From Actinomycetota bacterium (GTDB lineage: Bacteria; Actinomycetota; Acidimicrobiia; Acidimicrobiales; AC-14), in contig JAXDOC010000014.1 in the NCBI GenBank assembly GCA_034669165.1, positions 41,110 through 105,109 on the forward strand: a stretch of DNA of 64,000 nucleotides, read 5' to 3'. The position numbers were made by a program, and so were the translations under genes. The notes under the pieces are model-generated. The model saw only the letters and a program-made list of their open reading frames with translations, did no database searches and was not told the origin of the DNA. Shown here in pieces: positions 1 through 64,000 of the stretch. Numbering within the stretch: position 1 is the first letter of the stretch; every line of letters starts with the position of its first letter.

Positions 1-845
1 CCCAGCCCCTCGACATTGGGGCGGCGGCCGGTGGCCACCAGCAGCTCCTCGCCCTCCCATCGGGCCGGCTCCCCGTCCTCACTGCCGAAGACGATCTTGC
101 GGTCGTGGGCCACCGCCACCCGCTCGATCTCCACGTTGAAGTGAAAGTTGACCCCCTCTGACCGGAGCTTGGCCACCAGGATGTCGACCAGATCGGGCTC
201 GTCCCGGGGCAGGATGCGGGGGCCCTTCTGGAGCACGGTGGTGCCGATCCCGAGACGGGTGAAGGCCTGCGACATCTCGGTGGCGATGGGGCCGGCGCCG
301 ACCATCACCATGCTGGCCGGCGCCCGCTCCAGGTCCCACAGGGTCTCGCTGGTGAGGAACCCGGCCTCCTGCAGGCCCTCGATGGGAGGGACCACGGGCC
401 GGCTGCCGGTGCAGATGAGGATGAACCGGGTTTCGAGGTCGCGGTCCTCCCCCGCCGGCCCCTCGCCCAGCACTCGAACCGTGTTGGGGCCCACGACGCG
501 GGCCTGGCCCCGGATGATCTCGACACCGTCGGCCGCGAACCGGTCGGGGTCGTCGTCGGTGGACGCGATCTCCTGCTGGATGGCCCGGATGCGCTTCCAG
601 ACGAGGGACGTGTCGATGTCGGGGGCGAGTGAGGGCAGGCCGTAGGTGTCGGCCACCCGCATGGTGTGGGCCGCCTTGGCCGAGGCGAGGAGGGCCTTGC
701 TCGGGACGCACCCCGTCCACAGGCAGTCGCCGCCGACCCGGCCCCGCTCGACCACAGCCACCCGCAGGCCGATGGTGGCCGCGAACTCGGCTCCGATCAT
801 CCCGCCCGAGCCCATACCGACGATGACCAGGTCGTAGCGCGCCAT
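1..845 (-). CDS. FAD-dependent pyridine nucleotide-disulfide oxidoreductase (dihydrolipoyl dehydrogenase / mercuric reductase-like); C-terminal part lies beyond the window edge
   Basis: Absent from the ORF track because it has no stop inside the window. My translation of the minus strand from the ATG (complement of 843-845) gives MARYDLVIVGMGSGGMIGAEFAATIGLRVAVVERGRVGGDCLWTGCVPSK. This shows a GxGxxG FAD fold followed by the CxxxxC redox disulfide of class I flavoprotein disulfide reductases. Confidence 0.85.
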   Translation of the reverse strand, partial: MARYDLVIVGMGSGGMIGAEFAATIGLRVAVVERGRVGGDCLWTGCVPSKALLASAKAAHTMRVADTYGLPSLAPDIDTSLVWKRIRAIQQEIASTDDDPDRFAADGVEIIRGQARVVGPNTVRVLGEGPAGEDRDLETRFILICTGSRPVVPPIEGLQEAGFLTSETLWDLERAPASMVMVGAGPIATEMSQAFTRLGIGTTVLQKGPRILPRDEPDLVDILVAKLRSEGVNFHFNVEIERVAVAHDRKIVFGSEDGEPARWEGEELLVATGRRPNVEGL

Positions 846-911
846 TTTCCCGACAAGCCCCCCTGTGCTCCCCTGCCGACTGACTGTACCGGGCGCTCCT
901 AGGCTCGGGAG

Positions 912-2138
912 GTGCCTTTCGACCCCCAGTCCGGCGTCGTCGACGTGGTCATGGGGCTGGCGGCGCTGGCCACCCTGGTCACCCTCGTCCGCTCCCGGCG
1001 GACGTTCCTCGCCCTCCAGCTCACCGCCGACGGCAAACGGTTGGCCACCCAGGCGGCGGTGTTCCTGGTCCCGCCGATCGTGGTGCTGATCCACGAACTG
1101 GGCCACGTGGTGGGCGTGATGGCCGTCGGCGCCCGGGTCAGCAGCTTCCACTACGGCTTCTTCGAGGGCGCGGTCGGCTACGTGGGCGACATCACCCCGG
1201 GCCAGGGCTGGTTCGTGTCCCTCCTGGGGAACCTGTTCGGGGCCGCCACCGGCCTGGCCCTGGTCGGGGTGGGGCTGAGCTGGTCCCGCCTCCGACCGGG
1301 GCTGCGCTACGTGCTCATCCTGGGGGGGACGCTCCAGGTCGGCTACGCCCTCGTCGGCTACCCGTTGCTGTCGCTGTCGTCGAACTGGGGCGACTGGGTG
1401 GTCATCTACGACTTCTCGGCCACGCCTGTCCTGAGCTGGGCGACCGCCGGGGTGCACGCGGCGGCGTTGGCCGGGTTGTGGCGGTGGTGGCGGGGCTCGG
1501 TGCGCCACACCCTGTTCGGGATCGGATCGGGAGAGGGCGAACGGGTGGCCGCGGGTCGGCGGGCGGTGCGCGACCACCCCACCGACGAGCGGGCGTGGCT
1601 CGACCTGGCCGGGCTCTACGCCCGCCGGCGCGAGCTGGGCCTGGCCCGGGACACCCTCGACCGGGCCGTCGCGCCCGGGGCCGCGCCCACCGCCGGCGTC
1701 CACCTGGCCCGGGCCCGGGTGGCGATCATGGAGTCCCGCTGGTCGGCGGCGGTGATGGCGGCCGAGGCGGGGGTGAAGGTGGCCGGGCCCGACGACGTCG
1801 AGATCGTCCAGCGGCTGTGGGCCAACCAGGGCCTGGCCCTGGCGTCGATGGATCGGCCGGCGCACGCCCTGGCCGCCTTCGACCGGGTCCAGCCGCCGGT
1901 GGTCGACGACGCCCGCGTCCGCTACGGGCGGGGCGTGGCCCGGCTGGGCGCGGGCGACCCGGATGGCGGCCGGGCCGACCTGGAGGCCGTCGTCCGCGCC
2001 CTCCCCGTCGACAACCTCCTCGGCCGGTGGGCCGCGGCCCGCCTCGCCGGCCGCGTCCCCGACCCCCCCGACGACGCCGACCGCCCCAACTACCTCCGCC
2101 GCTCGGCGTCCCCGCCCGCCCCCATCGCCGGCGTCTGA
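912..2138 (+). CDS. Membrane protein with HExxH metalloprotease motif and C-terminal TPR-like helical region
   Basis: 408-aa ORF with several hydrophobic segments, an IHELGHVVG motif and an Ala/Leu/Arg-rich repeat-like C-terminus. Amino-acid composition is coding-like. Confidence 0.6.
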   Translation: MPFDPQSGVVDVVMGLAALATLVTLVRSRRTFLALQLTADGKRLATQAAVFLVPPIVVLIHELGHVVGVMAVGARVSSFHYGFFEGAVGYVGDITPGQGWFVSLLGNLFGAATGLALVGVGLSWSRLRPGLRYVLILGGTLQVGYALVGYPLLSLSSNWGDWVVIYDFSATPVLSWATAGVHAAALAGLWRWWRGSVRHTLFGIGSGEGERVAAGRRAVRDHPTDERAWLDLAGLYARRRELGLARDTLDRAVAPGAAPTAGVHLARARVAIMESRWSAAVMAAEAGVKVAGPDDVEIVQRLWANQGLALASMDRPAHALAAFDRVQPPVVDDARVRYGRGVARLGAGDPDGGRADLEAVVRALPVDNLLGRWAAARLAGRVPDPPDDADRPNYLRRSASPPAPIAGV

Positions 2139-2166
2139 CGACCTCGAACCGGTTCGACGGGAGCGG

Positions 2167-3177
2167 TCAGGGGAGGACGGGGAGCGCCTGCAGGAGGGGC
2201 TCGAGCTCGGCCTTGGTGGCGACGTTGTCGAGGCGGGCGGTGATCACTCCGTCGCCGCCGACCACGAACACCCACGGCTCGTTGAGGCCGGTGGACTGGT
2301 CGCGGAAGATCCAGTCGGCCGCGGCCTGGTTGACCACCGAGTTCTGGAAGTCGCGCCACACCTCGATGTGGATGAACGTGGCCCGGTCGCCGTAGGCGTG
2401 CGACAACTCCTGCACCATGTCGGTGACCGGCCCGCAGAAGCGGCTGGTGCAGTACACCGGCGTGGCGATCACGACCACCACCGGCCGGCCCGCGCCGAGG
2501 GCGGCCTCCACCGTGGTGGCGTGGAGCTCGGGGTCGGGGATGGGCTGGGTGCCGTCGCTGCCGGCTCGGGAGTCGATGCCGCCGCGGGGCACGTCGGGCG
2601 GCGAGTCCATGGTGAGGTTCTTGGACCGGGGCGCGGCGTCGCCCACGCCGGGGACGAGGTGGTGGTCGAGGACCTCGAAGGCGCCGGTGCCACTCTGGTC
2701 CTCACCGTCGACCGCCACCGTCACCTCGGCCCGCCAGAATCCGGGCTTGTCGAAGCCGACCGAGGCCGCATAGACGCCGCGGGCCTGGGCCCCGCTCACC
2801 AACTGGGGCGCGATCACCCCGACGGGCGAGTCGGGCGTGCCCGGGATCGGCAGGTAGGCGGCCGTCACCGGCGGGCCCGCGACCGGCTCCTTGACGGGAG
2901 CGTCCTTGGTGCCGAGGTAGGTGAAGCGGACGGGCACGGTGCCGAAGGCCAGGATCTGCTGGTCGCCCGACTGCACGCCCACGATGACCCGGGCCGGTGG
3001 TCCGACGACCAGGTCGTAGCTGGCCACCTGGACCACGAGGTCGCCGGTGGGCGACGTGGTGGCGGTGGTCCCGCCCGACGAGCCGTCGTCGGACGAGCAC
3101 GCACCCAGCACGAGGAGCAGGGCCAGGGCCAGCGCCCACGCCAGAGCCGGCCGGCGGGACATCTGCATGCGTGTCAT
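2167..3177 (-). CDS. Lipoprotein with thioredoxin-fold-like C-terminal domain
   Basis: Signal peptide with LGAC lipobox (MSRRPALAWALALALLLVLGACSSDD). The C-terminal segment VVVIATPVYCTSRFCGPV...FIHIEVW resembles TlpA/SCO-like thioredoxin folds. Confidence 0.6.
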   Translation of the reverse strand: MTRMQMSRRPALAWALALALLLVLGACSSDDGSSGGTTATTSPTGDLVVQVASYDLVVGPPARVIVGVQSGDQQILAFGTVPVRFTYLGTKDAPVKEPVAGPPVTAAYLPIPGTPDSPVGVIAPQLVSGAQARGVYAASVGFDKPGFWRAEVTVAVDGEDQSGTGAFEVLDHHLVPGVGDAAPRSKNLTMDSPPDVPRGGIDSRAGSDGTQPIPDPELHATTVEAALGAGRPVVVVIATPVYCTSRFCGPVTDMVQELSHAYGDRATFIHIEVWRDFQNSVVNQAAADWIFRDQSTGLNEPWVFVVGGDGVITARLDNVATKAELEPLLQALPVLP

Positions 3178-3611
3178 TTGGCGCAGGGCGGCAGGGGAAC
3201 CGCAAGTCGGTCGAGGGCGTCCCGGGTGACCGCGACGAGCGGGCCGAGGTCGTCCGCCACCCGGTCCCCGCTGGCCAGGCCAGAGAAGTCGGCCTCCACC
3301 TTCTGCTTGGCCTCCAGCAGGCGGGCGGCGAGGGACCGGTCGACGTCCTCCACCGCCCGGGCGATCAGGTGGAGGGTCGTGTGGGAGCGGTCGAAGAACC
3401 GGGCCTCCGCCGCCTGGGGCCGATCGGGGGCCTCGTCCCGGGCGAGACAGAGGTTGGCCAGCGCGTCGGTCATCTGGGCGACGGGCACCGGGTCGCCGGC
3501 CACGACGATGGTGGGCCCGGTGGTCGGCGGCGGATCGGCCGTGTCGACCTTGACACAGGCCGGCCCCGCGACGAGGAGGACCAGCAGGGCCACCGCGAAC
3601 CGTGGGGTCAC
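3174..3611 (-). CDS. Small secreted or lipoprotein-like hypothetical protein
   Basis: 145 aa with an N-terminal signal-like segment (MTPRFAVALLVLLVAGPAC). Its stop overlaps the start of the downstream lipoprotein gene by 4 nt (3174-3177). Confidence 0.55.
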   Translation of the reverse strand: MTPRFAVALLVLLVAGPACVKVDTADPPPTTGPTIVVAGDPVPVAQMTDALANLCLARDEAPDRPQAAEARFFDRSHTTLHLIARAVEDVDRSLAARLLEAKQKVEADFSGLASGDRVADDLGPLVAVTRDALDRLAVPLPPCAK

Positions 3612-3627
3612 GGCGACGGCAGGCTGC

Positions 3628-4128
3628 TCAGGAAACGGGTTCGGGTTCGGGGGGCGGAGCGGGGTGCACGGGGTGGGCGGGGTGGGCGAACAGCACCTTG
3701 TTGAGGATCACGAACTTGGCGATCCACAGCACCCCGAAGGCGGCCAGGGCGGCGACGTTGACGACCAGCTTCTGACCCAGGTGCGATGACGTAAACGACG
3801 CCGCGTGGCTCTCGGCCCAGTCGGCCGACCAGGTGGACAGGATGAGCCCCAGCAGGGCCATGCCCCAGAAGGGGACGATCTCCTTCATCAGGTGGGACCG
3901 GCCCGTCTTGCCCCATGCCCACGCCCGGTTGAGCTGGTACGACGGCACCGCCGACAGGCACACGGCGATGATGTTCGAGGTGCGGGCCGACCATTGGAAC
4001 TGGGCCACGAACAGGATGACCTGCGAGACCACCACCGAGACGACCGACACCAGGCTGTAGCGGACGAGCTTGCGCCCGCCGGGTGTGCGCGCCCGCTCAA
4101 GCAGGCTGCTGGGGGAGAGGTGCACCAT
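3628..4128 (-). CDS. GtrA-family membrane protein
   Basis: 166 aa with four hydrophobic helices. The pattern LVRYSLVSVVSVVVSQVILF...NRAWAWG...FVILNKVLF is typical of GtrA-like proteins. Confidence 0.75.
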   Translation of the reverse strand: MVHLSPSSLLERARTPGGRKLVRYSLVSVVSVVVSQVILFVAQFQWSARTSNIIAVCLSAVPSYQLNRAWAWGKTGRSHLMKEIVPFWGMALLGLILSTWSADWAESHAASFTSSHLGQKLVVNVAALAAFGVLWIAKFVILNKVLFAHPAHPVHPAPPPEPEPVS

Positions 4129-4203
4129 GTCGATCCTATCGGCACGAAACCGGCGCCGGTGGAGCAGCCCGGCCTGGGTCGATCGACCCCATCCTCGGGG
4201 CCG

Positions 4204-6585
4204 GTGGCAGCCCGGGCGACGCCCGGGTCGGCGCCGGGTCGACGCCCGGGTCGACGCCAGTTTGCTCCTGGCGGCCGGAGTGGTGACACTCGATGGCTCC
4301 CTCTCGCAGCCTGCAAAGGACCGTCGACCACGTCCATTTCCGAGATTCAGGCCGAACAGGCGGTCATCGATCGCGCCTACTCCCGGTTGGAGGCCATGCG
4401 CGACTCAGCCCGCGCCGTCTCCGCCGACGTGCTCGAGACCACGCCCGGTGGCACCCACCAGGCCCGTCTCGAACGCGACGTGCGGGTCCAGCTGACCGAG
4501 CGCCGCCTGGCCGCGCTCCAGGTGGGCGAGGCCGGCCTCGTCTTCGGGCGGACAGACGCGTCCGACGGCGACCGGCGCTACATCGGCCGCCTGGCCATCT
4601 CCGACGAGGACAACGAGCCGCTCGTGGTCGACTGGCGGGCGCCGGCGGCGGAGCCCTTCTACCGGGCCACGCCGGGCGCCCCGATGGGCCTTGTCCGCCG
4701 CCGCCACTTCATCCTCCGGGGCCGCACCCTCACCGGGCTCGACGACGAGCTGCTCACCGCCGAGCCCACCGGCGCCGACCTGGTCCTGGTGGGCGAGGGG
4801 GCGCTGCTGGCCGCCCTCGAGCGCTCGCGTTCGGGGCGGATGGCCGACATCGTGGCCACCATCCAGCGGGAGCAGGACGAGATCGTCCGCTCTCCCCTGC
4901 CCGGCATCGTCGTCGTCCAGGGCGGGCCGGGCACGGGCAAGACCGCCGTCGCCCTCCACCGGGCCGCCTACCTGCTCTACACGTTCCGCTTCCCCCTGGA
5001 GCGGGCCGGGGTGCTGCTCATCGGCCCCAGCCGCATCTTCCTGCGCTACATCGAGCAGGTCCTGCCCGCGCTCGGCGAGCACACCGTCAACCTGGCCACG
5101 CCCGCCGACCTGGTGCCCACGCCCGTCCGGGGCGTCGACGCCCCCGAGGCGGCCCGCCTCAAGGGCGAGGCCCGCATGGCCACCTTCGTCGCCCAGGCCG
5201 TCGTCGACCGCGAGCGGGGCCTGCCCGAGCCCGTCAGCCTGCTGTGGAACGGCCAGCGCATGCGCCTGTCGGTGCGCGACTCCCGCCGCATCGTCGAGGG
5301 GGTCAGGCGCCGCCGGGGCACCCACAACGAACGGCGGGCGCAGCTGGAGCGGTCGGTGGTGCGCCACCTCATGGGCCAGCTCAAGCTGGAGGACGACGAC
5401 ACCGGCCAGGACGCCCGGGAGGCGATCGGGCGGACGCTGCGGGCCGACCGGGCGCTCGTCACCGCCCTCGAGCGGATGTGGCCGGTGCTGACGCCCGAGG
5501 AACTGCTCCACGACCTGTTCGGCTGGCCCGCCCTCGTCCGCCTGGCCGGTCGGGGCGTGCTCGACGAGGCCGAGGGGGCGCTCCTCCACCGACCGCGCTC
5601 GGCCGGCGTGGCCGATGTGCCGTGGACCGAGGCCGACCTGCCCCTCCTCGACGAGGCCATGGTGCACCTCGGCCCCGTCACCCGGCGGCGGAAGGCGGCC
5701 GGGCGCGAGAGCGACGGTCCCGCGGGCTGGGAGCGGGAGAAGGTGGTGGCGGAGATGGGCGAGCTCGACGCCCAGATGCGCCGCGACGTCCTCCGCCACC
5801 TGGAGGACATCGACGGCCGCAGCACCAACGGCGACGAGGAGGGGCTCGAACTCTGGAACCGCACGTTCGGTCACGTGGTGATCGACGAGGCCCAGGACCT
5901 GTCGCCCATGCAGCTGCGCATGGTCGGCCGGCGGGTGCCGAGCGGCTCGCTCACCATCGTGGGCGACCTGGGCCAGGCCAGCGGCTCGTGGGCCCCCCGC
6001 TCGTGGGACGAGGTGGTGGCCCACCTGCCCTCGTCCGACCGGCGCCCGGCCCGGCGGGCGGAGCTCACGGTCAACTACCGCACGCCGTCGGAGGTCATGG
6101 ACGTGGCCGCCCGGGTCCTGGCCGTGGCCGCGCCCGAGCTCACGCCGTCGCGGTCGGTGCGCCAGGCGGGGGTGGAGCCGGTGTTCACCGCGGTCGCCCC
6201 CGACGACGCGGCTGCCCTCGACGCGGCGGTGGTGGAGGCGGCCCGGGCCGAGCAGGAAGCGGTGCCCGACGGGAAGGTGGCCGTGCTCACCGCGCCGTCG
6301 ATGGTGGAGCGGGTCCGTTCGGTGCTGTCGTCTGCGGGGAAGGGTCCAGAGATGCTCGACTCTCCGCTGGCCGTGCTGCCGGTGCAGCAGGCCAAGGGCC
6401 TGGAGTTCGACTCGGTGATCGTGGTCGAGCCGGCCGCCATCGTGGCCGAGCACCCCCACGGCTGGCGGGCGCTCTACCTGGCCCTCACCCGCACCACCCG
6501 CCGCCTGCAGGTCGTGTCGGCCCAATCCCTGCCGGCGGGCCTGGAGCCGTCACCGGTCGAGGACGGCCCGCCACCGGTGCCATGA
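4204..6585 (+). CDS. helD: HelD-type UvrD-like helicase (RNA polymerase recycling ATPase)
   Basis: The N-terminal region SEIQAEQAVIDRAYSRLE...RYIGRLAISDEDNEPLVVDWRAPAAEPFY resembles mycobacterial HelD. A Walker A motif VVQGGPGTGKT and a C-terminal UvrD-like domain (AKGLEFDSVIVVEP) are present. The stop at 6585 is firm. The start is ambiguous: in-frame GTG at 4159 and 4204, TTG at 4387, ATG at 4396, while the homology begins near 4336. Confidence 0.85.
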   Translation: MAARATPGSAPGRRPGRRQFAPGGRSGDTRWLPLAACKGPSTTSISEIQAEQAVIDRAYSRLEAMRDSARAVSADVLETTPGGTHQARLERDVRVQLTERRLAALQVGEAGLVFGRTDASDGDRRYIGRLAISDEDNEPLVVDWRAPAAEPFYRATPGAPMGLVRRRHFILRGRTLTGLDDELLTAEPTGADLVLVGEGALLAALERSRSGRMADIVATIQREQDEIVRSPLPGIVVVQGGPGTGKTAVALHRAAYLLYTFRFPLERAGVLLIGPSRIFLRYIEQVLPALGEHTVNLATPADLVPTPVRGVDAPEAARLKGEARMATFVAQAVVDRERGLPEPVSLLWNGQRMRLSVRDSRRIVEGVRRRRGTHNERRAQLERSVVRHLMGQLKLEDDDTGQDAREAIGRTLRADRALVTALERMWPVLTPEELLHDLFGWPALVRLAGRGVLDEAEGALLHRPRSAGVADVPWTEADLPLLDEAMVHLGPVTRRRKAAGRESDGPAGWEREKVVAEMGELDAQMRRDVLRHLEDIDGRSTNGDEEGLELWNRTFGHVVIDEAQDLSPMQLRMVGRRVPSGSLTIVGDLGQASGSWAPRSWDEVVAHLPSSDRRPARRAELTVNYRTPSEVMDVAARVLAVAAPELTPSRSVRQAGVEPVFTAVAPDDAAALDAAVVEAARAEQEAVPDGKVAVLTAPSMVERVRSVLSSAGKGPEMLDSPLAVLPVQQAKGLEFDSVIVVEPAAIVAEHPHGWRALYLALTRTTRRLQVVSAQSLPAGLEPSPVEDGPPPVP

Positions 6586-7934
6586 TGGCCTCCGTGCCCG
6601 AGCCGGTGGAACAACACCAGCCGCCCGCCAGCTCCCCCGGCCACGTCACGTGGGGGATCGAGCCGGTGGGGCCCCTCCGGGGCGACGTCCGCATCTCGGG
6701 ATCGAAGAACGCGGTCACCAAGCTCATGGTCGCCGCCCTCCTGGCCGACACCCCCAGCGTCGTCCGCAACGCCCCCCGGCTGGGCGACGTCGACATCACC
6801 GCGGGGATGCTGCGCTCCATCGGGGCGGGCGTGGAGATCGACGGCGACACCGTCACCGTCGACCCCGAGCCGGTCACCGGCAGCCGCATCCCGGTGTCGT
6901 ACACGGGCCTCAACCGGGTGCCGATCCTCATGGTGGGGCCCCTCCTCCACCGCATCGGGGAGGCCTTCGTCCCCCTGGTCGGCGGCGACCGCATCGGGTC
7001 CCGCCCCGTCGACTTCCACGTGCAGGCGCTGCGCCACTTCGGCGCCGAGGTCGAGGTCACCGACGAGGGGCTGGAGGCCAAGGCGCTCCACCTCCACGGG
7101 GCCCACTTCGCCCTCCCCTTCCCCAGCGTCGGCGCCACCGAGACGGTGCTCATGACCGCGGCCGTGGCCGACGGCCGCACGATCCTGGAGAACGCCGCCG
7201 TCGAGCCCGAGGTGGTCGAGCTGGCCCTGCTGTTGCAGCGCATGGGCGCCCGCATCGAGCTGCAGCCCGACCGCCGGTTCGTGATCGAGGGTGTGTCCCG
7301 TCTGAACGGCGCCACCCAGCGGCTGGGCGGGGACCGCATCGAGGCCTTCTCCTACCTGGTGGCGGGCCTGGCCACGGGGGGCCGGGTGCGGATCTCGGGC
7401 TGCGGCCAGGACCGGCTGGTGACGGCCATCTCCACCCTCCAGCGCATGGGCGCCCGCTTCGAGATCGACGACGACAGCATCACCTGCGAGGCCGACGTCC
7501 TGCGACCGGCGGCGGTCCAGACCAGCCCCCATCCCGGGTTCATGACCGACTGGCAGCCGCCCCTTGTCGTGTTGTGCACCCGGGCCGCGGGGATGTCGGT
7601 GATCCACGAGACGGTGTTCGAGGACCGCCTGGGCTACGTCGACGCCCTGCGTTCGATGGAGGCGGAGGTGGAGCTGTTCGAGCAGTGCCTGGTGGGCGAG
7701 GCGTGCCGGTTCCAGGAGAGTGGGTCGTCCCACTCGGCCCTGGTCCGGGGCGTTCGGGCCCTGCGGGGGGCGGAGGTGGAGATGCCCGACATCCGGGGCG
7801 CCTTCGCCTATGTCATCGCCGCCGCCACCGCCGAGGGGCCGTCGATCCTCCACGGCGTCCACCACCTGGAGCGGGGCTACGACCAGGCCCTGGCCAAGTT
7901 CTCCGAGCTGGGCCTGCGCATCACGCCGACCTGA
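6582..7934 (+). CDS. murA: UDP-N-acetylglucosamine 1-carboxyvinyltransferase
   Basis: This is the real tail of the 1213-aa track ORF. The ATG at 6582 overlaps the helD stop. Signature segments are GDVRISGSKNAVTKLMVAALLADTPSVVRNAPRLGDVD and GGDRIGSRPVDFH. Confidence 0.9.
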   Translation: MMASVPEPVEQHQPPASSPGHVTWGIEPVGPLRGDVRISGSKNAVTKLMVAALLADTPSVVRNAPRLGDVDITAGMLRSIGAGVEIDGDTVTVDPEPVTGSRIPVSYTGLNRVPILMVGPLLHRIGEAFVPLVGGDRIGSRPVDFHVQALRHFGAEVEVTDEGLEAKALHLHGAHFALPFPSVGATETVLMTAAVADGRTILENAAVEPEVVELALLLQRMGARIELQPDRRFVIEGVSRLNGATQRLGGDRIEAFSYLVAGLATGGRVRISGCGQDRLVTAISTLQRMGARFEIDDDSITCEADVLRPAAVQTSPHPGFMTDWQPPLVVLCTRAAGMSVIHETVFEDRLGYVDALRSMEAEVELFEQCLVGEACRFQESGSSHSALVRGVRALRGAEVEMPDIRGAFAYVIAAATAEGPSILHGVHHLERGYDQALAKFSELGLRITPT

Positions 7935-7980
7935 TCGGTCCGGCGCCGGGGCGTGCGACGGCGGGGCCCGCCTCCGGGCG

Positions 7981-8796
7981 TCAGGCCCGGATCTCGACGG
8001 GGACGCCGATGGGGAGGGTCTCGGCCAACCGGGTGATGGCGTCGTTGTTCATGCGGATGCACCCGTTGCTCACGTCGGAGCCGATGCCGGACGGGTCGCT
8101 GGTGCCGTGGATACCGAACTGGCCGTCGCCGCCGCCGAAGTCGTAGATGACCTCCGAGTACCCCGACAGGCCGTAGGCGTAGGGCCCGTAGGCCGCCTTC
8201 TGCGACGCGAACAGCTCCACGGTGTAGAAGCGCCCGCCGGGGGTGGGCGTGGTGTCCACCCCGACCCCCACCGGCTCCTCGGCCCAGACGGCATCGCCCT
8301 CGAACACGGTGAGCTTGTGGGCGCCGAGCTCGACGACGATGGAGAAGTCGTGGCCGGCGAGGGTGACGTCGGCGCTGCGGATCCACCCGGTAGACCCGTT
8401 GGGCCGGACGGGCACCATCACGTTGAGCCAATCGGTGCGGGCCCCGATCACGAGGAAGACCTGCTCGGAGCCGGACGCACGGGGATTGGGCAGCGTCCAG
8501 GAGACGGGTGTGGCCGCGTCGGGGGCCCCGAAGACGTCGATCGACTCGCCCTTCACCGTCGCCACCAGGTTGCGATGGGGTGAGGCGGTGGTGGCGGTCG
8601 GGAACGCGGGTGGGAGGGGGAGGGTGGTCGCGGGGGCATCGGTGGGGGCGGTCGGAGCGCGGCCCGGGGTGGCCGTGAGTGGCTTGGCGGAGGGCGTCGC
8701 CACCTCGACCGTGTCGCGGGGGGCGGTCCCCGAGCCGAGTGCGGCGAGGATGAGCGCCGCCGCCAGCAGCCCGAGACTCAGGCCCCCCCGACGCAT
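7981..8796 (-). CDS. L,D-transpeptidase (YkuD domain), secreted
   Basis: N-terminal signal or TM segment. The C-terminal motif GIHGTSDPSGIGSDVSNGCIRMNNDAI carries the YkuD catalytic His/Cys. Confidence 0.85.
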   Translation of the reverse strand: MRRGGLSLGLLAAALILAALGSGTAPRDTVEVATPSAKPLTATPGRAPTAPTDAPATTLPLPPAFPTATTASPHRNLVATVKGESIDVFGAPDAATPVSWTLPNPRASGSEQVFLVIGARTDWLNVMVPVRPNGSTGWIRSADVTLAGHDFSIVVELGAHKLTVFEGDAVWAEEPVGVGVDTTPTPGGRFYTVELFASQKAAYGPYAYGLSGYSEVIYDFGGGDGQFGIHGTSDPSGIGSDVSNGCIRMNNDAITRLAETLPIGVPVEIRA

Positions 8797-9064
8797 GTCC
8801 GGATGCTACCGGCGGGCCCTGGCCGAACAGGCCGCGGGCGGCCTGACGTCAGTTGATGTCACGGGCCCACGGTCGCGCTCGAGCCGTGGGCGTCCGGCGG
8901 ACGTCAATGCGCCCGAGCCGGTTCCCACCAACCCCGGCTTCCACGTCGTCTGGCATGTCAGACGGAGGGGTCCGTCGTTGTCATTGCAACTCGATGCTGT
9001 CAATTGACTTCCTTTCATTATTCCGAAATTTTCCGCATTATTTTGCCTATTCTGGCTTGCGTCA

Positions 9065-10237
9065 TTGATCGAACAGGTGTACGATTTGGACGTGCTGGAG
9101 GGTCTGGCCGAGGCGATCGGGAAGCTGCGGGTTCCGTGGAACAGCGCGGCGTTGGTACAGGCCCTAGCCTTGCGGGACCGCCTCGATGCACTGATCGCGG
9201 AGGCGGTCGGCGAGTTCGACGAAGCCCATCTATGGGATATCGACTCGGCCACATCTATGACGGCGTGGTTGCGGGACCAGGCGTCCATGACATCGAATGC
9301 GGCTCATCATCTGGTATCGGTGGCCGGCCGATTGCGGAAGTTGCCGGTGTGCGCCGCCGCCTATCGCGACGGGACGCTGTCGAAGGGTCAGGTCGAGGTC
9401 ATCCTGGCCAAGGTCGACGACGCCACGATCGACGCTTTCGCCGAGGTCGAGGCCGAGCTGGTGTCCCACCTGGCCCCGTTGAGCCTGGCGGGATGTTCGC
9501 GGGCCATGGGCCGGTGGCGAGAGCAGGTGGAGGAGCCCAAGGAATCGCCCGATCCCGAACGCTCGTTGCACCTGTCGGCCACGTTGGATGGCCGCCACGT
9601 CATCGAGGGCCATCTCGACGCCGAGGGCGGGGCCACGGTGGCCGCCGCCCTGGCCCTGGCCACCGTGGAGAATGCCGAGCGAACCCCGGCTGAGCGTCGG
9701 GCCGACGCCCTGGTCGACGTGAGCCGGTTCTTCCTCGATCACCAGCAGACGCACACGGGCGGTCGTGAGCGGCCGCACCTCAGCCTGGTGGCCGACGTGG
9801 AAGCAATTGAAGAAGGACGGGGCGGGCGGGTGGTGGGCGGACCGGCCCTCGACGGGACGACGATGTCGAGACTGCTGTGCGACTGCACCCTGCACCGGGT
9901 CCTGACCAAGGGCCGCTCGGCCATCCTCGACTACGGCACGGCCACGAGGACCATTCCCGCCAACATGTGGAACGCGCTGGTCATCCGCGACGAGCACTGC
10001 CGCTTCCCGGGCTGTGACCGCACGTCAGCCTGGTGCGAAGGCCATCACGTCCGCTGGGTCACCCACGGCGGGGCGACCGAGATCGGCAACCTCGTGCTCC
10101 TGTGCTCCCGCCATCACCACCGACTCCACCAACCCGATTGGCAGGCCAAGCTCCTGCCCGACGCCACCTTCGAGGTCACCGACCCCAACGGGATGGTTCG
10201 GGCCACGTCACCACCACGGGCGGAGCCGTGGTGGTGA
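9065..10237 (+). CDS. DUF222 / HNH endonuclease family protein (REP13E12-like), copy 1
   Basis: The DUF222-like N-terminus is followed by an HNH motif (HCRFPGCDRTSAWCEGHHVRWVTHGGATEIGNLVLLCSRHHHRLH). A near-identical paralog lies at 17572-18756. Confidence 0.85.
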   Translation: MIEQVYDLDVLEGLAEAIGKLRVPWNSAALVQALALRDRLDALIAEAVGEFDEAHLWDIDSATSMTAWLRDQASMTSNAAHHLVSVAGRLRKLPVCAAAYRDGTLSKGQVEVILAKVDDATIDAFAEVEAELVSHLAPLSLAGCSRAMGRWREQVEEPKESPDPERSLHLSATLDGRHVIEGHLDAEGGATVAAALALATVENAERTPAERRADALVDVSRFFLDHQQTHTGGRERPHLSLVADVEAIEEGRGGRVVGGPALDGTTMSRLLCDCTLHRVLTKGRSAILDYGTATRTIPANMWNALVIRDEHCRFPGCDRTSAWCEGHHVRWVTHGGATEIGNLVLLCSRHHHRLHQPDWQAKLLPDATFEVTDPNGMVRATSPPRAEPWW

Positions 10238-10284
10238 CGGGTGCGGCGATGGTCGGCGTCGCCGCGCTTGCGGGCGGGTCGGCC

Positions 10285-11556
10285 TCAGTCGCTCGCGCCG
10301 GGGGCGGGGGGTTGGGGGGGCGTGTCGGGGTCGGGGTACTCGCCGCCGCCCTCGGTGCTGTCGGCGGCACCGCTGTTCTGCTGGGCGATGACGTACTCGT
10401 TGCCGTCCTCGTCCTCGAGGGGGACGCTGGTGACCGCCTCTTCCGTGACTGCCGGGTCCTCGGTGGGTTCGGGTTCGCTCACGCCCGACCCGTCCCCCGT
10501 GGTTGGCTCCATGAAACTCTCGATGTCGGGCTCGGGCGGCGGTCGGCGCAGCTCGAGGTACACCACCTTCACCGACGCCACCACCGGCACGGCCAGCAGC
10601 GCCCCCACCACGCCGCCGGCCGAGACACCGATCAGGGCCGCGGTCATGGTGGCGGGCGGCGAGAGGTGCACCGACTTGCCCACGATCACCGGGCCGAGGA
10701 CGTGGTTCTCGAACTGCAGGTAGAGCACGAAGAGCCCGGCGCAGATGAGCCCGGTGGTGATCCCCTGGGTGAGGCCCAGCAGGACGAACGGGATGCCGCC
10801 CATCGCCCCGCCGATCTGGGGCACGAGGTCGAAGACGGCCACCCACAGGGCCAGCAGCGGGGTGAGGGGGACGCCGAAGAACAGGCCCACGACCAGGATG
10901 AAGAGCCCGGCGATGCCCGCCACCAGGACCGACCCGGCCACGTAGCGGCCCACTGTCTCGTACGCCAGGCGGCCGATGCGGTCGGCCTGCGCCCGCCGAT
11001 GGGGTGGGAAGAGCCGGCGCACCCCCCGGACCAGACGCTCGCCGTCGAGCAGCAGGCTGATCGTGACGAGCAGGGTGAAGAAGAAGGCGATGAAACCGTC
11101 GGCCACCCGCACCGCGGCCTCACCGATGGGGGTGTCGTCGCCCTCGAGGCGGGCGGGCAGGTCCTCGATCCACTGGCGGACCTTGTCAGCCGTGCCCGCC
11201 GCGGCCAGGTCGTCGCCCACCACGGGCAGGGTCTCGATCTGGCCCACCACCTCGTCGAGGTCGCCGCCGAGCTCGCGCCCCTGGCGGATGGCGGGCGGCA
11301 GGAGGAGGGCCATCGCGGCCACGACCACCAGCACCAGGCCCGCCACCACCGCGGCCACGGCCCCCGGCCGGCCCAGGTGCAGCCGCCGTTGGGCGGCCGT
11401 GACGAGGGGCGTCAGGGCCAGCGCGAGGAGCGTCCCGACGGCGAGGACGGTGACCGCCCGGGGCGCGGTGCGGATGAGGTTGGTGACGGCGAGGAGGCCG
11501 ACGAAGGCACCCAGCACCCACGCCACCGACCGCCAGTCGAGGTCGACCTCCCGCAC
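10285..11556 (-). CDS. AI-2E family (PerM/UPF0118) transporter with acidic C-terminal tail
   Basis: This is the C-terminal 423 codons of the 786-aa track ORF. It is a multi-TM protein with ...FDLVPQIGGAMGGIPFVLLGL...YLQFENHVLGPVIVGKSV. GTG start chosen at 11556. The upstream part of the track ORF is antisense to the neighbouring gene. Confidence 0.8.
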   Translation of the reverse strand: MREVDLDWRSVAWVLGAFVGLLAVTNLIRTAPRAVTVLAVGTLLALALTPLVTAAQRRLHLGRPGAVAAVVAGLVLVVVAAMALLLPPAIRQGRELGGDLDEVVGQIETLPVVGDDLAAAGTADKVRQWIEDLPARLEGDDTPIGEAAVRVADGFIAFFFTLLVTISLLLDGERLVRGVRRLFPPHRRAQADRIGRLAYETVGRYVAGSVLVAGIAGLFILVVGLFFGVPLTPLLALWVAVFDLVPQIGGAMGGIPFVLLGLTQGITTGLICAGLFVLYLQFENHVLGPVIVGKSVHLSPPATMTAALIGVSAGGVVGALLAVPVVASVKVVYLELRRPPPEPDIESFMEPTTGDGSGVSEPEPTEDPAVTEEAVTSVPLEDEDGNEYVIAQQNSGAADSTEGGGEYPDPDTPPQPPAPGASD

Positions 11557-11751
11557 CGGGGCCTCGGGACCGCCGCCCCGGCGTCGCCGCCATCGGCTCC
11601 GGCGGCCCTGCGCCCGACTGTCGGTCGCCACCGCGACCGTGTCGTTGACGACGGCGGCGGACGTCCCGGCGGCCGTCTCACCCGCAGCGCGGTCCGGTTG
11701 CGCCGGAGCCGAGGGGAGGCCGGGGTCCGCCACCGTCGGTACTCTACCGAC

Positions 11752-12774
11752 GTGGCGGTCCCCAGGGAACGGCTGTTGATCAGTCCCCGGTCGGCGGTGC
11801 TGGCCGTCGTCATGCTGGGGGCGACCCTCGCCGGGCTGGCCATGGTCGCCGCCTCCCGGCGGGTCATCGGGTGGATCCTGGTGGCGGGCACCTTCGCCGG
11901 CCTGCTCCATCCCATCGTGTCCTGCCTGCAACGCCGCATGCGCCGGGGGCTGGCGGTGCTGATCGTGATGGTGACGCTGGTCGTCACCGCCGGCGTGGTG
12001 ATCTACGGCCTGATCGACGACGTCACCGCCCAGACCGAGCGCCTCCAGGAGGCGGCCCCGGAACGGGCCGAGTCCCTCGAGCGCTCCCCCCGGTTCGGCG
12101 AGATCGCCCGCGACCTCCACGTCGCCGAGCGCACCCGCCGGTTCCTCGACGACCTGCCCGAGCGGTTGCGGGGGGGTTCCACCGCCGACGCCATCCGGGC
12201 CGCCGCCACCCGGGGCGTGGCCTTCCTCGCCACGGGCGTCCTCACCATCTTCTTCCTCCAGCACGGGCCCCGGATCGCGGCCGGCGCCGTCCGCCAGTTC
12301 TCCGAGCCCCGAACCCGGCGGCGGCTCACCCAGCTGGGGCCGGTGGTCTACGCCCGGGCCTTCGGCTACGCCGCCGCCAACCTCACCATGGCCATCGCCG
12401 CCGGCCTCTTCGCCTTCGCCATGGCCCGGGTGGCCGACGTCCCGGGACCGGCCGCGCTCGGGATCTGGGTCGGGCTGTGGGACCTGGTGCCGGTGGCCGG
12501 CGCCCTGGTGGGGGCTTCGCCCATCGTCGCCCTGGCCGCGGTGAGCTCGGGCGGCGACGCGGCCTGGCTGGCCGTGGTCTTCATCGGCTACCAGGTGGCC
12601 GAGAACATGCTGGTGGAGAAGCGGGTGGAGGCCCAGACGGTGCACGTCGGGCCGTTCCTCACCCTCGCCGCGGGCCTGGTCGGCCTGGAGCTGGCCGGCG
12701 TGCCCGGTGCCCTGCTGTCGGTGCTGGCCGTCACCATCGCCATCGCCGCCGCCGACGAGGTGGCGCCGGCGTAG
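11752..12774 (+). CDS. AI-2E family (PerM/UPF0118) transporter, divergent paralog
   Basis: This is the C-terminal 340 codons of the 913-aa track ORF. It is a multi-TM protein with WDLVPVAGALVGASPIVALA...GYQVAENMLVEKRVEAQTV. GTG start at 11752. Confidence 0.8.
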   Translation: MAVPRERLLISPRSAVLAVVMLGATLAGLAMVAASRRVIGWILVAGTFAGLLHPIVSCLQRRMRRGLAVLIVMVTLVVTAGVVIYGLIDDVTAQTERLQEAAPERAESLERSPRFGEIARDLHVAERTRRFLDDLPERLRGGSTADAIRAAATRGVAFLATGVLTIFFLQHGPRIAAGAVRQFSEPRTRRRLTQLGPVVYARAFGYAAANLTMAIAAGLFAFAMARVADVPGPAALGIWVGLWDLVPVAGALVGASPIVALAAVSSGGDAAWLAVVFIGYQVAENMLVEKRVEAQTVHVGPFLTLAAGLVGLELAGVPGALLSVLAVTIAIAAADEVAPA

Positions 12775-12778
12775 ACCA

Positions 12779-13108
12779 TCAGGCGGGGTCGGGGTCGGGC
12801 AGGGTCTCGGAGAGGGTCTTCAAGCGCTCCAACTGGTGCCAGTGGTCGGTGACCCGGCGCATGCCCTCCGGCGTCAGGGCCACGTTGGTGTTGGGCTTCT
12901 TGAGGACGAAGCGCTTCTCGATCGTCACCAGCCCCGCCTCCTCCAGCTTGGTCAGGTGGCTGGACAGGTTCCCCTTGGTCAACCCGGTCGTGCGCTGGAG
13001 GAAGACGAAGTCGGCCGCCTGCACCGACGACAGGACGGTCATGATCGCCAGCCGGCCCGGCTCGTGGATCAGCCGGTCGAGGATCAGGTCGTCCTTAGGT
13101 TGCGGCAT
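12779..13108 (-). CDS. Winged-helix (ArsR-like) transcriptional regulator
   Basis: 109 aa from an internal ATG: MPQPKDDLILDRLIHEPGRLAIMTVL...TTGLTKGNLSSHLTKLEEAGLV. This is a typical HTH-plus-wing signature. Confidence 0.8.
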   Translation of the reverse strand: MPQPKDDLILDRLIHEPGRLAIMTVLSSVQAADFVFLQRTTGLTKGNLSSHLTKLEEAGLVTIEKRFVLKKPNTNVALTPEGMRRVTDHWHQLERLKTLSETLPDPDPA

Positions 13109-13694
13109 GGCTGTCCTCGAGGTCGACGTCGGCGGGCGACCCGAACGTGCGCACCAGGAGGCGGTGGTCGAGCAGTCCCGTGACGATGGCCGCCGCGCCG
13201 ATGATGAGCAGGCCGATGTTGGGGGTGTCGGAGGTGCTCGGGTCACCCCACAGCGGGACCAGGCTCGCCACCAGGACCGCGCCCCAGATGACGACGTGGT
13301 GGAGCCGGAGGCCGACCGTGACCGCGTAGAAGCCCAGCGCCACCGTGGCCCAGGCGATCCCGAAGCCGTTGAGCGGCAGATCGAGCGCCTGGACGAGGAT
13401 CGGACCGCCGATCATCATCGCCACCGCGCCGATGGTGGCGAGAGTGGGGATGTTGCGCATCCGGCCGGTGCGGAGCGTGACCCGTCCGTAGTGGTCGTTG
13501 TAGTACCGCACGCCCAGCAGGTAGAGCCCGCCGGCGAGGACGATGGCCACCGGTACGGTCCACAATTCGCGGAACGGCCCCCATTCCATGTTCCCCAGGC
13601 CGGAGGCGATCAGGACCATCCCGAAGGGGATGGCGAGCAGGCCCCGCAGGTAGTGGTTGCTCGCCGCCGCCGCTTCCAGTTGCTTCCGTTCCAT
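13095..13694 (-). CDS. Integral membrane protein, co-transcribed with the wHTH regulator
   Basis: 199 aa with about 5 hydrophobic helices. Its 3' end overlaps the regulator start by 14 nt. Confidence 0.65.
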   Translation of the reverse strand: MERKQLEAAAASNHYLRGLLAIPFGMVLIASGLGNMEWGPFRELWTVPVAIVLAGGLYLLGVRYYNDHYGRVTLRTGRMRNIPTLATIGAVAMMIGGPILVQALDLPLNGFGIAWATVALGFYAVTVGLRLHHVVIWGAVLVASLVPLWGDPSTSDTPNIGLLIIGAAAIVTGLLDHRLLVRTFGSPADVDLEDSHAAT

Positions 13695-13712
13695 CGCGTT
13701 TTCCGATCTCTC

Positions 13713-13780
13713 AAACTAGTTGGCACCACAAACCTAACGCCGGTGGCCGGCTCACGTCAACTAGTTTGTGGCGCAAACCT
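13713..13780. promoter_or_regulatory. Two 23-bp operator-like repeats, each containing the palindrome AACTAGTT
   Basis: Site A is AAACTAGTTGGCACCACAAACCT (13713-13735). Site B is CAACTAGTTTGTGGCGCAAACCT (13758-13780). They match at 17 of 23 positions. They lie in a conspicuously AT-richer stretch directly upstream of the membrane-protein/wHTH operon start (13694). Confidence 0.3.
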
Positions 13781-13843
13781 GGATATCTACGCCCGCCCGC
13801 AGCGCGGCGCGACCCTCGGCGACCAGCTCCTCCAGCGCCGTGG

Positions 13844-14791
13844 TCACCTGGTCGATCCTGAGGACTGGTCGCCTTCGCCACCGGAGGCCGCGGCCCGTTG
13901 CTCCAGCCAGCGGCGGATGCCGGCGGCGTTGGCGTGGACCCCGTTGAGCGTCTCCAACCGGGCCTGGTCGTCGGCGCCGACGCCGGTGAGGTCGGACCCG
14001 AACGCCTCCGACAGCGCGGCCGGGATGTCCCGCCCCTCCCGCCACGCCGCTTCCGCCACCTCCGCCCACCGGCGCAGGACCTCACCCGCCTCCTCCAGCG
14101 AGTCGGCGGGGTCGCCCGGGATGATCCCGAAGTGGGCCAGGGCCAGGGCGGACGGCCGGCGGGCGGCGAAGCGCCCCAGCGAGTCGAGGGCCAGGTCGAG
14201 GTCGAAGTCGGGCGGCGGGGTGGCGGGCCGGAGCACGCCCACGTCGGGCAGGCGCACGCCGACCGCGTCGCCCACGAAGAGGATCCCCGACTCCGAGTCG
14301 TGCAGTCCCAAGTGGTGCTTGGCGTGGCCGGGCGAGTCGACCGCGGTCAGGGCCCGCCCCGGTCCGACCACGACCTGGTCACCGTCGCCCAGGATCGTGA
14401 TGCGGTCGGCGGGCGTGGGCTCCAGCCGGCCGTACAGCGAGTCGAGGAGGTCGCCGTAGACCCGGGCCGCCGACGCCACCAGCCGGGACGGGTCGGCCAG
14501 GTGGCGGGCCCCCTTCTCGTGCACGTAGACCCGGGCCTGGGGAAAGGCGGCGGCCACGTCGCCCACCCCGCCGGCGTGGTCGAGGTGGATGTGGGTGACC
14601 ACCACGCCGGCCAGGTCGGACGGGCCCAGCCCGTGGTCGGCCAGCGCGGCCAACAGGGCCGGCACCGACGTCTGGCTGCCGGTCTCCACCAGCACCGGCT
14701 CCGGCCCCTCGACCAGGTAGCCGGCGGTCACCCGCTCCCACCCCCCCAGGAGCGTGTCGATCTGGACGACGCCGGGCCCGATGCGCGTCAT
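13844..14791 (-). CDS. MBL-fold metallo-hydrolase
   Basis: 315 aa from the internal ATG at 14791. It has the THIHLDHAGG (HxHxDH) motif and later SPGHAKHH. Confidence 0.85.
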   Translation of the reverse strand: MTRIGPGVVQIDTLLGGWERVTAGYLVEGPEPVLVETGSQTSVPALLAALADHGLGPSDLAGVVVTHIHLDHAGGVGDVAAAFPQARVYVHEKGARHLADPSRLVASAARVYGDLLDSLYGRLEPTPADRITILGDGDQVVVGPGRALTAVDSPGHAKHHLGLHDSESGILFVGDAVGVRLPDVGVLRPATPPPDFDLDLALDSLGRFAARRPSALALAHFGIIPGDPADSLEEAGEVLRRWAEVAEAAWREGRDIPAALSEAFGSDLTGVGADDQARLETLNGVHANAAGIRRWLEQRAAASGGEGDQSSGSTR

Positions 14792-14795
14792 TGCG

Positions 14796-14936
14796 TCAGT
14801 GGCAGCCGGCGTGGCCGCAGTCGCAGTCGTGGACGTGATGGCCCTCGCGGGTCCCGTGCTTCTGGCAGTAGTCGCTGCAGAACCCGTCCTCCCGGGGCTC
14901 GCAGTGGCATCCCTCGTGTCCGCACGTCGCAGCCAT
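14796..14936 (-). CDS. Bacterial metallothionein (SmtA/BmtA-like), 46 aa
   Basis: Absent from the ORF track because it is short. My translation is MAATCGHEGCHCEPREDGFCSDYCQKHGTREGHHVHDCDCGHAGCH, with 9 Cys and 8 His. The pattern resembles SmtA (CxCEPCxC ... YCSxxC ... GCGHxGC). GGGAGG lies 6 nt upstream of the ATG. The stop is 4 nt before the MBL gene start. Confidence 0.7.
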   Translation of the reverse strand: MAATCGHEGCHCEPREDGFCSDYCQKHGTREGHHVHDCDCGHAGCH

Positions 14937-14995
14937 ATGTGTCCTCCCGGTGGGCGCCCGTTCGACCTTCGACCGATATCGGTCAGGCTAGAGGC

Positions 14996-15601
14996 GTGAA
15001 ACCGCGTGAGCGCACGACCATTTCTCCCCTCGGCGCACTGTTCCGGGGGACGACGGCGGGGGCGGTCGGCACCGCGGCCATGGACCTGCTCCTCTACCGC
15101 CGCTACCGGCGGGGCGGCGGCTCCCAGGGCCTCTGGGAGTGGGAGCTGTCGGGCGGCCTCTCCGATTGGGACGGGGCGCCCGCGCCCGCTCTCGTCGGCC
15201 GGCGGCTGGTGGAGGGCCTGTTCCAGATCGACCTGTCCCCCCGCTGGGCCCGGACGATGAACAACCTCACCCACTGGGGCTTCGGAAAGCTCTGGGGCGG
15301 CGGGTACGGCCTGGTGGCGGGGTCGACCACGATGCCCCCGGTGTTGTCCGGCCTGGCCCTGGGGTCGGTAGTGTGGGGCCAGGGCTACGTCGTGCTGCCC
15401 CTGGCCAAGCTGTACCGGCCGATCTGGGAGTACGACGCCAAGACCCTGGCCAACGACTACAGCGCCCACCTCGTCTACGGCGTGACGACCGCCCTCGCCT
15501 TCCGGGCGTTGACCGCCGGCGGGAAGCCGACTCCAGGAGGTCGTGTCCGCGGGCCCTGTCGACGCTCCAAGGGGCGGGAAGGGGCGCTCGCGGCCGCGTA
15601 G
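14996..15601 (+). CDS. Hypothetical membrane-associated protein
   Basis: This is the tail of a 567-aa track ORF. The coding-like part starts near the GTG at 14996 (VKPRERTTISPLGALFRGTTAGAVGTAAMDLLLYRRY...WGFGKLWGGGYGLVAG...). The start is uncertain. Confidence 0.5.
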   Translation: MKPRERTTISPLGALFRGTTAGAVGTAAMDLLLYRRYRRGGGSQGLWEWELSGGLSDWDGAPAPALVGRRLVEGLFQIDLSPRWARTMNNLTHWGFGKLWGGGYGLVAGSTTMPPVLSGLALGSVVWGQGYVVLPLAKLYRPIWEYDAKTLANDYSAHLVYGVTTALAFRALTAGGKPTPGGRVRGPCRRSKGREGALAAA

Positions 15602-15694
15602 ACCCGGCGGCCTTCACGCGGCCGACAACCGACCCGTCCGGTCCGGACCGACGGTCGCCGCTGGTGGGTCGGGACGGGCCGTACCCTGGCGGCG

Positions 15695-17152
<1,458 letters not shown>

Positions 17153-17159
17153 CCGCCGC

Positions 17160-17286
17160 GTCGGCGGCGGTGACGGGGCGGCGGTGACGGGGCGGCGGTG
17201 AGGGGCGGCGGTGACGGGGGCGGCGGTGACGGGGGCGGCGGTGACGGGGCGGCGGTGAGGGGGCGGCGGTGAGGGGGCGGGGGCGG
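17160..17286. repeat. G-rich tandem repeat, about 8 copies of a 13-15 bp unit GGCGGCGGTGA(C/G)GGG
   Basis: Read directly from the sequence. The GGTGA cores recur at spacings of 14, 14, 13, 15, 15, 14 and 14 nt, starting immediately after the pyk stop codon. Confidence 0.9.
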
Positions 17287-17571
17287 GTCCGGCCGCACGA
17301 AGGCGCGGTGTAGCGGGCGCCGGCGTGAGGAAGGTCCGGGCGGTGGCAAATGCTCCGGCGGCGAAGAGGACCGGTGCGCCCCCGGCGGGCGGGCCGCCAG
17401 GAAGGGACCCCGCCGGCAGCCGGGCCCGCCCTGTCCATCCCTACCAGGCGTCGGCAGCGGTGGTCCCGGCATTGCCGAGGCGGCCCCTCCTGTGCGAACT
17501 TCGATGGAAGCATTGCCAAGCGCTGAGCTGAGCGCTATACGACCACAGATTCTGTCTCTATTTGGCTCAAT

Positions 17572-18756
17572 TTGCTTGCGTCATTGGTCGAACAGGTGTA
17601 CGATTACGGTGTGCTGGCGGACCTGGCCGAGACGATCGAGACGCTGCGGATACCGACCGATAGTGCATCGATTGCGCAGGCTGTCGCCTTGCGGGATCGA
17701 CTCGACGCCCTGATCGCGGAGGCCGTAGGCGAGTTCGACGCTGCGCAGCTGTGGGATATCGACTCGGCAACATCTATGACGGCTTGGTTGCGGGACCAGG
17801 CGTCCATGACATCGAACGCGGCGCATCATCTGGTGTCGTTGGCTGGCCGATTGCGGAAGTTGCCCGTGTGCGCCGCCGCCTATCGGGACGGGACGTTGTC
17901 GAAGGGCCAGGTCGAGGTGATCCTGGCCAAGGTCGACGACGCCACGATCGACGCCTTCGCCGAGGTCGAGGCCGAGCTGGTGTCCCACCTGGCCCCGTTG
18001 AGCCCGTCGGGATGTTCGCGGGCCATGGCCCGGTGGCAAGACCAGGTCGAGGAACACAAGGACTCCGCTGACCCCGAGCGTTCGCTGCACCTGTCAGCGA
18101 CATTGGACGGGCGTCACGTCATAGAGGGACACCTCGACGCCGAGGGCGGAGCCACCGTGGCCGCGGCGCTGGCTCTGGCCACCGTCGATGATCCCGATAG
18201 GAACCCGGCCGAGCGCCGGGGCGACGCATTGGTCGACGTGAGCCGGTTCTTCCTCGACCACCAGAAGACCCCCACGGGCGGTCGTGAGCGACCGCACCTC
18301 AGCCTGGTGGCCGACGTGGCTGCGATGGAGGAAGGACGGGGCGGACGGGTGGTGGGTGGACCGGCCCTCGACGGCACCACGATGTCGAGATTGCTGTGCG
18401 ACTGCACGCTGCACCGGGTGCTGACCAAGGGCCGCTCGGCCATCCTCGACTACGGCACGGCCACGAGGACCATCCCCGCCAACCTGTGGAACGCACTGGT
18501 GATCCGCGACGAGCACTGCCGCTTCCCGGGCTGTGACCGCAAGTCAGCCTGGTGCGAAGGCCATCACGTGCGCTGGGTCACCCACGGCGGGGCGACCGAG
18601 ATCAACAACCTCGTGCTCCTGTGCTCCCGCCATCACCACCGACTCCACCAACCCGATTGGCAGGCCAAGCTCCTGCCCGACGCCACCTTCGAAGTCACCG
18701 ACCCGAATGGGATGGTCCGGGCCACGTCGCCACCAAGGGCGGAGCCGGGGTGGTGA
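17572..18756 (+). CDS. DUF222 / HNH endonuclease family protein (REP13E12-like), copy 2
   Basis: 394 aa, collinear with copy 1 and with the same HNH motif. The DNA I aligned by eye is mostly identical. The shared sequence begins at CTTGCGTCATTG(A/G)TCGAACAGGTGTACGAT. Confidence 0.85.
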   Translation: MLASLVEQVYDYGVLADLAETIETLRIPTDSASIAQAVALRDRLDALIAEAVGEFDAAQLWDIDSATSMTAWLRDQASMTSNAAHHLVSLAGRLRKLPVCAAAYRDGTLSKGQVEVILAKVDDATIDAFAEVEAELVSHLAPLSPSGCSRAMARWQDQVEEHKDSADPERSLHLSATLDGRHVIEGHLDAEGGATVAAALALATVDDPDRNPAERRGDALVDVSRFFLDHQKTPTGGRERPHLSLVADVAAMEEGRGGRVVGGPALDGTTMSRLLCDCTLHRVLTKGRSAILDYGTATRTIPANLWNALVIRDEHCRFPGCDRKSAWCEGHHVRWVTHGGATEINNLVLLCSRHHHRLHQPDWQAKLLPDATFEVTDPNGMVRATSPPRAEPGW

Positions 18757-18858
18757 CAGGTGATGATCGGGCGGGGGCGACCGGCGGAGCCGCGCCGCGC
18801 CGCGGCAACGCACCGCGACCGCCCTCCGGAGCACGAACAGCGTTCCGAGAAAGCACTA

Positions 18859-18945
18859 ATTGGCAGACAAAGCTCCTGCCCGACGCCACCTTCGAAGTCA
18901 CCGACCCGGGCCCCGTCGCCACCAAGAGCGGAGCCGGGGTCGTAA
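18859..18945 (+). pseudogene. Orphan duplicate of the 3' end of the HNH gene
   Basis: ATTGGCAGACAAAGCTCCTGCCCGACGCCACCTTCGAAGTCACCGACCCGGGCCCCGTCGCCACCAAGAGCGGAGCCGGGGTCGTAA repeats 18656-18756 (WQAKLLPDATFEVTDP...), with a 14-nt internal deletion (GAATGGGATGGTCC) and a few substitutions. Confidence 0.6.
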
Positions 18946-18992
18946 GGGATGAGTGGCACGAGCGCAGCCGAGCTCGTGGCTTCGACGCGGCG

Positions 18993-19328
18993 TCAGCGGG
19001 CGCCGGGTACTTTTCGGCCCCGGTCGGTGGCCACCTTGCGAGCCTCTCGGAGCACGAACAGCGGCCCGAGGGGGACGTAGTACCCGGCCACGTAGATCGA
19101 CGCGCACAAGGCGAGGACCCAGAGGAGCTTGCTCATCCAACCGTGCCGGACGGGCTTGGCGGCAGGCGAGACGACCCACGCCGCCGCGGCGACGAGGACC
19201 AGCGTGGTCAAGATGTTGACGGTCAGATGCCAGGGGTCATCCCACTCCACCATGTCCTCCATGTTGGTCGCGTCCCACCGATCCTCGTTGTCCCACCCGG
19301 TCGGCATACTGGTCGGCATGGCTGACAA
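18993..19328 (-). CDS. Small membrane protein (hypothetical)
   Basis: 111 aa with an acidic, Trp-rich N-terminus and two hydrophobic helices (LTVNILTTLVLVAAAAWVV, LLWVLALCASIYVAGYYV). The start is uncertain because the first codons overlap the divergent ogt start. Confidence 0.5.
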   Translation of the reverse strand: MSAMPTSMPTGWDNEDRWDATNMEDMVEWDDPWHLTVNILTTLVLVAAAAWVVSPAAKPVRHGWMSKLLWVLALCASIYVAGYYVPLGPLFVLREARKVATDRGRKVPGAR

Positions 19329-19830
19329 CGACGCCTACGCCCCTGTCGACACCCCCATGGGGCCCGTTTTCGTGGCGTGGAACGACCACGGGGTGTGCCG
19401 GGTGGAGCCGGGAACCGATGCGGCCCGGTTCGAGGCCGACTTCAAGGCCCAGTTCGGGCGGCCGGTCACCCGGGCCGAGGGCGGGGTTGCGCCGGACGTG
19501 ACTGCCGACCCCAAGGTGCCGATCGACTGGCGAGGTGTGCCCGAGTTCGACCGGGCCGTCCTCACTGCCATCCGGGCCGTCCCGGCGGGCGACGCCTGGA
19601 CCTACGGCGAGGTGGCCGAGGCCATCGGCAAGCCGGGCGCGGCCCGGGCCGTGGGCGGGGCCCTCGGCCGCAACCGGGTGCCGGTGATCGTCCCCTGCCA
19701 CCGGGTGGTGGCGGCCAACGGCCTGGGCGGCTTCGGCCTCGGCCTCGACGCCAAGCGGGCGCTGCTGGCGGCAGAGGGCTACCCCGCCGGCACCACCCAG
19801 GGCCGTTTGCTCCCCGGAGCGCCCGGGTAG
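19318..19830 (+). CDS. ogt: Methylated-DNA--protein-cysteine methyltransferase (MGMT/Ogt family)
   Basis: 170 aa from the internal ATG. It has the PCHRVV active-site motif and TYGEVAEAIGKPGAARAVGGALGRN. Confidence 0.85.
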   Translation: MADNDAYAPVDTPMGPVFVAWNDHGVCRVEPGTDAARFEADFKAQFGRPVTRAEGGVAPDVTADPKVPIDWRGVPEFDRAVLTAIRAVPAGDAWTYGEVAEAIGKPGAARAVGGALGRNRVPVIVPCHRVVAANGLGGFGLGLDAKRALLAAEGYPAGTTQGRLLPGAPG

Positions 19831-19840
19831 CGCGCCGGGC

Positions 19841-20446
19841 GTGGCGAAATCGGTCGACACCCTGCGAGCCGAGGCCGCCGGGTGCCAGGCCTGCGACCTG
19901 TGGAAGGCGGCCTCCCAGACCGTCTTCGGCGAGGGGCCGGCCCACGCCGACCTCATGCTGGTCGGCGAACAACCGGGTGACCGGGAGGACGTGGAGGGCC
20001 ATCCGTTCGTCGGTCCCGCCGGCGCCCTCCTCGACCGGGCCCTCGACGAAGCCGGCATCGACCGGGCCACGACCTACCTCACCAACGCGGTGAAGCACTT
20101 CAAGTGGACGGCCAAGGGGAAGCGCCGCATCCACCAGAAGCCCAACGCGGCCGAGGTCGAGGCGTGCCGGCCGTGGCTCGACGCCGAGGTCGAGGCCGTC
20201 CAGCCCAAGATCGTCGTCGCCCTCGGCGCCACCGCGGCCCAGGCTCTCCTGGGCAAGGACTTCCGGGTCACCCGGCACCGGGGCGAGTTCTTCGACCACT
20301 CCAATCGGCCGACGATCACCGCCACCGTCCACCCGTCGTCGATCCTACGGGCCCGCGACGATGACGCTCGCCACCGGGAGATGGCCGCCTTCGTCGACGA
20401 CCTGCGCACCGTGGCCAAGAGGTTGACCGAGGTGTCCGCCGGATAA
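19841..20446 (+). CDS. udgX: Family-4-type uracil-DNA glycosylase of the UdgX subgroup
   Basis: Motifs present are GEQPGDREDVEGHPFVGPAG (motif A), NAVKHFKWTAKGKRRIHQKP (the KRRIH loop characteristic of UdgX) and HPSSIL (motif B). Cys residues for an Fe-S cluster are present (CQAC..., ...ACRPW). Confidence 0.85.
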   Translation: MAKSVDTLRAEAAGCQACDLWKAASQTVFGEGPAHADLMLVGEQPGDREDVEGHPFVGPAGALLDRALDEAGIDRATTYLTNAVKHFKWTAKGKRRIHQKPNAAEVEACRPWLDAEVEAVQPKIVVALGATAAQALLGKDFRVTRHRGEFFDHSNRPTITATVHPSSILRARDDDARHREMAAFVDDLRTVAKRLTEVSAG

Positions 20447-20457
20447 GGTCCGCCCCC

Positions 20458-21396
20458 ATGCAGGACGGCAGCCGCAAAGCGATCATCGCCGCGTTCTTCG
20501 CCAACCTCGGGATCGCCATCGCCAAGTTCGTGGGCTTCCTGCTCACCGGGGCGACGTCGATGCTGGCCGAGGCGGTGCACTCGGTGGCCGACAGCAGCAA
20601 CCAGGGGCTCCTGCTCCTCGGCGGCAGCAAGGCCCGGCGGCGGGCCGACGTGGAGCACCCCTTCGGCTACGGCCGGGAGCGGTACTTCTGGTCGTTCGTC
20701 GTCGCCCTGGTGATCTTCATGCTGGGCTCGCTGTTCGCCCTGTTCGAGGGCGAAGAGAAGATGCGCCACCCCCACAAGCTCGAGTCGGTGCCGATCGCCG
20801 TGGGCATCCTCCTGGTCGCCATCGCCCTGGAGAGCTACTCACTCCGGACCGCGGTCAAGGAGAGCCGCCACACCAAGGGCGACCAGTCGTGGTGGAGCTT
20901 CATCCGCCACTCGAAGATCCCCGAGCTGCCCGTGGTCCTGCTGGAGGACGTCGGCGCCGAGATCGGCCTCTGCTTCGCCCTGGTCGGGATCGGCCTGGCC
21001 GAGATCACCGGCAACGCCCGCTTCGACGCCGCCGGCACCCTGGCCATCGGCGTGCTCCTGGGCGCGATCGCCGTCATCCTCATGATCGAGATGAAAGGCC
21101 TGCTCATCGGCGAGTCGGCGACCCCCGAGATGGTGGCCAAGATCCGGGCCGCCATGGAGGGCGACCCGGGCGTCCGCCGGCTGATCCACCTCCGGACCCA
21201 ACACCTCGGCCCCGACGAGCTGCTGGTGGGGGCGAAGCTCGAGCTCGACACGGATCTCGACTTCCCGCAGGTGGCGGAAGCCATCGACCGGGTGGAGGCG
21301 TCGGTCCGGGCCGTCGTGCCCGAGGCCCGGGTCATCTACATCGAGCCGGACATCACCCGCCCGCAGGAGCCGGAGCCGGTCGCCAGCGGCGCCTAG
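20458..21396 (+). CDS. Cation diffusion facilitator (CDF) family metal efflux transporter
   Basis: The N-terminus AIIAAFFANLGIAIAKFVGFLLTGATSMLAEAVHSVADSSNQ is typical of CDFs. It has six TM segments and a C-terminal cytoplasmic domain. Confidence 0.85.
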   Translation: MQDGSRKAIIAAFFANLGIAIAKFVGFLLTGATSMLAEAVHSVADSSNQGLLLLGGSKARRRADVEHPFGYGRERYFWSFVVALVIFMLGSLFALFEGEEKMRHPHKLESVPIAVGILLVAIALESYSLRTAVKESRHTKGDQSWWSFIRHSKIPELPVVLLEDVGAEIGLCFALVGIGLAEITGNARFDAAGTLAIGVLLGAIAVILMIEMKGLLIGESATPEMVAKIRAAMEGDPGVRRLIHLRTQHLGPDELLVGAKLELDTDLDFPQVAEAIDRVEASVRAVVPEARVIYIEPDITRPQEPEPVASGA

Positions 21397-21773
21397 CCCG
21401 TCACCTGGACCGTCCCACCCTCGGAGTCGGACCCGCCCGGGCACTTGGTGGAGTAGCTGCCGGCGGCCAGGGTGAGGGAGAAGCTGCGGTCGGCGCCGGG
21501 GATGACGTTCTCCACCTCGCCCAGGATGCGAGTGCCGGTGAGGACCTCGAACTCGGTGACCGCCGCCGTCCCCTGGTTGGTGACGTGGAACTTCGTCGGC
21601 CCCGGCGGGGTGGAGATGGCGCGGGGCTCACAGCCCTTGTCGGACAGGGTGACCTCGATGGTGGGCCCGGCGCCCGCCGTGGCCGTCCCTTTGGGTCCCG
21701 AGTCGGACGAGCAGGCGGCCACCAGGAGCGGCACCACCAGGAGGGCGGCCGTGGCGAGCAGGCGTCTGGGCAT
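21393..21773 (-). CDS. Cupredoxin-like lipoprotein (EfeO N-terminal-domain-like)
   Basis: Lipobox LLVAACSSDS. The segment IEVTLSDKGCEPRAISTPPGPTKFHVTNQGTAAVTEFEVL...GSYSTKCPGG resembles the EfeO Cup domain. It lies directly downstream of the FTR1 permease. Confidence 0.65.
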   Translation of the reverse strand: MPRRLLATAALLVVPLLVAACSSDSGPKGTATAGAGPTIEVTLSDKGCEPRAISTPPGPTKFHVTNQGTAAVTEFEVLTGTRILGEVENVIPGADRSFSLTLAAGSYSTKCPGGSDSEGGTVQVTG

Positions 21774-21797
21774 GAGAGGTCTCCGATGCTCGAAGGG

Positions 21798-22646
21798 TCA
21801 GGCGACGGCCGGAGCCGTTTGAATGGACTTGGGCGGAGCCGGCTTGCGGCGCGACGACCGGAGCACGAACAGGGTGACGGGCACGAAGTACACCAGCCAG
21901 CCGAGGCCCTCGATCACGGTCGGCTTGGGTTGGATGCCGAGCACGCCCGTGAGCAGGGCCGACTGCACCGAGCCGGGCTTGATGAGCCAGCTCAGGTCGA
22001 CCAGCTGGCCCTGGCCGAACTGGATCCAGCCCGCCTCGTGGCCGGTGTGCATGGCGAACGACACCAGCCCCGCGGCCACCAGCACCAGCACCAGCCCGGT
22101 GGCGGTGAAGAACTTGGACAGGTTGATCTTCACCCCGCCCTTGTAGATGGCGTAGCCGATGACCACGGCCACGGCGATGCCGAGGAGAGCGCCGGCGCTC
22201 GACGCGGCTCGGTTGGCCGACGCCTGGAAGGCGGAGAGGAGGAACACCGCCGTCTCCAGTCCCTCCCGGAGCACGGCCAGGAAGGCCATCGCCACCAGGG
22301 CGAACACCGACCCCTCGGCCACCGCCGCGCCGGCCCGGGCCTCCAGCTCCTTCTTGAGGCCCCGGGCGTTGCGCGCCATCCACACGACCATCGACGTGAC
22401 CATGGCCACCGCCACCAGGGCGATCACCGTCTCCAGCCCCTCCTGCTGCTTCTGGGGGAGGTTGCTGTCGACGATCTCCAGGACCACCGCGGCCGCGGCG
22501 CAGATGCCGACGGCGACGACGACGCCCAACCAGACCCAGCGCAGCTGGCGGGACGCCCCCCGCTGGCGCAGGAAGGCGGCGACGATCCCGACGATGAGCG
22601 ACGCTTCGACGCCTTCGCGGAGTCCAATGACGAAGGTAGGGAGCAT
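21798..22646 (-). CDS. efeU: FTR1/EfeU-family high-affinity iron permease
   Basis: Two RExxE motifs (REGVE and REGLE) sit in TM helices. The protein is multi-TM. Confidence 0.85.
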   Translation of the reverse strand: MLPTFVIGLREGVEASLIVGIVAAFLRQRGASRQLRWVWLGVVVAVGICAAAAVVLEIVDSNLPQKQQEGLETVIALVAVAMVTSMVVWMARNARGLKKELEARAGAAVAEGSVFALVAMAFLAVLREGLETAVFLLSAFQASANRAASSAGALLGIAVAVVIGYAIYKGGVKINLSKFFTATGLVLVLVAAGLVSFAMHTGHEAGWIQFGQGQLVDLSWLIKPGSVQSALLTGVLGIQPKPTVIEGLGWLVYFVPVTLFVLRSSRRKPAPPKSIQTAPAVA

Positions 22647-22728
22647 TGAACGACCTCCGGAGGCTGCCCCAAGTGTTGACCTAAGGCGACCCTAAGTCCT
22701 CGGCTCGGTCACTTCAAGGCGGGGCCGT

Positions 22729-25145
<2,417 letters not shown>

Positions 25146-25246
25146 CTGCCAGCTTGGCACACGCCAGGAGCCAACTCGCCTGTAACGGCACGGCCCGGAG
25201 TGGGACGACATTCCCGTCAATCCGATACAGAAGAGGTGGAGGCGAG

Positions 25247-26272
25247 ATGTCCGACGCAGCGGTGTACGTGCAGACGAACGAGCAGGAGAACCGGGTGGTC
25301 GCGTTCCTCCGGGCAGGCGACGGCGGCCTGACCGAGCTCGGCTCCTACCCCACCGGCGGTGCCGGCGACGCCAAGCCCCACCTCACGTCGCAGGGCTCGG
25401 TGGTCCTGGCCGGAGACGGTCGGCACCTCGTCGTCACCAACGCCGCCAGCGACGATGTCTCCGTCTTCACGGTGGGCGCCGGCGGCGAACTGGAACTGTC
25501 CGGGCGGACCCCCTCCGGACCGGCTCCGAAGAGCGTGGCCGAGCACCATGGCCTCGTCTACGTCCTCAACACCGGCTCGGCCACGGTGACCGGCTTCCGG
25601 CTGGGCGAAGGTGGCCTCAAGCCGATCGCGGGCGGGGAGATGTCGTTGTCGGCGCCCGACGCCGACGGCGCCCAGGTCGGCTTCACGCCTGACGGCGCCG
25701 CGCTCGTCGTCACCGAGCGGAGCGCCAACCAGATCGCCTCCTTCGCCGTCGGCGGCGATGGGACCCTCGGACCGCTGCACGCGGTGGCCTCGGCGGGCCC
25801 CACGCCCTACGGCTTCGCCATCACGAGCGGCGGCACCCTGGTCGTCACCGAGGCGTTCGGCGCCCAGAAGGGGGCGGCCGCGGCCTCGTCGTACACGGTC
25901 GACGGAACGGTGGTCACCCCGGTGACGCCGTCGGTCGGCAACGGGCGCAGCGAGATCTGCTGGGCCGTCGTCACCGCCGACGGCAGCCACGCCTTCACCA
26001 CCAACTTCGCCGACGGCGCCGTGTCCCGGTACGGAATCGGCACCGACGGCAGCCTCACCCTGGAGGACGCCACCGCGGGTGTCACCGTCGACGGGCGCAC
26101 CGGCCTGCGCGACCTCGGTCTCACGGCCGACGGGGCGTTCCTGTACGCGGTCGATGCCGACTCGGGCTCCGTCTACGGCTGGGCCGTCGACGGCGACGGA
26201 TCACTCACGCCTGCCGGCTCGACGGCCGCAGGCGGCCTGCCGGCGACGGTGGCCGGCCTGGCCGCCGGCTGA
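25247..26272 (+). CDS. Lactonase-like 7-bladed beta-propeller protein
   Basis: 341 aa from the internal ATG, with AGAGGTGGAGG upstream. Repetitive blades have the pattern G..P..v....dG..l.v.n. Confidence 0.7.
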   Translation: MSDAAVYVQTNEQENRVVAFLRAGDGGLTELGSYPTGGAGDAKPHLTSQGSVVLAGDGRHLVVTNAASDDVSVFTVGAGGELELSGRTPSGPAPKSVAEHHGLVYVLNTGSATVTGFRLGEGGLKPIAGGEMSLSAPDADGAQVGFTPDGAALVVTERSANQIASFAVGGDGTLGPLHAVASAGPTPYGFAITSGGTLVVTEAFGAQKGAAAASSYTVDGTVVTPVTPSVGNGRSEICWAVVTADGSHAFTTNFADGAVSRYGIGTDGSLTLEDATAGVTVDGRTGLRDLGLTADGAFLYAVDADSGSVYGWAVDGDGSLTPAGSTAAGGLPATVAGLAAG

Positions 26273-26279
26273 GCCGCCC

Positions 26280-26723
26280 ATGCGCCTCGAACCCCTGTAC
26301 CGGGCCACGTTCGCGCCCACCGAGCGGTGGAGCATCGAGCTGGCCGGGACCCACGGCGTGGAGGGACAGGGTTTCCTGCTGGTGGAGGGGCGCTCGGAAG
26401 GACGGCTCTCCGGGCGCCTCCGCGCCGCCAACTACCCCCGCACGCGCGCCGACGGCACCCTCACCCCGGACTTTCGGGGCGTGATCGAGACCGACGACGG
26501 CGCCACCGTCCTGTTCGCGTGGCACGGGTACGGCCGGGCCGCGGCCGGGGGCGAGCCGGGGCGGCTGGTCGGCAGCCTCACCCATCTGAGCGACGATCCC
26601 CGCTACCACTGGCTGAACGACGCCGTCTGCGGCCTCACCGGCGAGGTCCGGCCCGCCGCCGACGGGAGTGGCTTCGTCGTGGCCGTCGAGGTGGCCGAGC
26701 TGGTCTGGGAGCCCGCCGGCTGA
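26280..26723 (+). CDS. Small hypothetical protein (DUF3237-like)
   Basis: 147 aa from the internal ATG at 26280. Composition is coding-like. The family assignment is from memory of similar sequences only. Confidence 0.55.
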   Translation: MRLEPLYRATFAPTERWSIELAGTHGVEGQGFLLVEGRSEGRLSGRLRAANYPRTRADGTLTPDFRGVIETDDGATVLFAWHGYGRAAAGGEPGRLVGSLTHLSDDPRYHWLNDAVCGLTGEVRPAADGSGFVVAVEVAELVWEPAG

Positions 26724-26841
26724 CCAGCCGGGGTGTCCCAGGCCCCGATCGTGCGAGAAATGGCTCCGCCGGGCGTTGTCGCGAGAGATGATCGCGGGCG
26801 AAGACGTCTCTCCGCAGCAACTATCCCTTGGAGGACCCCAG

Positions 26842-27852
26842 ATGGCACCGATCCTCGAAGCCCGGGGGCTCACCAAGAAGTTCAAGACGACCGAGGCCCT
26901 GGCCGGGCTCGACCTGACGGCCGAAAGGGGCCAGGTCACCGCCGTTCTCGGTCCCAACGGGGCGGGCAAGACCACGTTCATCCGCATGGTGGCCACCCTC
27001 CTCCAGCCCGACGCCGGCACCCTCACCGTCGCCGCCATCGACGCCCTGGCCGAGCCGGCCAAGGTCCGCCACGCCATCGGCCTGGCCGGCCAGTCGGCGG
27101 CAGTCGAAGCGGCGATGTCGGGACGGGAGAACCTCGAGTTGATCGGCCGCCTGTTCGGTCACGACCCCAAGCAGGCCAAGGCCAGCGCCCAGGTCGTGCT
27201 CGAGCGACTGGGCCTCACCGACGCCGGCGACCGCCTCGTCCGCACCTACTCCGGCGGCATGCGGCGCAAGCTCGACGTTGGGGCCAGCCTGGTCGGCGCC
27301 CCCGAGCTGCTCCTGCTCGACGAGCCCACGACCGGCCTCGACCCCCGCAGCCGCAACGAGCTGTGGGAGATCATCCGCGACCTCGTCGCCGCGGGCACCG
27401 ACGTCCTGCTCACCACCCAGTACCTCGACGAGGCCGACCAGCTGGCCGCCCACATCGTCATCATCGACCACGGGAAGTCCATCGCCGACGGGACGGCCGA
27501 CCACCTCAAGTCCCTGGGTGGTGCCGACGTCGTCCAGGTCCACGTGGTCGACCCGGCCGACCTCGATCGCACCGTGGCCGCGCTCGGCCCCCTCGGCGCG
27601 GAGCCGCCCCGGGTCGACGTGCCCACCCGGTCGGTCACCGTCCCTGTCCACGACGGCTCGGCCCAGCTGCTGGAGGCGGTCCGAGTGCTCGACACGCTCG
27701 GGATCGCCGTCGCCGACATCGGCCTGCGCCGGGCCACGCTCGACGAGGTGTTTCTCAAGCTGACGGGCAGACCCGCGGAGGCCGCGCCTGAGGCCGGCGC
27801 CGAGGGGACGGACGAGACCAAGAGCCGCAAACGTCGCGGCCGGGCCGCCTGA
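26842..27852 (+). CDS. ABC transporter ATP-binding protein (DrrA-like)
   Basis: Walker A GPNGAGKTT, signature YSGGMRRKL and Walker B LLLLDEPTTGLD are present. GGAGGA lies upstream of the ATG at 26842. Confidence 0.9.
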   Translation: MAPILEARGLTKKFKTTEALAGLDLTAERGQVTAVLGPNGAGKTTFIRMVATLLQPDAGTLTVAAIDALAEPAKVRHAIGLAGQSAAVEAAMSGRENLELIGRLFGHDPKQAKASAQVVLERLGLTDAGDRLVRTYSGGMRRKLDVGASLVGAPELLLLDEPTTGLDPRSRNELWEIIRDLVAAGTDVLLTTQYLDEADQLAAHIVIIDHGKSIADGTADHLKSLGGADVVQVHVVDPADLDRTVAALGPLGAEPPRVDVPTRSVTVPVHDGSAQLLEAVRVLDTLGIAVADIGLRRATLDEVFLKLTGRPAEAAPEAGAEGTDETKSRKRRGRAA

Positions 27853-27868
27853 GCCGGGAGGAGAGCCC

Positions 27869-28714
27869 ATGACTGCCACCACCCCCGACACCGCCGGCGC
27901 GGTCGCCCCCCGCCGCGACCTTCCCCGCCCGACCAAGCCTGCCGGGTTCCTCACGACCGTCTTCGGCGTCGCCCGGCGCACGGTGCTGCGCAGCGTGCGG
28001 ACGCCCCAGGTCTTCGTGATCGGCATGATCCAGGGCGCCATGTTCCTGCTCATCTTCCGCTACGTGTTCGGCGGCGCCATCCCCATCAACGGGATCCGTT
28101 ACGTCGACTTCCTCGTACCCGGCTTCGTCGGCACGGGCGTCCTGTTCTCGGGCATGACCGCCTCCATCGGGGCGGCCGAGGACCTGTCCGAAGGGCTGTT
28201 CGATCGGCTGCGGTCGCTGCCCATACCCCGCCTGGCCGTCGTCTCCGGCCGGGTGGTCGCCGACACCGCCCTGGGCACCATCGGGCTGATGGTGACGGTC
28301 ACCGTCGGCTTCGCGGTGGGCTTCCGCTCGTCGGCCGGCATCCTCAACCTTTTGGCGGCGGTGGGCCTGTGCGTGGCGGCCGCCTTCGCCTTCACCTGGC
28401 TGTTCGTGTGGCTGGGGATCACCGCCGGCACCCCCCAGGCGGCCCAGAGCATCGGCCTGTTGGTGTTCCCGTTCACGTTCGTATCCAGTGCCTTCGTGCC
28501 GGTGGAGTCGATGCCCGGCTGGATGCAGGGCTTCGCCCGGAACCAGCCCCTCACCCAGATCGTCAACGCGGTCCGGGCCTTGAGCCTGGGCGACAAGGCC
28601 CAGGCCGCGCTCGGCCACCCGGCCGGCTACTTCGCCATCCGCTCACTGTTGTGGTGCGCGCTCTTCGTCGTCCTGTTCGCGCCCCTCGCCGCTCGGAAGT
28701 ACCAGAAGGGGTGA
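27869..28714 (+). CDS. ABC-2 type transporter permease (DrrB-like)
   Basis: 281 aa with six hydrophobic helices, immediately downstream of the ATPase. Confidence 0.8.
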   Translation: MTATTPDTAGAVAPRRDLPRPTKPAGFLTTVFGVARRTVLRSVRTPQVFVIGMIQGAMFLLIFRYVFGGAIPINGIRYVDFLVPGFVGTGVLFSGMTASIGAAEDLSEGLFDRLRSLPIPRLAVVSGRVVADTALGTIGLMVTVTVGFAVGFRSSAGILNLLAAVGLCVAAAFAFTWLFVWLGITAGTPQAAQSIGLLVFPFTFVSSAFVPVESMPGWMQGFARNQPLTQIVNAVRALSLGDKAQAALGHPAGYFAIRSLLWCALFVVLFAPLAARKYQKG

Positions 28715-28732
28715 CGGTAGGGTCGGGGCGGC

Positions 28733-29755
28733 ATGTCCTCCCCGACCGCCCTCTTTCTGGACGCCTGCTGGGGCAAGCCGGTGGCCCGGACGCCGGTGTG
28801 GTTCATGCGTCAGGCGGGACGGTCGCTGCCCGAGTACCGGGCCATCCGGGAGCGGCACGGGATGTTCGACGTGATCCGCACGCCGGAGCTGGCGGCGGAG
28901 GTGACGATGCAGCCGGTGCGGCGCCTCGGCGTCGACGCCGCCATCCTCTTCTCCGACATCGTGGTGCCGCTGACCGCCATCGGCATCGACATCGACCTCG
29001 CCCCCGGGCCGGTGGTGGCGGAGCCGTTCACGTCGGCGGCCGACCTCGACCGGCTGCGGCCGTTGCAGCCGGAGACCGACATGCCGTACGTCCTGGAGAC
29101 GGTGAAACTGCTGGTCAGCGAGCTCGACGTGCCGTTGATCGGCTTCGCCGGGGGGCCGTTCACCCTGGCCACCTACCTCATCGGGTCGTCCAAGGAGCAG
29201 ACCAAGGCCAAGGCCTTCATGCACTCGCAGCCCGAGTTGTGGGCCCAGCTGCTGGACCGGCTGGCCGACATCGTGCTGGCCTCCCTGCGGGCGCAGGTGG
29301 GGGCGGGAGCCGCCGCGGTGCAGCTGTTCGACTCGTGGGCCGGCGTTCTCAGCCCGGCCGACTACCGCCGCCACGTGCTGCCCGCCACCCGCAAGGTGCT
29401 GGGGGGACTGGCCGACCTGGGCGTGCCCCGCATCCACTTCGGAGTGGGCACCGGCGAGCTGCTGGAAGCGATGCACGAGGCGGGAGCCGACGTGGTGGGC
29501 GTCGACTGGCGGGTGCCCCTGGAGCGGGCCCGGGGCCGGCTGGGCGACGAGGTCCCGGTGCAGGGCAACCTCGACCCCGCGGTGTGCCTGGCCGGGGACT
29601 GGGACACCGTCGCCGGCGCCACCCGGGCCGTGCTCGACGCCAACGGGGCCCGGCCCGGCCACGTCTTCAACCTGGGATGGGGCGTCCTGCCCGACACCGA
29701 CCCCGACGTCCTCCGGCGGGTCGTCGACCTGGTGCACACGGAGACCGGTGGCTGA
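28733..29755 (+). CDS. hemE: Uroporphyrinogen decarboxylase
   Basis: The N-terminus RTPVWFMRQAGRSLPEYR is the HemE signature. 340 aa. Confidence 0.9.
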   Translation: MSSPTALFLDACWGKPVARTPVWFMRQAGRSLPEYRAIRERHGMFDVIRTPELAAEVTMQPVRRLGVDAAILFSDIVVPLTAIGIDIDLAPGPVVAEPFTSAADLDRLRPLQPETDMPYVLETVKLLVSELDVPLIGFAGGPFTLATYLIGSSKEQTKAKAFMHSQPELWAQLLDRLADIVLASLRAQVGAGAAAVQLFDSWAGVLSPADYRRHVLPATRKVLGGLADLGVPRIHFGVGTGELLEAMHEAGADVVGVDWRVPLERARGRLGDEVPVQGNLDPAVCLAGDWDTVAGATRAVLDANGARPGHVFNLGWGVLPDTDPDVLRRVVDLVHTETGG

Positions 29756-30680
29756 CCCCGACGTCCAGCCGGGGCCGGTCGGCGTGCTGGTCATGGCCTA
29801 CGGCACGCCGGCCACGCCTGCCGACATCGAGCCGTACTACACCCACGTCCGCCGGGGCCGGCCCCCGACGCCCGAGCTCCTCGACGACCTCACCCGCCGC
29901 TACGACGCCATTGGAGGGACGTCGCCCCTCCTGGAGCGGACCGCGGCCCAGGCGGCGGGAATCGCGGCCGCCCTCGGCGACGGGTTCGTGGTCGAGCTGG
30001 GCATGAAGCACGCTCCGCCGTTCCTCGAGGACGGGGTGGCGGCGCTGGCGGCGAGGGGTGTGACCAGGGCGGTGGGGCTGGTGCTCGCCCCCCACTACTC
30101 GTTCCTGTCGGTGGGGCAGTACGGGGAGCGGGCGACGGCCGCCGGTGCCGAGCACGGCGTCGAGATCCTCATGGTCGACTCGTGGCACACCGCCCCCGGC
30201 TACCTCGACCTGCTGGCCGGGTTCGTCGACAAGGCCGTCGCGTCCCTTCCCCACAAGAAGCCCGACGTGGAGGTGGTGTTCACCGCCCACAGCCTGCCCG
30301 CCTTCATCGAGGCGTCGGGCGACCCGTACCCCACCCAGGTCCGGGAGACGGCCATCAGCGTGGCCATGCGGGTGCCCCATCCGCGCTGGTCGACGGCGTG
30401 GCAGAGCGCGGCCCGCACCGGCGGGACCGAGCCGTGGCTGGGGCCCGACATCCTGAGCGTGCTCCCCCAGTTGGCGAACGCCGGCGCCCGGGGCGTTGTG
30501 GTCTGCCCGTGCGGGTTCACGTCCGACCACCTGGAGGTCCTCTACGACCTCGACATCGAGGCGGCCAAGATGGCCGACGCCATGCGCCTCGACTTCGTCC
30601 GCACCCCGTCACCCAACGACCACCCCGCCCTGTGCGCCACCCTGGCCGACGTGGTGCGGGCCCGTCTCGCCGCCGGCTGA
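29748..30680 (+). CDS. hemH: Ferrochelatase (coproporphyrin ferrochelatase type)
   Basis: VLVMAYGTP...YYTHVRRGRPP...IGGTSPL and the C-terminal CPCGFTSDHLEVLYDLD are present. It overlaps hemE by 8 nt. Confidence 0.9.
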   Translation: MADPDVQPGPVGVLVMAYGTPATPADIEPYYTHVRRGRPPTPELLDDLTRRYDAIGGTSPLLERTAAQAAGIAAALGDGFVVELGMKHAPPFLEDGVAALAARGVTRAVGLVLAPHYSFLSVGQYGERATAAGAEHGVEILMVDSWHTAPGYLDLLAGFVDKAVASLPHKKPDVEVVFTAHSLPAFIEASGDPYPTQVRETAISVAMRVPHPRWSTAWQSAARTGGTEPWLGPDILSVLPQLANAGARGVVVCPCGFTSDHLEVLYDLDIEAAKMADAMRLDFVRTPSPNDHPALCATLADVVRARLAAG

Positions 30681-30688
30681 CGGCTGCC

Positions 30689-32098
30689 GTGCCAGCCGAG
30701 GTGGCGGGCGGCCGGCCCCACGTCGTCGTCGTGGGGGGCGGGATCACCGGCCTGGCCACGGCCTGGTTCCTGCGGGACCGGGCCCGGGTGACGGTGCTGG
30801 AGGCCGACGGTCGCCTCGGGGGCAAGATCCGCACGTCGTCGCTGGGCGGGGTGCCGGTGGAGGAGGGGCCCGACACGTTCCTCGCTCGCGTCCCCCACGC
30901 CTGGGCTTTGGCCGCGGCCCTCGAGGTGGAGACGGTCACGCCGGCCACGGGCAAGGCCTTCGTCTGGACCCGGGGCCAGCTGCGGCGGCTGCCGGAGGGG
31001 CAGGTGCTGGGCGTGCCCGTCGAGCTGGGGCCGCTGCTGCGGTCGGGAGTCCTGCCGCCGGCGGCGGTGGCCCGGGCCGGCCTCGACCTGGTCCTCCCCC
31101 GCCGGCGGCCGGGCCTGAGCGCCGACCCGTCGGTGGCCGAAGTGATCGGGTCGAGGATGGGCCAGGGCGTGGTCGACCGGCTGGTGGAGCCCCTGGTGGG
31201 GGGGATCAACGCGGGCCGGGCCGACGACCTCAGCCTGGCCGCCACCGCCCCCCAACTGGCCGAAGCCGCGGCCGGATCCCGGAGCCTCATCCTCGGCCTG
31301 CGCCGCCGCCGACCGGCGCCGAGCATCACCGCCGGCCCCCTGTTCCTGGGGATCGCGGGGGGCCTCGGACGGCTGGTCGACCGCTTGGCCGCGGGGCTGG
31401 CCGAGGCCGGCGTCGAGATCTGCACCGACACCGCGGTGACGGCCATCGAGGCCGACGGCACCGGCGGTGGGTACCGGGTGGTCACCGCCGACGGGATGAC
31501 GCGGGCCGCGGCGGCCGTGGTCGTCACCGTCCCCGCCTTCGCCGCCGGGCCCATGCTGAAGGCGGCGGTGCCGGCGGTGGCGGCCGACCTCCAACGCATC
31601 CGGTACGCGTCGGTGGCGGTGAGCACCCTCGCCTACCGGCCGGAGGACGTGACGTCCCCCCTCGACGGGGCTGGCTTCCTCGTGCCCCGGGTCGACCGCC
31701 GGCTGATGACGGCCTGCACGTGGTCGACGTCGAAGTGGCCGGCGCTGGCGGAGAGCGGGTTGGTGCTGGTCCGGGCCTCCGCCGGCCGGTCGGGCGACGA
31801 CCGCTTCGCCGACCTGGCCGACGACGAGCTCGTCGACCACCTCCACCGGGAGCTGGCGGCCGTCATCGGCGTCCGCCGCCCGCCCGTGACCAGCCTCGTG
31901 TCCCGGTGGCCGAGGGGCTTCCCCCAGTACCAGCCCGGCCACCAGCGGCGGGTCGACCGCATCGAGGCCGGCCTGGCCGCGGCGCTCCCCGGCGTGGTCG
32001 TGGCCGGCGCCGCCTACCGGGGCCTGGGCATCGCCGCCTGCGTCCGCCAGGCGGAGGAAGCGGCCGATGCCACCGCCGCGCGCCTGGCAACCGTCTGA
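30689..32098 (+). CDS. hemY: Protoporphyrinogen/coproporphyrinogen III oxidase (HemY/CgoX)
   Basis: This is the real tail of a 638-aa track ORF. GTG at 30689. FAD fold VVVVGGGITGLATAWFL...LEADGRLGGKI. Confidence 0.85.
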   Translation: MPAEVAGGRPHVVVVGGGITGLATAWFLRDRARVTVLEADGRLGGKIRTSSLGGVPVEEGPDTFLARVPHAWALAAALEVETVTPATGKAFVWTRGQLRRLPEGQVLGVPVELGPLLRSGVLPPAAVARAGLDLVLPRRRPGLSADPSVAEVIGSRMGQGVVDRLVEPLVGGINAGRADDLSLAATAPQLAEAAAGSRSLILGLRRRRPAPSITAGPLFLGIAGGLGRLVDRLAAGLAEAGVEICTDTAVTAIEADGTGGGYRVVTADGMTRAAAAVVVTVPAFAAGPMLKAAVPAVAADLQRIRYASVAVSTLAYRPEDVTSPLDGAGFLVPRVDRRLMTACTWSTSKWPALAESGLVLVRASAGRSGDDRFADLADDELVDHLHRELAAVIGVRRPPVTSLVSRWPRGFPQYQPGHQRRVDRIEAGLAAALPGVVVAGAAYRGLGIAACVRQAEEAADATAARLATV

Positions 32099-32117
32099 GA
32101 GGTGGGAAAATAGGAGG

Positions 32118-32804
32118 ATGCTCCAGCGGAACCGGGACGAGAGGGTCGTGGTGATGCGCCCCCGGTCCCGTTCGGGATGGGTGATCTTCGGCGCCATCGT
32201 CTTCTGCGGCATCCTCGCCTTCACCGGCGCCCTGGGCAAGCTCCTGCCCTCGATCCCCAACCCCTTCTCCAGCCGCACCGTCGACCGCACCCAGCCCGCC
32301 CTCCTTCAAGCCATGGAGGACCTGAGCAACTACCAGGCCGCGGCGGGCAACTTCCAGGTCCTGGTCGACACCGAGAAGGACGCCAAGTTCCTGCCCTCGG
32401 TCATCCGGGGCGAGCGCACCACCTACTCGGCGGCCGGCTCGGTCGACGCCTCGGTCGACTTCTCCAACCTCGACGCCCAGTCGATCATCGTCTCCGAGGA
32501 CCGGCGGACGGTCACCATCTCGCTCCCCGCTCCGACGCTGGCCGAGCCCACCCTCGACCTGGAGAACAGCCAGGTCATCAGCCGCGACCGGGGCCTCCTC
32601 GACCGCCTGGGCTCGGTCTTCTCCGACTCCCCCACCGGCGAGCGGGAGCTGCAACTGGCGGCCCTGGAGAAGATGAAGGCGGCGGCCGCAGCCAGCGACC
32701 TCGCAGCCCGGGCCGAGCAGAACACCCGCCAGATGCTCGAAGCCCTCCTGGGCACCCTGGGGTTCACCAGCGTCACCGTCACCTTCGTCCCCAGCCCCGC
32801 CTGA
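32118..32804 (+). CDS. DUF4230-like membrane-anchored protein
   Basis: AGGAGG lies before the ATG at 32118. One N-terminal TM helix is followed by a soluble domain. Confidence 0.6.
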   Translation: MLQRNRDERVVVMRPRSRSGWVIFGAIVFCGILAFTGALGKLLPSIPNPFSSRTVDRTQPALLQAMEDLSNYQAAAGNFQVLVDTEKDAKFLPSVIRGERTTYSAAGSVDASVDFSNLDAQSIIVSEDRRTVTISLPAPTLAEPTLDLENSQVISRDRGLLDRLGSVFSDSPTGERELQLAALEKMKAAAAASDLAARAEQNTRQMLEALLGTLGFTSVTVTFVPSPA

Positions 32805-32823
32805 CGAACCTACGATCGGGGGG

Positions 32824-34209
32824 ATGACGGCCGACCAGATCGTGGTCCGTTCGCCGTATGACGGCGCCGAGGTGGGACGGGTACCGAAGTGCACCGCGGG
32901 CGACGTCGACCGGGCGGTGGCGGCCGCCGGGGCCGCCCTCGAGAAGGGCCCGCTCCCGCCGTGGCGGCGGGCGGAGATCCTCGACGCCGCCGCCCGCCTC
33001 CTCGCCGAGCGGGAGGACGCCTTCGCCCGCACCATCGCCCTCGAGTCGGCCAAGCCCCTCAAGACGGCCCGGGTCGAGGCTCAGCGGGCCGTCTCCACCT
33101 TCACCTTCGCCGCCGTCGAGGCCCGCCGCCTCACCGGCGAGATGGTACCGATCGACGCCACCGAGATCGGCGAGGGCCGCCTCGCCTTCACCCTCCGGCT
33201 CCCCATCGGCGTGGTCGGGGCGATCTCGCCCTTCAACTTCCCCCTCAACCTGGTGGCCCACAAGCTGGCGCCGGCCATCGCCGCCGGCTGCCCGGTGGTG
33301 CTCAAGCCGGCCAGCCAGACCCCGCTCACCGCCGTCGCCCTGGCCCACCTCCTCGTGAACGACGCGGGCCTGCCCGCCGACTACCTCCACGTCGTCACCG
33401 GCAGCGGCGCCGACGTGGGCGAGGCCCTCGTCCGCCATCCCGACGTGGCCTACCTCACGTTCACCGGCTCGGGCGAGGTCGGGTGGGCGATCAAGGAACG
33501 GGCCGGGCGCAAGAAGGTGGCCCTCGAGCTGGGCAACAACTCGCCCGTCATCATCGAGGCCGACGGCGACTGGCGGGCCGCGGCCAAGGCCGTCGCCGCC
33601 ACCGGCTTCGCCCACGCCGGCCAATCGTGCGTGTCGGTGCAACGGGTCTTCGTCCACCAGTCGGTGGCCGGCGAGTTCACCCACGCCCTCGTCGCCCACG
33701 TGGAGGACCTCGTCGTCGGCGACCCCCTCAACGAGTCCACCGACGTGTCCGCCCTCATCTCCACCGACGACCGCGACCGGGTGGTGGCCTGGGTCGAGGA
33801 GGCGGTGGCCGACGGGGCCCGGCTGCTCACCGGCGGCCGGGTGGGCGACGACGGGCTGCTCCGGCCGACGGTCCTGGCCGACGTCACGCCCGACATGCGG
33901 GTGTGCCGGGAGGAGGTGTTCGGCCCGGTGGTGGCGGTCCAGGCCTACCAATCCACCGACGAGGGTCTGCGCCTGGCCGACGACACCCGGTACGGCCTGC
34001 AGGCGGGCATCTACACGTCCAACCTGGCCACCGCCCTGCGGGCCGCCCGCGAGCTCCACTTCGGGGCGGTCCTCGTCAACGAGGTCCCGACGTGGCGGGC
34101 CGACCAGATGCCCTACGGCGGCGTCCGGGCCAGCGGCAACACCAAGGAGGGCCCCGCCGCCGCCGTCCGGGAGATGACCGAGGAACGGCTGGTCGTCATC
34201 AAGGCGTGA
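32824..34209 (+). CDS. NAD(P)-dependent aldehyde dehydrogenase
   Basis: VVGAISPFNFPLNL, ELGNNSPVII (catalytic Glu) and GQSCVSVQRV (catalytic Cys) are present. 461 aa. Confidence 0.9.
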   Translation: MTADQIVVRSPYDGAEVGRVPKCTAGDVDRAVAAAGAALEKGPLPPWRRAEILDAAARLLAEREDAFARTIALESAKPLKTARVEAQRAVSTFTFAAVEARRLTGEMVPIDATEIGEGRLAFTLRLPIGVVGAISPFNFPLNLVAHKLAPAIAAGCPVVLKPASQTPLTAVALAHLLVNDAGLPADYLHVVTGSGADVGEALVRHPDVAYLTFTGSGEVGWAIKERAGRKKVALELGNNSPVIIEADGDWRAAAKAVAATGFAHAGQSCVSVQRVFVHQSVAGEFTHALVAHVEDLVVGDPLNESTDVSALISTDDRDRVVAWVEEAVADGARLLTGGRVGDDGLLRPTVLADVTPDMRVCREEVFGPVVAVQAYQSTDEGLRLADDTRYGLQAGIYTSNLATALRAARELHFGAVLVNEVPTWRADQMPYGGVRASGNTKEGPAAAVREMTEERLVVIKA

Positions 34210-35647
34210 CCCGCTGGAACAGGCGCACGCCGTCGACCACGCCGACCAGGAGGTAGTGGCGGACGATCTCGTCCCAGAGGAACGTCTCCTCCAGCGGGTG
34301 GAGATCGGAGTGGCGGATCGAGGCCGGGCCGGTGTCGACGATGAGGTCGGGCGGGGTGGCGGCGATGTCGGCGGCCAGGAAGGCCCACGCCCCGGGCACG
34401 CCGTCGGACGCCTCCACCGCGGCCGCGTCCCGTCCCCCCGAGTTCCCGGTGATGAAGCCGGTGTGGATGAAGCGGGTGGCCGGCTCCCGGTTGGCGGCCC
34501 AGTAGATCTCGGGGTACTCGCCCCAGACGAAGATGCGGTCCTCGGGCGTGGTCAGGTCCCGCACCCGGTCGGCGACGTCGCGGTAGGGGATGATCCCCCG
34601 GGCGTTGGGCGGGGAGAAGCCGAAGACCCACATGGCCACGACCGGCACGGCCAGTCCGGCGACGGCCAGGCGCCACTGCCTGAGGACGGTGGGCAGTCCC
34701 ATCGCGCCGATGAGGGCCAGGGGCGGGACGAGTTGCAGGTAGTAGTGGCCGAAGAAGCGGAACCCGGCCAGCACCGCCACCGCGCCCCCGCCGAGCCAGA
34801 GCCACAGGTCCCAGTCGACCCGGCCCCGGCGGCGGGCGACCACGCAGCACCAGATGAGCACCGCGTTGAGGGCTACGAAGGCCGACGTCATCCCGAGCCC
34901 CCGGAGGACGGACGCCAGCAGCGATCCCCGCAGGGCCAGGTAGCCGCCGTTGCCGGTGACCGTCCACAGGAGGAAGTCCCGGGGCCCGAAGGCGGCGGCG
35001 GTGACCCCGATGAGCGCGGCCGCGGCCGCCCCGGCCCGGGCCACGGCCTGCCACCCGGACGCTCGGAAGAGGAGGAACGCCACCGGCAGGGCGGTGAGGA
35101 ACGCGGTCTGCTTGCACAGGCAGGCGAGGGCCAGGCACAGCCCAGCCAGCACCGCCTTCCCCCGGCCCGCGGCCACGACGGCCGCGGTCATGGGCAGGAG
35201 CATGAAGAGCTCGAAGCCGGCGGCCTGGGAGTCGGCCGGGAAGTTGGCCGCGGTGCCGGCCAGGAGGAACACGCCGGCGGCGACGGCCGCGGTCCGGTTC
35301 CCGGTACGTCGCTTCGCCTCCAGGGCCAGGAGGAGGGCGGTGCCGGCCAGCGCCAGGCAGCCGACGGCCCGCACCGGACGGAGGTCGCGCCGGCCGGTGG
35401 CGTCGAAGACGGCGGCGTAGAGGTAGGGGACGGCGGGGGGCTTGCGGTCGGCCGTCTCGTGGTAGAGGGTGCCGCCCCGCTGGATCTCCATGGCCATGGT
35501 GGCCAGGCTGGCCTCGTCGGAGTTGAACAGCCGCCCGACCAGACCGGGGACGTGGAGGAGGAGGGCGGCGGCGGTGAAGGCCAGGGCCAGGCGGACGGCC
35601 CACCGGCGCTCGGAGGTCGTCGCCGACGCCGACTGGCGGACGCTCAC
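34199..35647 (-). CDS. GT-C fold glycosyltransferase (family 39 / ArnT-PMT-like)
   Basis: 482 codons at the 3' end of the 1203-aa track ORF. The GTG start at 35647 overlaps the upstream stop (GTGA). It is multi-TM with an N-terminal SDEASLATMAMEIQRGGTLYHETADRKPP loop. Confidence 0.7.
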   Translation of the reverse strand: MSVRQSASATTSERRWAVRLALAFTAAALLLHVPGLVGRLFNSDEASLATMAMEIQRGGTLYHETADRKPPAVPYLYAAVFDATGRRDLRPVRAVGCLALAGTALLLALEAKRRTGNRTAAVAAGVFLLAGTAANFPADSQAAGFELFMLLPMTAAVVAAGRGKAVLAGLCLALACLCKQTAFLTALPVAFLLFRASGWQAVARAGAAAAALIGVTAAAFGPRDFLLWTVTGNGGYLALRGSLLASVLRGLGMTSAFVALNAVLIWCCVVARRRGRVDWDLWLWLGGGAVAVLAGFRFFGHYYLQLVPPLALIGAMGLPTVLRQWRLAVAGLAVPVVAMWVFGFSPPNARGIIPYRDVADRVRDLTTPEDRIFVWGEYPEIYWAANREPATRFIHTGFITGNSGGRDAAAVEASDGVPGAWAFLAADIAATPPDLIVDTGPASIRHSDLHPLEETFLWDEIVRHYLLVGVVDGVRLFQRVTP

Positions 35648-37596
35648 GCCCGGACCGCCTGGCCGTCGTCCGACGGGATACGTCTCGGGGCCGGATCGAC
35701 GGCCGCGACCGCGACCGCCGCCGGCCAGGCGACGGCGAGGACGGCGGCGGCCACGTTCAGACCCGAGTCGTTGAGCACGGAGCCGAGCACCGCCGCGGCC
35801 AGGACCGCATACGCCCCGAACCGAAGCGGGGGACGGGTGCCGGGCGACCAGCGGGTGACGACGAGGGCGGCGGCCGCGATCAGGACCAGGTTGGCCATCG
35901 GCGCCTTGATGGTGGCGACGGCCCGGGTGGCCTTGCGGACGATCTCGTCGCCCAGGCCGTCGCCCCCCACGCTCTTGGCCAGGTGGGTCTGCGAGCCGGC
36001 GTCCCGGGCCAGGTCGACGGCGACGAACAGGCCCAACGCCAGGGCCGCGGCCACACCCAGGAGGAGGACGTGGCGGAGGGTGACCCGCGCCCGCCGGGCC
36101 CCCAGGAGCACCAGCCCGTAGGCGGGGACGGCGAAGAGCACGCCGCCGACGTCGGCCCCGAACTGGGGGGCGCCCCCCGCCACCACGCCCGCGGCCATAG
36201 CCCCGGCCACCCACGGGACCGCCCGCCGGCCCCACCGGTCGATGGCCAGGGCGCCGGCCACGACCAGCCCGGCGGCGAGGAAGCCGGAGCCGATGTTGCC
36301 CACCCCGAAGAAGCGGCCGGCGACCACCGGGGAGTTGCCGAAGGGCGCGTCGATTTGGAGGGGGCTGCCGAAGAAGGCGTCCACCGCCACGACCGCCGCG
36401 GTCAGCGCGGCCAGGGCCCCGACGGCGAGCACCGCGTCGCTCCGGGGGCGGGCGCGGGCCAGGGCCACCCCGCCCAGCGCGATCACGGCCGCCACCAGTC
36501 CACCGACCGCCAGCCCCACCCACGCCCCGCCCCGCCACCACGGGACGAGCATCATGAGCAGGCTGGCCGGGGGGATGGCCAGCAGGATGCAGGCGACCAC
36601 CGTCCGGGCCCGGCGCCAGCGCACGGCCACGAGCGCCCCGAGCAGGTGGAGCACGACGAACAGCCACACCAAGGCGGTGCGCGACCGGTCCGACGTCCAC
36701 GTGCGCCGGTCCCGTTCGACGAGGTCTGGGCGCCCGACGGCGGCGGTCGGCGTGACGACCCCGCCTCCCACCGTCGACGGCGGCGCCACACCCGCCAGGT
36801 GCAGGAACGTCCGGCTCACGTCGGGGAGGGTGGCCAGGTGGTCGTCGTGGGTCGAGGGTGAGCCGAGGCCGGCGGAGCCCAGGCCACAGGCCGGCGAGGC
36901 GGCGAGGACGCCCAGGTGCCGGTTCTCGTCCGGCGTGGAGGCACTGACGACAAGGGCGCACGTGCCGTCGAGGACCCCGAGGACTTCGGGCAGGCCGGCC
37001 GGGACGGCCACCACCAGGGCGTCGGCCCCGGAGCCCAGCGCCGCCTCCAGGCCCGCCATGGTGCCCGGGAAGCTCGGGGGCAGGGTCCCGTCGGAGCTCA
37101 CCGCAACCGCCGCCGCTTCGCTGTTGTCCCCCAGGGTGCCGACCAGGGCCAGCTCCCGGCCGTCGGCCCGGAAGGCGCCGCCCACCGAGCCCAACGCCCC
37201 GCCGTAGTGGAGCCCCCGGTCGTGGTCGACCAGCTCGTCCCACGCCGCCAGCCGCAAGCCGCCCCCGTCCACGGGCTCCCCCCGGCCCACAGCCGCCTCC
37301 GCACCTTCGGCCGGCGCGCCCGACCGCGCCCCCTTCCCCAGCGTGAGGTAGACGTCGGCCGCCCCCGACCGGGACCCGGCCGTGCGCATCGACAGGTTGG
37401 CCTTGGCGTAGCCATCCAGCGCCGGCGGCGCCGCCCCCCAGACGAGGTCGCGCACCAACACCATCGCCACCGGCCGCCGGGCGTCGGTACCGGCCGCCGC
37501 CGCCGACGCGGGCGGGCCCGACCCCATCGTGAGCCCCAGGACGCAGACGGCCCCCACCAGGACGGGCGCGCCGCGTCGGCGTCCGGAGGTCATCAT
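35644..37596 (-). CDS. Large integral membrane protein with signal peptide (hypothetical)
   Basis: 650 aa from the MM start at 37596 (MMTSGRRRGAPVLVGAVCVLGL). An extracytoplasmic N-terminal domain is followed by about 9 TM helices. It is translationally coupled to the glycosyltransferase. Confidence 0.6.
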   Translation of the reverse strand: MMTSGRRRGAPVLVGAVCVLGLTMGSGPPASAAAAGTDARRPVAMVLVRDLVWGAAPPALDGYAKANLSMRTAGSRSGAADVYLTLGKGARSGAPAEGAEAAVGRGEPVDGGGLRLAAWDELVDHDRGLHYGGALGSVGGAFRADGRELALVGTLGDNSEAAAVAVSSDGTLPPSFPGTMAGLEAALGSGADALVVAVPAGLPEVLGVLDGTCALVVSASTPDENRHLGVLAASPACGLGSAGLGSPSTHDDHLATLPDVSRTFLHLAGVAPPSTVGGGVVTPTAAVGRPDLVERDRRTWTSDRSRTALVWLFVVLHLLGALVAVRWRRARTVVACILLAIPPASLLMMLVPWWRGGAWVGLAVGGLVAAVIALGGVALARARPRSDAVLAVGALAALTAAVVAVDAFFGSPLQIDAPFGNSPVVAGRFFGVGNIGSGFLAAGLVVAGALAIDRWGRRAVPWVAGAMAAGVVAGGAPQFGADVGGVLFAVPAYGLVLLGARRARVTLRHVLLLGVAAALALGLFVAVDLARDAGSQTHLAKSVGGDGLGDEIVRKATRAVATIKAPMANLVLIAAAALVVTRWSPGTRPPLRFGAYAVLAAAVLGSVLNDSGLNVAAAVLAVAWPAAVAVAAVDPAPRRIPSDDGQAVRA

Positions 37597-37674
37597 CCGG
37601 TCGCCGAGCGTAGTGAGCCGAATGGTCGCCGCCTCGGCGGACAGGACGGTCCCGGTTCTCCGTACTGTTGGGTC

Positions 37675-37766
37675 GTGGCCGCGCCCCGACTCCTGCCCAT
37701 GCTCGCCGGGGGCAGCGGGCCGCCGCCGAACCCGGACGGGTGGATGTTCGAGCCCAAGCTCGACGG
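37675..37766 (+). pseudogene. 5' fragment of a disrupted ATP-dependent DNA ligase (up to the KLDG of the KxDG motif)
   Basis: It reads V-AAPRLLPMLAGGSGPPPNPDGWMFEPKLDG and then breaks. It is parallel to the N-terminus of the intact ligase at 45621 (SPPRLLPMLAGGSGFPTNPDAFQLEPKLDGQR). Confidence 0.8.
37762..37766. repeat. GACGG junction core, left copy
   Basis: The same pentanucleotide lies at the right junction (47130-47134). This is either a target duplication or the crossover core. Confidence 0.55.
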
Positions 37767-37800
37767 TTCTCCGCACAGACGGGATGTGTCTCAGAGCGGC
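37767..37800. repeat. Left terminal inverted repeat of the element
   Basis: TTCTCCGCACAGACGGGATGTGTCTCAGAGCGGC. It shares TCCGCACAG(A/T)CG and TGTGTC(T)CAGAG blocks with the reverse complement of 47081-47129. Confidence 0.55.
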
Positions 37801-37882
37801 GGCTACTCAAACGGCTGTGAGGCGACTCAAGAGCTGCGACTCGAGTCCAGCGGCGGCGTGCGAGCGGTCTGGAGGTACAGAC

Positions 37883-38443
37883 CTACGGGTCGTGCGTTGC
37901 CAATGGCAATCGCTTCACGAACAACCGTTCCGCCAGGACGGCGATCACCTTGAAGCCCCACGTCGAGAAGACCGGCATGGTGACCGCTTCCTCACGAGTC
38001 GCCGGGCGGAGGGGCGTCGCCCCCTCGTAGAGCATGACGGTGCCGCCGCCGCGGTGGGTCACCTGGCGTAGGCCGCGGATTCCGTCAAGAGCGAGATCGC
38101 GGTGGCCCAGGATCGAGCGACCGTTCTTCTGGATCGTCAGGACGTGCGCCCAACCCTGCGCGACGACGTATCGGCCCGCGATGTCGATCGGTGTCGGCAG
38201 ATCATCACCCTCCCAGTCCATAAGGGCAGCGAGGAACGTCCGGCTGTTTCCGGGGAAGTAGTCGTCCGATTCCCTCTTGATCCCCAGGACCCGGCCGCAT
38301 GCCCACCTGCCGTCGCTCAGCGGGACACCCCAGAATTGGCCCGGCAGAAGGTAAGCGTTCGACTTGGGCTCGAACGGGTACTCCGACGCGGCCACGCCGC
38401 ACGATAAGTGATCGCGTGGCGGGGAGGGTTCACGCTTACCCAC
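37883..38443 (-). CDS. Hypothetical protein (element cargo)
   Basis: 186 aa with coding-like composition (YLLPGQFWGVPLSDGRWACGRVLGI...). I cannot place it confidently in a family. Confidence 0.5.
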   Translation of the reverse strand: MGKREPSPPRDHLSCGVAASEYPFEPKSNAYLLPGQFWGVPLSDGRWACGRVLGIKRESDDYFPGNSRTFLAALMDWEGDDLPTPIDIAGRYVVAQGWAHVLTIQKNGRSILGHRDLALDGIRGLRQVTHRGGGTVMLYEGATPLRPATREEAVTMPVFSTWGFKVIAVLAERLFVKRLPLATHDP

Positions 38444-38579
38444 GGAGCCACGGCACCGAGACTCGGGGCTCGCCCGTCGTCAAGTAGGGCACCATGGACA
38501 CGTCAACCGTCATGACGAGTTCGTCTCCCTGGCACGCCCTCACGCCCTCGGTGATGTCCTCGCGGCCGAGATCTACCGG

Positions 38580-39032
38580 GTGAAGATGCCGACCAGGGCC
38601 CAGCAGCCCTGGATTCTCGGCGGCATCGCCCTCCTCCTTGGGGTCCTCGCCATCAGCACCGGCGAATACTGGGTCTGGTCCCGGTTCGTGCTCGGTGCAA
38701 TCGCCGGCCTGGTCCTGGTGGCATTCATGGTGCTCCGTCGGTTGCGCCGGGAGCCAAATCTCGTCCTCCTGGCTCTCGTGCCCCCTGAGCTGCTCGTTCT
38801 TCGGGTGACGTTCCTGTCGACGCGCTGGAAGGTGATCGACGAGATCGGTCACTGGAGTTTCGACGAGATCGAGGCTGTCCCCGGTGGGGAGGTCCTGGCG
38901 CTGAACCTGATCCTGCCGAACCAGGATTCGCTCGACCTCACTCCTCTGGCTGTCTCCCGGGACGCCTCGCAGATCTCGGCGGCCGTCACCGATGCGGGTG
39001 TTGAGCCGAGGGGCCGACCCAGTGGCGGGTAG
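38580..39032 (+). CDS. Hypothetical two-TM membrane protein (element cargo)
   Basis: 150 aa with two N-terminal hydrophobic helices followed by a small soluble domain. Confidence 0.5.
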   Translation: MKMPTRAQQPWILGGIALLLGVLAISTGEYWVWSRFVLGAIAGLVLVAFMVLRRLRREPNLVLLALVPPELLVLRVTFLSTRWKVIDEIGHWSFDEIEAVPGGEVLALNLILPNQDSLDLTPLAVSRDASQISAAVTDAGVEPRGRPSGG

Positions 39033-39228
39033 GGGCCGCAACTTCGCCTGAGGCACCCGACGGAACCGACGCGTTCCATCTCCGTCGGGCCGGCTCGGTT
39101 TCCCGCTCGGCCTGACCTCAGGTAGGCCAGCTGCCGGCATACGCGCTCTTGCTGACGCCCACCAGCGGGGGCGGCCGCCAGCAAAGTGTGGTTCGCCTAC
39201 GAGGCCCGGATGTTGTATCAACAGGTCG

Positions 39229-39765
39229 ATGGGGCTTATGGCACGACTGGACGCCCTCGATCGCCGCTTCGGGAATGACATCGGTCGTGCTCGGTCGGGA
39301 TCGGGCCGGGCCGAACATTCGCTCGCGTACGGTGTCATTGCCTTAGGCGTGCTTGTCGGCGTGACGCTGCTCGCCCTCAGCGCTTGGAATGGCCACCGTG
39401 ACAGGCGAATCGCAGATCGCCTACGCCACGACGGAGTTGAGGTCGATGCCGTGATCGTCGACGCTCGGACGGCTTACGAGCTCAAGGGGGAGAATGAGCT
39501 GAAGGTTGCCTTCGATGCGAGTGCTGGTCAGCACGTGGAGACGTGGGTGACCGTCAGCCACCCCTACCCACTGGGGCCCACTCGGATCCGGTACTTGCGC
39601 ACCGATCCCAAAGAGGCTCGCCTCCTCGACGACCCCACGCCCCGAGAACACGACTTTCTCGCCCGCGTGATCATCCTCCTGGTTATGGGTTTGATCGGCT
39701 TCGGGATATTCCGCGCCTGCAGGGGTTTCGATCGAATGTTGGGATCGCATCCCAAGCCTCGCTGA
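39229..39765 (+). CDS. Hypothetical membrane protein with DUF3592-like architecture (element cargo)
   Basis: 178 aa arranged as TM helix, beta-rich soluble segment, then a C-terminal TM helix. Confidence 0.5.
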   Translation: MGLMARLDALDRRFGNDIGRARSGSGRAEHSLAYGVIALGVLVGVTLLALSAWNGHRDRRIADRLRHDGVEVDAVIVDARTAYELKGENELKVAFDASAGQHVETWVTVSHPYPLGPTRIRYLRTDPKEARLLDDPTPREHDFLARVIILLVMGLIGFGIFRACRGFDRMLGSHPKPR

Positions 39766-39847
39766 TCACGACTCGGCGTTTCGAGGGCTCCGGCGCTTTG
39801 CGGAGCATCCCTGGCGGCTGACCCAGCGCTGGATACGGTCGGGGTGA

Positions 39848-41242
39848 GTGGAGCTCTTCCTCTCCCGGCGGGAGCTCCTCACGGTCGATGCCTCGATCGA
39901 GGTTCTCGGCGTGCCCGAGCGGATGCCGTTCATCCTCGGCGACGACGGCTCCTACGACCTGCGCCTCAACCAGTTCCTCCGCGAGCTTCCGACCATGGGC
40001 GTGCGGGCCGAGAAGAGCTGGCTGGCCTACGCCCGGGACCTGCTCACCTGGATCCGCTTCCTCGCCGAGCGGCGCAGCCGGACGGTGTGGCTGGCCGAGC
40101 AGGCTGACGTCGCCGCCTTCCACCGGGCCCGGCGCCTCGGCCCGCCGGAGACGGCGGTGTCGTCGGGGACCTGGGACCGGGGCATAGCCACCCTCGACAA
40201 GTTCTACCGGTGGGCCGTCGCCCACGGCCACGTGGAGCGGCTCCCGTTCTCCTACCGGGCCCCTCGGGCGGCGGCGTTCCTGCCCGGCCGGCGCCATCCC
40301 GAGCCGGTGAACCTGGCCAAGGAGCGCCAGGGCCGGCGCCGCCCGCCTGGCTTCCTCTCGGTCGGCGACTACCTCGTCTTCCGCGACGTCGGCCTGCGCG
40401 GTCGCCTGCCCGACGGTTCGGCCGACCCCGCCTTCCGGGGCCGCAACGGCCACCGCAACGCGCTCTTCGCCGAGCTGCTCGTCACCACCGGCATGCGGCT
40501 CAGCGAGGCGGCAAGCTTGCTCCCGGTCGAGCTCCCGCCCCCGGGGTCGGCGAAGTCGGCGCTCCTCGAGCTGGCACCGGTGGTCTGCAAAGGCGGACGG
40601 GGGCGCACCGTGCGCGTCCCGGCGAGGGTGCTGCGCTCGATCAGCGGCTATGTCGACCTCGAACGGCAGAACGCCGTGCTGGGGCACCGCCCAGAGCCCG
40701 ACGGCGAGCCTCAGGTCGTCGGGGCCGACGCCCGGTCCTGCTGGGTGGCGGTGGAGGGCCGGCGCTTCCGGGTGCGCCTGGCCAGGATGACGCCGGCCCA
40801 CCGCCTGGCCGCGGTCGAGGTCGACGAGTCGGGCCGGCGGGCTCCGATGGCACTGTGGCTGGGCGAGGGCGGCGCGCCCGTCTCGCCCCGGGCCTGGGAG
40901 GCGGTCTTCCATCGGGCCAGCGCCCGATGCCGGGAACTGGGCCATGCGATCGACGCCAGCCCGCACACGCTGCGCCACACCTTCGCCGTCCACATGCTCT
41001 CGCTGCTCATCCGAGAGCAGATCGCCTCGGTCGAGGGAGCCGCTCCCGACCCCGCCACCGCTCCCTACCGGCGACTCCTGGGCGACCCTCTGCAGCACCT
41101 CCAGCGGCTGCTCGGACACCGCAGCGTCGCCACGACCTACATCTACCTGGACAGCCTGGCCGAGGCGCAATGGCTCGTCGACGACGCCATCGACCGCTGG
41201 TCCAGGGAGATCGGCCCCGAGGCCGGCGATGTCGTCGCCTAG
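39848..41242 (+). CDS. Tyrosine recombinase/integrase (trio gene 1, canonical catalytic motifs)
   Basis: 464 aa with TTGMRLSEAASL (Arg I), SPHTLRHTFAVHM (HxxR) and LLGHRSVATTYIYLD (His and catalytic Tyr). Confidence 0.9.
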   Translation: MELFLSRRELLTVDASIEVLGVPERMPFILGDDGSYDLRLNQFLRELPTMGVRAEKSWLAYARDLLTWIRFLAERRSRTVWLAEQADVAAFHRARRLGPPETAVSSGTWDRGIATLDKFYRWAVAHGHVERLPFSYRAPRAAAFLPGRRHPEPVNLAKERQGRRRPPGFLSVGDYLVFRDVGLRGRLPDGSADPAFRGRNGHRNALFAELLVTTGMRLSEAASLLPVELPPPGSAKSALLELAPVVCKGGRGRTVRVPARVLRSISGYVDLERQNAVLGHRPEPDGEPQVVGADARSCWVAVEGRRFRVRLARMTPAHRLAAVEVDESGRRAPMALWLGEGGAPVSPRAWEAVFHRASARCRELGHAIDASPHTLRHTFAVHMLSLLIREQIASVEGAAPDPATAPYRRLLGDPLQHLQRLLGHRSVATTYIYLDSLAEAQWLVDDAIDRWSREIGPEAGDVVA

Positions 41243-43070
41243 CCCGGCCGGCGTCAGTCGTGGTCGGAGGCGGGTCACCTTCGAGCCGGAGGCCGAGCCG
41301 GAGAAATCGAAGGTCACCTCGGTGGGCTTCGTGCGCCACACCCTGGTCTTCGACGAGGGCAAGACGCTCTCCCTCGACTACACCGGCCTGCCGTGTCCCC
41401 GGCTGGTCCGCCACCTGACCGCCGCCCTGGCCAGCCGGGCCGGCGTCGGCGGCGGGCACCTCACCATCGGGACGGGGCGGATGTACGGCAGCGCCATCCG
41501 GGCCTTCGTGCCCTTCATCGCCGGCCGCTACCCGGCCCGGGTGCGATCGTTCGACGCCAGCGATCTCACCGCCGCCGACATCGACGCCTTCGAGGAGGCG
41601 CAGCGAAGTCGTCTGCCGAGCGACAGTGGCACCCCTTACCTCCGCGTGGGCTCGGTGGTGCGGCTGCTGCGCGTCCTGGCCGAGGGCGGTCAGGTCGCCT
41701 TGCGAACCGACCTGCTGGCCCGCCTCGACTACGTGGCCAACGGCCTCAAGGGCCACTCCACCCCCCGGGACGCCTACAGCCCGGCGGAGACGTCGAGGCT
41801 CCGGGACGCCTGCCGGGCCGACGTCCTGGCCATCATCGAACGGCTCACCGTCACCGGCGAGCAGCGTCTGGCAACGGGTTGCGAGCCTGTCGGCCGTGGC
41901 TGGAGAGTGCCCGAGAACGTGATGTGGCACATCGATCGCCACGGCCCCGTGCGCGAAAGCGAGCTCCAGAAGCACCAGGGCCGTCTGAAAGTGGGCTTCC
42001 GCATCGCCGACCTGAACAAGCTGCTCTATCCGACGAGGGCGGACCTGGTGCCGTTCCTGCTGCTACTGGCGCTGGAGAGCGGCCTTGAGCTCGAGGCGTG
42101 CAAGGAGCTGCGGGCCGACTGCCTCGGCACGGCCACCGGCGGGCGGGTCGAGATCCACTACCGCAAGCGCCGGGCCGGGTCCTATCAGTGGCGGTCGTTG
42201 TGGGTCCGCGACGCCGGGATGTTCTCGCCCGGGCGGCTGGTCCGCATCGTGCTGCGCCTGACCAGCCGGGCCCGGGCCCATTCGGGTTCGGAGTGGCTGT
42301 GGCTCTCGGTGCACAATCCGCGCGTCACCCGCCCGACCTTCACCGTCGGATCGAGTCTCTTCACCAGCTTCGTCGCCCGTCACGGCCTGTGCGCCGACAG
42401 CGGGGACCCTCTGTCGCTGCAGCCCGTCCGGTTGCGCAAGACCTACAAGGCCGGGCGCTATCTCATCACCCAGGGTCAGCTTCCGGACTTCGCCGGCGGA
42501 AGCCACACCGAGACCGTCGCCGGCGACCACTACGGGGCCATCGAGGCCCTGCGGCCGTTCCACGAGGCGGCGATCGAGCGGGCCCTGCTCGAAGCCGTCG
42601 CCGTCGGCCGGGCCTGCAAGGTGGTCACGGCCGAGCAGGAGACGGAGCTGGCCGCCGACCCGGCGCTGGGCAGTGAGGTGCTCGGTGTCGCACCGGCGGA
42701 GGTCCAAGCGTTCCTGGGGGGGGAGCAGGACGTCTGGCTGTCGAGCTGCCGGGACTTCTTCGATTCGCCCTTCGGGACTCCGGGCTCGGCCTGCCCCACC
42801 CCGTTCTGGGCCTGCCTGGGGTGCTCCAACGCCGTCATCACGACCCGGAAGCTTCCTGCCCTGCTGTCGTTCCTGGCCCACATGGTCGAAGCGAGGACCA
42901 GGATGGCGGCCGAGCCCTGGGCCGCCACCTACGGCGAGGCACACCGCCTGCTCACCGAACACGTCCTGCCCCGATTCCCGCCGGCGGTGATCGCCGCCGC
43001 CCAGGCTGCGGCCAGTGTGGAGCCCAGCCTCGTCTATCTCCCACCGCAACTGCGAGTGGGCCGACCGTGA
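41229..43070 (+). CDS. Large tyrosine-recombinase-family protein (trio gene 2, degenerate motifs)
   Basis: 613 aa. The ATG at 41229 overlaps gene 1 by 14 nt. Box-II-like segments are LQPVRLRKTYKAG and GSHTETVAGDHYGAI. The C-terminal Cys cluster is CPTPFWACLGCSNAVIT. Confidence 0.7.
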   Translation: MSSPSPAGVSRGRRRVTFEPEAEPEKSKVTSVGFVRHTLVFDEGKTLSLDYTGLPCPRLVRHLTAALASRAGVGGGHLTIGTGRMYGSAIRAFVPFIAGRYPARVRSFDASDLTAADIDAFEEAQRSRLPSDSGTPYLRVGSVVRLLRVLAEGGQVALRTDLLARLDYVANGLKGHSTPRDAYSPAETSRLRDACRADVLAIIERLTVTGEQRLATGCEPVGRGWRVPENVMWHIDRHGPVRESELQKHQGRLKVGFRIADLNKLLYPTRADLVPFLLLLALESGLELEACKELRADCLGTATGGRVEIHYRKRRAGSYQWRSLWVRDAGMFSPGRLVRIVLRLTSRARAHSGSEWLWLSVHNPRVTRPTFTVGSSLFTSFVARHGLCADSGDPLSLQPVRLRKTYKAGRYLITQGQLPDFAGGSHTETVAGDHYGAIEALRPFHEAAIERALLEAVAVGRACKVVTAEQETELAADPALGSEVLGVAPAEVQAFLGGEQDVWLSSCRDFFDSPFGTPGSACPTPFWACLGCSNAVITTRKLPALLSFLAHMVEARTRMAAEPWAATYGEAHRLLTEHVLPRFPPAVIAAAQAAASVEPSLVYLPPQLRVGRP

Positions 43071-45211
43071 CCGTCGTCCGCCCGACACCCGTCACGCCGG
43101 CGACATCGCCCCACTACCTTCCCGACGCACCCGTGCTGCGCGGCCGCCTGCTGGGCGATTCCGCCCTTCCCGCCTTCCGCCGCGGACGTGGACTGCCCGA
43201 CGATCGGCCACCGGTCTTCGGCGACGACGTGTGGCCTCTGGGCTGGGCCCACACCCGCCGCAACGTCGAGCCATCGACGCTGCTGGTCGACTTTCGTGGC
43301 ATCGAGGCGCCCGTGCGGCGGCTGACGGCGAAGGAGTATCTCTACGCCCGGCTCAACGAGCGGGTGATGGGGATCAAGTGCACCCTCCCTGTCCAGATAG
43401 TCCGCCAGGAGCTCAATTTCCTCCTCGCCTTCTTCGCCTTTCTCGACAACCAGCAGGGGGCTATGGCGCTGGGCGAAGTGGACCAGGAGGTGCTCGACGC
43501 CTACCGCCTGTGGTGTCAGGCCGGCACGAGCGGCAGGGGCGCCCCGATCGGGGCCGCCGCGGTGGCGAGCTACATCTCCGTCACCATCCGCCTGGCCCTT
43601 TGCGGCGAGTTCCTGAGCCAGGACCGCCTGCAGATCATGCCGTGGCGTGGGCGGTCGGCCTACGTCGTCGCCGGAGTGGTGGAGCGGACCGAGAACGCCA
43701 CCCCCCGCATCCCTGAGGCGGTGCTGGGGGCGCTGCTGCGCTGGGCGCTGTTCTATGTGGAGGTCGCCGCCACGGACATCCTGGCGGCGAGCAACGAGCT
43801 CGCCCAGCTGGAGGCCCGCCTGAGGACTCCCCCGGGCCCGTCAGCCCAGCTATCGGCCTGGATCGAGACCCGACGGGCAGCCGGACGGGGAATCCCCGCT
43901 CTGGCGGTGAAGGGGGATGGCGCGTCGGAGCGACGGCTGTCAGCCAACACCAACCTCGTCCGCCGGATGGCGGGTCTGCCGGGTCGCTCTCTCGACTCTG
44001 ACTGCTGCCAACGGATGCTGAGGGACGCCGTCAACGAGTTGGGACTCGAGCTGGGGGGCCTCGACACCGCGGTCTCGCCGGACCCGTCGACCGGTCGGCC
44101 ATGGCGATCGCCCTTCACTCCCAAAGACCTGCGCGTTGAGCGACGAATGGTGCAGGCCGCCTGCTACATCGTGTGCGCCTACCTGTCGGGCATGCGGGAC
44201 TCCGAGCTGCAGGAGCTGCGCCGGGGCTGCCACGTCGTCCAGCGCAGCGCCGACGGCGTGATCGGCCACCACAAGCTGCGTGGCCAGGTGTTCAAAGGTC
44301 GCGGCGCTCAGGGCGAGGAGGCGTCCTGGGTCGTGATCGACCCGGTCGTGCGGGCGGTGGAGGTCCTCGAGGCCATGCACTCCCACGACCATCTGCTCAC
44401 CTCCCCGAGCCACGACGTCTACCCCAGCCCGGCCGTCCGGTCGGGCGATCTCACCGGAGGCGCCAGACTCGGCCCCTCGGTGGTGAGGCTCATCAACGAG
44501 TTCCGGGATCATCTCAACGCCACCCAGGGCGAGGGGGGTGAGGCCGCCGTCCCCGACCACGAGGGCCGGCCGTGGCACTTCACCACCGGCCAGTTCCGCC
44601 GCACGCTGGCATGGCACATCGCCCACCAGCCCTTCGGAATCGTCGCCGGCATGCTCCAGTATCAGCACGTGTCGGTGGCGACCTTCGAGGGCTACGTTGG
44701 CCAGAGCCCCTCCGGGTTCCAGCGGGAGGTGGAGGCCGAACGCAGGCTCGCGGCCCTCGACGACCTGGTCGACGACTACCGGGACCATCTGGCGGGCCTG
44801 CCGTCGACGGGTGGGGGTGCGGCCAAGCGCAACGCCGTGTTCGCCCACGTTCACGACAGTCTCGACGACTCAGGGCCGGTGGTCGACGACGCCCGCTTGC
44901 GGGCCATGCTCAAGCACGCGGCCCGGACGCTCTACCCCGGGGTCCTCAACGACTGCTTCTTCGAGCGCGACGGCGCGCTGTGCCTCCGATCCTTCGGCGA
45001 GGGCGCCAACGAGCCGCTGCTCCCGCTCTGCCAGCCCAACCGCTGCGGCAACTCCGTCATCACCGACGGCCACGTCACGAGCTGGAAGCACGCCATCGGC
45101 GAGGTCAGAGTCCACCTCCGCCAGAAGGACCTGAGCCAGAACCAGCGCCACGCCCTGAAAGCCAAGCTCTCCGAGATGGAGGCGGCCATCGCTCCGCTCG
45201 ACCAGCCGTGA
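43067..45211 (+). CDS. Large tyrosine-recombinase-family protein (trio gene 3)
   Basis: 714 aa. The GTG at 43067 overlaps the gene 2 stop (GTGA). Motifs are YLSGMRDSELQEL (Arg I-like), TTGQFRRTLAWHIA, and LQYQHVSVATFEGYVG (His/Tyr). The C-terminal Cys cluster is CFFERDGALC...CQPNRCGNSVIT. Confidence 0.8.
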   Translation: MTVVRPTPVTPATSPHYLPDAPVLRGRLLGDSALPAFRRGRGLPDDRPPVFGDDVWPLGWAHTRRNVEPSTLLVDFRGIEAPVRRLTAKEYLYARLNERVMGIKCTLPVQIVRQELNFLLAFFAFLDNQQGAMALGEVDQEVLDAYRLWCQAGTSGRGAPIGAAAVASYISVTIRLALCGEFLSQDRLQIMPWRGRSAYVVAGVVERTENATPRIPEAVLGALLRWALFYVEVAATDILAASNELAQLEARLRTPPGPSAQLSAWIETRRAAGRGIPALAVKGDGASERRLSANTNLVRRMAGLPGRSLDSDCCQRMLRDAVNELGLELGGLDTAVSPDPSTGRPWRSPFTPKDLRVERRMVQAACYIVCAYLSGMRDSELQELRRGCHVVQRSADGVIGHHKLRGQVFKGRGAQGEEASWVVIDPVVRAVEVLEAMHSHDHLLTSPSHDVYPSPAVRSGDLTGGARLGPSVVRLINEFRDHLNATQGEGGEAAVPDHEGRPWHFTTGQFRRTLAWHIAHQPFGIVAGMLQYQHVSVATFEGYVGQSPSGFQREVEAERRLAALDDLVDDYRDHLAGLPSTGGGAAKRNAVFAHVHDSLDDSGPVVDDARLRAMLKHAARTLYPGVLNDCFFERDGALCLRSFGEGANEPLLPLCQPNRCGNSVITDGHVTSWKHAIGEVRVHLRQKDLSQNQRHALKAKLSEMEAAIAPLDQP

Positions 45212-45624
45212 GCAGCGTCAGCCCGGCCGCCGAGCAGGCGCTGCAGGAAGCCCTGGGCCGTCTCGGCGAGGGCCGACCGCTGCGATCCGACGGCGCCCTC
45301 ACCGTCTCGGGCCTGGCCGTCGAGGCGGGCGTCAGCCGGTCGACGGCCAACCGGGCCAGCACCGTCCTGGCCGCCCTGCGAGCGTTGCGGTCGGCCGCTG
45401 AGTCCCGGCCCACGCCCGCCAGCCCTGCCAGTGACGAGCGGACGGCTCGCATCGAGATGGAGCTCCTGCGCCGGGCCCACGGGCAGCGGGTGGCGGCGCT
45501 GGAGGCCTCGATCGACACCCTCGCTCAGCACGTTCAGGTGCTCACCCTCGACAATGAGCGGCTGAGGAGGACCGTTGCAACGTATGCAGGGAACGTGACG
45601 CCGATGAAGGACGCCGAGCCGTGA
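45208..45624 (+). CDS. Small HTH plus coiled-coil protein (TnpC-like position)
   Basis: 138 aa. The GTG overlaps the gene 3 stop (GTGA). It has an HTH-like segment LTVSGLAVEAGVSRSTANRA and a C-terminal heptad-like region (IEMELLRRAHGQRVAALEASIDTLAQHVQVLTLDNERLRR). Confidence 0.65.
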   Translation: MSSVSPAAEQALQEALGRLGEGRPLRSDGALTVSGLAVEAGVSRSTANRASTVLAALRALRSAAESRPTPASPASDERTARIEMELLRRAHGQRVAALEASIDTLAQHVQVLTLDNERLRRTVATYAGNVTPMKDAEP

Positions 45625-46643
45625 CCGAAGCCGAAGCCTCGGGCTCGCCCCCGCGCCTGCTCCCAATGCTCGCCGGCGGCAGCGGCTTCCCGACCAACCC
45701 CGACGCCTTTCAACTAGAGCCCAAGCTGGATGGCCAGAGGGTGATCGGGATCAGCGAACCCGCCGGCGTTACCTTGCTGAACCGTCGGGGCGGCGAGATC
45801 ACCGCCACCTATCCCGAGCTGGCCGGGCTGGCCGAGGCCCTGGCGCCGCACTCGGCCGTGCTCGACGGCGAGATGGTCACGTTCAACGAGAAGGGCCAGA
45901 CCAGCTTCCAGCGCCTCCAACGGAGGATGCACGTCAAGCAGCCGACGGCCCGTCTGCTCGCCGATACGCCGGTGTCGTTCGTCGTGTTCGACGTGCTGTG
46001 GCTCGACGGGGAGCTGCTCGTCGACCGCTCGCAGTCCGAGCGGCGGACGATCCTCGACGGCCTCGGGATCAAGGGACGGGCGTGGCAGACCGCCCCCGTC
46101 CTCGCCGCCACTCCCGAGGAGCTGATGGACGCCTGCCGTCAGCTCGGCCTCGAGGGATTCATGGCGAAACGACGCGACGCGCCCTACCTTGTCGGCCGCC
46201 GGTCGTCGGCCTGGTCGAAGATCAAGTGCGGCCGCCGACGGGAGTTCGTGGTCGGCGGGTGGTCCACCGGGAGCGGCTCCCGGGAGACCAGCATCGGTTC
46301 CCTGGCCCTTGGCGTCTATGACGTGACTCCCGAGGAGGCGGAGCGCGAAGGGCGGCCGCCGCGCCTCTTCTATACCGGCCAGGCCGGCTCGGGCCTCAAC
46401 GAGGAGATGATCCAGCGGCTCACCCGTCTCTTCGCCGAGATCGAGGAGCCGACGCCCGCGTTCGTCAACCCGCCGAGGGCGCCGCTCCATTGGGTCCGGC
46501 CCATGCTGGTCGTCGAGATCGCCTACACCGAGGTCACCGACGGCGGAACCCTTCGCCAGCCCTCGATCAAGGGCCTCCGGACCGATGTCATCGCCGACGA
46601 GGTGACGTTCGACGACGAGCTGGCGACGTGTTTCTCGAGGTGA
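45621..46643 (+). CDS. ATP-dependent DNA ligase, ligase-domain only (LigD-LigDom/LigC-like), element-borne and intact
   Basis: 340 aa. The GTG overlaps the upstream stop (GTGA). The EPKLDGQR adenylation motif, FDVLWLDGE, EGFMAKR, WSKIKC and an OB-fold C-terminus are present. Confidence 0.9.
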   Translation: MTEAEASGSPPRLLPMLAGGSGFPTNPDAFQLEPKLDGQRVIGISEPAGVTLLNRRGGEITATYPELAGLAEALAPHSAVLDGEMVTFNEKGQTSFQRLQRRMHVKQPTARLLADTPVSFVVFDVLWLDGELLVDRSQSERRTILDGLGIKGRAWQTAPVLAATPEELMDACRQLGLEGFMAKRRDAPYLVGRRSSAWSKIKCGRRREFVVGGWSTGSGSRETSIGSLALGVYDVTPEEAEREGRPPRLFYTGQAGSGLNEEMIQRLTRLFAEIEEPTPAFVNPPRAPLHWVRPMLVVEIAYTEVTDGGTLRQPSIKGLRTDVIADEVTFDDELATCFSR

Positions 46644-46713
46644 CTATCCCCTTGGCCCGCGTCGTCGTTCATCCTGGAGGCGTGACCAAACTCACCCTGG
46701 GCCCCCCTTTGAG

Positions 46714-47070
46714 ATGAGCACGCCGCATGGCGACTTCCCTCGAGTGATGAAGGCGCTGGCGAACGCGCCCATCGGGACGCTCCGGGAGCTCCTCTTCAGG
46801 ATCTGCGTTATGGCCCTGGTATGCACCGTTTGGCTTGCGCGCACCTGGGCTGGAGCCATTTTCGGAACGCTGATCTTCGTGATGGCGCTGGTGGGGGGCC
46901 GCGCCGCACAACTACGAGCGGAGCAAGACGGCCGTGTTGAGCAGGAGCGGCTGCAGCAGGAAAAGTTCCGGTCCAAGGTCCACGGATGGGCCGCGGGGAC
47001 CCGCATCATGTTCTTCTTGTTCGTCCTCGGATTCCTGGCGTGGATGGTGTTCGACCTCTTCGCGGCGTGA
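46714..47070 (+). CDS. Small membrane protein (element right arm)
   Basis: 118 aa with three hydrophobic helices, in a less GC-rich region. Confidence 0.5.
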   Translation: MSTPHGDFPRVMKALANAPIGTLRELLFRICVMALVCTVWLARTWAGAIFGTLIFVMALVGGRAAQLRAEQDGRVEQERLQQEKFRSKVHGWAAGTRIMFFLFVLGFLAWMVFDLFAA

Positions 47071-47080
47071 TCATGGGACC

Positions 47081-47129
47081 GGGCTCTCTGACACACCTGT
47101 CCCTGGTGACACACGACTGTGCGGATAAC
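47081..47129. repeat. Right terminal inverted repeat of the element
   Basis: The reverse complement is GTTATCCGCACAGTCGTGTGTCACCAGGGACAGGTGTGTCAGAGAGCCC. It matches the left-end blocks TCCGCACAG and TGTGTC(T)CAGAG. Confidence 0.55.
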
Positions 47130-48050
47130 GACGGCCAGCGCATCATCGCCGTCGTGGAGGACGGCCACGTCGTCCTCGTCAACCGGCGGGGCCTGGAGGC
47201 CACCGCCACCTTCCCCGAGCTGGAAGGCATGGCCGGCGCCCTCGCCCCCCACGCGGTCGTCCTCGACGGGGAGGTGGTGGCGTTCAACGAGAAGGGCCAG
47301 ACCAGCTTCCAGCGCCTGCAGCGGCGGATGCACGTCGTCCAGCCGACGTCCCGGCTCCTGGCCGACACGCCCGTGTCCTTCGTCGCCTTCGACGTCCTCT
47401 GGCTCGACGGCGAGCTCCTCGTCGACCTCCCCCAATCCGAGCGCCGCCGGATCCTCGACGGGCTCGGGCTGAAAGGCCGGGCCTGGCAGACGGCGCCCGT
47501 CCTCGACGCCACGCCGGCCGAGCTGGTCGACGCGTGCCGCGAGGCGGGCCTGGAGGGGTTCATGGCCAAGCGGGTCGACGCCCCCTACCTCCCCGGCCGG
47601 CGCTCCACCGCGTGGTCGAAGATCAAGTGCGGCCGGCGGCGGGAGTTCGTGGTCGGCGGGTGGTCGACCGGCACCGGTTCGAGGGAGTCGAGCATCGGGT
47701 CGCTCGCCCTCGGCGCCTTCGACGTGACCCCCGACGAGGCCGAGGTCGCCGGCCGCCAGCAGCGGCTTTTCTACGTCGGTCAGGCCGGGTCCGGGCTCAA
47801 CGAGGACATGATCCGCCAGCTCACCCGCCTCTTCGCCCAGATCGAGGAGCCGCTCAGCCCGTTCGTCAACCCGCCCCGGGCCAAGCTCCACTGGGTTCGC
47901 CCGCTGCTCGTGGTCGAGGTCGCCTACACCGAGGTCACCGAGGCGGGCACCCTCCGCCAGCCGTCGATCAAGGGCCTGCGCACCGACGTCATCGCCACCG
48001 ACGTGACCTGGGACGACGAGTTGGCCGAGGCCTTCGCCGGGCGCACCTAG
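47130..48050 (+). pseudogene. 3' portion (from DGQR of the KxDG motif to the stop) of the disrupted chromosomal ATP-dependent DNA ligase
   Basis: It reads DGQRIIAVVEDGHVVLVNRRG... to the stop. It is collinear and gap-free with residues after KLDG of the element ligase. It has no N-terminal LLPMLA...FEPK segment of its own. Confidence 0.85.
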
Positions 48051-48129
48051 GCCGAAAAGGCGTTTCCCGGTGGGCTTCCGGGGAAGGAAAGCACTCAGAG
48101 CAAGGCGGGGATCACGAAGGGAGAAGGGT

Positions 48130-48360
48130 TTGTCGAATGGCGCCCATGAACTGAGCCTGGAAGACCTCGAAGCGGAGGAAGCCACCGCGCTCCCCGAGCG
48201 GGAGGCCATGTCGAAGGTCCACCTCGGCGCGGGGTTGGGCATCGACAACTTCGCCATGCCGATCAACGAGGCCACGGCCATGAACATCAACTCGACGGAC
48301 GCCGTCGCCATCGCCGACGCCGACCAGATCGTCATCATCACCCAAGCCGACGTGGACTAG
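48130..48360 (+). CDS. Small acidic peptide, paralog 1 (leader-like N-terminus plus Ala/Asp/Asn/Ile-rich C-terminus)
   Basis: A TTG start at 48130 is preceded by GAAGGGAGAAGGG. The sequence is LSNGAHELSLEDLEAEEATALPEREAMS-KVHLGAGLGIDNFAMPINEATAMNINSTDAVAIADADQIVIITQADVD. Confidence 0.6.
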   Translation: MSNGAHELSLEDLEAEEATALPEREAMSKVHLGAGLGIDNFAMPINEATAMNINSTDAVAIADADQIVIITQADVD

Positions 48361-48372
48361 GAGGACGAACCC

Positions 48373-48693
48373 ATGAGCCAGACCCAGAAGCCCGAGATGT
48401 CCCTCGAGGAGATGGACGAGGAGTCCGCCGCCGCTCTCCCCGACCGGGAGGCGATGTCGCTGCTCGACCTTGCCCTCAACCTCGACCTGGCCCTCGACCT
48501 GGCCGCACCGGTCGACGCGGCGGTCGCCGCCAACGCCAACGTGGCCGCCCCGATCGACGCGGCCGTGGCCGCCAACATCGCCTCCGTCGGGTCGGAGGCC
48601 ACCGCCGTCGCCGACCAGGACTCCGTGATCATCCAGGAGCTCGACGGCACGGCCATCGCCAACGCCACCCAGGGCGCCACCATCGAGCAGTAG
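48373..48693 (+). CDS. Small acidic repeat peptide, paralog 2
   Basis: AGGAGG lies upstream. The sequence is MSQTQKPEMSLEEMDEESAAALPDREAMS-LLDLALNLDLALDLAAPVDAAVAANANVAAPIDAAVAANIASVGSEATAVADQDSVIIQELDGTAIANATQGATIEQ. Confidence 0.7.
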   Translation: MSQTQKPEMSLEEMDEESAAALPDREAMSLLDLALNLDLALDLAAPVDAAVAANANVAAPIDAAVAANIASVGSEATAVADQDSVIIQELDGTAIANATQGATIEQ

Positions 48694-48725
48694 CTCGCCC
48701 GACCACTTTTTGGAGGAGAACCCCG

Positions 48726-49106
48726 ATGAATGAAGCAACTGGTCTTACCGACGCCGAGCTCGAGTCCCAGGACGTCACCGCCGTTCCCGACCGGGAGGCG
48801 ATGTCGGTGCTGGACGCCCTCGACCCGGCGGCACTGCTGGGGACGTCGCTGCTCAACGTCGACGTCGACCTCAACCTCGACGCCGACGTGGCTGCGCCCA
48901 TCGACGCCGCCATCGCCGCCAACGCCAACGTGGCCGCACCGATCGACGCCGCCGTGAGCGCCAACGTCCTGTCCGTCGACTCCGACGCGGCCGCCCTGGC
49001 CGACCAGGACTCGCTCATCGCCCAAGACCTCGACGGCACCGCCATCGCCACCGCCATCCAGGACGCCGGCATCGACCAGGGCGGCGCCAGCGCCGCCGCC
49101 GGCTGA
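48726..49106 (+). CDS. Small acidic repeat peptide, paralog 3
   Basis: GGAGGAG lies upstream. The sequence is MNEATGLTDAELESQDVTAVPDREAMS-VLDALDPAALLGTSLLNVDVDLNLDADVAAPIDAAIAANANVAAPIDAAVSANVLSVDSDAAALADQDSLIAQDLDGTAIATAIQDAGIDQGGASAAAG. Confidence 0.7.
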   Translation: MNEATGLTDAELESQDVTAVPDREAMSVLDALDPAALLGTSLLNVDVDLNLDADVAAPIDAAIAANANVAAPIDAAVSANVLSVDSDAAALADQDSLIAQDLDGTAIATAIQDAGIDQGGASAAAG

Positions 49107-49147
49107 GCTGACGGTCGCTCCGTACCTCCGCCTCCCGGACCCTGACG

Positions 49148-50896
49148 ATGACGCAGCAGATGGACGAGACGGTCCGCATCGCCCGGGCACCCGGGAGGCA
49201 CGGCGACCGGAAGCCGGCCCGTGAACGGCCCCCCCGTCGTGGAGACGGTCGCGAGACCGATGCCAGCGTTCCCCAGCTGGCCAGCGGGGTCGAGCTCATC
49301 GGCGAGTACGAGGCATCGGGCTACAAGGAAGCCCCCTGCCTCGTGCGCCGGGCCGACGGCCAGACGATCCAGCTGACCCCCCTGCTCTACGCGACCCTCG
49401 AGCAGATCGACGGCCAGCGCGACGTGTCCCAGATCTCCACCGCCCTGGGCGAGCGCCTGGACCGGCCGGTGAGCGCCGACAACGTGCGCTACCTGGTGCA
49501 CGAGAAGCTGCGCCCGGCGGGCGTGGTCAAGGACCGCGACGGGCGCGACCCCGAGGTGCAGAAGGCCAATCCCCTGCTCGCCCTCCGCCTGCGCCTCCAG
49601 ATCACCGGCGAGCAGGCGACGAACCGCCTCACCGCGCCCTTCGCCATCCTGTTCCGGCCGTGGGTGGTCGTGCCGGTGGTGGCCGGATTCGTGGCGGTGG
49701 TGGCGTGGGTGATCGGTTCTCGGGGCGTGGGGGCCGGCGCCCGCCAGCTCCTCTACTCGCCGGGCCTGATGCTGCTCACGTTCGCCCTCACGATCCTTTC
49801 CGCCTCGTTCCACGAGTTCGGCCACGCCGCCGCCTGCCGCTACTCGGGCGGACGACCGGGGGCGATGGGCTGCGGCCTCTACCTGGTGTGGCCCGCCTTC
49901 TACACCGACGTCACCGACGCCTACCGCCTCGACCGCCGGGGCCGCCTGCGCACCGACCTGGGCGGCCTCTACTTCAACGCCATCTTCGCCCTCGCCACCT
50001 TCGGCGTGTGGGCCCTCACCGGCGTCGAGGCCCTCCTGCTGCTCATCCCATTGCAGGTGCTGCAGATGGTGCACCAGCTGCTGCCGTTCATCCGCATGGA
50101 CGGCTACCACATCCTCTCCGACCTGGTCGGGGTGCCCGACCTGTTCGCCCGCATCAAGCCCACGCTCCTCGGCTTCGTGCCCGGCCGCCGCCACCAGGAG
50201 AAGGCGGCGGTGCTGAAGCCCTGGGTGCGGGTGGTCGTCGCCCTGTGGGTGCTCACGGTCGTGCCCCTGCTGCTCTTCAGCCTGCTGACGGTCGTGATCT
50301 CGGCCCCCCGCATGGTCGCCACCGCGTGGGACTCGATCGGCCTCCAGTGGCGGGTCGTCCGCATCGCCTTCGACACCCACAAGTGGCTGACCGTGCTCGT
50401 CGGCGGGCTGGGCGTGATCGCCCTCGCCCTCCCCGTCCTCGGCTCGGGCTACGCGGTGGGCCGGTTCGGCCGCCGGGCCGGCTCGTGGGGATGGTCGCAG
50501 GCGGGGGAGATCCGTTTCGGCCGACCGATGATGGCGCTGCTGACGGTGGGTCTGGCCGGCGCGCTGGCGTTCACCTGGTGGCCCAACGGCGAATATCGCC
50601 CGATCCAGCCCGGCGAACGGGGCACCGTCACCGACGCCGTCGCCGCCGTGTCCGACGTGGGCACGGGTCGGCCCGGCCTCACCCCGGAGACGGAGGCCGA
50701 ACTCGACGGTGCCCCCAGTCAGGCGTGGAACCTGAGCCAGGGCCCGACCGAGGAGGCGCCCCCGCCGGAGGAGGTCGTCGACGACCCGCTGACGCCCGCC
50801 GGCGACCAGTCCCCGACCCCCACCACCACCATCGCCGGCTCCGGCGACGACGAGCCGTCCTCCAACTCTGTCCCGCCGACCACCACGGCCGGCTAA
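49148..50896 (+). CDS. M50/site-2-protease-family membrane metalloprotease with an N-terminal PqqD/RRE-like domain and a Pro/Thr-rich tail
   Basis: HEFGH and the second S2P motif LLPFIRMDGYHILSD lie in TM helices. The N-terminal soluble segment is QLTPLLYATLEQIDGQRDVSQISTALGERLDRPVSADNVRYLVHEKLRPAGVV. Confidence 0.8.
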   Translation: MTQQMDETVRIARAPGRHGDRKPARERPPRRGDGRETDASVPQLASGVELIGEYEASGYKEAPCLVRRADGQTIQLTPLLYATLEQIDGQRDVSQISTALGERLDRPVSADNVRYLVHEKLRPAGVVKDRDGRDPEVQKANPLLALRLRLQITGEQATNRLTAPFAILFRPWVVVPVVAGFVAVVAWVIGSRGVGAGARQLLYSPGLMLLTFALTILSASFHEFGHAAACRYSGGRPGAMGCGLYLVWPAFYTDVTDAYRLDRRGRLRTDLGGLYFNAIFALATFGVWALTGVEALLLLIPLQVLQMVHQLLPFIRMDGYHILSDLVGVPDLFARIKPTLLGFVPGRRHQEKAAVLKPWVRVVVALWVLTVVPLLLFSLLTVVISAPRMVATAWDSIGLQWRVVRIAFDTHKWLTVLVGGLGVIALALPVLGSGYAVGRFGRRAGSWGWSQAGEIRFGRPMMALLTVGLAGALAFTWWPNGEYRPIQPGERGTVTDAVAAVSDVGTGRPGLTPETEAELDGAPSQAWNLSQGPTEEAPPPEEVVDDPLTPAGDQSPTPTTTIAGSGDDEPSSNSVPPTTTAG

Positions 50897-50919
50897 CCAC
50901 CAGCGTGATCACCAAGGAG

Positions 50920-51504
50920 ATGCCGATGAACCGCTTGGTCCGCAACCTTGTCAGCATCGTCGTCGCCGCCGGCGTCGTGCTCGCCCCCACCGCCGCCGGT
51001 GCCAGGGACGAGAACGTCGTGTACGCCGTGAACCGCACCGACGGCAGCGCTCTGGTGCGGGCGAGCGTCGACTACCGGAAGGTGAACAACGGCAAGGTCG
51101 AGGAGGAGAACCGGGCCTACGCGGTGGCCCAGTGCGTCGGCTGCCGCACCCTCGCCGCCGCCTTCCAACTGGTCCTCGTCACCAAGCCGCCGACGATCCT
51201 CGCCCCCCAGAACGAGGCCGTCGCCGTCAACAACGAGTGCGACACGTGCGTGACCTGGGCCTCGGCCAAGCAGATCGTCGTCGAGACGGGCGGGAAGGCG
51301 GAGCTGACGAAGTCCGGCCGGGACCGGTTGGAAGGGGTCGAGAACGGCCTGGAGTCCCTGCAAGAGGGGATGATGGACAAGAGCCTCGAGCAGCTGTCCG
51401 CCGAGATCGACTTCTGGTTCGCCGAGTTCCTCGACGTCGCCCAGACCGAGATCGAGCGCACCGACGGCGGCCACAACGACGCCCGGGTGATCGCCAGCCG
51501 GTAA
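50920..51504 (+). CDS. Secreted protein with two CxxC motifs (hypothetical)
   Basis: AAGGAG lies before the ATG at 50920. Signal peptide MPMNRLVRNLVSIVVAAGVVLAPTAAGA. CVGC and CDTC motifs are present. Confidence 0.65.
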   Translation: MPMNRLVRNLVSIVVAAGVVLAPTAAGARDENVVYAVNRTDGSALVRASVDYRKVNNGKVEEENRAYAVAQCVGCRTLAAAFQLVLVTKPPTILAPQNEAVAVNNECDTCVTWASAKQIVVETGGKAELTKSGRDRLEGVENGLESLQEGMMDKSLEQLSAEIDFWFAEFLDVAQTEIERTDGGHNDARVIASR

Positions 51505-51508
51505 ACGC

Positions 51509-52084
51509 CTAGGACGCGCCCACCGGCTCGATGCCGAGGTCGCGGTAGGTCAGCAGGGCGCGGAACGGCACCCCGAGCTCGGCGAAGATGGCGGCGGTGG
51601 CCGGTCCCCGGTCGACCATCGCCGTCACCCCCACCACCTCGGCCCCGGTTTCCCGGACGGCGTGGTAGGCGTCGAGCACCGACCCGCCCCGGGTGACCAC
51701 GTCGTCGACCACGAGCACCCGCACGCCCGGGCCCAACGTGGCCCCCTCGACCCGGCGCTTGGTCCCCCGCTCCTTGGCCGCCTTGCGCACCACGAACCAG
51801 GCCCGGTCGGCGACCATGGCCACCGCGTGGGAGAAGTGGTCGGCGCCGAGGGTGAGCCCACCCACGGCGTCGAAGTACCACCCCTCCTCGGCCGCCATCT
51901 GGACCAGTGCCTCACCGGCCAGGCGCAGGTCGGCCCCGCGGGCGAAGGCGCGCTTGTTGTCGATGAAGTCCCGGCTCCAGTCGCCCGAGGCCAGCTGCAC
52001 CGGCTCGTCGAGCTGGAGGTGCCCCTTGGCCAGGATGATCTCGACGAGGGCCTGTCGGACCTCGGCGAGGGGGCGGGGCGGCAT
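51509..52084 (-). CDS. pyrE: Orotate phosphoribosyltransferase
   Basis: 191 aa. The PRPP-binding motif VLVVDDVVTRGGS and the overall PyrE-like layout are present. Confidence 0.8.
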   Translation of the reverse strand: MPPRPLAEVRQALVEIILAKGHLQLDEPVQLASGDWSRDFIDNKRAFARGADLRLAGEALVQMAAEEGWYFDAVGGLTLGADHFSHAVAMVADRAWFVVRKAAKERGTKRRVEGATLGPGVRVLVVDDVVTRGGSVLDAYHAVRETGAEVVGVTAMVDRGPATAAIFAELGVPFRALLTYRDLGIEPVGAS

Positions 52085-52182
52085 CTCCGCCGAATACTAC
52101 GATCCGACTCGAGGACCCGCCGGGCGAAAGGGGGTGCGGCACGAGCGAGCAGCCCGGTCCGGCGGCGGACGGACCCCAACGT

Positions 52183-55100
52183 GTGCGCATCCCCGCCGTC
52201 GTCGGCCAGCGGGCCGCCGGCCTGGTGGGCCGGGTGTGGGCCCTGCGGCAGGTGGCGGAGTGGCTCGACGCCGGCGCGGAGCGGCTGTTCCTGCTCACCG
52301 GCGAGCCGGGGGCGGGCAAGTCGGTGCTGGCCGCCTGGCTGGCGGGGGCGGGTCCGGCGCCCGCCGAGCCTGACGCGGCCGCCGCCCTCGAGCGGGTGCG
52401 GGCGTCCTGGTCGGCCGGCTGCTTCTGCATGACCCGGGGCCAGGACGGGGCCGACATCACCCCCGCCTGGTTCGTCACCAGCCTGGTCAAGCAGCTCTCC
52501 GCCCGTCACCCGGCCTTCGCCGACGCCTTCCTGCGGGTCAACGCCCCCGAGCTCATCCACCAGGAGGTCGGGGCCAACCAGGGCACCGTCGTCGGCCACA
52601 TCGGCGACCTCGACGTGAAGCTCCCCGACGCCGGCGACCGCTACGCCCAGGGCGTGGTCGAGCCGCTGCGGGCCATGGCCGAGGCCCATCCCGACCAGAC
52701 CTTCGCCATCCTGGTCGACGGCGTCGACGAGGCGTTCGTGGGCCCCGAGCCCACGGTGTTGTCGCTCCTGGCCCGGTCGGGGAGCCTGCCCGCCAACGTC
52801 CGCTTCTTCGTCACCAGCCGCTACGAGCGCAGCCTGGTGACCCAGCTGCAGGACGGGTTCGGGGGCGACGTCCGCCACCTCGACCTGTCCTCCGGCGACG
52901 GGGCCGCCCGCAACGAGGAGGACGTCCGCCTGTTCGTCCGGGCCCGGCTGGCGACGGTCGACCCGGCCGCGTCCGACGCCGTGGTCGAGCAGCTGGCCCA
53001 GCAGGCGGCGGGCAACTTCCTCTTCATCGACTTCCTCCTCGACGAGCTGGCCAAGGGCACCCGCACGCTCACAGACACCGCCGAGCTGCCCACCGGCCTG
53101 TTCGACCTCTACCGCCAGTACCTGCAGCGCATCGTCCCCGGGTTCGCAGAGCGGGAGCGGGGACCGGAGTGGGGCGACCACTACCAGCCGCTCCTGGGCA
53201 GCATCAGCGTGGCCCTGCCCGCCGCCCCCGCCGACCACCTCCTGCGCTGGCTGGAATGGGACGACGACGACCTCAGCCGCTTCCTCCAGACGGTCGAGCA
53301 GGTCACCGAGTGGGAGCCGGCCGCCGACGCAGCCGTGGGGGAGGGCGGCGCGGGTGGCGCCGGCGGATGGCGCCTCTACCACCGCTCCCTGGCCGACTTC
53401 CTGGGCACCCGCTACCTCGACGACCGGGGCTCCGACAACCGCTTCTACGTGGCCCCGCCCAAGCAGCACGACCGCATCGTCCGCCACTACCAGAAGGCCC
53501 GGGCCGACCTGTGGGGCGGCGACTGGGCCAACTGCGACGACGGTTACTGCCTGCGCAACCTCGTCCGCCACCTGGCGGCCAGCCTGCCCGCCCTGGAGAA
53601 GCCGGCCGACAAGGCCGCCCGCACCGGCGAGCTGTTCGACGTGGTCCTCGACCCCGGTTTCCGCGCCCGCCAGCGGGAGGTCCCGGGGGGGCCGGCGGCG
53701 ATGTACGACGACGTCCGCACCGCCATCGAGCTGGGCCTCGCCGCCCCAACGGCGGGAGGCGACGACCGGCTGGTTGGGCTGGTCGAGACCATGGCGGTGG
53801 CGCCCGAGGTCGAGCTGCGGGGCCTGGCCGCGGAGGCGCTGGTGCGGCTGGCGGCGCGGGACGCGGCCGACGGAACCCGCCGGGCCCTCGACACCATGGT
53901 CGAGCTGCTGGCCACCGACTCGGCCGACGCCTGGAACGTGGTCCTCAAGACCGCCGCCTCCCTGCCCGGGCCCGGCGGCCTCGACGTCTTCCGCCGGGCC
54001 GCGGCCGACGAGCGAGAGGCCCTGCGCCAGGCGGCCGGCCTGTACGCCTACCTCCAGTGGCGGCCCGACGACCCCAACTGCCTGCCCGTCCGGCTCTACG
54101 CCGACCTGGTGCCGACGGTGACCATCACCGGGCAGATCCTCCACCAGAAGGATCGCCTGGTGCTCGACTTCCTCGCCGGCCTGTCGATCATGGTCTACGT
54201 CAACCACCCCGACCGGCCCGAGGTCGTCGACCAGACCGCCACCCTCTTCTACGAGCTGCTCAAGAACCGGCTCAAGCTCCACCTGCTCAACCTGAAGGCG
54301 TTCGTCAAGATCGCCACCCCGGTGGTGGCCCAGGTGTACTCCAAGCGCCTGCTCGACGCGGCCCTGTTCAGCGGGTTCCAGGACGCGGGCGAGTTCTTCG
54401 CCGCCGACCGGAAGGCCATCGAGCGGGTGGTCCCCCTCGTCGACCCGGCCACCGACATCCTCTCCCGGGGCGACGACCTGGCCGCCCTCCTCCAGTCGCC
54501 CCTCGCCCTGTCGCGGATGGTGGGCTCGATGGTGCTGGCCATCCACGCCTTCCACGACCCGGCCGGCACCGATCCGTTCGTCCGGGACCTGTTCGGGCGC
54601 CTCGACGACACCGGCCGGCGGTGGACGCTGTGGGCCTACGCGGTGCTGATCGAGAAGGCGCCCCCGGCGTGGACGCCGCTGCTGGAGGACCTCACCCGCC
54701 AGTTCGTGGCGGAGAACCGGGCCGCCTTCCTGTCCGCCGACGGCGGCACCCGGGTGCCGTTCGACATCGACCTGCTCCCCCTGGGCCTGGCCTACGGCAA
54801 GCAGGGCGGCCCCCTGACCTACTTCGAGACGCTCCTGGCCGGCGCCGACGCCACCATGCTCCCCCGCGTGATCCGGGGCCTGGCCGCGGTCGGGTTTTAC
54901 CAGCCCCAGGCGGTGCTGCAGACCCTGCGCACGTCGGTGCCGAACCTGCTCGATCCGGCCCTGGAGGACAGCTTGGCCACCACCCTGGCCACCATCCGGG
55001 TGCTCCACGCCGACACCGTCGACCTGTTCCTGCGTGACGTCGGCGCTCCCGACCGGCTCCGGCAGCTGGTGGCGGAGCGGGGCGACATCGAGCTGGTCCG

Positions 55101-55305
55101 CCGCTACATCGTGTGGATGGGCTTCTACAACAACGGGGTCCACCAGGCCCTTTTCCACCCCAAGATGCGGGTCGGCCTGCTGGCGGTGATCCTCGATGCC
55201 CTGGCCACGGCCAAGAACGACAAGGCCTTCGTCCGCCAGATCACGCCCGGGCCCATGAACCTGGCCCGGGAGGCCGACTACCACCTGGAGCGGTGGACCG
55301 AGTGA
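52183..55305 (+). CDS. NACHT-type STAND NTPase with a long C-terminal helical-repeat (sensor-like) region
   Basis: 1040 aa, GTG start. Walker A LTGEPGAGKSVL, Walker B FAILVDGVDE (the NACHT-typical DGxDE) and FFVTSRYE (the NACHT TSR motif) are present. About 700 aa of alpha-helical repeat-like sequence follow. Confidence 0.85.
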   Translation: MRIPAVVGQRAAGLVGRVWALRQVAEWLDAGAERLFLLTGEPGAGKSVLAAWLAGAGPAPAEPDAAAALERVRASWSAGCFCMTRGQDGADITPAWFVTSLVKQLSARHPAFADAFLRVNAPELIHQEVGANQGTVVGHIGDLDVKLPDAGDRYAQGVVEPLRAMAEAHPDQTFAILVDGVDEAFVGPEPTVLSLLARSGSLPANVRFFVTSRYERSLVTQLQDGFGGDVRHLDLSSGDGAARNEEDVRLFVRARLATVDPAASDAVVEQLAQQAAGNFLFIDFLLDELAKGTRTLTDTAELPTGLFDLYRQYLQRIVPGFAERERGPEWGDHYQPLLGSISVALPAAPADHLLRWLEWDDDDLSRFLQTVEQVTEWEPAADAAVGEGGAGGAGGWRLYHRSLADFLGTRYLDDRGSDNRFYVAPPKQHDRIVRHYQKARADLWGGDWANCDDGYCLRNLVRHLAASLPALEKPADKAARTGELFDVVLDPGFRARQREVPGGPAAMYDDVRTAIELGLAAPTAGGDDRLVGLVETMAVAPEVELRGLAAEALVRLAARDAADGTRRALDTMVELLATDSADAWNVVLKTAASLPGPGGLDVFRRAAADEREALRQAAGLYAYLQWRPDDPNCLPVRLYADLVPTVTITGQILHQKDRLVLDFLAGLSIMVYVNHPDRPEVVDQTATLFYELLKNRLKLHLLNLKAFVKIATPVVAQVYSKRLLDAALFSGFQDAGEFFAADRKAIERVVPLVDPATDILSRGDDLAALLQSPLALSRMVGSMVLAIHAFHDPAGTDPFVRDLFGRLDDTGRRWTLWAYAVLIEKAPPAWTPLLEDLTRQFVAENRAAFLSADGGTRVPFDIDLLPLGLAYGKQGGPLTYFETLLAGADATMLPRVIRGLAAVGFYQPQAVLQTLRTSVPNLLDPALEDSLATTLATIRVLHADTVDLFLRDVGAPDRLRQLVAERGDIELVRRYIVWMGFYNNGVHQALFHPKMRVGLLAVILDALATAKNDKAFVRQITPGPMNLAREADYHLERWTE

Positions 55306-56342
55306 CGACGTGGGCGCCGGTGGTCCGTCGTCACCGGCGGTTGCAGGCGGTGGGCCTGTTCGTCCGCCTGTCGGCGCTGGGGACCACGCTGGCGGTGGTC
55401 TTGCTGGGGGCGGCGTCGGTGTCGCCCGCCCTGCCGTGGGCGACGGCCGCCGTCCTCGTGATCGTGGCCGTCGGGTTCCACGTCTACTTCTTCGTGTCGA
55501 ACGACGTGATCGACCTTCCAGTGGACCGCCTCGAGCCCCGACGGGCGGTGAGCCCGCTGGTCCGGGGGACGATCAGCCGCGGCGCGGCGCTGGCCATCGC
55601 CCTGGGCGCGGTGCCGGTGACGCTGGCCGTGGCCGGCGCCGGGCCGGGAGGGGCGAGAGCGTGGTGGGCGCTGATCGTGTGCTTCGCCCTGATGACCGTC
55701 TACAACCTGCTCAACAAGCGGACGTCGGTGCCGTGGCTGCTCGACCTGGTCCAAGGCGTGGGGTGGGCCGCGTTCTTCCTCTACGGCGCCGCCACCCGCG
55801 GTTCGTGGACGCCACTCACCTGGTGGTCGGCCGCCTTCTGGGTCGGGTTCATGGTGCTGGCCAACGGCGTCCACGGAGCGCTGCGGGACGTGGCCAACGA
55901 CGCCCGCTGCGGTGCCCGCACCACCGCCATCGCCATGGGCGCGAGGGCCGACGCCGACGGGCGGGTTGTTCTCCCCCGCGGTGTGGTCGCCTACGCCTGG
56001 GCGCTGCACGTCGGGCTGGTGGCCATCGTCCTCGGGGCGTGGGCGTTCGGCGACCTCGGGTACGGCGCCGTGGCGCGGGGCGGGACGCTCGTCGCCGTCC
56101 TCGGGCTGGGGGCGACCGGGGCGTGGGCCCTGTCGGCCGCCGCGATCAGTGACGGCGACCCGGAGCCGCTGCGCCTGGCCGGCACCCTGCACCTCCTCCT
56201 GCTGATGGCGATGCCGGTGGTCCTGCTGCTCCCGTGGTTGGCGACCGGGTTCCGGCTGGTGGTCGTGGTCGGCTTCCTCGCCCCGTTGGCCGCCCTCGGC
56301 TGGCTGCCCGACACGGTCAGGTGGGTGCGCCGGTGCCGCTGA
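55302..56342 (+). CDS. UbiA-family prenyltransferase (integral membrane)
   Basis: 346 aa. The GTG at 55302 overlaps the NACHT stop (GTGA). Asp-rich motifs NDVIDLPVDR and RDVANDARCGARTTAI are present. About 8-9 TM helices. Confidence 0.8.
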   Translation: MTTWAPVVRRHRRLQAVGLFVRLSALGTTLAVVLLGAASVSPALPWATAAVLVIVAVGFHVYFFVSNDVIDLPVDRLEPRRAVSPLVRGTISRGAALAIALGAVPVTLAVAGAGPGGARAWWALIVCFALMTVYNLLNKRTSVPWLLDLVQGVGWAAFFLYGAATRGSWTPLTWWSAAFWVGFMVLANGVHGALRDVANDARCGARTTAIAMGARADADGRVVLPRGVVAYAWALHVGLVAIVLGAWAFGDLGYGAVARGGTLVAVLGLGATGAWALSAAAISDGDPEPLRLAGTLHLLLLMAMPVVLLLPWLATGFRLVVVVGFLAPLAALGWLPDTVRWVRRCR

Positions 56343-57757
56343 CCCGCTTCCGCGACCTCGTCCTCCTCGCCGACCAGGTGAAGGTGCGCGACGGGCGGCT
56401 GGCGTCGTTCGTGGTGCGCGTGTTCGAGTCGCCCGCCGGCGAGGGCGAGCAGGCGGAGCGGGTGAAAGTGCCGAGTGACCTGGACGTTCGCGTCGGTTGG
56501 CTCGACCGGCGCCAGATCGACGCCGACCTGGGGGCCCAGATCGAGCTCGGTACGATCCTCGGTCTCCTCCTCCTTCCGCCCTACGCCCGGGGGCTCTTCC
56601 AGGCCAGCCTGGCTGTGCCGGCGAACGACGAGGGGCTCCGGGTCCGGCTGCGGCTCGACCCCGCCCTGGCCGATGTCCCGTGGGAGCTGGCCTGGGTGGC
56701 CCGTCACCAAGGGGAGCCGACGGCGGCCGGGTTCCTCGCCCTCGACCCCCGGATCTCGATCGTCCGCCACGAAGCGGTGGCCACGCCGGTCCCCTCCGTC
56801 TCGGCCGAAGTCGCTGGGCGGCGGGTCGTCGTGGCGTTGGCCAGTCCCGACGGCTACCCGCCGTTGCCGTCACTGGCCGCCGAGCGGGAGGCGCTGTCCG
56901 AGGCCCTCGACGGCGTGGCCGGGGTGACGGCCACGTTCGTCGACGACGCCACCCCGGCGTCCGTCCTCGACGCCCTGTCCGCCGGCGCCGACATCTTCCA
57001 CTTCTCCGGTCACGGCACGGCCGACGGGGGCGTCGTGCTGGCCGGCGCCGACGGCACCGCGCAGGTGGTGCCGGCCGACCGCCTGGCCGAGATGGTCCAG
57101 GCCAAGGGCGTGCGCCTGGCCGTGCTCGGCGCCTGCGACACCGGCCGCCGGGACGACCACAACGTGTGGGGGGGCGTGGCCGCGGCCCTCGTGGAGCGGG
57201 GCGTGCCCGCGGTGGTGGCCATGCAGTTCACCATTGGCGACCGGAAGGCGGCCGCCTTCGCCAGCGCCCTCTACCGGGCTCTGGTGGCGGGCCTCACCGT
57301 CGACGAGGCCGTCGCCCTCGGCCGCACCGCCATCCGCACCGTCTCCACCGATGCCCAGGCTGACGTCCGCGACTGGGCCGTCCCCGTCCTCTACCTGCGG
57401 GATCACGGCGGGCGGGTGTTCGAGCCGGTGTCGTCGGCCGCCGCCCGGGCCGAGGCCGAGGCCGGGTCCGCCCACCTCTACCAGCAGCGGGTGGGGACGG
57501 TCTCCGCCGGCGGCCTGGTGCTCGGCGCGCTCCTGGGAGCCGGGTCCACCGAGAGGGTGGAGATCGACCAGGACGCGGAGCGGGTCGACGGACGGTTGAT
57601 CGGCGTCGTCGGCCCCGGCGAGGGCAGCGTCCACGTCGACCAGGACGTCGAGGTGGTCGGCGAGGGGGGACTCGTCCTCGGCGGGGCCACCTCCCCCGAG
57701 GACGCGGCCCGAGCCATGGAGCTGCTCCGGGGCGTCCCGCCAAAGGACGACGGTTGA
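56333..57757 (+). CDS. CHAT-domain (caspase-like) protease
   Basis: 474 aa. The GTG at 56333 overlaps the UbiA gene by 10 nt. ...LADVPWELAW..., the catalytic His (IFHFSGHG) and Cys (LAVLGACDTG), and AVVAMQFTI are present. Confidence 0.85.
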   Translation: MPLTRFRDLVLLADQVKVRDGRLASFVVRVFESPAGEGEQAERVKVPSDLDVRVGWLDRRQIDADLGAQIELGTILGLLLLPPYARGLFQASLAVPANDEGLRVRLRLDPALADVPWELAWVARHQGEPTAAGFLALDPRISIVRHEAVATPVPSVSAEVAGRRVVVALASPDGYPPLPSLAAEREALSEALDGVAGVTATFVDDATPASVLDALSAGADIFHFSGHGTADGGVVLAGADGTAQVVPADRLAEMVQAKGVRLAVLGACDTGRRDDHNVWGGVAAALVERGVPAVVAMQFTIGDRKAAAFASALYRALVAGLTVDEAVALGRTAIRTVSTDAQADVRDWAVPVLYLRDHGGRVFEPVSSAAARAEAEAGSAHLYQQRVGTVSAGGLVLGALLGAGSTERVEIDQDAERVDGRLIGVVGPGEGSVHVDQDVEVVGEGGLVLGGATSPEDAARAMELLRGVPPKDDG

Positions 57758-57785
57758 CCGTACGATCGATGGGCAGGAGGTAGCC

Positions 57786-58583
57786 GTGGCTCGATCGATG
57801 TGGTCCGGGGCCATCAGCTTCGGGCTGGTGAACGTGCCGGTGAAGCTCTACAGCGCGGTGTCGCCCAAGGACGTCCGCTTCCACCAGATCGACGCCAAGA
57901 GCAAGTCGCGGGTGAAGCAGAAGCGGGTCTCGGCCGCCACCGGCGAGGAGGTCCCCTACGAGGACATCGTCAAGGGCTACGAGCTGGGCCCCGACACCTA
58001 CGTGATGATCTCCCCCGAGGAGCTCAACGCCCTCGACCCCAAGGCCACCCGGTCGATCGACATCGAGGACTTCGTCGACCTCGACCAGATCGACCCCATC
58101 TACTACGACCACCCGTACTACCTGGCGCCCGACAAGGGCGGGGCCAAGGCCTACGTCCTGCTGCGGCGGGCGATGCAGGAGACGAACAAGGTGGGAATCG
58201 CCCGGGTCGTGCTGCGGACCAAGCAGTACCTGGCCGCCATCCGGCCCCTGGGGCGGGCCCTGGTGCTGGAGACGATGCTCTACCCCGACGAGGTCAACCC
58301 CCTCGACGACCTCGAGGTCCCCGGCGACGAGATCGAGGTCACCGAGCGGGAGGAGAAGATGGCCCGCCAGCTCATCGACTCGCTCACCACCGACTTCGAC
58401 CCCGACAAGTACAAGGACGACTACCGCGAGCGGGTCCTCCAGCTCATCGAGCAGAAGGCCGCCGGCCAGGAGATCGTGGTCGAGGAGGCCGCCGACGACG
58501 CCCCCAAGGTCGTCGACCTCATGGCCGCCCTGGAAGCCAGCCTGGCCGCGGTCAAGAAGGGCAAGCCCGCCGACAAGAAGTAG
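57786..58583 (+). CDS. ku: Ku protein (NHEJ DNA end-binding)
   Basis: AGGAGG lies upstream of the GTG. MARSMWSGAISFGLVNVPVKLYSAV...YYLAPDKGGAKAYVLL and a Lys-rich C-terminus are present. Confidence 0.9.
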   Translation: MARSMWSGAISFGLVNVPVKLYSAVSPKDVRFHQIDAKSKSRVKQKRVSAATGEEVPYEDIVKGYELGPDTYVMISPEELNALDPKATRSIDIEDFVDLDQIDPIYYDHPYYLAPDKGGAKAYVLLRRAMQETNKVGIARVVLRTKQYLAAIRPLGRALVLETMLYPDEVNPLDDLEVPGDEIEVTEREEKMARQLIDSLTTDFDPDKYKDDYRERVLQLIEQKAAGQEIVVEEAADDAPKVVDLMAALEASLAAVKKGKPADKK

Positions 58584-58761
58584 GAGGCCCGCCAGGCGTC
58601 GACTCGGCGAGCGAGTGGCACCTGTGGGCCCTGGGAGGGACCTCTCGCGCCATTTGCTCGGCCGGCCGCGACGGGGGTGCCAGCCGCCTCCGAATCGGGT
58701 AGTGGAAAGACACACCCGTTGAGCCGCCAGCGACGTGTCCTGGTCGAGAAGAGAGGTTCGC

Positions 58762-59562
58762 ATGCGTGCCGTCCGCTGGGTGGGTGTCGCAGCCGCCCTG
58801 GCCCTGGGTTCGGCCGCCTGTGGGGTGAACCTCCTCCAGCAGGGCGCCAGCCCCGCCACCACGACCGCGCCGGCCACCACCGCTCCCCCGCCGTCGACGA
58901 CGGTGGCGCCCGAGCCGCCGCTGGCGGTCCCGGAGGCGGGACTGGGCGAGGGAGACAGCGGCGAGGTGGTGGCCGCGCTCGAACGGCGCCTCGACGCCCT
59001 CCACTACGACGTGGGCGCGGTCGACGACCTCTTCGACGCCGACACCGGCCAGGGCGTGACCGCATTCCAGAAGGTCAACGACCTGCCCCGCACCGGACGG
59101 GCCACGCCCGACGTGGCCGCCCGCCTGACCACGGCCCAACCCCCGGCCGCCATCGTCGGCGCCGGCGGGGCCACCCGGGTGGAGGTCGACCTGCCCCACC
59201 AGGTTCTCTTCCTCTACCAGGGCGGCAACCTCGACCGGATCCTCTCCATCTCCACCGGCTCCGGTGAGGACTACTGCTCGACGGAGCACTGCGGCACCGC
59301 CCTCACCCCTCCCGGCAGCTACCGGGTGCACTACCAGGTCGACGGTTGGGACTCGGGCCCCCTGGGCGACCTCTACAACCCCGTCTATTTCGACCCCGAG
59401 ATCGGCCTCGCCATCCACGGGGCCGAGGAGGTCCCCGCCGACCCCGCGTCCCACGGATGCGTCCGCATCTCACTGGCCGCGGCGGAGTGGTTCCCCGACA
59501 AGGCGCCCAAGGGCACCCCGGTCTACATCTCCGACGGCCAGACCGCCCTGCAACCGGTCTAG
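58762..59562 (+). CDS. L,D-transpeptidase lipoprotein with peptidoglycan-binding domain
   Basis: Signal peptide and lipobox-like ALALGSAAC. PG_binding-like segment GDSGEVVAALERRLDALHYDVG...TGQGVTAFQKVNDL. YkuD motif IHGAEEVPADPASHGCVRIS. Confidence 0.85.
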   Translation: MRAVRWVGVAAALALGSAACGVNLLQQGASPATTTAPATTAPPPSTTVAPEPPLAVPEAGLGEGDSGEVVAALERRLDALHYDVGAVDDLFDADTGQGVTAFQKVNDLPRTGRATPDVAARLTTAQPPAAIVGAGGATRVEVDLPHQVLFLYQGGNLDRILSISTGSGEDYCSTEHCGTALTPPGSYRVHYQVDGWDSGPLGDLYNPVYFDPEIGLAIHGAEEVPADPASHGCVRISLAAAEWFPDKAPKGTPVYISDGQTALQPV

Positions 59563-60401
59563 AAGAGACCGCGCATCAGCAGACCCCACGCCACGAGACC
59601 GAAGTGGCGATCGAGCCGGCTCATCACCCGCGCCTCCCCTTGGAGGTCTCCGTCGCTGCGCCGGATGACGAGTCGCTCCGCGCTCTCCCACGCCTCGTCC
59701 CGGGCCTTCTCCACGACGAAGTTGTTGACGAAGTCGAGAGCCCGGGCCACGAAGCCCTCGTCGATCTGGTCGACCAAGCCATCGGTGAACTCGTCCCGCA
59801 GGACCTTGTACTTCATGGCAAAGATGGTGTTGATCCCGTCGTAGTCGAGGCGCTGCTCCCCATGACCGAGAGGCGCTTCGATCACCTCGCACGTCGTCAC
59901 GAGGGCCGCCGCCAGGTCGTAATTGATGTGGGCGTTCACGCCTGCGACGGCGAACTGGATGGGTGCGACTTTCCGGTCTCCCCGTCGCTCGAGCAGCGCT
60001 TTCCACACTCGTGGCACCTCGCCCTCACGCGTCCCCCAGGCTCGGAGGGCGTCGAAGTACCGGTTGGCGAAGGCGACATCGAGCCGGTCGAGAAAGTCGA
60101 AATCGGCGAACCGGCCCGTCCGCAACCAGTCGGCGACCTCGCAGGTGATGACGGTGTAGAGCTTGTTGAACTCGGCCAACCCGTCGTGCTGGGGCGCGGC
60201 GGCATTGATGGCTCGCATGCGATCGATGGCCTCGGCCACGGTCGTGACCGGCTCCCTGATGATCTCCTCGTCTGTCGAGATCCGATCGTCGAAGTCCGGG
60301 TCGATCATGTCCGGTGGTCCGGACCCCTCATCGAAAGCGACGGAGAAACCGGTCACGTCGTCGGGGGGAATCGGGACTCCATCATCCGCCGTAGTTGTCA
60401 T
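59559..60401 (-). CDS. Hypothetical protein (DUF5995-like)
   Basis: 280 aa from the internal ATG at 60401. Composition is coding-like (AVAGVNAHINYDLAAAL...). The family name is from memory only. Confidence 0.55.
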   Translation of the reverse strand: MTTTADDGVPIPPDDVTGFSVAFDEGSGPPDMIDPDFDDRISTDEEIIREPVTTVAEAIDRMRAINAAAPQHDGLAEFNKLYTVITCEVADWLRTGRFADFDFLDRLDVAFANRYFDALRAWGTREGEVPRVWKALLERRGDRKVAPIQFAVAGVNAHINYDLAAALVTTCEVIEAPLGHGEQRLDYDGINTIFAMKYKVLRDEFTDGLVDQIDEGFVARALDFVNNFVVEKARDEAWESAERLVIRRSDGDLQGEARVMSRLDRHFGLVAWGLLMRGLF

Positions 60402-60462
60402 GGCGGCGGACGCTAGCAACGGGCCTCGGCGGGTGCCAGCGATTCCAAGCAATACTGGCGGC

Positions 60463-63400
60463 GTGCCTGGCCGAGCTCTCAGCGCACCGTTTCTCGGGCG
60501 GACGAAGGAATTGGAACAGCTCTCGGCAGCACTTGGCCGGGCCGCGGCCGGTGAGCCCAACGCGGTCATCGTCGGGGGCGATGCAGGGGTGGGCAAGAGC
60601 CGGTTGGTGGGCGAGTTCTGTCGCCAGGCGACCACATCGGGGGCGTGGGTCCTCGTCGGGAGCTGCATCGAGGCCACCGACGACGGGGTGCCCTACAGCC
60701 CCATCGCCGAGGCCCTGCGCCACCTGATGCGGGCCACGTCGGCGCCGGAGCGGGACGACGTGCTCGGGCCCGGCGCCCAGGAGATCGCCCGCCTCGTCCC
60801 CGAGCTCCGCCGCACCCTCGAGCCGGAGCCCGACCACGGCCCGGCCGGCCCCGCCTTCCGCTCCCGGCTGTTCGAGACGGTGCGCGACATCCTCGGCCGC
60901 CTCGGCCAGCGGGCGCCGGTGCTGCTGGTGGTGGAGGACGCCCATTGGGCCGACAGCTCCACCCGCGACCTGCTCACGTTCCTCCTCGTCAACCTCCTGC
61001 GGGAGCCGGTGCTGGTCGTGGTCACCTATCGCAGCGACGAGCTGCCCCGCCGTCATCCGCTGCGGCGCTACCTGGCCGAGCTCTACCGCCGGGGCCGGGT
61101 CGACCGCTTCGAGCTCGCACCCTTCGACCGCGACGAGCTGGTGGCCCAGCTCACTGGCATCCGCGGCCAGCCGCCCGCGCCCGACCTGGTCGACGCCATC
61201 TGGCGGCGGTCCGAAGGCAACCCGTTCCACGCCGAGGAGCTGCTCGCCACCGCCGACGAGGACGAGGACGCGCTGCCCCTCACGCTCCACGACATGCTCA
61301 CCGCCCGCCTGGGCGTGGTCTCGCCCGCGTCGCAGCGGGTACTGCGGGCGGCGTCGGTCGGCGGCGGCGAGGTCGCCCACTGGATATTGGGGGCGGCCAC
61401 CGGCATCGACGACGACCAGCTCGACGACGCCCTGCGGGAGGCGATCGACCACCAGCTGCTCGTCTTCGACCCCGACCGCCGCACCTATCGCTTCCGGCAC
61501 GCCCTCCAGCGGGAGGTGGCCTACGGAGAGCTGCTGTTCGAGGAGCGGACCCGTCTCCACAGCCGCTACGCGGAGGCGCTCAGCCTCCACCCCGAGCTCG
61601 CCGGCACCGTCAGCGAGCGGGTGGCGGAGGTGGCCTACCACTGGTACGCCGCCCAGCGGGCCGACCGGGCCGTGCCCGCCCTGGTCGAGGCGGCGGCGGT
61701 GGCCGAGGGCCTCCACGGCTTCGCCGAGGCCCAGCGTCACTACGAGCGGGCCCTGCAACTCTGGAGCAGGGCCAACGACCCCGAGCGCCTCGTCGGCTGC
61801 AACCGGCCGACGCTACGGGCCCGGGCCGCGGAAGCCGCTCACCTGGCGGGTGACCACGACCAGGCGCGGGTCCTCGTGGGCAAGGCCCTCACCGGGGTCG
61901 ACCCGTCGGCCGACCCGGTCGGGGCCGGCCTGCTCCACGAATCGCTCGGTCGCTACCTGTGGGCCGCGGGCGAGACCGAGGCCGCCCTGGTCGCCTACGA
62001 GGAGGCGGTGGCCCTGGTCGGGGCGGGGGCGGGGCAGGTGGCGGAACGGGCCCGGGTGGTGGCGTCGGTGGCCCAGGCCCTCATGCTCGCCGGCCGCTAC
62101 CGCGAGTCCCGGCGCCAGGCGGAGGAGGCGGTCGAGCTGGCCCGCAGCCTCGACTCCCGACCCTACGAGGGCCAGGCCCGGGCCACCCTCGGCGCCGTCC
62201 TCGTCCTGCTCGGGGAGGACGAAAGCGGGATCGCCCACCTCCGGGAGGCCATCCGTATCCTCGACGGTAACGGCCGCCCCGACGATGTCGGCCGGGCCTA
62301 CCTGAGCCTCTCCGAACTGCTGTCGGGCCCGCTCAACAGGGTCGACGAGGCCGTGGCCACCGCCATGGAGGGCTTGCAACGGGTGCGGGAGCTGGGCATC
62401 GACCGCGTCCACGGCGTGTCCCTGCTGGCGGCGGCTTCCAACGGGCTGTTCCGCCTCGGCCGGTGGGACGAGGCCGATGCCATGCTCGACGAGGCCATGG
62501 CCCTGCGCCCGAGTGGCACCGCCGCCATCGACCTGTACCTGGCCCGGGGCCGGATGTCGGTGGGGCGGGGGCGGTTCGTCGACGCCGCGACCGACCTCGA
62601 CACCGCCCGGGCGCTGTCGGCCCGGGCCCTCGCCCCCCAGTACCGCGCCCCCCTGAGCACCCTCACGGCAGGGCTGGCCCTGTGGGAGGGCGAGCTGGAC
62701 AAGGCGTGCGACGCGGTGGAAGAGGGGCTGAAGGCGATCAGCGGCACCGACGACCCCTGGTTCGGCGCCCCGTTGATCTGGCACGGGCTGCGGGCCCAGG
62801 CCGACCGGGCCGAGCGGGCGCGGGCCCGCCAGTCGGAGGCGGAGCTGGCGTCGGCCCGTTCGACGGCTGCTGACCTGGTGGCCGACATGGACCGGCTGGT
62901 GGCGGCGTCCCAGAGCCTGCCCTTCGCCTACGCCGGCATCATCGACGCCTACCAGCGCCTGGCCCGGGCCGAGCAGGCGCGGGTCGACGGCTTCCCGTCG
63001 CCGCCGCTCTGGGAGGAAGCGGCCGCGGCCTGGGACGCAGTGGGCCAGCCCTATCCGGCGGCCTACGCCCGCTACCGGGGCGGCGAGGCCACCCTCTACC
63101 TGCGGGAGGGCGGGGGGGCGGCCGCCGCCGCCCGCCTGCTCCGGGAGGCGCACGCCACCGCGGTGGCGTTGGGCGCGGCGCCGTTCCAGGCCGAGATCGA
63201 GCGGCTGGCGACCCGGGCCCGGGTCACCCTGACGTCGCCCGACGAGCCGGCGCCGCCCGCCGAGCCCGAGCCGGCCCCGTTCGGCCTGACGTCCCGGGAG
63301 CGGGAGGTGCTGGGCCTCATCGCCGGGGGGGCGTCGAACCGCACGATCGCCACCGCCCTGTTCATCAGCGAGAAGACGGCCAGCGTCCATGTGTCCCACA

Positions 63401-63477
63401 TCCTGGCCAAGCTCGGGGTCACGAGCCGGGTCGAGGCCGCGTCCGTCGCCCACCGCATGGAGTCCGCCCAGAAGTAA
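60463..63477 (+). CDS. Large ATP-binding LuxR-family transcriptional regulator (LAL/MalT-like)
   Basis: GTG at 60463. An N-terminal P-loop (VGGDAGVGKSRL), a long TPR-like middle region and a C-terminal LuxR HTH (LTSREREVLGLIAGGASNRTIATALFISEKTASVHVSHILAKLGV) are present. Confidence 0.85.
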   Translation: MPGRALSAPFLGRTKELEQLSAALGRAAAGEPNAVIVGGDAGVGKSRLVGEFCRQATTSGAWVLVGSCIEATDDGVPYSPIAEALRHLMRATSAPERDDVLGPGAQEIARLVPELRRTLEPEPDHGPAGPAFRSRLFETVRDILGRLGQRAPVLLVVEDAHWADSSTRDLLTFLLVNLLREPVLVVVTYRSDELPRRHPLRRYLAELYRRGRVDRFELAPFDRDELVAQLTGIRGQPPAPDLVDAIWRRSEGNPFHAEELLATADEDEDALPLTLHDMLTARLGVVSPASQRVLRAASVGGGEVAHWILGAATGIDDDQLDDALREAIDHQLLVFDPDRRTYRFRHALQREVAYGELLFEERTRLHSRYAEALSLHPELAGTVSERVAEVAYHWYAAQRADRAVPALVEAAAVAEGLHGFAEAQRHYERALQLWSRANDPERLVGCNRPTLRARAAEAAHLAGDHDQARVLVGKALTGVDPSADPVGAGLLHESLGRYLWAAGETEAALVAYEEAVALVGAGAGQVAERARVVASVAQALMLAGRYRESRRQAEEAVELARSLDSRPYEGQARATLGAVLVLLGEDESGIAHLREAIRILDGNGRPDDVGRAYLSLSELLSGPLNRVDEAVATAMEGLQRVRELGIDRVHGVSLLAAASNGLFRLGRWDEADAMLDEAMALRPSGTAAIDLYLARGRMSVGRGRFVDAATDLDTARALSARALAPQYRAPLSTLTAGLALWEGELDKACDAVEEGLKAISGTDDPWFGAPLIWHGLRAQADRAERARARQSEAELASARSTAADLVADMDRLVAASQSLPFAYAGIIDAYQRLARAEQARVDGFPSPPLWEEAAAAWDAVGQPYPAAYARYRGGEATLYLREGGGAAAAARLLREAHATAVALGAAPFQAEIERLATRARVTLTSPDEPAPPAEPEPAPFGLTSREREVLGLIAGGASNRTIATALFISEKTASVHVSHILAKLGVTSRVEAASVAHRMESAQK

Positions 63478-64000
63478 GGGCCCGAAAGTAAGGGTCCATT
63501 CCGGCCCAGGTAAGGCATCCTCCCGATGCGCCGGTCGGGCCACCCGACGAAACTCTGTCCCAGGCGGGTGCAACCACTCGACCAGCCAGGATGACGGTTT
63601 CAGCAGTGATCGCAACACCGGAGGACACGGCGGAAAGGTCGAATCCGGGCGGCGGGGCGATCAGTGCGGCGGAGAAATCGTCGACCTGGTTGGTCGGCTG
63701 GAGCATTTGCCGGTTCGACGGGTTTCGCCAGTGGCGATTGCGATCGGGGGGTCGCTGAACATGACTTGTCTTCGACGTTGCCGGGCCCGACGGCCTGGAT
63801 CTGCCTGCACCGCCGACCGCGGCCTCAACCGCCCGTCCCGGCCTCCGACCACGGGCCTGTGCCCATCTCGTCCGCCACGTCTTCGGGCGTCGTGGTGTCG
63901 GCCACTCGGCCGTTCACCGACGACCGACGTCGTGGCCACAACCTCCGCGATCGGGTCCCCGATCGTCGAGTAGCAGGCCGGGGTGGAGGCGACGGGACGC

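Follow-up and report, generated by a model that had tools for sequence, protein, structure and literature searches.

The window analyzed here, a 64,000-nucleotide stretch of DNA, carries a discrete mobile element placed precisely in the active-site K-x-D-G codons of an NHEJ-type DNA ligase gene, and this element brings along a ligase copy of its own that is silently recoded at the target. The interpretation we favor, with a probability of roughly 70%, is a target-specific transposon that would replace the gene it destroys with a self-protected ligase copy. If this is true, the element ligase takes over from the host gene. The cargo ligase, more than a handy comparison sequence, represents the most interesting aspect of the element.

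Insertion site and empty sites

The host ligase gene is split directly after K-L-D-G by an insert with a GC content of 69.5% (flanks, 73.5%), in the following arrangement:

37675–37766, + strand: 5′ stub of the host NHEJ ligase, with codons through K-L-D-G (first two bases of the Gly codon), reading ...MLAGGSGPPPNPDGWMFEPKLD(G) as in protein P0001
37761–37766, + strand: left flanking hexamer CGACGG, the target's own 6 bp kept at the left junction (attL)
37767–47128, + strand: inserted element, 9,362 bp, with breakpoints from empty-site alignment
47129–47134, + strand: right flanking hexamer CGACGG, probably brought in with the element
47135–48050, + strand: 3′ body of the host ligase, beginning at the third Gly-codon base and running via QRIIAV... 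as far as the stop, with an open frame and no catalytic Lys
57798–58583, + strand: Ku gene (translation; PF02735 on the L001 orthologue)

The left junction reads ...GAGCCCAAGCT CGACGG and then TTCTCCGCACAG..., and the right junction reads ...CTGTGCGGATAA, then CGACGG and CCAGCGC.... The initial annotation of this DNA had proposed an insert of about 9.4 kb with the pentamer GACGG at both junctions: the approximate size holds, the exact insert being 9,362 bp, but the actual repeat is the hexamer CGACGG. Start candidates for the 5′ stub are GTG at 37675 and ATG at 37699, the latter being the start called in the empty-site contig. The stub does not belong to the divergent left-hand gene, which has its ATG near 37597 on the minus strand.

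As initially proposed, the two halves re-join in frame: 37675–37766 and 47135–48050 together give 1,008 nt, i.e., 335 codons and a stop, with no internal stop. The joined product is collinear with the intact ligase at 45621–46643 (79% identity over 329 aa), scores 234.8 bits on TIGR02779 NHEJ_ligase_lig (cut-off, 227.75), and is 100% identical to P0001, a protein from JGI 3300044703 (contig Ga0467034_0001095). A search for uninterrupted orthologues showed this metagenomic contig, L001, to be an exact empty site: it aligns at 99.0% identity to window positions 27705–37766 and 47129–58050, the two alignments overlap by 6 bp only (CGACGG), and the hexamer is present there in single copy (L001 10063–10068). 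Another empty site, L002, shows about 90% nucleotide identity. Read-through from the element interior into the 3′ body gives ...CADNDGQRII without K, in line with the earlier suggestion that the catalytic Lys motif was cut from the gene body. Since the adenylated Lys is thereby parted from the rest of the enzyme, the insertion would inactivate the host ligase, for which the Ku gene, also correctly placed downstream by the initial annotation, provides an NHEJ context.

Recombinase operon, element ends and related insertions

Inside the element, ORF1, ORF2, ORF3, ORF4, and a complete ligase gene form a translationally coupled operon, with overlaps of GTGA or 14 nt:

37767–37796, + strand: left end, with the 12-bp terminal inverted repeat TTCTCCGCACAG, then subterminal TGTGTC(T)CAGAG
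37883–39338, − strand: left-hand cargo, ORFs 37883–38443 (186 aa) and 38436–39338 (300 aa), a 65% GC stretch
39848–41242, + strand: ORF1, classical tyrosine recombinase (IntA-like), 464 aa (Phage_int_SAM_1, 5.5e-13; Phage_integrase, 1.8e-11)
41229–43070, + strand: ORF2, recombinase-fold protein, 613 aa (residues, AF2 fold)
43067–45211, + strand: ORF3, large tyrosine recombinase (IntB-like), 714 aa (catalytic residues, AF2 fold, hhalign)
45208–45624, + strand: ORF4, small HTH and coiled-coil protein, 138 aa, with conserved DG-LTVANLAREAGVSRATANRA
45621–46643, + strand: ATP-dependent NHEJ-type DNA ligase of the element, 340 aa (DNA_ligase_A_M, DNA_ligase_A_C; TIGR02779, 215.9 bits)
45728–45733, + strand: hexamer GGATGG in the element ligase, at the NGACGG position of target genes
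46714–47070, + strand: possible small ORF, 118 aa, between ligase and right end, of uncertain coding status
47090–47128, + strand: right end, with two subterminal GACACA motifs followed by the 12-bp terminal inverted repeat CTGTGCGGATAA (47117–47128)

Across 56 homologues, ORF1 displays the conserved residues R217, K248, H373, R376, H424, and Y433. ORF3 is an active-looking recombinase, with invariant R377 (YLSGMRDSE), K410, R511 (FRRTLAW), H534, and Y543, along with a C-terminal 4-Cys module (C630, C639, C655, C660), and the top seven PDB matches of its AF2 model (pLDDT 76) are all Cre recombinase. ORF2 lacks the first catalytic Arg (G-L-E-L-E) and keeps R403, H426, and Y435, as well as a C-terminal 4-Cys module; its sequence returned no match in Pfam, NCBIfam, or PDB, and its AF2 model (pLDDT 78) best matched Cre, XerA, and Tn1549 Int (Foldseek probability 1.0, E 4e-4). 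ORF4 was linked by weak matches to HTH families, DUF6262, and VPA1267_fam. Other parts of the element are variable: the left-hand cargo, with no significant match for its ORFs in Pfam, NCBIfam, or PADLOC, is different or missing in five related loci (L003, L004, L007, L113, L118), and the stretch from ligase to right end is unconserved in L008/L118, its 118-aa ORF having a GC3 of only 0.75 and no match in family searches.

In other assemblies, at least six more elements related to this one were found at K-x-D-G codons of ligase genes, at a hexamer NGACGG. These insertions occupy KLDG codons in L003 (TGACGG), KWDG codons in L004 and L007 (GGACGG), and KVDG codons in L112; right junctions (DG, then VRAV...) are seen in L114 and L117, and the same ligase orthologue as in the window was struck again in L113 and L119. 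In L118, a 97%-identical copy of the element occupies a look-alike site outside ligase genes, GAACGCAAGCA-GGACGG-GCTGCGCGCCG, which indicates that the target is recognized at the DNA level and that the element moved recently.

The inverted-repeat ends reported initially would be unremarkable alone, since a generic scan of this GC-rich region yields 420 inverted pairs. However, the two 12-bp repeats (11/12 complementary) lie exactly at the breakpoints and recur at independent insertions, and are therefore taken as real: the left 12-mer is identical at the left junctions of L003, L004, L007, L112, L113, L118, and L119, and the right 12-mer is the same at the right junctions of L004, L007, L114, L113, L118, and L119 (family-wide consensus, CTGTnnnGATAA). 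Left hexamers of related insertions track the local target codons (CGACGG, TGACGG, GGACGG). Left and right hexamers differ in L003 (TGACGG and GGACGG, respectively), in L004 and L007 (GGACGG and CGACGG), and in L118 and L119, so that the target-site duplication suggested by the repeated motif was rejected. The pattern, published for SE and Tn554 (PMC10214605), points instead to a hexamer serving for crossover or coupling in a tyrosine-recombinase reaction, the right hexamer being most probably imported because related insertions have a constant or foreign sequence there.

The element-borne ligase and its recoded codon

The start codon of the ligase gene and the stop of ORF4 overlap (GTGA), and this translationally coupled gene is a conserved component of the element: it follows ORF4 in 9/9 clade members examined, and in none of the roughly 75 family members that are more distant. 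The pairwise identities of ORF3 correlate with those of the ligase (r = 0.83), and dN/dS ratios of 0.14–0.22 indicate that element ligases are under purifying selection. The ligase is kept throughout lineages at a dS of about 0.7, while left and downstream cargo is freely replaced. In two decayed remnants, the 340-aa ligase alone is intact: most of the recombinase operon is gone from L113, and L117 has no ORF1–ORF2, a truncated ORF3, and a host ligase remnant of 132 aa.

At the spot targeted in host genes, the Asp codon of the element ligase (45729–45731) is GAT, not GAC, i.e., a silent one-base recoding. GAT is found at this motif-I Asp in 8/9 element-borne ligases, and a codon alignment of seven of them shows it to be the sole column of about 340 with an A/T-ending codon in all, in genes with a GC3 of 0.86–0.90. 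By comparison, the motif-I Asp is GAC in all 10 chromosomal ligases compared at the DNA level, including the three uninterrupted ones, L001, L002, and L120. Among chromosomal relatives, L120 is nearest to the cargo ligase (85% at the nucleotide level) and uses GAT for none of its 13 Asp codons. Owing to the common descent of the element ligases, their eight GAT codons do not count as independent events. Exceptions exist: the cargo ligase of L117 has GAC, in an element that is dead, and the right hexamer of L119 is GGATGG, which under hexamer carry-over would make a GAT-containing donor site usable, unless the C changed to T later or nanopore sequencing erred there.

Proposed mechanism, alternatives and known systems

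On comparative sequence evidence, we hypothesize a site-specific transposon moved by the four-gene tyrosine-recombinase module ORF1–ORF4. In a circular intermediate, the ends would pair as a 12-6-12 core site, CTGTGCGGATAA-NNNNNN-TTCTCCGCACAG, and the recombinases, as the presumptive cleaving proteins, would swap strands over the 6-bp hexamer with a chromosomal site GARCCnAAGnn-NGACGG-..., i.e., the DNA for motif I (E-P-K-x-D-G) of ATP-dependent NHEJ ligases. Integration would leave the target's hexamer at the left junction and that of the previous site at the right one. The element would compensate for the host ligase it inactivates with a complete ligase, co-transcribed with the recombinase operon, probably captured long ago from an Acidimicrobiia chromosome and presumably functional in NHEJ, in which the silent GAC-to-GAT change may protect the target hexamer from self-insertion. 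As recombinase genes decay later, the element ligase would be retained and effectively replace the host gene. The cargo copy may be redundant if the host has a second ligase.

Alternatively, the cargo ligase could be part of the transposition machinery, e.g., sealing the nick in an open-circular double-stranded intermediate or donor site during SE-type copy-out, with insertion into ligase genes a separate accident of site preference. SE intermediates are indeed reported as nicked double-stranded circles, with host repair steps invoked (PMC10214605), and the ligase is coupled to ORF4 and co-diverged with ORF3. We consider this unlikely given that about 75 distant members, among them minimal elements of roughly 6.2–6.6 kb, share the four genes and the termini yet carry no ligase, that ligase cargo is confined to the ligase-destroying clade, and that an intact ligase in recombinase-less remnants would be senseless for a transposition cofactor. 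An ordinary passenger, acquired once beside the insertion site with no target-tied role and with GAT as a founder effect, seems quite unlikely as well. The varied cargo of GInts and SEs starts directly behind their fourth gene (PMC5385486), the cargo ligase groups with Acidimicrobiia ligases encoded on chromosomes, L120 among them, and all element copies share a common ancestry; yet this ligase alone stayed invariant under purifying selection where other cargo was swapped, GAT was retained by all seven aligned copies against their high GC3, and so specific a fit of cargo to target is not expected by chance.

A reversible switch ("regulated gene integrity"), in which conditional excision, e.g., in stationary phase or sporulation-like states, restores host NHEJ and the internal ligase is incidental, appears very improbable. 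Precise removal would restore the gene exactly, the gene is found both occupied and empty at 99% identity, and constraint on the interrupted 3′ body is not relaxed (dN/dS of 0.18, window vs L113), but a selected, intact ligase supplied by the element leaves nothing to switch, the immobilized remnants L113 and L117 persist, the same element also occurs at a non-ligase site (L118), and SE-type elements are reported to leave no empty sites on circularizing (PMC10214605). As for a chimeric assembly, or two ligase paralogues duplicated and rearranged locally, the window does come from a probably metagenomic assembly with two 79%-identical ligase sequences 0.5 kb apart; this reading is nevertheless refuted in practice by breakpoints that are base-exact against two empty sites, by junctions recurring in independent NCBI, ENA, JGI, and Logan assemblies, and by the conserved terminal repeats and complete recombinase operon of the insert.

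The initial statement that no described family targets ligase K-x-D-G codons is uncontradicted in the full-text literature searched, where we found no description of a ligase-targeting, ligase-carrying transposon, but the element is no orphan: it is a member of a very large family, for the most part unannotated, that has the gene order of SE elements. The module is laid out as in SE (strand-biased circularizing integrative) elements and bears a resemblance to GInts and Tn554 as well, with ORF2 resembling Tfp (SE elements) and GinC (GInts), and ORF4 the positional counterpart of Srap, GinD, and TnpC. We compared these proteins to a Vibrio four-gene module (L116), probably a bona fide SE judging from gene sizes and host, not annotation. 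Among SE proteins, similarity is strong for ORF3 only, whose homology with the module's third gene extends along the protein (hhalign probability 98%, E 3e-14), and marginal for ORF2 (E 0.0036, probability 9%) and for ORF4 against the fourth gene (E 5e-4, probability 33%). Overall, the layout matches the SE / GInt / Tn554 group while sequence similarity remains remote, and the host, in contrast to this match, is an Acidimicrobiia-type actinobacterium.

Insertion site and empty alleles

A 9,362-bp insert (37767-47128) interrupts an NHEJ-type DNA ligase gene, hereafter the host ligase, within the codons of its catalytic motif I (KxDG). The initial annotation had proposed that the two halves of this gene re-join as one ligase, and this was confirmed: joining 37675-37766 to 47135-48050 yields 335 codons and a stop with no internal stop, and the product scores 234.8 bits against TIGR02779 (NHEJ ligase domain, NCBIfam; cut-off 227.75) and shares 79% identity with the intact ligase at 45621-46643. 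The same annotation had suggested a search of related genomes for an uninterrupted orthologue, and an exact one was recovered. A protein search identified P0001, encoded on JGI metagenome contig L001, as 100% identical to the re-joined protein, and L001 aligns to window 27705-37766 and 47129-58050 at 99.0%. Since these two alignments overlap by CGACGG only, the limits of the insert follow directly, with a hexamer flanking it at either end. The gene is likewise uninterrupted in a second syntenic contig (L002, ~90% nucleotide identity).

Junctions of the insert (a slash marks the boundary) and the empty site:
Left junction: ...TTCGAGCCCAAGCTCGACGG / TTCTCCGCACAG...
Right junction: ...CTGTGCGGATAA / CGACGGCCAGCGCATC...
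Uninterrupted (empty) site: GAGCCCAAGCTCGACGGCCAGCGC

The two ends carry 12-bp arms that are complementary at 11 of 12 positions around the 6-bp hexamer. These ends were identified from the empty site; a generic inverted-repeat scan returned 420 pairs with the true ends outside the top 25, i.e., it was uninformative in GC-rich DNA. The alternative that the 5′ stub of the host ligase belongs to another gene can be set aside: the divergent left neighbor begins near 37597 on the opposite strand, with an ATG and a signal-peptide-like start, and is separate from the stub. Ku lies 10 kb downstream of the host ligase; it adjoins the ligase in two other contigs (L003 and L120).

Two features of the flanking DNA are recorded here as separate observations. 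The sequence TTCTCCGTACTG (window 37656-37667) agrees with 10 of the 12 bases of the left terminal repeat; it belongs to the host DNA, 111 bp before the insertion point, is also present in both empty sites, and is probably coincidental, with ~5 such near-matches expected by chance in 64 kb. Downstream of the ligase, two adjacent small paralogous ORFs (48361-48693 and 48726-49106; 106-126 aa, ~78% nucleotide identity to each other) are kept in all syntenic contigs. A Streptomyces origin of the window, first assumed from its GC content of 72%, was rejected, as the nearest relatives are Acidimicrobiia MAGs.

Genes of the element

Third-position GC analysis combined with start-codon inspection yielded five genes, all on the + strand, of which four start within the gene before them, overlapping it by 14 nt or by GTGA.

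Genes of the element:
39848-41242, + strand, ORF1, 464 aa
41229-43070, + strand, ORF2, 613 aa
43067-45211, + strand, ORF3, 714 aa
45208-45624, + strand, ORF4, 138 aa
45621-46643, + strand, cargo ligase, 340 aa

ORF1 is a classical tyrosine recombinase, with Pfam matches to PF02899 (5.5e-13) and to the Phage_integrase catalytic domain PF00589 (1.8e-11) and a full R-K-H-R-H-Y set (R217, K248, H373, R376, H424, and Y433) conserved in 56 homologues. Searches of Pfam, NCBIfam, and PDB sequences gave no match for either ORF2 or ORF3, and the family assignment of both was obtained only from profile and structure methods. Across 16 diverse homologues, ORF3 displays invariant R377 (YLSGMRDSE), K410, R511 (FRRTLAW), H534, and Y543, along with four cysteines. 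Its AlphaFold model (pLDDT 76) has Cre/Tre structures as the top seven Foldseek PDB matches (probability 1.0, E 3e-4 to 5e-3), albeit with low TM-scores (0.3). The catalytic residues and the modeled Cre-like fold together indicate that ORF3 is also a tyrosine recombinase. The predicted fold of ORF2 (pLDDT 78) resembles Cre, XerA, and Tn1549 Int, and R403, H426, and Y435 are kept; at the Arg-I position, however, it reads G-L-E-L-E and the arginine is not conserved. Because the fold is recombinase-like and the full catalytic set is absent, we consider ORF2 a putative Tfp/GinC-type accessory protein rather than a canonical enzyme. ORF4 consists of an HTH followed by a coiled coil.

ORF2 also carries a four-cysteine tail similar to that of ORF3. 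The conserved residues are C507, C522, C529, and C532 in ORF2 (window 42747-42824) and C630, C639, C655, and C660 in ORF3 (window 44954-45046), the latter modeled at low confidence. Classical tyrosine recombinases lack this C-terminal module, which may be a zinc-binding domain.

The left 2 kb of the insert holds two minus-strand ORFs in lower-GC DNA. Neither this left cargo nor ORF6 had PADLOC, Pfam, or NCBIfam matches, and a promoter/terminator scan of the left 2.4 kb detected nothing. Capsid, terminase, relaxase, and type IV secretion genes were all absent from the 9.4 kb, so the insert qualifies as neither a prophage nor an ICE. The window retains both ends and all four recombination genes intact; given that occupied and empty alleles coexist at 99% identity, the window copy may still be active.

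Recurrent ligase target and the cargo ligase

The element belongs to a clade whose ORF3 proteins are 63-68% identical, against ≤47% for all other relatives, and whose members all derive from Acidimicrobiia-type contigs. In every clade member examined, a ligase gene directly follows ORF4, and where junctions could be read they recurrently lie at a ligase motif I.

Table. Junction hexamers of ligase-targeting clade members (L-numbers are contigs).
Window: left GAGCCCAAGCT-CGACGG; right CGACGG-CCAGCGC
L113: left junction as in the window; right CGACGG; same orthologue as the window
L119: left junction as in the window; right GGATGG (15906-15923); same orthologue as the window
L003: left GAACCCAAGCT-TGACGG; right GGACGG-GGTCCGG
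L004: left GAGCCGAAGTG-GGACGG; right CGACGG-GGTGAGG
L007: left GAGCCGAAATG-GGACGG; right CGACGG-CGTGCGC
L112: left GAAACAAAGGT-GGACGG (K-V-D-G); right junction outside the contig
L114: left junction outside the contig; right GGACGG-CGTGCGA
L117: decayed element; right GTACGG

The targets in L004 and L007 are ligases of a different type (K-W-D-G, 51-55% identical), hence the common denominator is the DNA of motif I and no single gene. One further copy, in L118 (4528-13451; ENA ERZ25039485 contig_12342), is 97% identical to window 39803-46705 and lies outside any ligase gene, at a site that mimics the ligase target (GAACGCAAGCA-GGACGG on the left, AGACGG-GCTGCGCGCCG on the right). It occupies the same locus as the copies in L008 and L088, adjoins a PIN-domain gene and an IS, and has a left cargo unlike that of the window.

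These junctions also bear on how the hexamer arises. The initial annotation had noted GACGG at both ends of the insert, a pattern that a target-site duplication would produce. Most related insertions have unlike left and right hexamers, which rules out this model: the left hexamer follows the local codons in every case, and the right one is often foreign (L003, L004, L007, and L118). The sequences indicate that the 6 bp of the target stay at attL (the left junction) and that 6 bp carried from the donor end up at attR (the right junction). Such a carry-over rule has been described for SE elements (strand-biased circularizing integrative elements; Idola et al. 2023, PMC10214605) and for Tn554 (PMC10214605). 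GACGG at both window junctions is, on this comparison, a coincidence of identical donor and target hexamers. The right hexamer of L119, GGATGG, is the version found inside element-borne ligases: this element could once have sat in the ligase of another element, or GGATGG could reflect a C-to-T change that came later, or an error of the nanopore assembly.

Overall, with an exact empty site and a recurrent ligase target, the initial reading of a 9.4-kb element placed in ligase KxDG codons was right in substance, and we regard it as nearly certain that a mobile element has inserted precisely at a ligase target which is hit recurrently.

Both the target and the cargo gene qualify by sequence as NHEJ (LigD-type, ligase-domain-only) ATP-dependent DNA ligases. 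The cargo ligase has both ligase domains, with both Pfam domains at full length and motifs I, III, IV, and V, and its TIGR02779 score of 215.9 falls just below the cut-off of 227.75. Its dN/dS of 0.14-0.22 shows that it is under purifying selection. A neighbor-joining tree of 133 ligases was too bushy to judge the monophyly of element ligases, and most database neighbors in it come from short contigs of unknown context; we opted instead to correlate ORF3 and ligase identities, which showed that the cargo ligase has co-diverged with ORF3 (r = 0.83). Among the chromosomal ligases compared, the closest relative (85% nucleotide identity) sits in a native URO-D ... ligase-Ku locus (L120), which indicates that the gene was captured long ago from the chromosome of a member of the Acidimicrobiia.

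At a silent position within the crossover hexamer, the cargo ligases, with one exception, differ from the chromosomal ones. The motif-I aspartate is encoded by GAT in all seven aligned element ligases, the sole column of ~340 with an A/T-ending codon common to all seven, and GAT is also found in the cargo ligases of L118 and L119. Chromosomal ligases have GAC (10 of 10, including the uninterrupted L001, L002, and L120), and the difference falls on base 5 of the hexamer. We consider it likely, not proven, that GAT shields the cargo ligase from insertion of its own element, because the pattern has two exceptions: the cargo ligase of L117, in an element without ORF1-2, has GAC, and the right hexamer of L119 is GGATGG. 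Taken together, we assign a probability of about 0.7 to the full mechanism, in which a site-specific transposon with tyrosine recombinases inserts into the motif-I codons of ligase genes and brings along a protected spare ligase.

Decayed copies show what is retained once the recombination genes are lost. L113 (8458-11515) has the junctions of the window and flanks 89% identical to it, and lacks the segments matching window 37808-39797 and 40714-45130, i.e., most of the recombinase operon; its cargo ligase is intact at 340 aa. In L117 (~9257-12699), ORF1-2 are gone, ORF3 is truncated, the right end is mutated, and the host ligase remnant spans only 132 aa, and here too a 340-aa cargo ligase is intact. 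An intact ligase in both remnants is what functional replacement predicts. Evidence for decay was restricted to L113, with its large deletions, and L117; frameshifted ORFs in L008, L088, L118, and L119 were left uncounted, as they may be nanopore assembly errors.

A broader "destroy and replace" strategy for this SE-like lineage is a tentative proposal, to which we give somewhat less than even odds. The near-universal DNA for the catalytic motif I of NHEJ ligases would serve as landing pad, the element would bring in its own ligase under control of the recombinase operon, and a single silent change in the crossover hexamer would protect that recoded gene from the element. Over time, the element's ligase would become the host's only copy, with L113 and L117 as the end state. 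If true, this would be selfish gene replacement of a DNA-repair enzyme, and a testable example of a mobile element taking over a core repair function. More practically, annotations of Acidimicrobiia MAGs may wrongly list ligase genes as fragments or duplicates, and a compact site-specific integration system (30-bp core, defined target) may serve as a tool in high-GC Gram-positives.

Wider family and relation to known systems

Beyond the ligase-targeting clade, ORF3 homologues were detected at >537 loci in a scan of one genome per species, and tblastn retrieved ORF3-type relatives on 300 plasmids. About 80 fetched loci display the same four-gene order. The family spans Actinomycetota, Alphaproteobacteria, Chloroflexota, and others, with hosts including Streptomyces, Saccharopolyspora, Frankia, Ktedonobacterales, Bryobacteraceae, and Phycisphaerae, and its members are annotated almost wholly as "hypothetical" or "integrase". 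The termini are conserved family-wide, so that ends and targets can now be recognized from TTATCnnnACAG at the left end and, at the right end, CTGTnnnGATAA plus 6 bp. When JGI metagenomes were scanned with the left-end pattern, 22 of the 24 matches fell by chance in unrelated DNA and the relevant ones were L092 and L112.

Each subgroup has its own fixed target. In L017 (754-7183), an element interrupts an ArdC gene at ...EEL[VA]/ELGAAF..., and many alphaproteobacterial copies share the same ArdC junction, GAAGAACTC-GTCGCC-GAG; further insertions at this site are found in L022/L023, L047, L050, L060-L068, L076-L079, and L081-L085. The site lies inside the zincin-like metallopeptidase domain of this anti-restriction gene, and the elements there are as small as ~6.4 kb and carry no ardC copy. 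Another subgroup sits inside a DUF6915 gene (right junction CTGTCCAGATAA-CATGCC-GAGGGCAT...; L040, L041, L048, and L053), hence several different fixed targets are used across the family. Pfam gave no match for yet another type of flank (VAELVKTLE...GRIELRAVTGPDYG). A tyrosine-recombinase element here recognizes the coding DNA of an enzyme active-site motif, with an ArdC metallopeptidase motif as the counterpart in a sister clade; active-site coding DNA would allow a conserved site to be found whatever the host.

Four-gene modules of the same layout were also observed in Gammaproteobacteria, on a Klebsiella pneumoniae plasmid (pVA172-90; L115, 3649-9011; 397/599/645/149 aa) and a Vibrio pectenicida plasmid (L116, 1999-7562; 441/580/681/152 aa), whose genes carry only the labels integrase or hypothetical. 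Of the two third genes, that of Klebsiella (32% identical to ORF3 over 82% of its length) is the closer one.

In the full-text literature searched, which covered few subscription journals so that absence is not proof, we found no report of ligase-targeting elements, of a recoded ligase as cargo, or of this four-gene family in Actinobacteria or Alphaproteobacteria; the search yielded papers on SE, GInt, RIT, and Tn554. As far as we could find, a whole recoded replacement gene that compensates for the destroyed one is undescribed.

Among these known systems, SEs are the closest. Their four-gene order, intA, tfp (>550 aa, non-catalytic), intB, and srap, is that of the element (464, 613, 714, and 138 aa): an ordinary recombinase, a ~600-aa protein without the full catalytic set, a ~700-aa recombinase, and a ~140-aa protein, encoded in both cases by overlapping, translationally coupled genes. 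SEs are further defined by an attB split between attL and attR and by joined ends that form imperfect inverted repeats with a 6-bp spacer (PMC10214605), and the element has an exact empty site, short arms matching at 11/12, and a 6-bp hexamer. Both use few specific target sites and lack conjugation genes. Profile comparison (hhalign) with the Vibrio pectenicida module, presumed to be an SE, gave homology over 425 columns for ORF3 (probability 98%), and marginal results for ORF2 (E 0.0036, probability 9%) and ORF4 (E 5e-4, probability 33%), the positions of Tfp and Srap, by which SEs are defined. There are also clear differences. SEs were found only in Gammaproteobacteria, and Tfp/Srap searches returned no homologues beyond that class, with none in Alpha- or Betaproteobacteria (PMC10214605), whereas the family described here extends to Actinomycetota, Alphaproteobacteria, Chloroflexota, and others. 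Unlike SEs, the element has an ORF2 that keeps Arg-II, His, and Tyr and ~2 kb of cargo left of intA, and no report describes an SE with a ligase as its target or with a copy of its target among its genes.

GInts, genomic islands with a ginABCD operon (Bardaji et al. 2017, PMC5385486), share with the element a single operon of three integrase-like genes and a small helix-loop-helix/HTH gene, one recombinase without the first catalytic arginine, cargo beginning immediately at the fourth gene's stop codon, highly specific targets that often lie inside the 5′ end of a gene, and a 6-nt staggered exchange with non-identical flanking repeats. All four GInt operon genes are needed for mobility, and GInts, whose median size is 35 kb, are reported from Proteobacteria, Bacteroidetes, Firmicutes, and Verrucomicrobia (PMC5385486). 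By their description, however, GInts stand apart from the element: the defective recombinase is third in the operon (ginC) rather than second, and their ends are 10-17-nt imperfect direct repeats with an AT-rich 3′ end, against 12-bp inverted repeats and a right end that is not AT-rich. Compared likewise by description, Tn554 (tnpA-tnpB-tnpC; Staphylococcus, Enterococcus) resembles the element in its two tyrosine recombinases, one of them large, its small third protein, its strong site specificity (att554 in radC), and a 6-bp core that moves from the old site to the right junction of the new one, with no true target duplication. It is a three-gene element of Firmicutes with no counterpart of ORF2, which is always present in the element family, and it carries no radC copy. 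In RIT (recombinase-in-trio) elements (PMC10214605, Table 1), the three recombinases are all catalytic and 315-410 aa long, the terminal inverted repeats measure 34 bp, and a fourth gene is lacking, which excludes an element with proteins of 464, 613, and 714 aa, one of them non-catalytic, a small fourth gene, and 12-bp repeats.

Phages and islands that integrate into tRNA genes or gene 3′ ends follow a shared logic of conserved landing pad and restored host function, and homing endonuclease genes likewise leave a product immune to re-cutting. Those systems, however, restore the target, either by splicing or through a short copy of the gene end that they displace. The element described here leaves its target broken and supplies a complete paralogue, transcribed separately and silently altered at the recombination hexamer. 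Because gene order, protein sizes, ends, hexamer carry-over, and specificity match those of SEs, and GInts, Tn554, and RITs differ, we classify the element as a distant relative of SEs that is apparently undescribed. As such, it extends the little-studied multi-recombinase transposons (SE, GInt, and Tn554) to Actinomycetota and many other phyla.

Follow-up and report, generated by a model that had tools for sequence, protein, structure and literature searches.

Why should a group of recombinase genes lodged inside a DNA ligase gene carry a second, complete member of that ligase family? The question is raised by a locus in the window, the 64,000-nucleotide stretch of actinomycetotal DNA analysed here. 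We put at roughly 60% the probability that this region is a site-specific transposon of the Tn554/SE/GInt kind carrying a substitute for the gene it interrupts. [quoted passage not shown] 2023, PMC10214605), and GInts are characterised by ginABCD (Bardaji et al. 2017, PMC5385486).

The insertion point lies inside motif I of a chromosomal NHEJ-type ligase (EPKLDG|QR), in agreement with the initial annotation, which had placed the element within a ligase gene. The 5′ fragment of this gene (37675..37766, + strand; found by tblastn, with a putative GTG start at 37675) ends in ...EPKLDG in motif I, and the 3′ fragment (47130..48050, + strand; 306 open codons) starts with DGQR. Split at 37766/47130, the fragments when joined read ...EPKLDGQR..., which points to a precise insertion. 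Same-locus orthologs are uninterrupted in L170-L173 (relatives are designated by locus), where the site is empty and L173_chr is intact. The interruption of the target is thus confirmed, but its description as destroyed was too strong: a check of the fragments for decay found no stop codon and no frameshift, and the split gene has a dN/dS of 0.18 (window versus L169), the same as host genes. With no sign of decay in the split gene, each lineage may have a recent or a reversible insertion, which would leave less need for lasting compensation. Ku, which partners the target ligase in NHEJ, is encoded outside the element, 10 kb away within the window (57792..58565, + strand; tblastn with the L002 Ku, 84% identity), and is ligase-adjacent only in one empty-site relative, L170, where it directly follows the intact ligase.

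The mobile element itself spans 37767-47128 (9,362 bp), encloses five + strand genes and ends in 12-bp imperfect inverted repeats, with CGACGG on both sides. Its left end (37767..37794) comprises the terminal inverted repeat TTCTCCGCACAG (37767-37778) and the subterminal GTGTCTCAG (37786-37794), sequences kept in L002, L083, L086, L169 and L175. The right end (47088..47128), kept in the same five relatives and in L001 and L087, comprises the subterminal CTGACACAC (47088-47096) and GTGACACAC (47106-47114) and the terminal inverted repeat CTGTGCGGATAA (47117-47128). The left 6-bp spacer (37761..37766) is the target's own sequence, and the matching spot reads TGACGG in L002 and GGACGG in L083 and L086. 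The right spacer (47129..47134, read from the sequence) is often unlike the left one in relatives, being GGACGG in L002, CGACGG in L083 and L086, and GGATGG in L175, where the left one is CGACGG; unequal spacers also occur in Tn554 and SE (PMC10214605, PMC12486829). Variable cargo occupies the left arm (37883..39765), with ORFs at 37883-38443 (− strand; weak Imm26 match), 38580-39032 (+) and 39229-39765 (+); it is missing from L169, and other genes take its place in L002, L083 and L086. The right arm holds an ORF for a predicted membrane protein of 118 aa (46714..47070, + strand), common to L169 and not present in L001.

Between these arms lie the five genes, here called A to E. Gene A (39848..41242, + strand; 464 aa) encodes a tyrosine recombinase with Pfam matches to Phage_int_SAM_1 and Phage_integrase and a complete catalytic set (R217, K248, H373, R376, H424 and Y433) kept across 54 homologues. 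The products of B (41229..43070, + strand; 613 aa) and C (43067..45211, + strand; 714 aa), both without a match in the Pfam search, were recognised by AlphaFold models (pLDDT 81 in each case) and Foldseek, and C, a large recombinase, also by its residues: the best 21 matches of B are Cre, Tre and Tn1549 Int, and the best matches of C are Cre/Tre, XerA, Tn1549 Int and XerH. Both carry a four-cysteine cluster at the C-terminus; B has E287 at the position of the first catalytic arginine, with R403, H426 and Y435 present, and C has R377, K410, R511/R512, H534 and Y543. All three proteins are tyrosine-recombinase folds, and the catalytic sets are full in A and C only. The small protein D (45208..45624, + strand; 138 aa), assigned by alignment and weak VPA1267_fam matches, has an HTH-like N-terminal segment and a C-terminal coiled coil, and is the counterpart of TnpC/Srap/GinD. 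Gene E (45621..46643, + strand; 340 aa), whose start overlaps the stop of D, encodes a complete ATP-dependent ligase of the LigD ligase-domain type (Pfam DNA_ligase_A_M and DNA_ligase_A_C, KxDG motif intact), with 80% amino acid identity to the 3′ piece of the target.

These ORFs and overlaps are exactly as initially annotated: the ATG start of B lies in a 14-nt overlap with the TAG stop of A, and GTGA start/stop overlaps follow at 43067-70, 45208-11 and 45621-24. In operons of high GC content, overlaps of four bases are frequent and by themselves unremarkable. The 14-nt A/B and the 4-nt overlaps are also seen in gene calls of the independent relatives L083, L086 and L175, which marks them as operon features and not ORF-calling accidents. 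A simple consensus scan, weak for a 72% GC genome, found neither a promoter-like site nor a + strand terminator-like site in 37600-48200. The earlier proposal of one coupled unit is upheld, translational coupling of all five genes being read from the arrangement of their reading frames.

The A-B-C-D module was found in about 165 loci across phyla, its hosts including Actinomycetota, Chloroflexota, Alphaproteobacteria and others, and more than 150 of these loci have no ligase. A ligase after D is limited to a subclade in Acidimicrobiia, delimited by C being at least ~64% identical; the search for the five-gene synteny found it in every member, with insertion in ligase motif I at seven of the eight loci. 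Matching ends and the same site are shared by the window, L169, L175, L002, L083, L086 and L087, in at least three different target genes, including L086_T, only 52-56% identical to other ligases, and the KWDG-type target of L083. L001, a 96% copy, sits at a non-ligase site with the ligase still aboard. The ligase moves with the operon and follows D throughout the subclade, and it is thus, as had been supposed, part of the mobile element rather than incidental.

Compensation of the host is the best supported of the three readings that the initial annotation had offered; a second of them, capture of a target copy, is supported as well, probably more than once, by the nesting of element ligases among chromosomal ones in an NJ tree. 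The ligase is confined to the ligase-targeting subclade, and comparison of E with other element ligases gives dN/dS values of 0.14-0.35, which indicate purifying selection that outlasts the decay of the recombinases: the element ligase is intact in L169, with a frameshifted A and an A′-C′ deletion, and in L087, from which A and B are gone, and none of the eight loci holds a decayed copy. A parallel is provided by alphaproteobacterial relatives, which insert in ardC at EELV|AE and carry after D a full ArdC paralog that reads EECTVE at the cut point. With a different gene as target, these relatives thus bring a copy of that gene in place of the ligase. Against compensation, some ardC-targeting elements are without ardC, and several subclades have unrelated fifth genes (S1-domain protein, SulP/Usp, ERCC4-Lsr2, TIR-NB-ARC), with no target paralog detected in their flanks.

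Tn554, SE and GInts suggest by analogy how the element moves: A-D would act jointly, presumably with a division of labour, and link end ...CTGTGCGGATAA to end TTCTCCGCACAG... across a 6-bp spacer, giving a circle. The circle would then enter the target at xGACGG, where motif I (KxDG) of the ligase has its Asp-Gly codons, with the 6 bp native to the target remaining on the left and the 6 bp from the previous site arriving on the right. The host NHEJ ligase is severed on the C-terminal side of its catalytic lysine; the complete ligase that the element brings, a member of that family placed as the final, apparently translationally coupled cistron of the recombination operon, would work in NHEJ, and the host cell would retain this ligase activity during residence of the element.

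The element ligase gene also contains a target-type site (45726..45746, + strand; AAG CTG GAT GGC CAG AGG GTG), in which the rare codons GAT and AGG stand at positions that are GAC and CGC/CGG in targets known to have been used. Just 2 of 193 comparable codon columns show rare codons in four or more of the five element-ligase lineages: the Asp of motif I and, three codons further on, the Arg, which lie at and beside the insertion point, a pattern in favour of the replacement reading. The altered site may shield the element ligase from insertion, for which the evidence is mixed: the right spacer GGATGG of L175 is a trace of at least one insertion at a GAT-type site, GAC is kept in L087_E, L169_E has reverted to CGG, and GAT also occurs in the chromosomal ligases of L171 and L174.

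It seems unlikely that the element cuts the host ligase and supplies the sole working copy in a form of addiction that makes its own loss costly. The persistence of the ligase beside decayed recombinases in L169 and L087 would imply a host dependent on the element copy, and SE-type elements are reported to leave no empty donor site; however, the 6-bp repeat preserves the reading frame, so that the target would be regenerated by a precise excision, and the target is intact and constrained, so that the host is not locked in. Addiction and compensation differ in the beneficiary, and the former is compatible with the preferred explanation.

Target copies could also be a by-product of residence, arising by aberrant excision or recombination with no benefit to host or element, which we regard as quite unlikely. 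In the NJ tree the element ligases form no separate clade: the window type falls beside L170_chr, and L002_E groups with L002_T. This suggests repeated acquisition or exchange; repeated passive capture fits the pattern as well, and cargo is otherwise variable among relatives. Against a passive origin, the low dN/dS extends over long divergence with 0/8 loci decayed, the slot directly after D is constant, aberrant excision at either junction yields a fragment and not a complete gene, and the two most conserved rare codons fall at the target site.

There is little probability that the ligase belongs to the transposition machinery, sealing nicks in the circular intermediate or repairing the donor or target site, possibly with Ku. 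The ligase start and the D stop do overlap in the window, in L001 and in L175, and nicked double-stranded DNA is the reported in vivo form of SE circles (PMC10214605), but the more than 150 relatives with the same four-gene module and no ligase leave the initially suggested role in transposition chemistry unsupported. Moreover, ArdC occupies the ligase slot in the ardC subclade, selection on the ligase continues despite dead recombinases (L169, L087), and the ligase, nested among chromosomal ones, shares its family with the host gene that is interrupted. That the insertion is old, fixed, vertically inherited and immobile, its site specificity reflecting one event in related genomes, is extremely improbable and already contradicted: the window, L169 and L175 do share a locus, and dS is about 0.27 for element and host genes alike (window versus L169), but L001 lies elsewhere, L086_T and the KWDG-type target of L083 are a different ligase, L175, at the shared locus, combines an A 97% identical to that of the window with B, C and D that reach only 64-78%, right spacers vary between loci, and close relatives such as L173 have empty sites.

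Among known systems, the transposon is closest to the Tn554/SE/GInt multi-recombinase group, with four core genes, because gene order, ends and 6-bp spacers match, whereas RIT elements do not. The latter share three adjacent overlapping tyrosine-recombinase genes, but RIT proteins are of ordinary size and matched by standard integrase profiles, and in RIT elements the inverted repeats are long and a small fourth gene is missing. With proteins of 464, 613 and 714 aa, B and C escaping Pfam and inverted repeats of 12 bp, the likeness to RIT suggested at first had to be given up; that to Tn554 held for the nearest group but not for the three-gene core.

SE show the same order of an ordinary recombinase, a recombinase fold with an incomplete set, a large recombinase and a small protein, and likewise have short imperfect terminal inverted repeats, few, specific target sites and 6-bp spacers, the right one brought from the previous site (PMC10214605). 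Their core genes were detected only in Gammaproteobacteria (PMC10214605), whereas the hosts of the present family are those named above; the two are compared by organisation, B here keeping R, H and Y and being without the first Arg only, and no target paralog is described for SE. GInts (PMC5385486) are alike in their operon of three recombinase-type genes and a small helix protein, in cargo that begins at the fourth-gene stop with transcription continuing into it, and in site-specific insertion in coding ends of genes, with 6-nt staggered cuts deduced for them. They differ in that the third protein, here the second, is without the first Arg, in 10-17-nt imperfect direct repeats with an AT-rich 3′ end in place of 12-bp imperfect inverted repeats, and in that the window element has 2 kb of cargo also upstream of A.

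Tn554 is likewise a site-specific tyrosine-recombinase transposon with a spacer "brought in" from the previous site (PMC12486829), but it consists of only three genes, tnpA, tnpB and tnpC, with no counterpart of B. A precedent for the ligase is the Tn554-like Tn552-II (Wan et al. 2025, PMC12486829), in which tnpABC are directly followed by a "target-gene-like" homologue of the target (tgl) with a suggested rescue role; hosts are Firmicutes (staphylococcal for Tn552-II), a YolD-like gene rather than a ligase is the target, an att copy is retained in tgl, and a family-wide pattern and selection analysis were not reported in that study. Integrative elements that restore the gene they enter, for example islands in tRNA genes or dusA, likewise settle in a conserved gene while sparing the host the price of its disruption, but they duplicate only the displaced gene end at att, whereas the present element leaves its target split and carries a separate, complete, diverged paralog.

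The 9,362 bp inserted in the window (37767-47128, as delimited by the junction sequences) are, with a probability that we put at roughly 60%, a site-specific multi-recombinase transposon that would land in motif I of a ligase gene and carry, as the final coupled gene of its operon, a working substitute for that ligase. At the left junction, host sequence ...AAGCTCGACGG meets element sequence TTCTCCGCACAG..., and at the right junction element sequence ...CTGTGCGGATAA gives way to host sequence CGACGGCCAGCGC.... The termini form imperfect 12-bp inverted repeats matching at 11 of 12 positions, repeats of the CTGACACAC type lie subterminally, and CGACGG is found on either side of the element. The interrupted host ligase (T) is cut within motif I, the KxDG motif of the catalytic lysine, directly past that lysine. 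A tblastn search with the element ligase as query recovers this second ligase in two pieces: codons about 11-38 at 37684-37767, ending in EPKLDG, and codons 37-339 at 47130-48038, starting with DGQR and 80% identical to the query. The site reads AAGCTCGACGGCCAGCGC in the target ligase and AAGCTGGATGGCCAGAGG at the corresponding position of the element ligase.

The five overlapping plus-strand genes described in the initial annotation were reproduced with their coordinates and overlaps, and the same overlaps appear in independent gene calls on relatives, which confirms and extends that observation. A (39848-41242) is a tyrosine recombinase ORF; B (41229-43070) begins with an ATG and overlaps the A stop by 14 nt; C (43067-45211) is a large recombinase-fold ORF, D (45208-45624) encodes a small protein of 138 aa, and the element ligase E (45621-46643) comes last, with GTGA start/stop overlaps at the three remaining boundaries. 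A consensus scan of the region, weak and uninformative at the GC content of the window (~72%), gave no promoter-like sites and no terminator-like sites on the plus strand. Cargo consists of about 2 kb in the left arm, with three ORFs to which no function is assigned, and one 118-aa membrane ORF in the right arm. The stretch from the left end to A differs per element: the window (37883-39765) has two membrane ORFs there beside one with weak likeness to Imm26, the related locus L002 (4702-5853) has DUF4304, L083 (175-2277) has DUF7683, and L086 (319-1917) has a pair of ECF sigma factors.

Protein A is a standard tyrosine recombinase by Pfam, with conserved R217, K248, H373, R376, H424 and Y433. 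B (613 aa) and C (714 aa) have no match in Pfam, NCBIfam or PDB sequences, profile searches included, and their recombinase fold was recognised by structure prediction and Foldseek after the PDB sequence profile searches drew blank. The AlphaFold models (mean pLDDT 81 each) have Cre/Tre, XerA, Tn1549 Int and XerH as top matches with probability 1.00, and a minority of B and C homologues match integrase SAM-like or catalytic profiles. The catalytic set of C is complete (R377, K410, R511/R512, H534, Y543); B has E287 in place of the first arginine and retains R403, H426 and Y435, and both proteins end in a conserved four-cysteine cluster at the C-terminus. D combines an HTH-like N-terminus with a coiled-coil C-terminus, with weak matches only to NCBIfam VPA1267_fam.

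The element ligase has the make-up of a LigD-type ligase domain, namely an adenylation domain (PF01068, 3.4e-31) with the motif I lysine in EPKLDG and an OB domain (PF04679, 7.3e-21). Its best-scoring models are LigD/NHEJ ligases, TIGR02779 reaching 215.9 bits, slightly below the cut-off of 227.75. Ku stands directly after the intact ligase in the close relative L170, and Ku and Prim-Pol follow the target ligase in L002; the association of the element ligase with Ku and the LigD primase-polymerase is through homology to the target only. In the window nearly 10 kb (48361-57757) separate the ligase from Ku, containing small paralogous ORFs with an internal repeat of ~240 bp (48450-48690 versus 48839-49079), a 582-aa ORF, a phosphoribosyltransferase, a 1088-aa STAND/NACHT-type NTPase and UbiA- and CHAT-type genes. 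Given that Ku comes straight after the ligase in L170, the intervening block may represent an island of its own, with a possible defence function. On the other side, a 710-aa membrane-protein gene (34210-37650, minus strand) lies between an aldehyde dehydrogenase gene and the ligase, its 5' end overlapping the ligase start; it is found in L170-L173 and L175 and is absent from L169.

Homologues of C of ~700 aa number in the hundreds, and a genome scan confirmed at least 550 loci, 80 of which were fetched. The A-B-C-D synteny occurs in Actinomycetota, Chloroflexota, Alphaproteobacteria, Acidobacteriota and Planctomycetota, in ~80 metagenome loci, and on 300 PLSDB plasmids, pTi-SAKURA and pNL1 among them, with the genes labelled hypothetical or integrase. 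To judge from multicopy genomes and contigs of ~6.2 kb, the minimal element may comprise hardly anything beyond the four genes. Co-occurrence of a ligase with the recombinase trio, asked about in the initial annotation, is confined, among ~165 loci, to a subclade of Acidimicrobiia in which C shares at least ~64% identity with the window protein (members: the window, L001, L002, L083-85, L086, L087, L156, L169 and L175). Eight subclade loci were counted with the ligase directly downstream of D, and the element ends are conserved throughout. A scan of metagenome contigs with C brought up nothing beyond ~40%-identity relatives and a single short piece of a ligase-subclade element (L156), and no new junctions.

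Seven of these elements (window, L169, L175, L002, L083, L086 and L087) share the insertion point xGACGG of motif I, in at least three distinct target genes: the window type, that of L002 and the KWDG-type target of L086, which is 52-56% identical to the rest. In the close relatives L170, L171, L172 and L173 the same locus is unoccupied and the ligase intact. The idea that such elements always sit in ligase genes holds for the seven and fails for L001, a 96.4% copy with ligase and right end at a non-ligase site, where AGACCG is followed by GCTGCGCGCC. Since this copy still has its ligase at such a site, the ligase belongs to the mobile unit. An inverted-repeat search and ORF inspection located no convincing left end of the L001 copy, whose contig has many indels. 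The locus (6161-12559 of contig_3184, MAG MFD01916.bin.1.57) displays numerous frameshifts, and A appears fused to B and C to D; these are probably long-read indel errors, homopolymer runs being visible; its right-arm cargo differs from that of the window.

The 6-bp spacers flanking the elements hint at where they came from. They are CGACGG on both sides in the window and L169, TGACGG (left) and GGACGG (right) in L002, GGACGG and CGACGG in L083 and L086, and CGACGG and GGATGG in L175; only the right spacer was found in L087 (GTACGG) and L001 (AGACCG). The left spacer fits the local codons in every case; the right one is frequently a misfit, and four of the six distinct values tabulated have the xGACGG form of the ligase site. 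This pattern matches the carrying-in of the previous site's spacer known from Tn554, Tn552-II (PMC12486829) and SEs (PMC10214605). We infer that the right spacer is a footprint of the previous site, and the spacers would then point to serial moves from ligase gene to ligase gene.

The element ligases are under purifying constraint, with dN/dS of 0.14-0.35. That the ligase acts directly in transposition, as its position as the last cistron coupled to the recombinases might suggest, is unlikely; the ligase is kept in full at two loci where the recombination genes are lost or broken. In L169, which represents this locus in a genome that differs from the window by ~10%, A is frameshifted and the stretch from mid-A to the end of C deleted, and D and the ligase are intact despite the recombinase loss; in L087, A and B are lost and C and D broken, and a full ligase is retained. 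Between the window and L169 the element ligase gives dS 0.27 and dN/dS 0.14, the N-terminal part of A 0.28 and 0.17, D 0.27 and 0.18, and host genes 0.18-0.32 and 0.14-0.26.

The interrupted target, regarded in the initial annotation as destroyed, is not a decaying pseudogene. Rejoined from its pieces (37675-37766 and 47130-48050 in the window, 8341-8457 and 11508-12431 in L169), it comprises 332 codons, all open, with no stop codon or frameshift. Comparison of the two occupied copies gives dS 0.27 and dN/dS 0.18, level with ordinary host genes, with 33.5 nonsynonymous differences versus roughly 160 expected under neutrality by our own estimate. An in-frame GTG at 47106, within the right inverted repeat, is a potential start of a 314-aa product devoid of the catalytic lysine. 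The empty-site ortholog in L173 is 85% identical to T, with identical site codons. L175 (7454-15930 of contig_38550, ENA ERZ25039476) has an element at the same site, in flanks 92% identical to those of the window, and this element is a mosaic: measured against the window element, identity is 97% for A and 92% for the ligase, and only 64-78% for B, C and D. The simplest reading of these alignments is that occupation of the site may be reversible or repeatedly renewed, a turnover that would leave each target allele intact for much of its history.

The proposal that the element ligase is a captured target copy finds support in a neighbour-joining tree that intersperses element with chromosomal ligases. 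Element ligases of the window type cluster with the chromosomal copies from L170 (85% bootstrap) and L171 (72%), the element ligase of L002 groups with its own target (72%) and with the element ligase of L083 (83%), and the targets of the window and L169 form a separate clade with the chromosomal ligase of L173 (100%). The element ligases are thus not one clade set apart from the chromosomal ones, and the topology is that of capture or exchange with local alleles on more than one occasion, or of ancient conversions. A search for recent gene conversion between element ligase and target found none: there are no near-identical tracts, and dS is ~0.77. A chromosomal ligase in L174 (9001-10990, GCA_030448245.1 JAUJNH010000003.1), in an operon with a LigD Prim-Pol and with no element within 9 kb, has the same unusual motif I codons as the element ligases (CTA, AAA, CTT, GAT, CAA, AGG) and a lower GC3 than the remaining chromosomal ligases. 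This gene may have originated as an element ligase that was domesticated, or may be a host copy that evaded targeting.

The chances are about even that the altered site of the spare ligase protects it from insertion. In a column-wise test over five element-ligase lineages and 193 columns keeping the same degenerate amino acid, rare codons occur in at least four lineages at only two columns: the motif I Asp, GAT in element ligases versus GAC in all occupied targets, and the Arg three codons later, where AGA, AGG or CGA stand against CGC or CGG in targets. This test is the informative one; counting rare codons in a sliding window near the site gave no significant result when taken alone. All six used sites, the secondary site of L001 included, have S-C-G at positions +7 to +9 past the spacer, which an AGR codon in the spare abolishes. 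Against protection, the right spacer GGATGG of L175 matches the recoded element-ligase site and implies past use of a CTG-GAT-GG site; moreover, GAC is retained in the element ligase of L087 and CGG in that of L169, and GAT occurs in chromosomal ligases of L171 and L174 without any element.

Alphaproteobacterial members, with ends TTATCCTGAC... and ...GTTCAGATAA, present a parallel with an unrelated gene. They cut the ArdC gene between V and A of ...YAxEELVAE..., or a neighbouring DUF932-like gene between R and A of ...LLSHRAELV... (L081 5690-19152, L082, L039-L041, L046, L071, L075 and others). The gene after D is here a full ArdC (ArdcN and zincin domain), ~39% identical to the interrupted copy and reading EECTVE exactly at the targets' EELVAE. 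The pattern is not universal, as some ardC-targeting elements carry no ArdC. Targets of the ardC and DUF932-like kind are typical of conjugative plasmids and ICEs, so that these elements may ride on conjugative DNA. Other subclades have unrelated fifth genes, and for the Streptomyces S1-domain, SulP/Usp and ERCC4-Lsr2 groups a search of the flanks found no second copy of the kind expected of a target paralog. In the larger elements of Streptomyces (L025, L031, L048, L056, L059 and L066, at about 12400-14000) a 500-547-aa S1 RNA-binding-domain protein directly follows D, 87-90% identical across species, with no second copy found in 10-kb flanks.

It is tempting, if doubtful, to see in these cases a widespread, unnamed family of four-gene tyrosine-recombinase transposons that has repeatedly evolved a strategy of breaking a gene and bringing a protected spare. 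Each lineage may home to the DNA of an invariant catalytic motif (ligase KxDG in Acidimicrobiia, ArdC EELVAE in Alphaproteobacteria), the fifth cistron may be an intact paralog whose own site is altered to avoid being struck, and the ligase copies may be refreshed by alleles of the local chromosomes; the gene that is cut would stay under selection because occupation is reversible or turning over.

Literature searches found no description of ardC-targeting or ligase-carrying recombinase elements, and three features appear to be new, namely the ligase case, its ardC parallel and a split target under constraint. They would offer a concrete instance of compensated gene targeting, in which a selfish element lands where a repair gene is most conserved and pays with a spare copy, and recurrence of the same logic with the unrelated ardC makes the idea directly testable. 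The findings extend multi-recombinase elements of the Tn554, SE and GInt kind, studied in Firmicutes and Gamma/Betaproteobacteria, to Actinomycetota, Chloroflexota and Alphaproteobacteria. Classic plasmids (pTi-SAKURA and pNL1, for example), with genes annotated as hypothetical, also gain this element type. For annotation, extra LigD-type ligases beside "hypothetical" proteins of 600-700 aa should be read as element cargo, and adjoining truncated ligase ORFs as split targets. Recombinases with a short site in a near-universal ligase motif may also interest those seeking programmable or conserved-site integrases.

Among known systems, recombinase-in-trio (RIT) elements have three tyrosine recombinases of ordinary size, recognised by integrase profiles, and long inverted repeats; the resemblance to them suggested earlier does not stand, as B and C are 613 and 714 aa long without Pfam or NCBIfam match and the inverted repeats measure 12 bp. 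The likeness to Tn554 is borne out by site-specific insertion and by the spacer carried from the previous site, both inferred here from junction sequences, and breaks down at the core genes, which number three in Tn554 (tnpA, tnpB, tnpC) and four, conserved in >150 loci, here. Target-gene-like cargo has one precedent, tgl, proposed to have a rescue role, in the Tn554-like Tn552-II of staphylococci (PMC12486829); here such cargo is the ligase after D, and ArdC after D in ardC-targeting relatives. In GInts (PMC5385486), GinA and GinB are complete and GinC lacks the first Arg, whereas here it is the second protein, B (E287), that lacks it and C has R377. The GInt operon lies at the 5' end, with cargo from the ginD stop, imperfect direct repeats of 10-17 nt and a 3' end rich in AT; the succession of operon and cargo matches, cargo here starting at the D stop, yet the window element has 2 kb of cargo upstream of A, it terminates in inverted repeats flanked by 6-bp spacers, and an AT-rich 3' end is not seen. 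SEs (PMC10214605) are the best match for gene order, inverted repeats and spacer behaviour: they share the succession of a tyrosine recombinase, a recombinase-fold protein without the full catalytic motif, a large tyrosine recombinase and a small protein, and have 13-19-bp imperfect terminal inverted repeats with 6-bp spacers, against 12-bp repeats here and unequal spacers in L002, L083, L086 and L175. SEs are reported to move by copy-out without an empty donor site, with strand-biased circle formation (PMC10214605). The left-arm cargo departs from the classic layout of SEs and GInts, in which all cargo follows the fourth gene. Core genes of SEs and GInts are reported mainly or only from Gamma/Betaproteobacteria (PMC10214605, PMC5385486), and the A-B-C-D family may be a separate, undescribed branch.

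Follow-up and report, generated by a model that had tools for sequence, protein, structure and literature searches.

A conserved locus of Actinomycetota that looks like a new leader-guided maturation system for acidic β-repeat proteins

Five co-directional genes at positions 48130-51504 of the window (the whole 64,000-nucleotide stretch of DNA that was analysed) encode three acidic paralogs that each bear a leader (76, 106 and 126 aa), a membrane protease of the HExxH type (582 aa) and a secreted protein of 192 aa that carries two CxxC motifs. We propose that they represent one conserved maturation module of Actinomycetota, in which the leader would guide the proteolytic maturation of otherwise unmodified β-repeat proteins, probably acting at the cell envelope; to this reading, taken as a whole, we give about an even chance (close to 0.5). 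The features are as follows.

48130..48360, + strand: pep1, 76 aa from a TTG start (open reading frame, Shine-Dalgarno site, GC3 0.91)
48130-48213, + strand: pep1 leader, roughly aa 1-28
48373..48693, + strand: pep2, 106 aa (GC3 0.97, GGAGG Shine-Dalgarno site)
48373-48459, + strand: pep2 leader, aa 1-29
48726..49106, + strand: pep3, 126 aa (GC3 0.91, GGAGGAG Shine-Dalgarno site)
48726-48806, + strand: pep3 leader, aa 1-27
49148..50896, + strand: intramembrane HExxH metalloprotease, 582 aa
49265-49537, + strand: putative cytoplasmic N-terminal domain of the protease, of RRE/PqqD-like winged-helix look, roughly aa 40-130 (weak PqqD hints)
49811-49825, + strand: protease HEFGH, aa 222-226 (motif)
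50093-50110, + strand: protease RMDGYH, aa 316-321 (motif)
aa 478-582 of the protease, + strand: acidic tail rich in Pro, Thr and Ser (sequence)
50926..51504, + strand: secreted partner protein with two CxxC motifs, 192 aa
50926-51003, + strand: Sec-type signal peptide of the CxxC protein, roughly aa 1-26 (sequence)
51133-51144, + strand: CVGC, aa 70-73 (sequence)
51238-51249, + strand: CDTC, aa 105-108 (sequence)

The third-position GC content (GC3) lies between 0.91 and 0.97 in all five genes, as expected for coding frames in a genome of 72% GC, which argues that the genes are real, and the public annotation of the locus calls the same five products (76/106/126/582/192 aa). Every feature of the earlier note was found where it had been described. 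Shine-Dalgarno sites of the GGAGG type precede pep2, pep3 and the secreted-protein gene, in agreement with the strong sites reported before the last two peptide genes, and pep1 has its own, a GGGAG 6 nt ahead of the TTG; no obvious site was found for the protease gene. A search against Rfam returned nothing, the promoter scan detected no promoter-like site, the terminator scan gave a single terminator-like match, a number that shuffled sequence reaches as well, and PADLOC matched none of the five genes to a defence system.

The peptides belong to a large family, as testified by 1581 homologs of pep2 at E<=0.01 (best E-value 2.7e-46), far beyond what chance would give, and by 658 clusters at 50% identity. 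Both the leader and the module are conserved in the family. The N-terminal block that the three paralogs had been seen to share is kept throughout the family alignment as L-[ST]-x-[ED]-E-L-x-A-E-x4-L-P-D-[KR]-E-[VA]-[MVL]-S; each protein has a single copy, about 20 residues from the Met, also where two or three modules follow, and a signal peptide was never found in its place among the family members. The impression that no described family fits still holds: neither the peptide family nor its module has a Pfam or NCBIfam model, the peptides give no Pfam match at E<=1 to 10, Curlin_rpt (PF07012) included, sequence searches of the PDB gave no match for the peptide profile, nor for the protease or the CxxC protein, and no paper on the peptides or the module was found in the literature, supplements of the daptide paper included. 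A Pfam scan of long family members for extra domains yielded only DUF3659-like linker repeats and coiled-coil noise. Two homologs from cultured strains, WP_414958901.1 and WP_354499684.1, are named peptidoglycan-binding protein in RefSeq; no Pfam or NCBIfam domain at all, peptidoglycan-binding ones (PG_binding, LysM, SPOR etc.) included, was detected in them even at E<=10, and the name is an automatic label, not backed by any domain match.

Downstream of the leader, pep2 is composed of a single 77-aa β-repeat module; in pep3, a short spacer comes before the one module and a Gly/Ala tail after it, and the pep3 repeat is also visible in the DNA as a 42-nt tandem repeat at 48880-48966. The 77-residue module is built from an alternating Leu/Asp strand, a pair of AAPIDAAVAAN(A/V)N(V/L) units and a pair of AxAxAxQxxxIxQ units, and its conserved Gln residues keep constant distances (Q-x5-Q-x11-Q-x5-Q); both the two 14-aa AAP(I/V)DAA(V/I)AAN units and the conserved tail noticed earlier are present. 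The pep1 core is a truncated half-module made up of one NFAMPINEATAMN unit and one AxAxAxQxxxIxQ unit. Its orthologs, at 72-88% identity, share its start Met, and pep1 appears to be a distinct, conserved, truncated subtype, so that the copies, taken earlier for a multiplied precursor, are not interchangeable. The proteins of the family carry between one and three modules; the long Pro/Thr/Gly-rich linkers between these are acidic, with much Pro, Thr and Ser. Orthology of pep2 and pep3 with modules A and B, respectively, of the two-module Actinomycete proteins found no support, both peptides scoring slightly closer to module B.

The pep2 and pep3 cores contain no Lys or Arg and, by direct reading, no Cys or aromatic residues (11-16 acidic residues, zero basic), exactly as had been reported with the divergent first paralog set apart, and pep1 is indeed the exception. 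A similar composition is observed in 128 non-redundant modules (K+R 0.4%, aromatics 0.6%, Cys 0.1%). Hydrophobicity and conservation alternate strongly along the module with a period of 2 (p<=0.003) and no helical period, which fits the earlier view of the cores as β-strand building blocks rather than classical antimicrobial peptides. An AF2 prediction for pep2 from a 48-sequence alignment gave one long helix of low confidence (pLDDT 62, pTM 0.27); because of the period-2 alternation in the family, this model was set aside as uninformative. What had been called a variable core turned out to be a highly conserved 77-residue module, pep2 relatives being 70-90% identical across many metagenomes.

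The protease has about 6-7 membrane helices by hydropathy. Its HExxH is present in 115 of 115 relatives and the DG motif in 104 of 115, at a fixed spacing of 96 residues; the HExxH and the downstream (L/M)DG lie in hydrophobic segments, the arrangement that marks site-2 (M50) proteases. The Pfam M50 model (PF02163) gives E=0.28 and 10.9 bits, below its gathering cut-off of 27.2. The NCBIfam model daptide_HExxH matches aa 60-376 with E=1.7e-34 (model positions 15-335 of 379), N-terminal domain included, at 119.6 bits, which is below the 300-bit cut-off of the NF041824 equivalog. The protease, homologous to the RRE-fused site-2 protease of daptides but below its threshold, is a related family and not an equivalog. 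The model of the epipeptide protease YydH/LiaK also matches (E=8e-11), and in public pipelines the protease goes by the yydH-derived name 'putative peptide zinc metalloprotease protein', as does the CxxC protein. The N-terminal domain shows weak PqqD similarity: TIGR03859 at E=0.14 (aa 81-117), the PDB PqqD entries 3g2b and 5sxy in register at E=0.32 and 0.62, and Pfam PqqD in 4 of 18 protease members (best E=0.0033). For its putative assignment as an RRE, the main support is indirect and comes from the homology to MpaP of daptides. We read the acidic Pro/Thr/Ser-rich tail, like the inter-module linkers of the peptides, as typical of extracytoplasmic linkers.

The four Cys of the secreted protein (C70/C73/C105/C108) are invariant in 36 homologs. 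Its confident AF2 model (pLDDT 87, pTM 0.79) is composed of three strand-turn-strand repeats of ~33 aa (six strands) followed by two helices, and internal repeats are also detected in the sequence (z=6.7 and z=3.5). Foldseek against the PDB gave nothing significant for this model (best E=0.039, TM-scores <=0.28), with FapC and other β-solenoids on top of the weak, non-significant matches. The possibility that this domain is a template for the peptides, suggested by the likeness of 'VNRTDGSALVRAS' to 'IQELDGTAIANAT', found no support, hhalign giving a probability of 1.6%; shuffled local alignments of the peptides with the domain gave z=0.2-2.2, no significant similarity.

The genomic context of the family was compared in 80 related loci from Acidimicrobiia, Thermoleophilia and Actinomycetes, 10 kb to either side. 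The neighbourhood analysis that had been suggested finds the protease beside the peptides in 76/80 loci and the CxxC domain in 74/80; the loci without the protease are decayed or lie at a contig end, and one locus (L005) has the protease and no adjacent CxxC gene. Peptides, protease and CxxC domain thus co-occur in nearly every related locus, as the suspected link to the neighbouring membrane protease would have it. The CxxC protein, placed before next to the peptides, is no independent neighbour: it is the C-terminal domain of the protease itself in 44 of the 80 loci, where both are encoded by one ORF, and the 43 fused-size proteins examined carry exactly two CxxC motifs each; this is the arrangement of most Actinomycetes, while the domain is a separate secreted protein here. 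Only these two components travel with the peptides: every other gene family is found in <=14 of the 80 loci, the recurring ones at varying positions. Within the 10 kb on each flank, the 80 loci have no conserved tailoring family (radical-SAM, YcaO, dehydratase, methyltransferase or other), and none is present in the window; likewise, no transporter, ABC exporter, immunity or secretion gene is conserved in the 80 loci. The lack of a modifying enzyme or ABC exporter in the cluster, seen at first in one locus, extends to the 80 loci, where none is conserved. The earlier comparison with RiPP organisation stands in part: the leader-plus-core logic is present and the protease is homologous over aa 60-376 to the daptide RRE-fused peptidase, while the variable core is not found. 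Of what defines a RiPP, the leader/core layout is there, and no modifying enzyme is conserved nearby in the 80 loci.

Among the closest described systems are the daptides, whose precursors MpaA1-3 lose their leader to MpaP, an RRE fused to an intramembrane site-2 peptidase (Ren et al. 2023, PMC10036551); their clusters have 2.3 precursors on average, with an invariant C-terminal Thr and an ELExMEAP leader motif (PMC10036551). In both systems a membrane HExxH protease carries an N-terminal domain, which recognises the peptide in daptides and is a putative recognition domain here, and the two proteases are homologous over both domains (E=1.7e-34). Both also encode several precursors in tandem, whose conserved acidic leader motif lies near the cleavage site, which is predicted here; removal of the leader by the membrane protease, shown for daptides, is likely for this module. 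Unlike daptides, the module has no C-terminal Thr (the last residues are D, Q and G in pep1, pep2 and pep3), no MpaB/C/D/M and no ABC transporter: the daptide partners (DUF-RRE protein, oxidative decarboxylase, aminotransferase, methyltransferase, ABC transporters) are absent from the neighbourhood in the window and none is conserved in the 80 loci. The leader reads LPD[KR]E[VA]xS instead of ELExMEAP, the products are acidic 77-aa β-repeat modules and not short hydrophobic helices, and the protease carries extra membrane helices and an extracytoplasmic two-CxxC domain and scores far under the daptide family cut-off (120 vs 300 bits). Besides protease homology, no defining daptide feature is present. 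The YydFGHIJ epipeptide system shares the protease similarity noted above; it differs by its radical-SAM epimerase and ABC transporter, which have no counterpart near the protease here, and by its unrelated substrates.

The link between protease and substrates is well supported, and around it we infer leader binding, cleavage site, export, assembly and biological role. The three small proteins would be made with an acidic N-terminal leader of ~28 residues, whose motif (LSxEELxAE...LPD[KR]E[VA]xS) would be bound in the cytoplasm by the winged-helix N-terminal domain of the protease. The latter would cut near the ...EAMS/LLD junction, as the homologous MpaP does on daptide precursors. Because no tailoring enzyme travels with the module, we propose no modification besides leader removal, and the released product would be the conserved, acidic, Lys/Arg-free, all-β module of 77 residues. 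The two-CxxC domain would act as an extracytoplasmic partner of the protease. Once mature, the modules may reach the cell envelope and come together in a β-structured assembly, for which the three-rung CxxC β domain could be a receptor or anchor. The catalytic site of site-2 proteases faces the cytoplasm, where they cut their substrates, and by analogy it would do so here; no exporter is conserved with the module, and both points count against a core that reaches the outside.

A more specific form of this reading, which we offer tentatively and hold to be rather unlikely in all its details, is an actinobacterial surface-polymer system: a functional-amyloid-like or narrow β-solenoid material, matured through a RiPP-type leader and an RRE-guided site-2 protease, anchored or nucleated on the CxxC domain and exported by a route other than Sec, Tat or ABC, with pep1 as a minor capping or nucleating subunit. 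The likeness to curli (CsgA/CsgB) and Fap is one of style only: strand-turn-strand units rich in Ala, Asn and Gln, fixed-spaced Gln, and pep1 as a minor, truncated paralog next to the main ones. Unlike them, the module matches neither Curlin_rpt nor any other Pfam model, lacks secretion genes of the CsgG/E/F type and has subunits with no signal peptide.

Some site-2 proteases process soluble proteins with short N-terminal pro-sequences, as SpoIVFB does with pro-sigma-K, and the module could instead serve regulated intramembrane proteolysis, the CxxC domain sensing, e.g., redox or metal and gating the protease, so that removal of the pro-sequence releases or activates an intracellular acidic protein. 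Cleavage at the cytoplasmic face, peptides without signal peptide, the lack of a conserved exporter in the 80 loci and four invariant Cys in an outward-facing domain all agree with such signalling. By what is established for SpoIVFB and by the motifs found here, the two systems have in common a site-2-type metalloprotease with an accessory, possibly regulatory, domain and a non-membrane substrate with a short N-terminal extension; at the sequence level, the comparison covers the catalytic motifs. The accessory domain lies outside the membrane here, whereas SpoIVFB has a cytoplasmic CBS domain, and the substrate is a repeat protein, not a sigma factor. We judge a low-complexity all-β repeat almost devoid of Lys and Arg to be atypical of a cytoplasmic regulator, as are one to three modules with long Pro/Thr/Gly-rich linkers and three paralogs per locus, and no DNA-binding, sigma or anti-sigma domain was detected (Pfam/NCBIfam); signalling is thus an unlikely explanation.

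Less probable still, and by our estimate improbable, is a true RiPP with tailoring enzymes encoded elsewhere, e.g. a radical-SAM epimerase yielding an alternating D/L, polytheonamide-like β-helix, the leader being removed after modification. A leader, an RRE and several precursors are the arrangement of a RiPP cluster, the strict period-2 pattern would fit alternating modification too, and the protease family also matches that of epipeptide maturation; but the tailoring families are missing from the window and from the conserved surroundings of the 80 loci, and the module, 77 aa long, present up to three times in one protein and strongly conserved, is unlike known RiPP cores. The peptides could also be unmodified class II-like bacteriocins or signalling peptides, freed by leader removal and directed against competitors or used in cell-cell communication, as several leader-bearing tandem paralogs beside a dedicated protease and the membrane-active nature of the daptide-type relatives might suggest. 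This we consider very improbable: the cores are long and strongly acidic (pep2 and pep3 have 11-16 acidic residues and not one that is basic), they are 70-90% identical across many genomes rather than diversified, and neither an immunity gene nor a transporter is conserved in the 80 loci.

The three-part module looks like a new leader-guided maturation system, found in at least three classes of Actinomycetota, including the cultivable Arthrobacter, Nocardioides, Mycolicibacterium and Solirubrobacter. A leader, a recognition domain and an intramembrane protease were until now a combination associated with small modified peptides (daptides, 2023); in this module, that machinery appears coupled to a large, conserved, unmodified β-repeat family and to a new extracytoplasmic domain. 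Routine proteomics would overlook the mature cores, since these offer trypsin no site to cut. Should the products assemble at the envelope, the module would represent a new way to build surface material and pose a new export problem; should they act within the cell, it would put site-2 proteases to a new use in signalling, and either outcome is open to test in culturable hosts.

Five co-directional genes on the + strand make up the module, within 48130-51504 of the window, in which GC content is 72%:

48130-48360, +, pep1 (TTG start, 76 aa)
48373-48693, +, pep2 (106 aa)
48726-49106, +, pep3 (126 aa)
49148-50896, +, membrane protease (582 aa)
50926-51504, +, CxxC protein with a signal peptide (192 aa)

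GC at the third codon position is 0.91-0.97 in all five frames, and the long antisense ORFs at the locus are the usual high-GC artefacts. Ribosome-binding sites of the GGAGG type precede pep2, pep3 and the CxxC gene, and a GGGAG site lies 6 nt upstream of the TTG of pep1; no obvious site is present upstream of the protease gene. Public annotation of the same locus in GCA_034668845.1 has exactly these five products. The description of the locus in the earlier note is borne out in every detail.

A search with pep2 returned 1581 proteins at E<=0.01, nearly all named hypothetical and none with a Pfam domain; a typical relative has 104 aa and is 70-90% identical to pep2. Profile searching of 1.84 billion cluster representatives retrieved 658 clusters at E<=1e-3, including 136 at E<=1e-30. 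The homologs from Arthrobacter and Mycetocola carry the RefSeq name 'peptidoglycan-binding protein', which we treat as an unverified automatic label since no peptidoglycan-binding domain is detectable in them. The peptides could not be assigned to a described family in the earlier note, and this agrees with our searches: Pfam and NCBIfam hold no model of the family, no relative was found in the PDB and a literature search for the characteristic motifs found no paper containing them.

Each protein has a single conserved leader, located ~20 residues from the Met, with the consensus L-[ST]-x-[ED]-E-L-x-A-E-x4-L-P-D-[KR]-E-[VA]-[MVL]-S over 105 non-redundant sequences and LLDL directly after it. 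Downstream lies a 77-residue core unit, present in one to three copies, with the consensus LLDLNVDLDLALDL / AAPIDLAVAANANV / AAPIDAAVSANVLS / xGSxAxAxAxQxxxIxQ / xLxGxAxAxAxQxSxIxQ. Its composition is 25% Ala, 11% Asp, 11% Leu, 9% Val and 7.5% Asn, with K+R (0.4%), aromatics (0.6%) and Cys (0.1%) being scarce; the cores of pep2 and pep3 are free of Lys and Arg, as had been claimed. Having no trypsin sites, the cores would have been missed by standard proteomics. Hydrophobicity alternates with a period of 2 at positions 1-42 of the unit (p<=0.003), as does conservation at positions 43-77 (p<0.0005), with no power at the helical angle. This pattern is the signature expected of beta strands with one face conserved, and it fits the earlier proposal that the cores are beta-strand building blocks. 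Given this pattern and the lack of a helical signal, the single helix modeled by AF2 for pep2, of low confidence (pLDDT 62), was disregarded. Conservation of the core equals or exceeds that of the leader, so the 'variable core' of the earlier note has to be abandoned.

The peptides occur in several architectures. Pep1 represents a distinct, conserved and truncated subtype, made up of one AAP-like unit and one AxAxAxQ unit, with orthologs of its own in both Acidimicrobiia and Solirubrobacter. In Actinomycetes, a two-unit form is encoded by one gene, in the order leader, core unit, Pro/Thr/Gly-rich linker and second core unit. In some Nocardioides (L047 9812-11443; P0291, P0297), this linker has grown to 200-300 residues with 'VVDSAGNIIGTLD'-type repeats, which match Pfam DUF3659, a family of unknown function.

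The protease carries HEFGH at residue 222 and RMDGYH at residues 316-321. Among its relatives, the HExxH motif is found in 115/115 and the DG motif in 104/115, at a fixed spacing of 96 residues. Its designation as an M50 protease is upheld by these motifs but not by the Pfam M50 match, which reaches only E=0.28. The NCBIfam model of the daptide intramembrane metalloprotease matches residues 60-376 (E=1.7e-34, model positions 15-335 of 379) and that of the YydH/LiaK epipeptide protease matches at E=8e-11, both scoring under the equivalog cut-offs. A PqqD-like fold in the N-domain has direct support that is weak but consistent. From hydropathy and the Arg/Lys distribution, the N-domain would be cytoplasmic, followed by 6-7 membrane helices and a C-terminal tail that is acidic and Pro/Thr/Ser-rich.

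A single reading frame of ~830 aa encodes both protease and CxxC domain in 44 loci, the fused form occurring for instance in Arthrobacter, Nocardioides and Mycolicibacterium, and exactly two CxxC motifs are present in 43/43 fused-size proteins examined. The fusion explains why annotation pipelines give the protease's name to the small CxxC protein, and it shows that the two act together. As a separate protein, the CxxC partner starts with a Sec-type signal peptide, and its four Cys are invariant; the signal peptide and the C-terminal position of the fused domain both require that the protease tail lie outside the membrane. The confident AF2 model of the CxxC protein (pLDDT 87, pTM 0.79) shows six strands of alternating lengths, 8 and 12 residues, followed by two long helices. 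The strands are grouped in three ~33-residue units, also found as sequence repeats (z=6.7 and 3.5); the turns of the second and third units hold the CxxC motifs. Foldseek gave no significant neighbor; its weak matches are almost all beta-solenoids, headed by the FapC amyloid (E=0.039, low TM-scores), which is only a hint that the domain may be a solenoid-like stack. No significant sequence similarity links it to the peptides.

Scanning one genome per GTDB species yielded 80 loci, many of them from MFD samples, distributed among Acidimicrobiia, Thermoleophilia (Solirubrobacter deserti, Gaiellaceae), Actinomycetes (Arthrobacter, Nocardioides, Mycolicibacterium lacusdiani, Naasia, Mycetocola, Agromyces, Frankiaceae) and one Limnocylindria bin. 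The latter, a Candidatus Limnocylindria bin assigned to Chloroflexota (L059, contig DATADC010000202.1), contributes a contig of only 13.8 kb that stops just past the peptide gene, and may reflect either horizontal transfer or a binning error. Homologs of the protease are present in 76/80 loci and those of the CxxC protein in 74/80; L005 has the protease and no adjacent CxxC gene. The four protease-less loci comprise two at a contig edge and two that are decayed. In one of these (L012, 9911-10664) a truncated pep2-like gene is left, and a deletion reaching to the tail of a lipoprotein gene has removed those for the protease and the CxxC protein; in the other (L073, 375-656) a frameshifted peptide fragment alone remains. 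Such decay suggests that retention of the peptides depends on the protease.

Clustering of flanking ORFs recovered only the peptides (70 loci) and the protease (71 loci) as widely shared families, the CxxC gene having escaped the ORF filter and been picked up by tblastn. The next commonest family, a short-chain dehydrogenase, is shared by 14 loci, where its position varies. The module thus has no tailoring enzyme, immunity gene or transporter of its own, in keeping with the first impression that a modifying enzyme and an ABC exporter were missing.

The gene order varies. In L010, L011, L016-L018, L022 and L045, from Solirubrobacteraceae and some unclassified Actinomycetes bins, it is peptides, CxxC protein, protease; in the window it is peptides, protease, CxxC protein. 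In one subclade, a ~270-aa gene lies directly 3' of the CxxC gene:

L008, 8770-9603
L013, 4063-4851
L014, 12951-13778
L015, 13299-14126
L019, 11232-12050
L021, 13951-14739

Its product is lipoprotein-like (N-terminal ...VAGGCGQ), has no Pfam match and may add a fourth component to the module in this lineage; a remnant of the gene survives in the decayed L012.

The surroundings of the module in the window contain the following genes:

39848-41242, +, tyrosine integrase
40791-43070 and 42677-45211, +, two large ORFs without a Pfam match
45621-46643 and 46986-48050, +, tandem LigD-like ATP-dependent DNA ligases (80% identity over 303 aa)
46714-47070, small ORF between the ligases, no family match
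51509-52084, -, convergent phosphoribosyltransferase, weak ShosT match
52183-55305, +, STAND-type ATPase (AAA_16 / NPHP3_N), 1040 aa
55302-56342, +, UbiA prenyltransferase
56153-57757, +, CHAT protease-domain protein, weak SAVED_CHAT and BovA matches (PADLOC)
57600-58583, +, Ku gene, 9 kb downstream

The integrase and large ORFs hint at a mobile or variable segment in or close to this region, and the four genes at 51509-57757, downstream of the module, may form a defence-like island. The ligases lie directly upstream of pep1, with a single copy at the same locus in another assembly (L081); no more than 5 related loci have ligases beside the peptides, so these are not part of the module.

The enzyme-substrate link between the protease and the peptides is the best-supported part of our interpretation. 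It is proposed because a conserved leader adjoins a protease whose homology to a known leader peptidase extends to the recognition domain, and because leader-bearing peptides and protease are inherited together in nearly all loci, the peptide genes being decayed where the protease is deleted. On these grounds, the module is read as leader-guided proteolytic maturation of proteins that carry no other modification. The outward-facing partner domain, the linkers rich in Pro and Thr, the near absence of Lys and Arg and the repetitive all-beta units lead us to infer that the products are destined for the cell envelope, where they would self-associate. Two points speak against an envelope destination: no exporter is present, and the catalytic site would be on the cytoplasmic face, as in other site-2 proteases. 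The main rival is regulated proteolysis resembling that by SpoIVFB, the Bacillus site-2 protease that cuts the pro-sequence off pro-sigma-K; here an intracellular protein would be freed and the CxxC domain would act as a sensor. Less likely are a RiPP, with tailoring enzymes encoded elsewhere, and an unmodified bacteriocin.

Leader-guided maturation is best likened to leader removal in daptides, where MpaP, a site-2 protease with an N-terminally fused RRE domain, takes off a leader with the motif ELExMEAP and clusters have a mean of 2.3 precursors (PMC10036551). Unlike daptide clusters, the module lacks the C-terminal Thr, MpaB/C/D/M and ABC transporters; its leader motif differs and its protease falls short of the equivalog cut-off. 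It is not an epipeptide system either, since it has no radical-SAM enzyme, nor does it match any amyloid, chaplin or peptidoglycan-binding family. The maturation logic is already known. New are the family of substrates, the partner domain outside the cytoplasm and the lack of tailoring enzymes.
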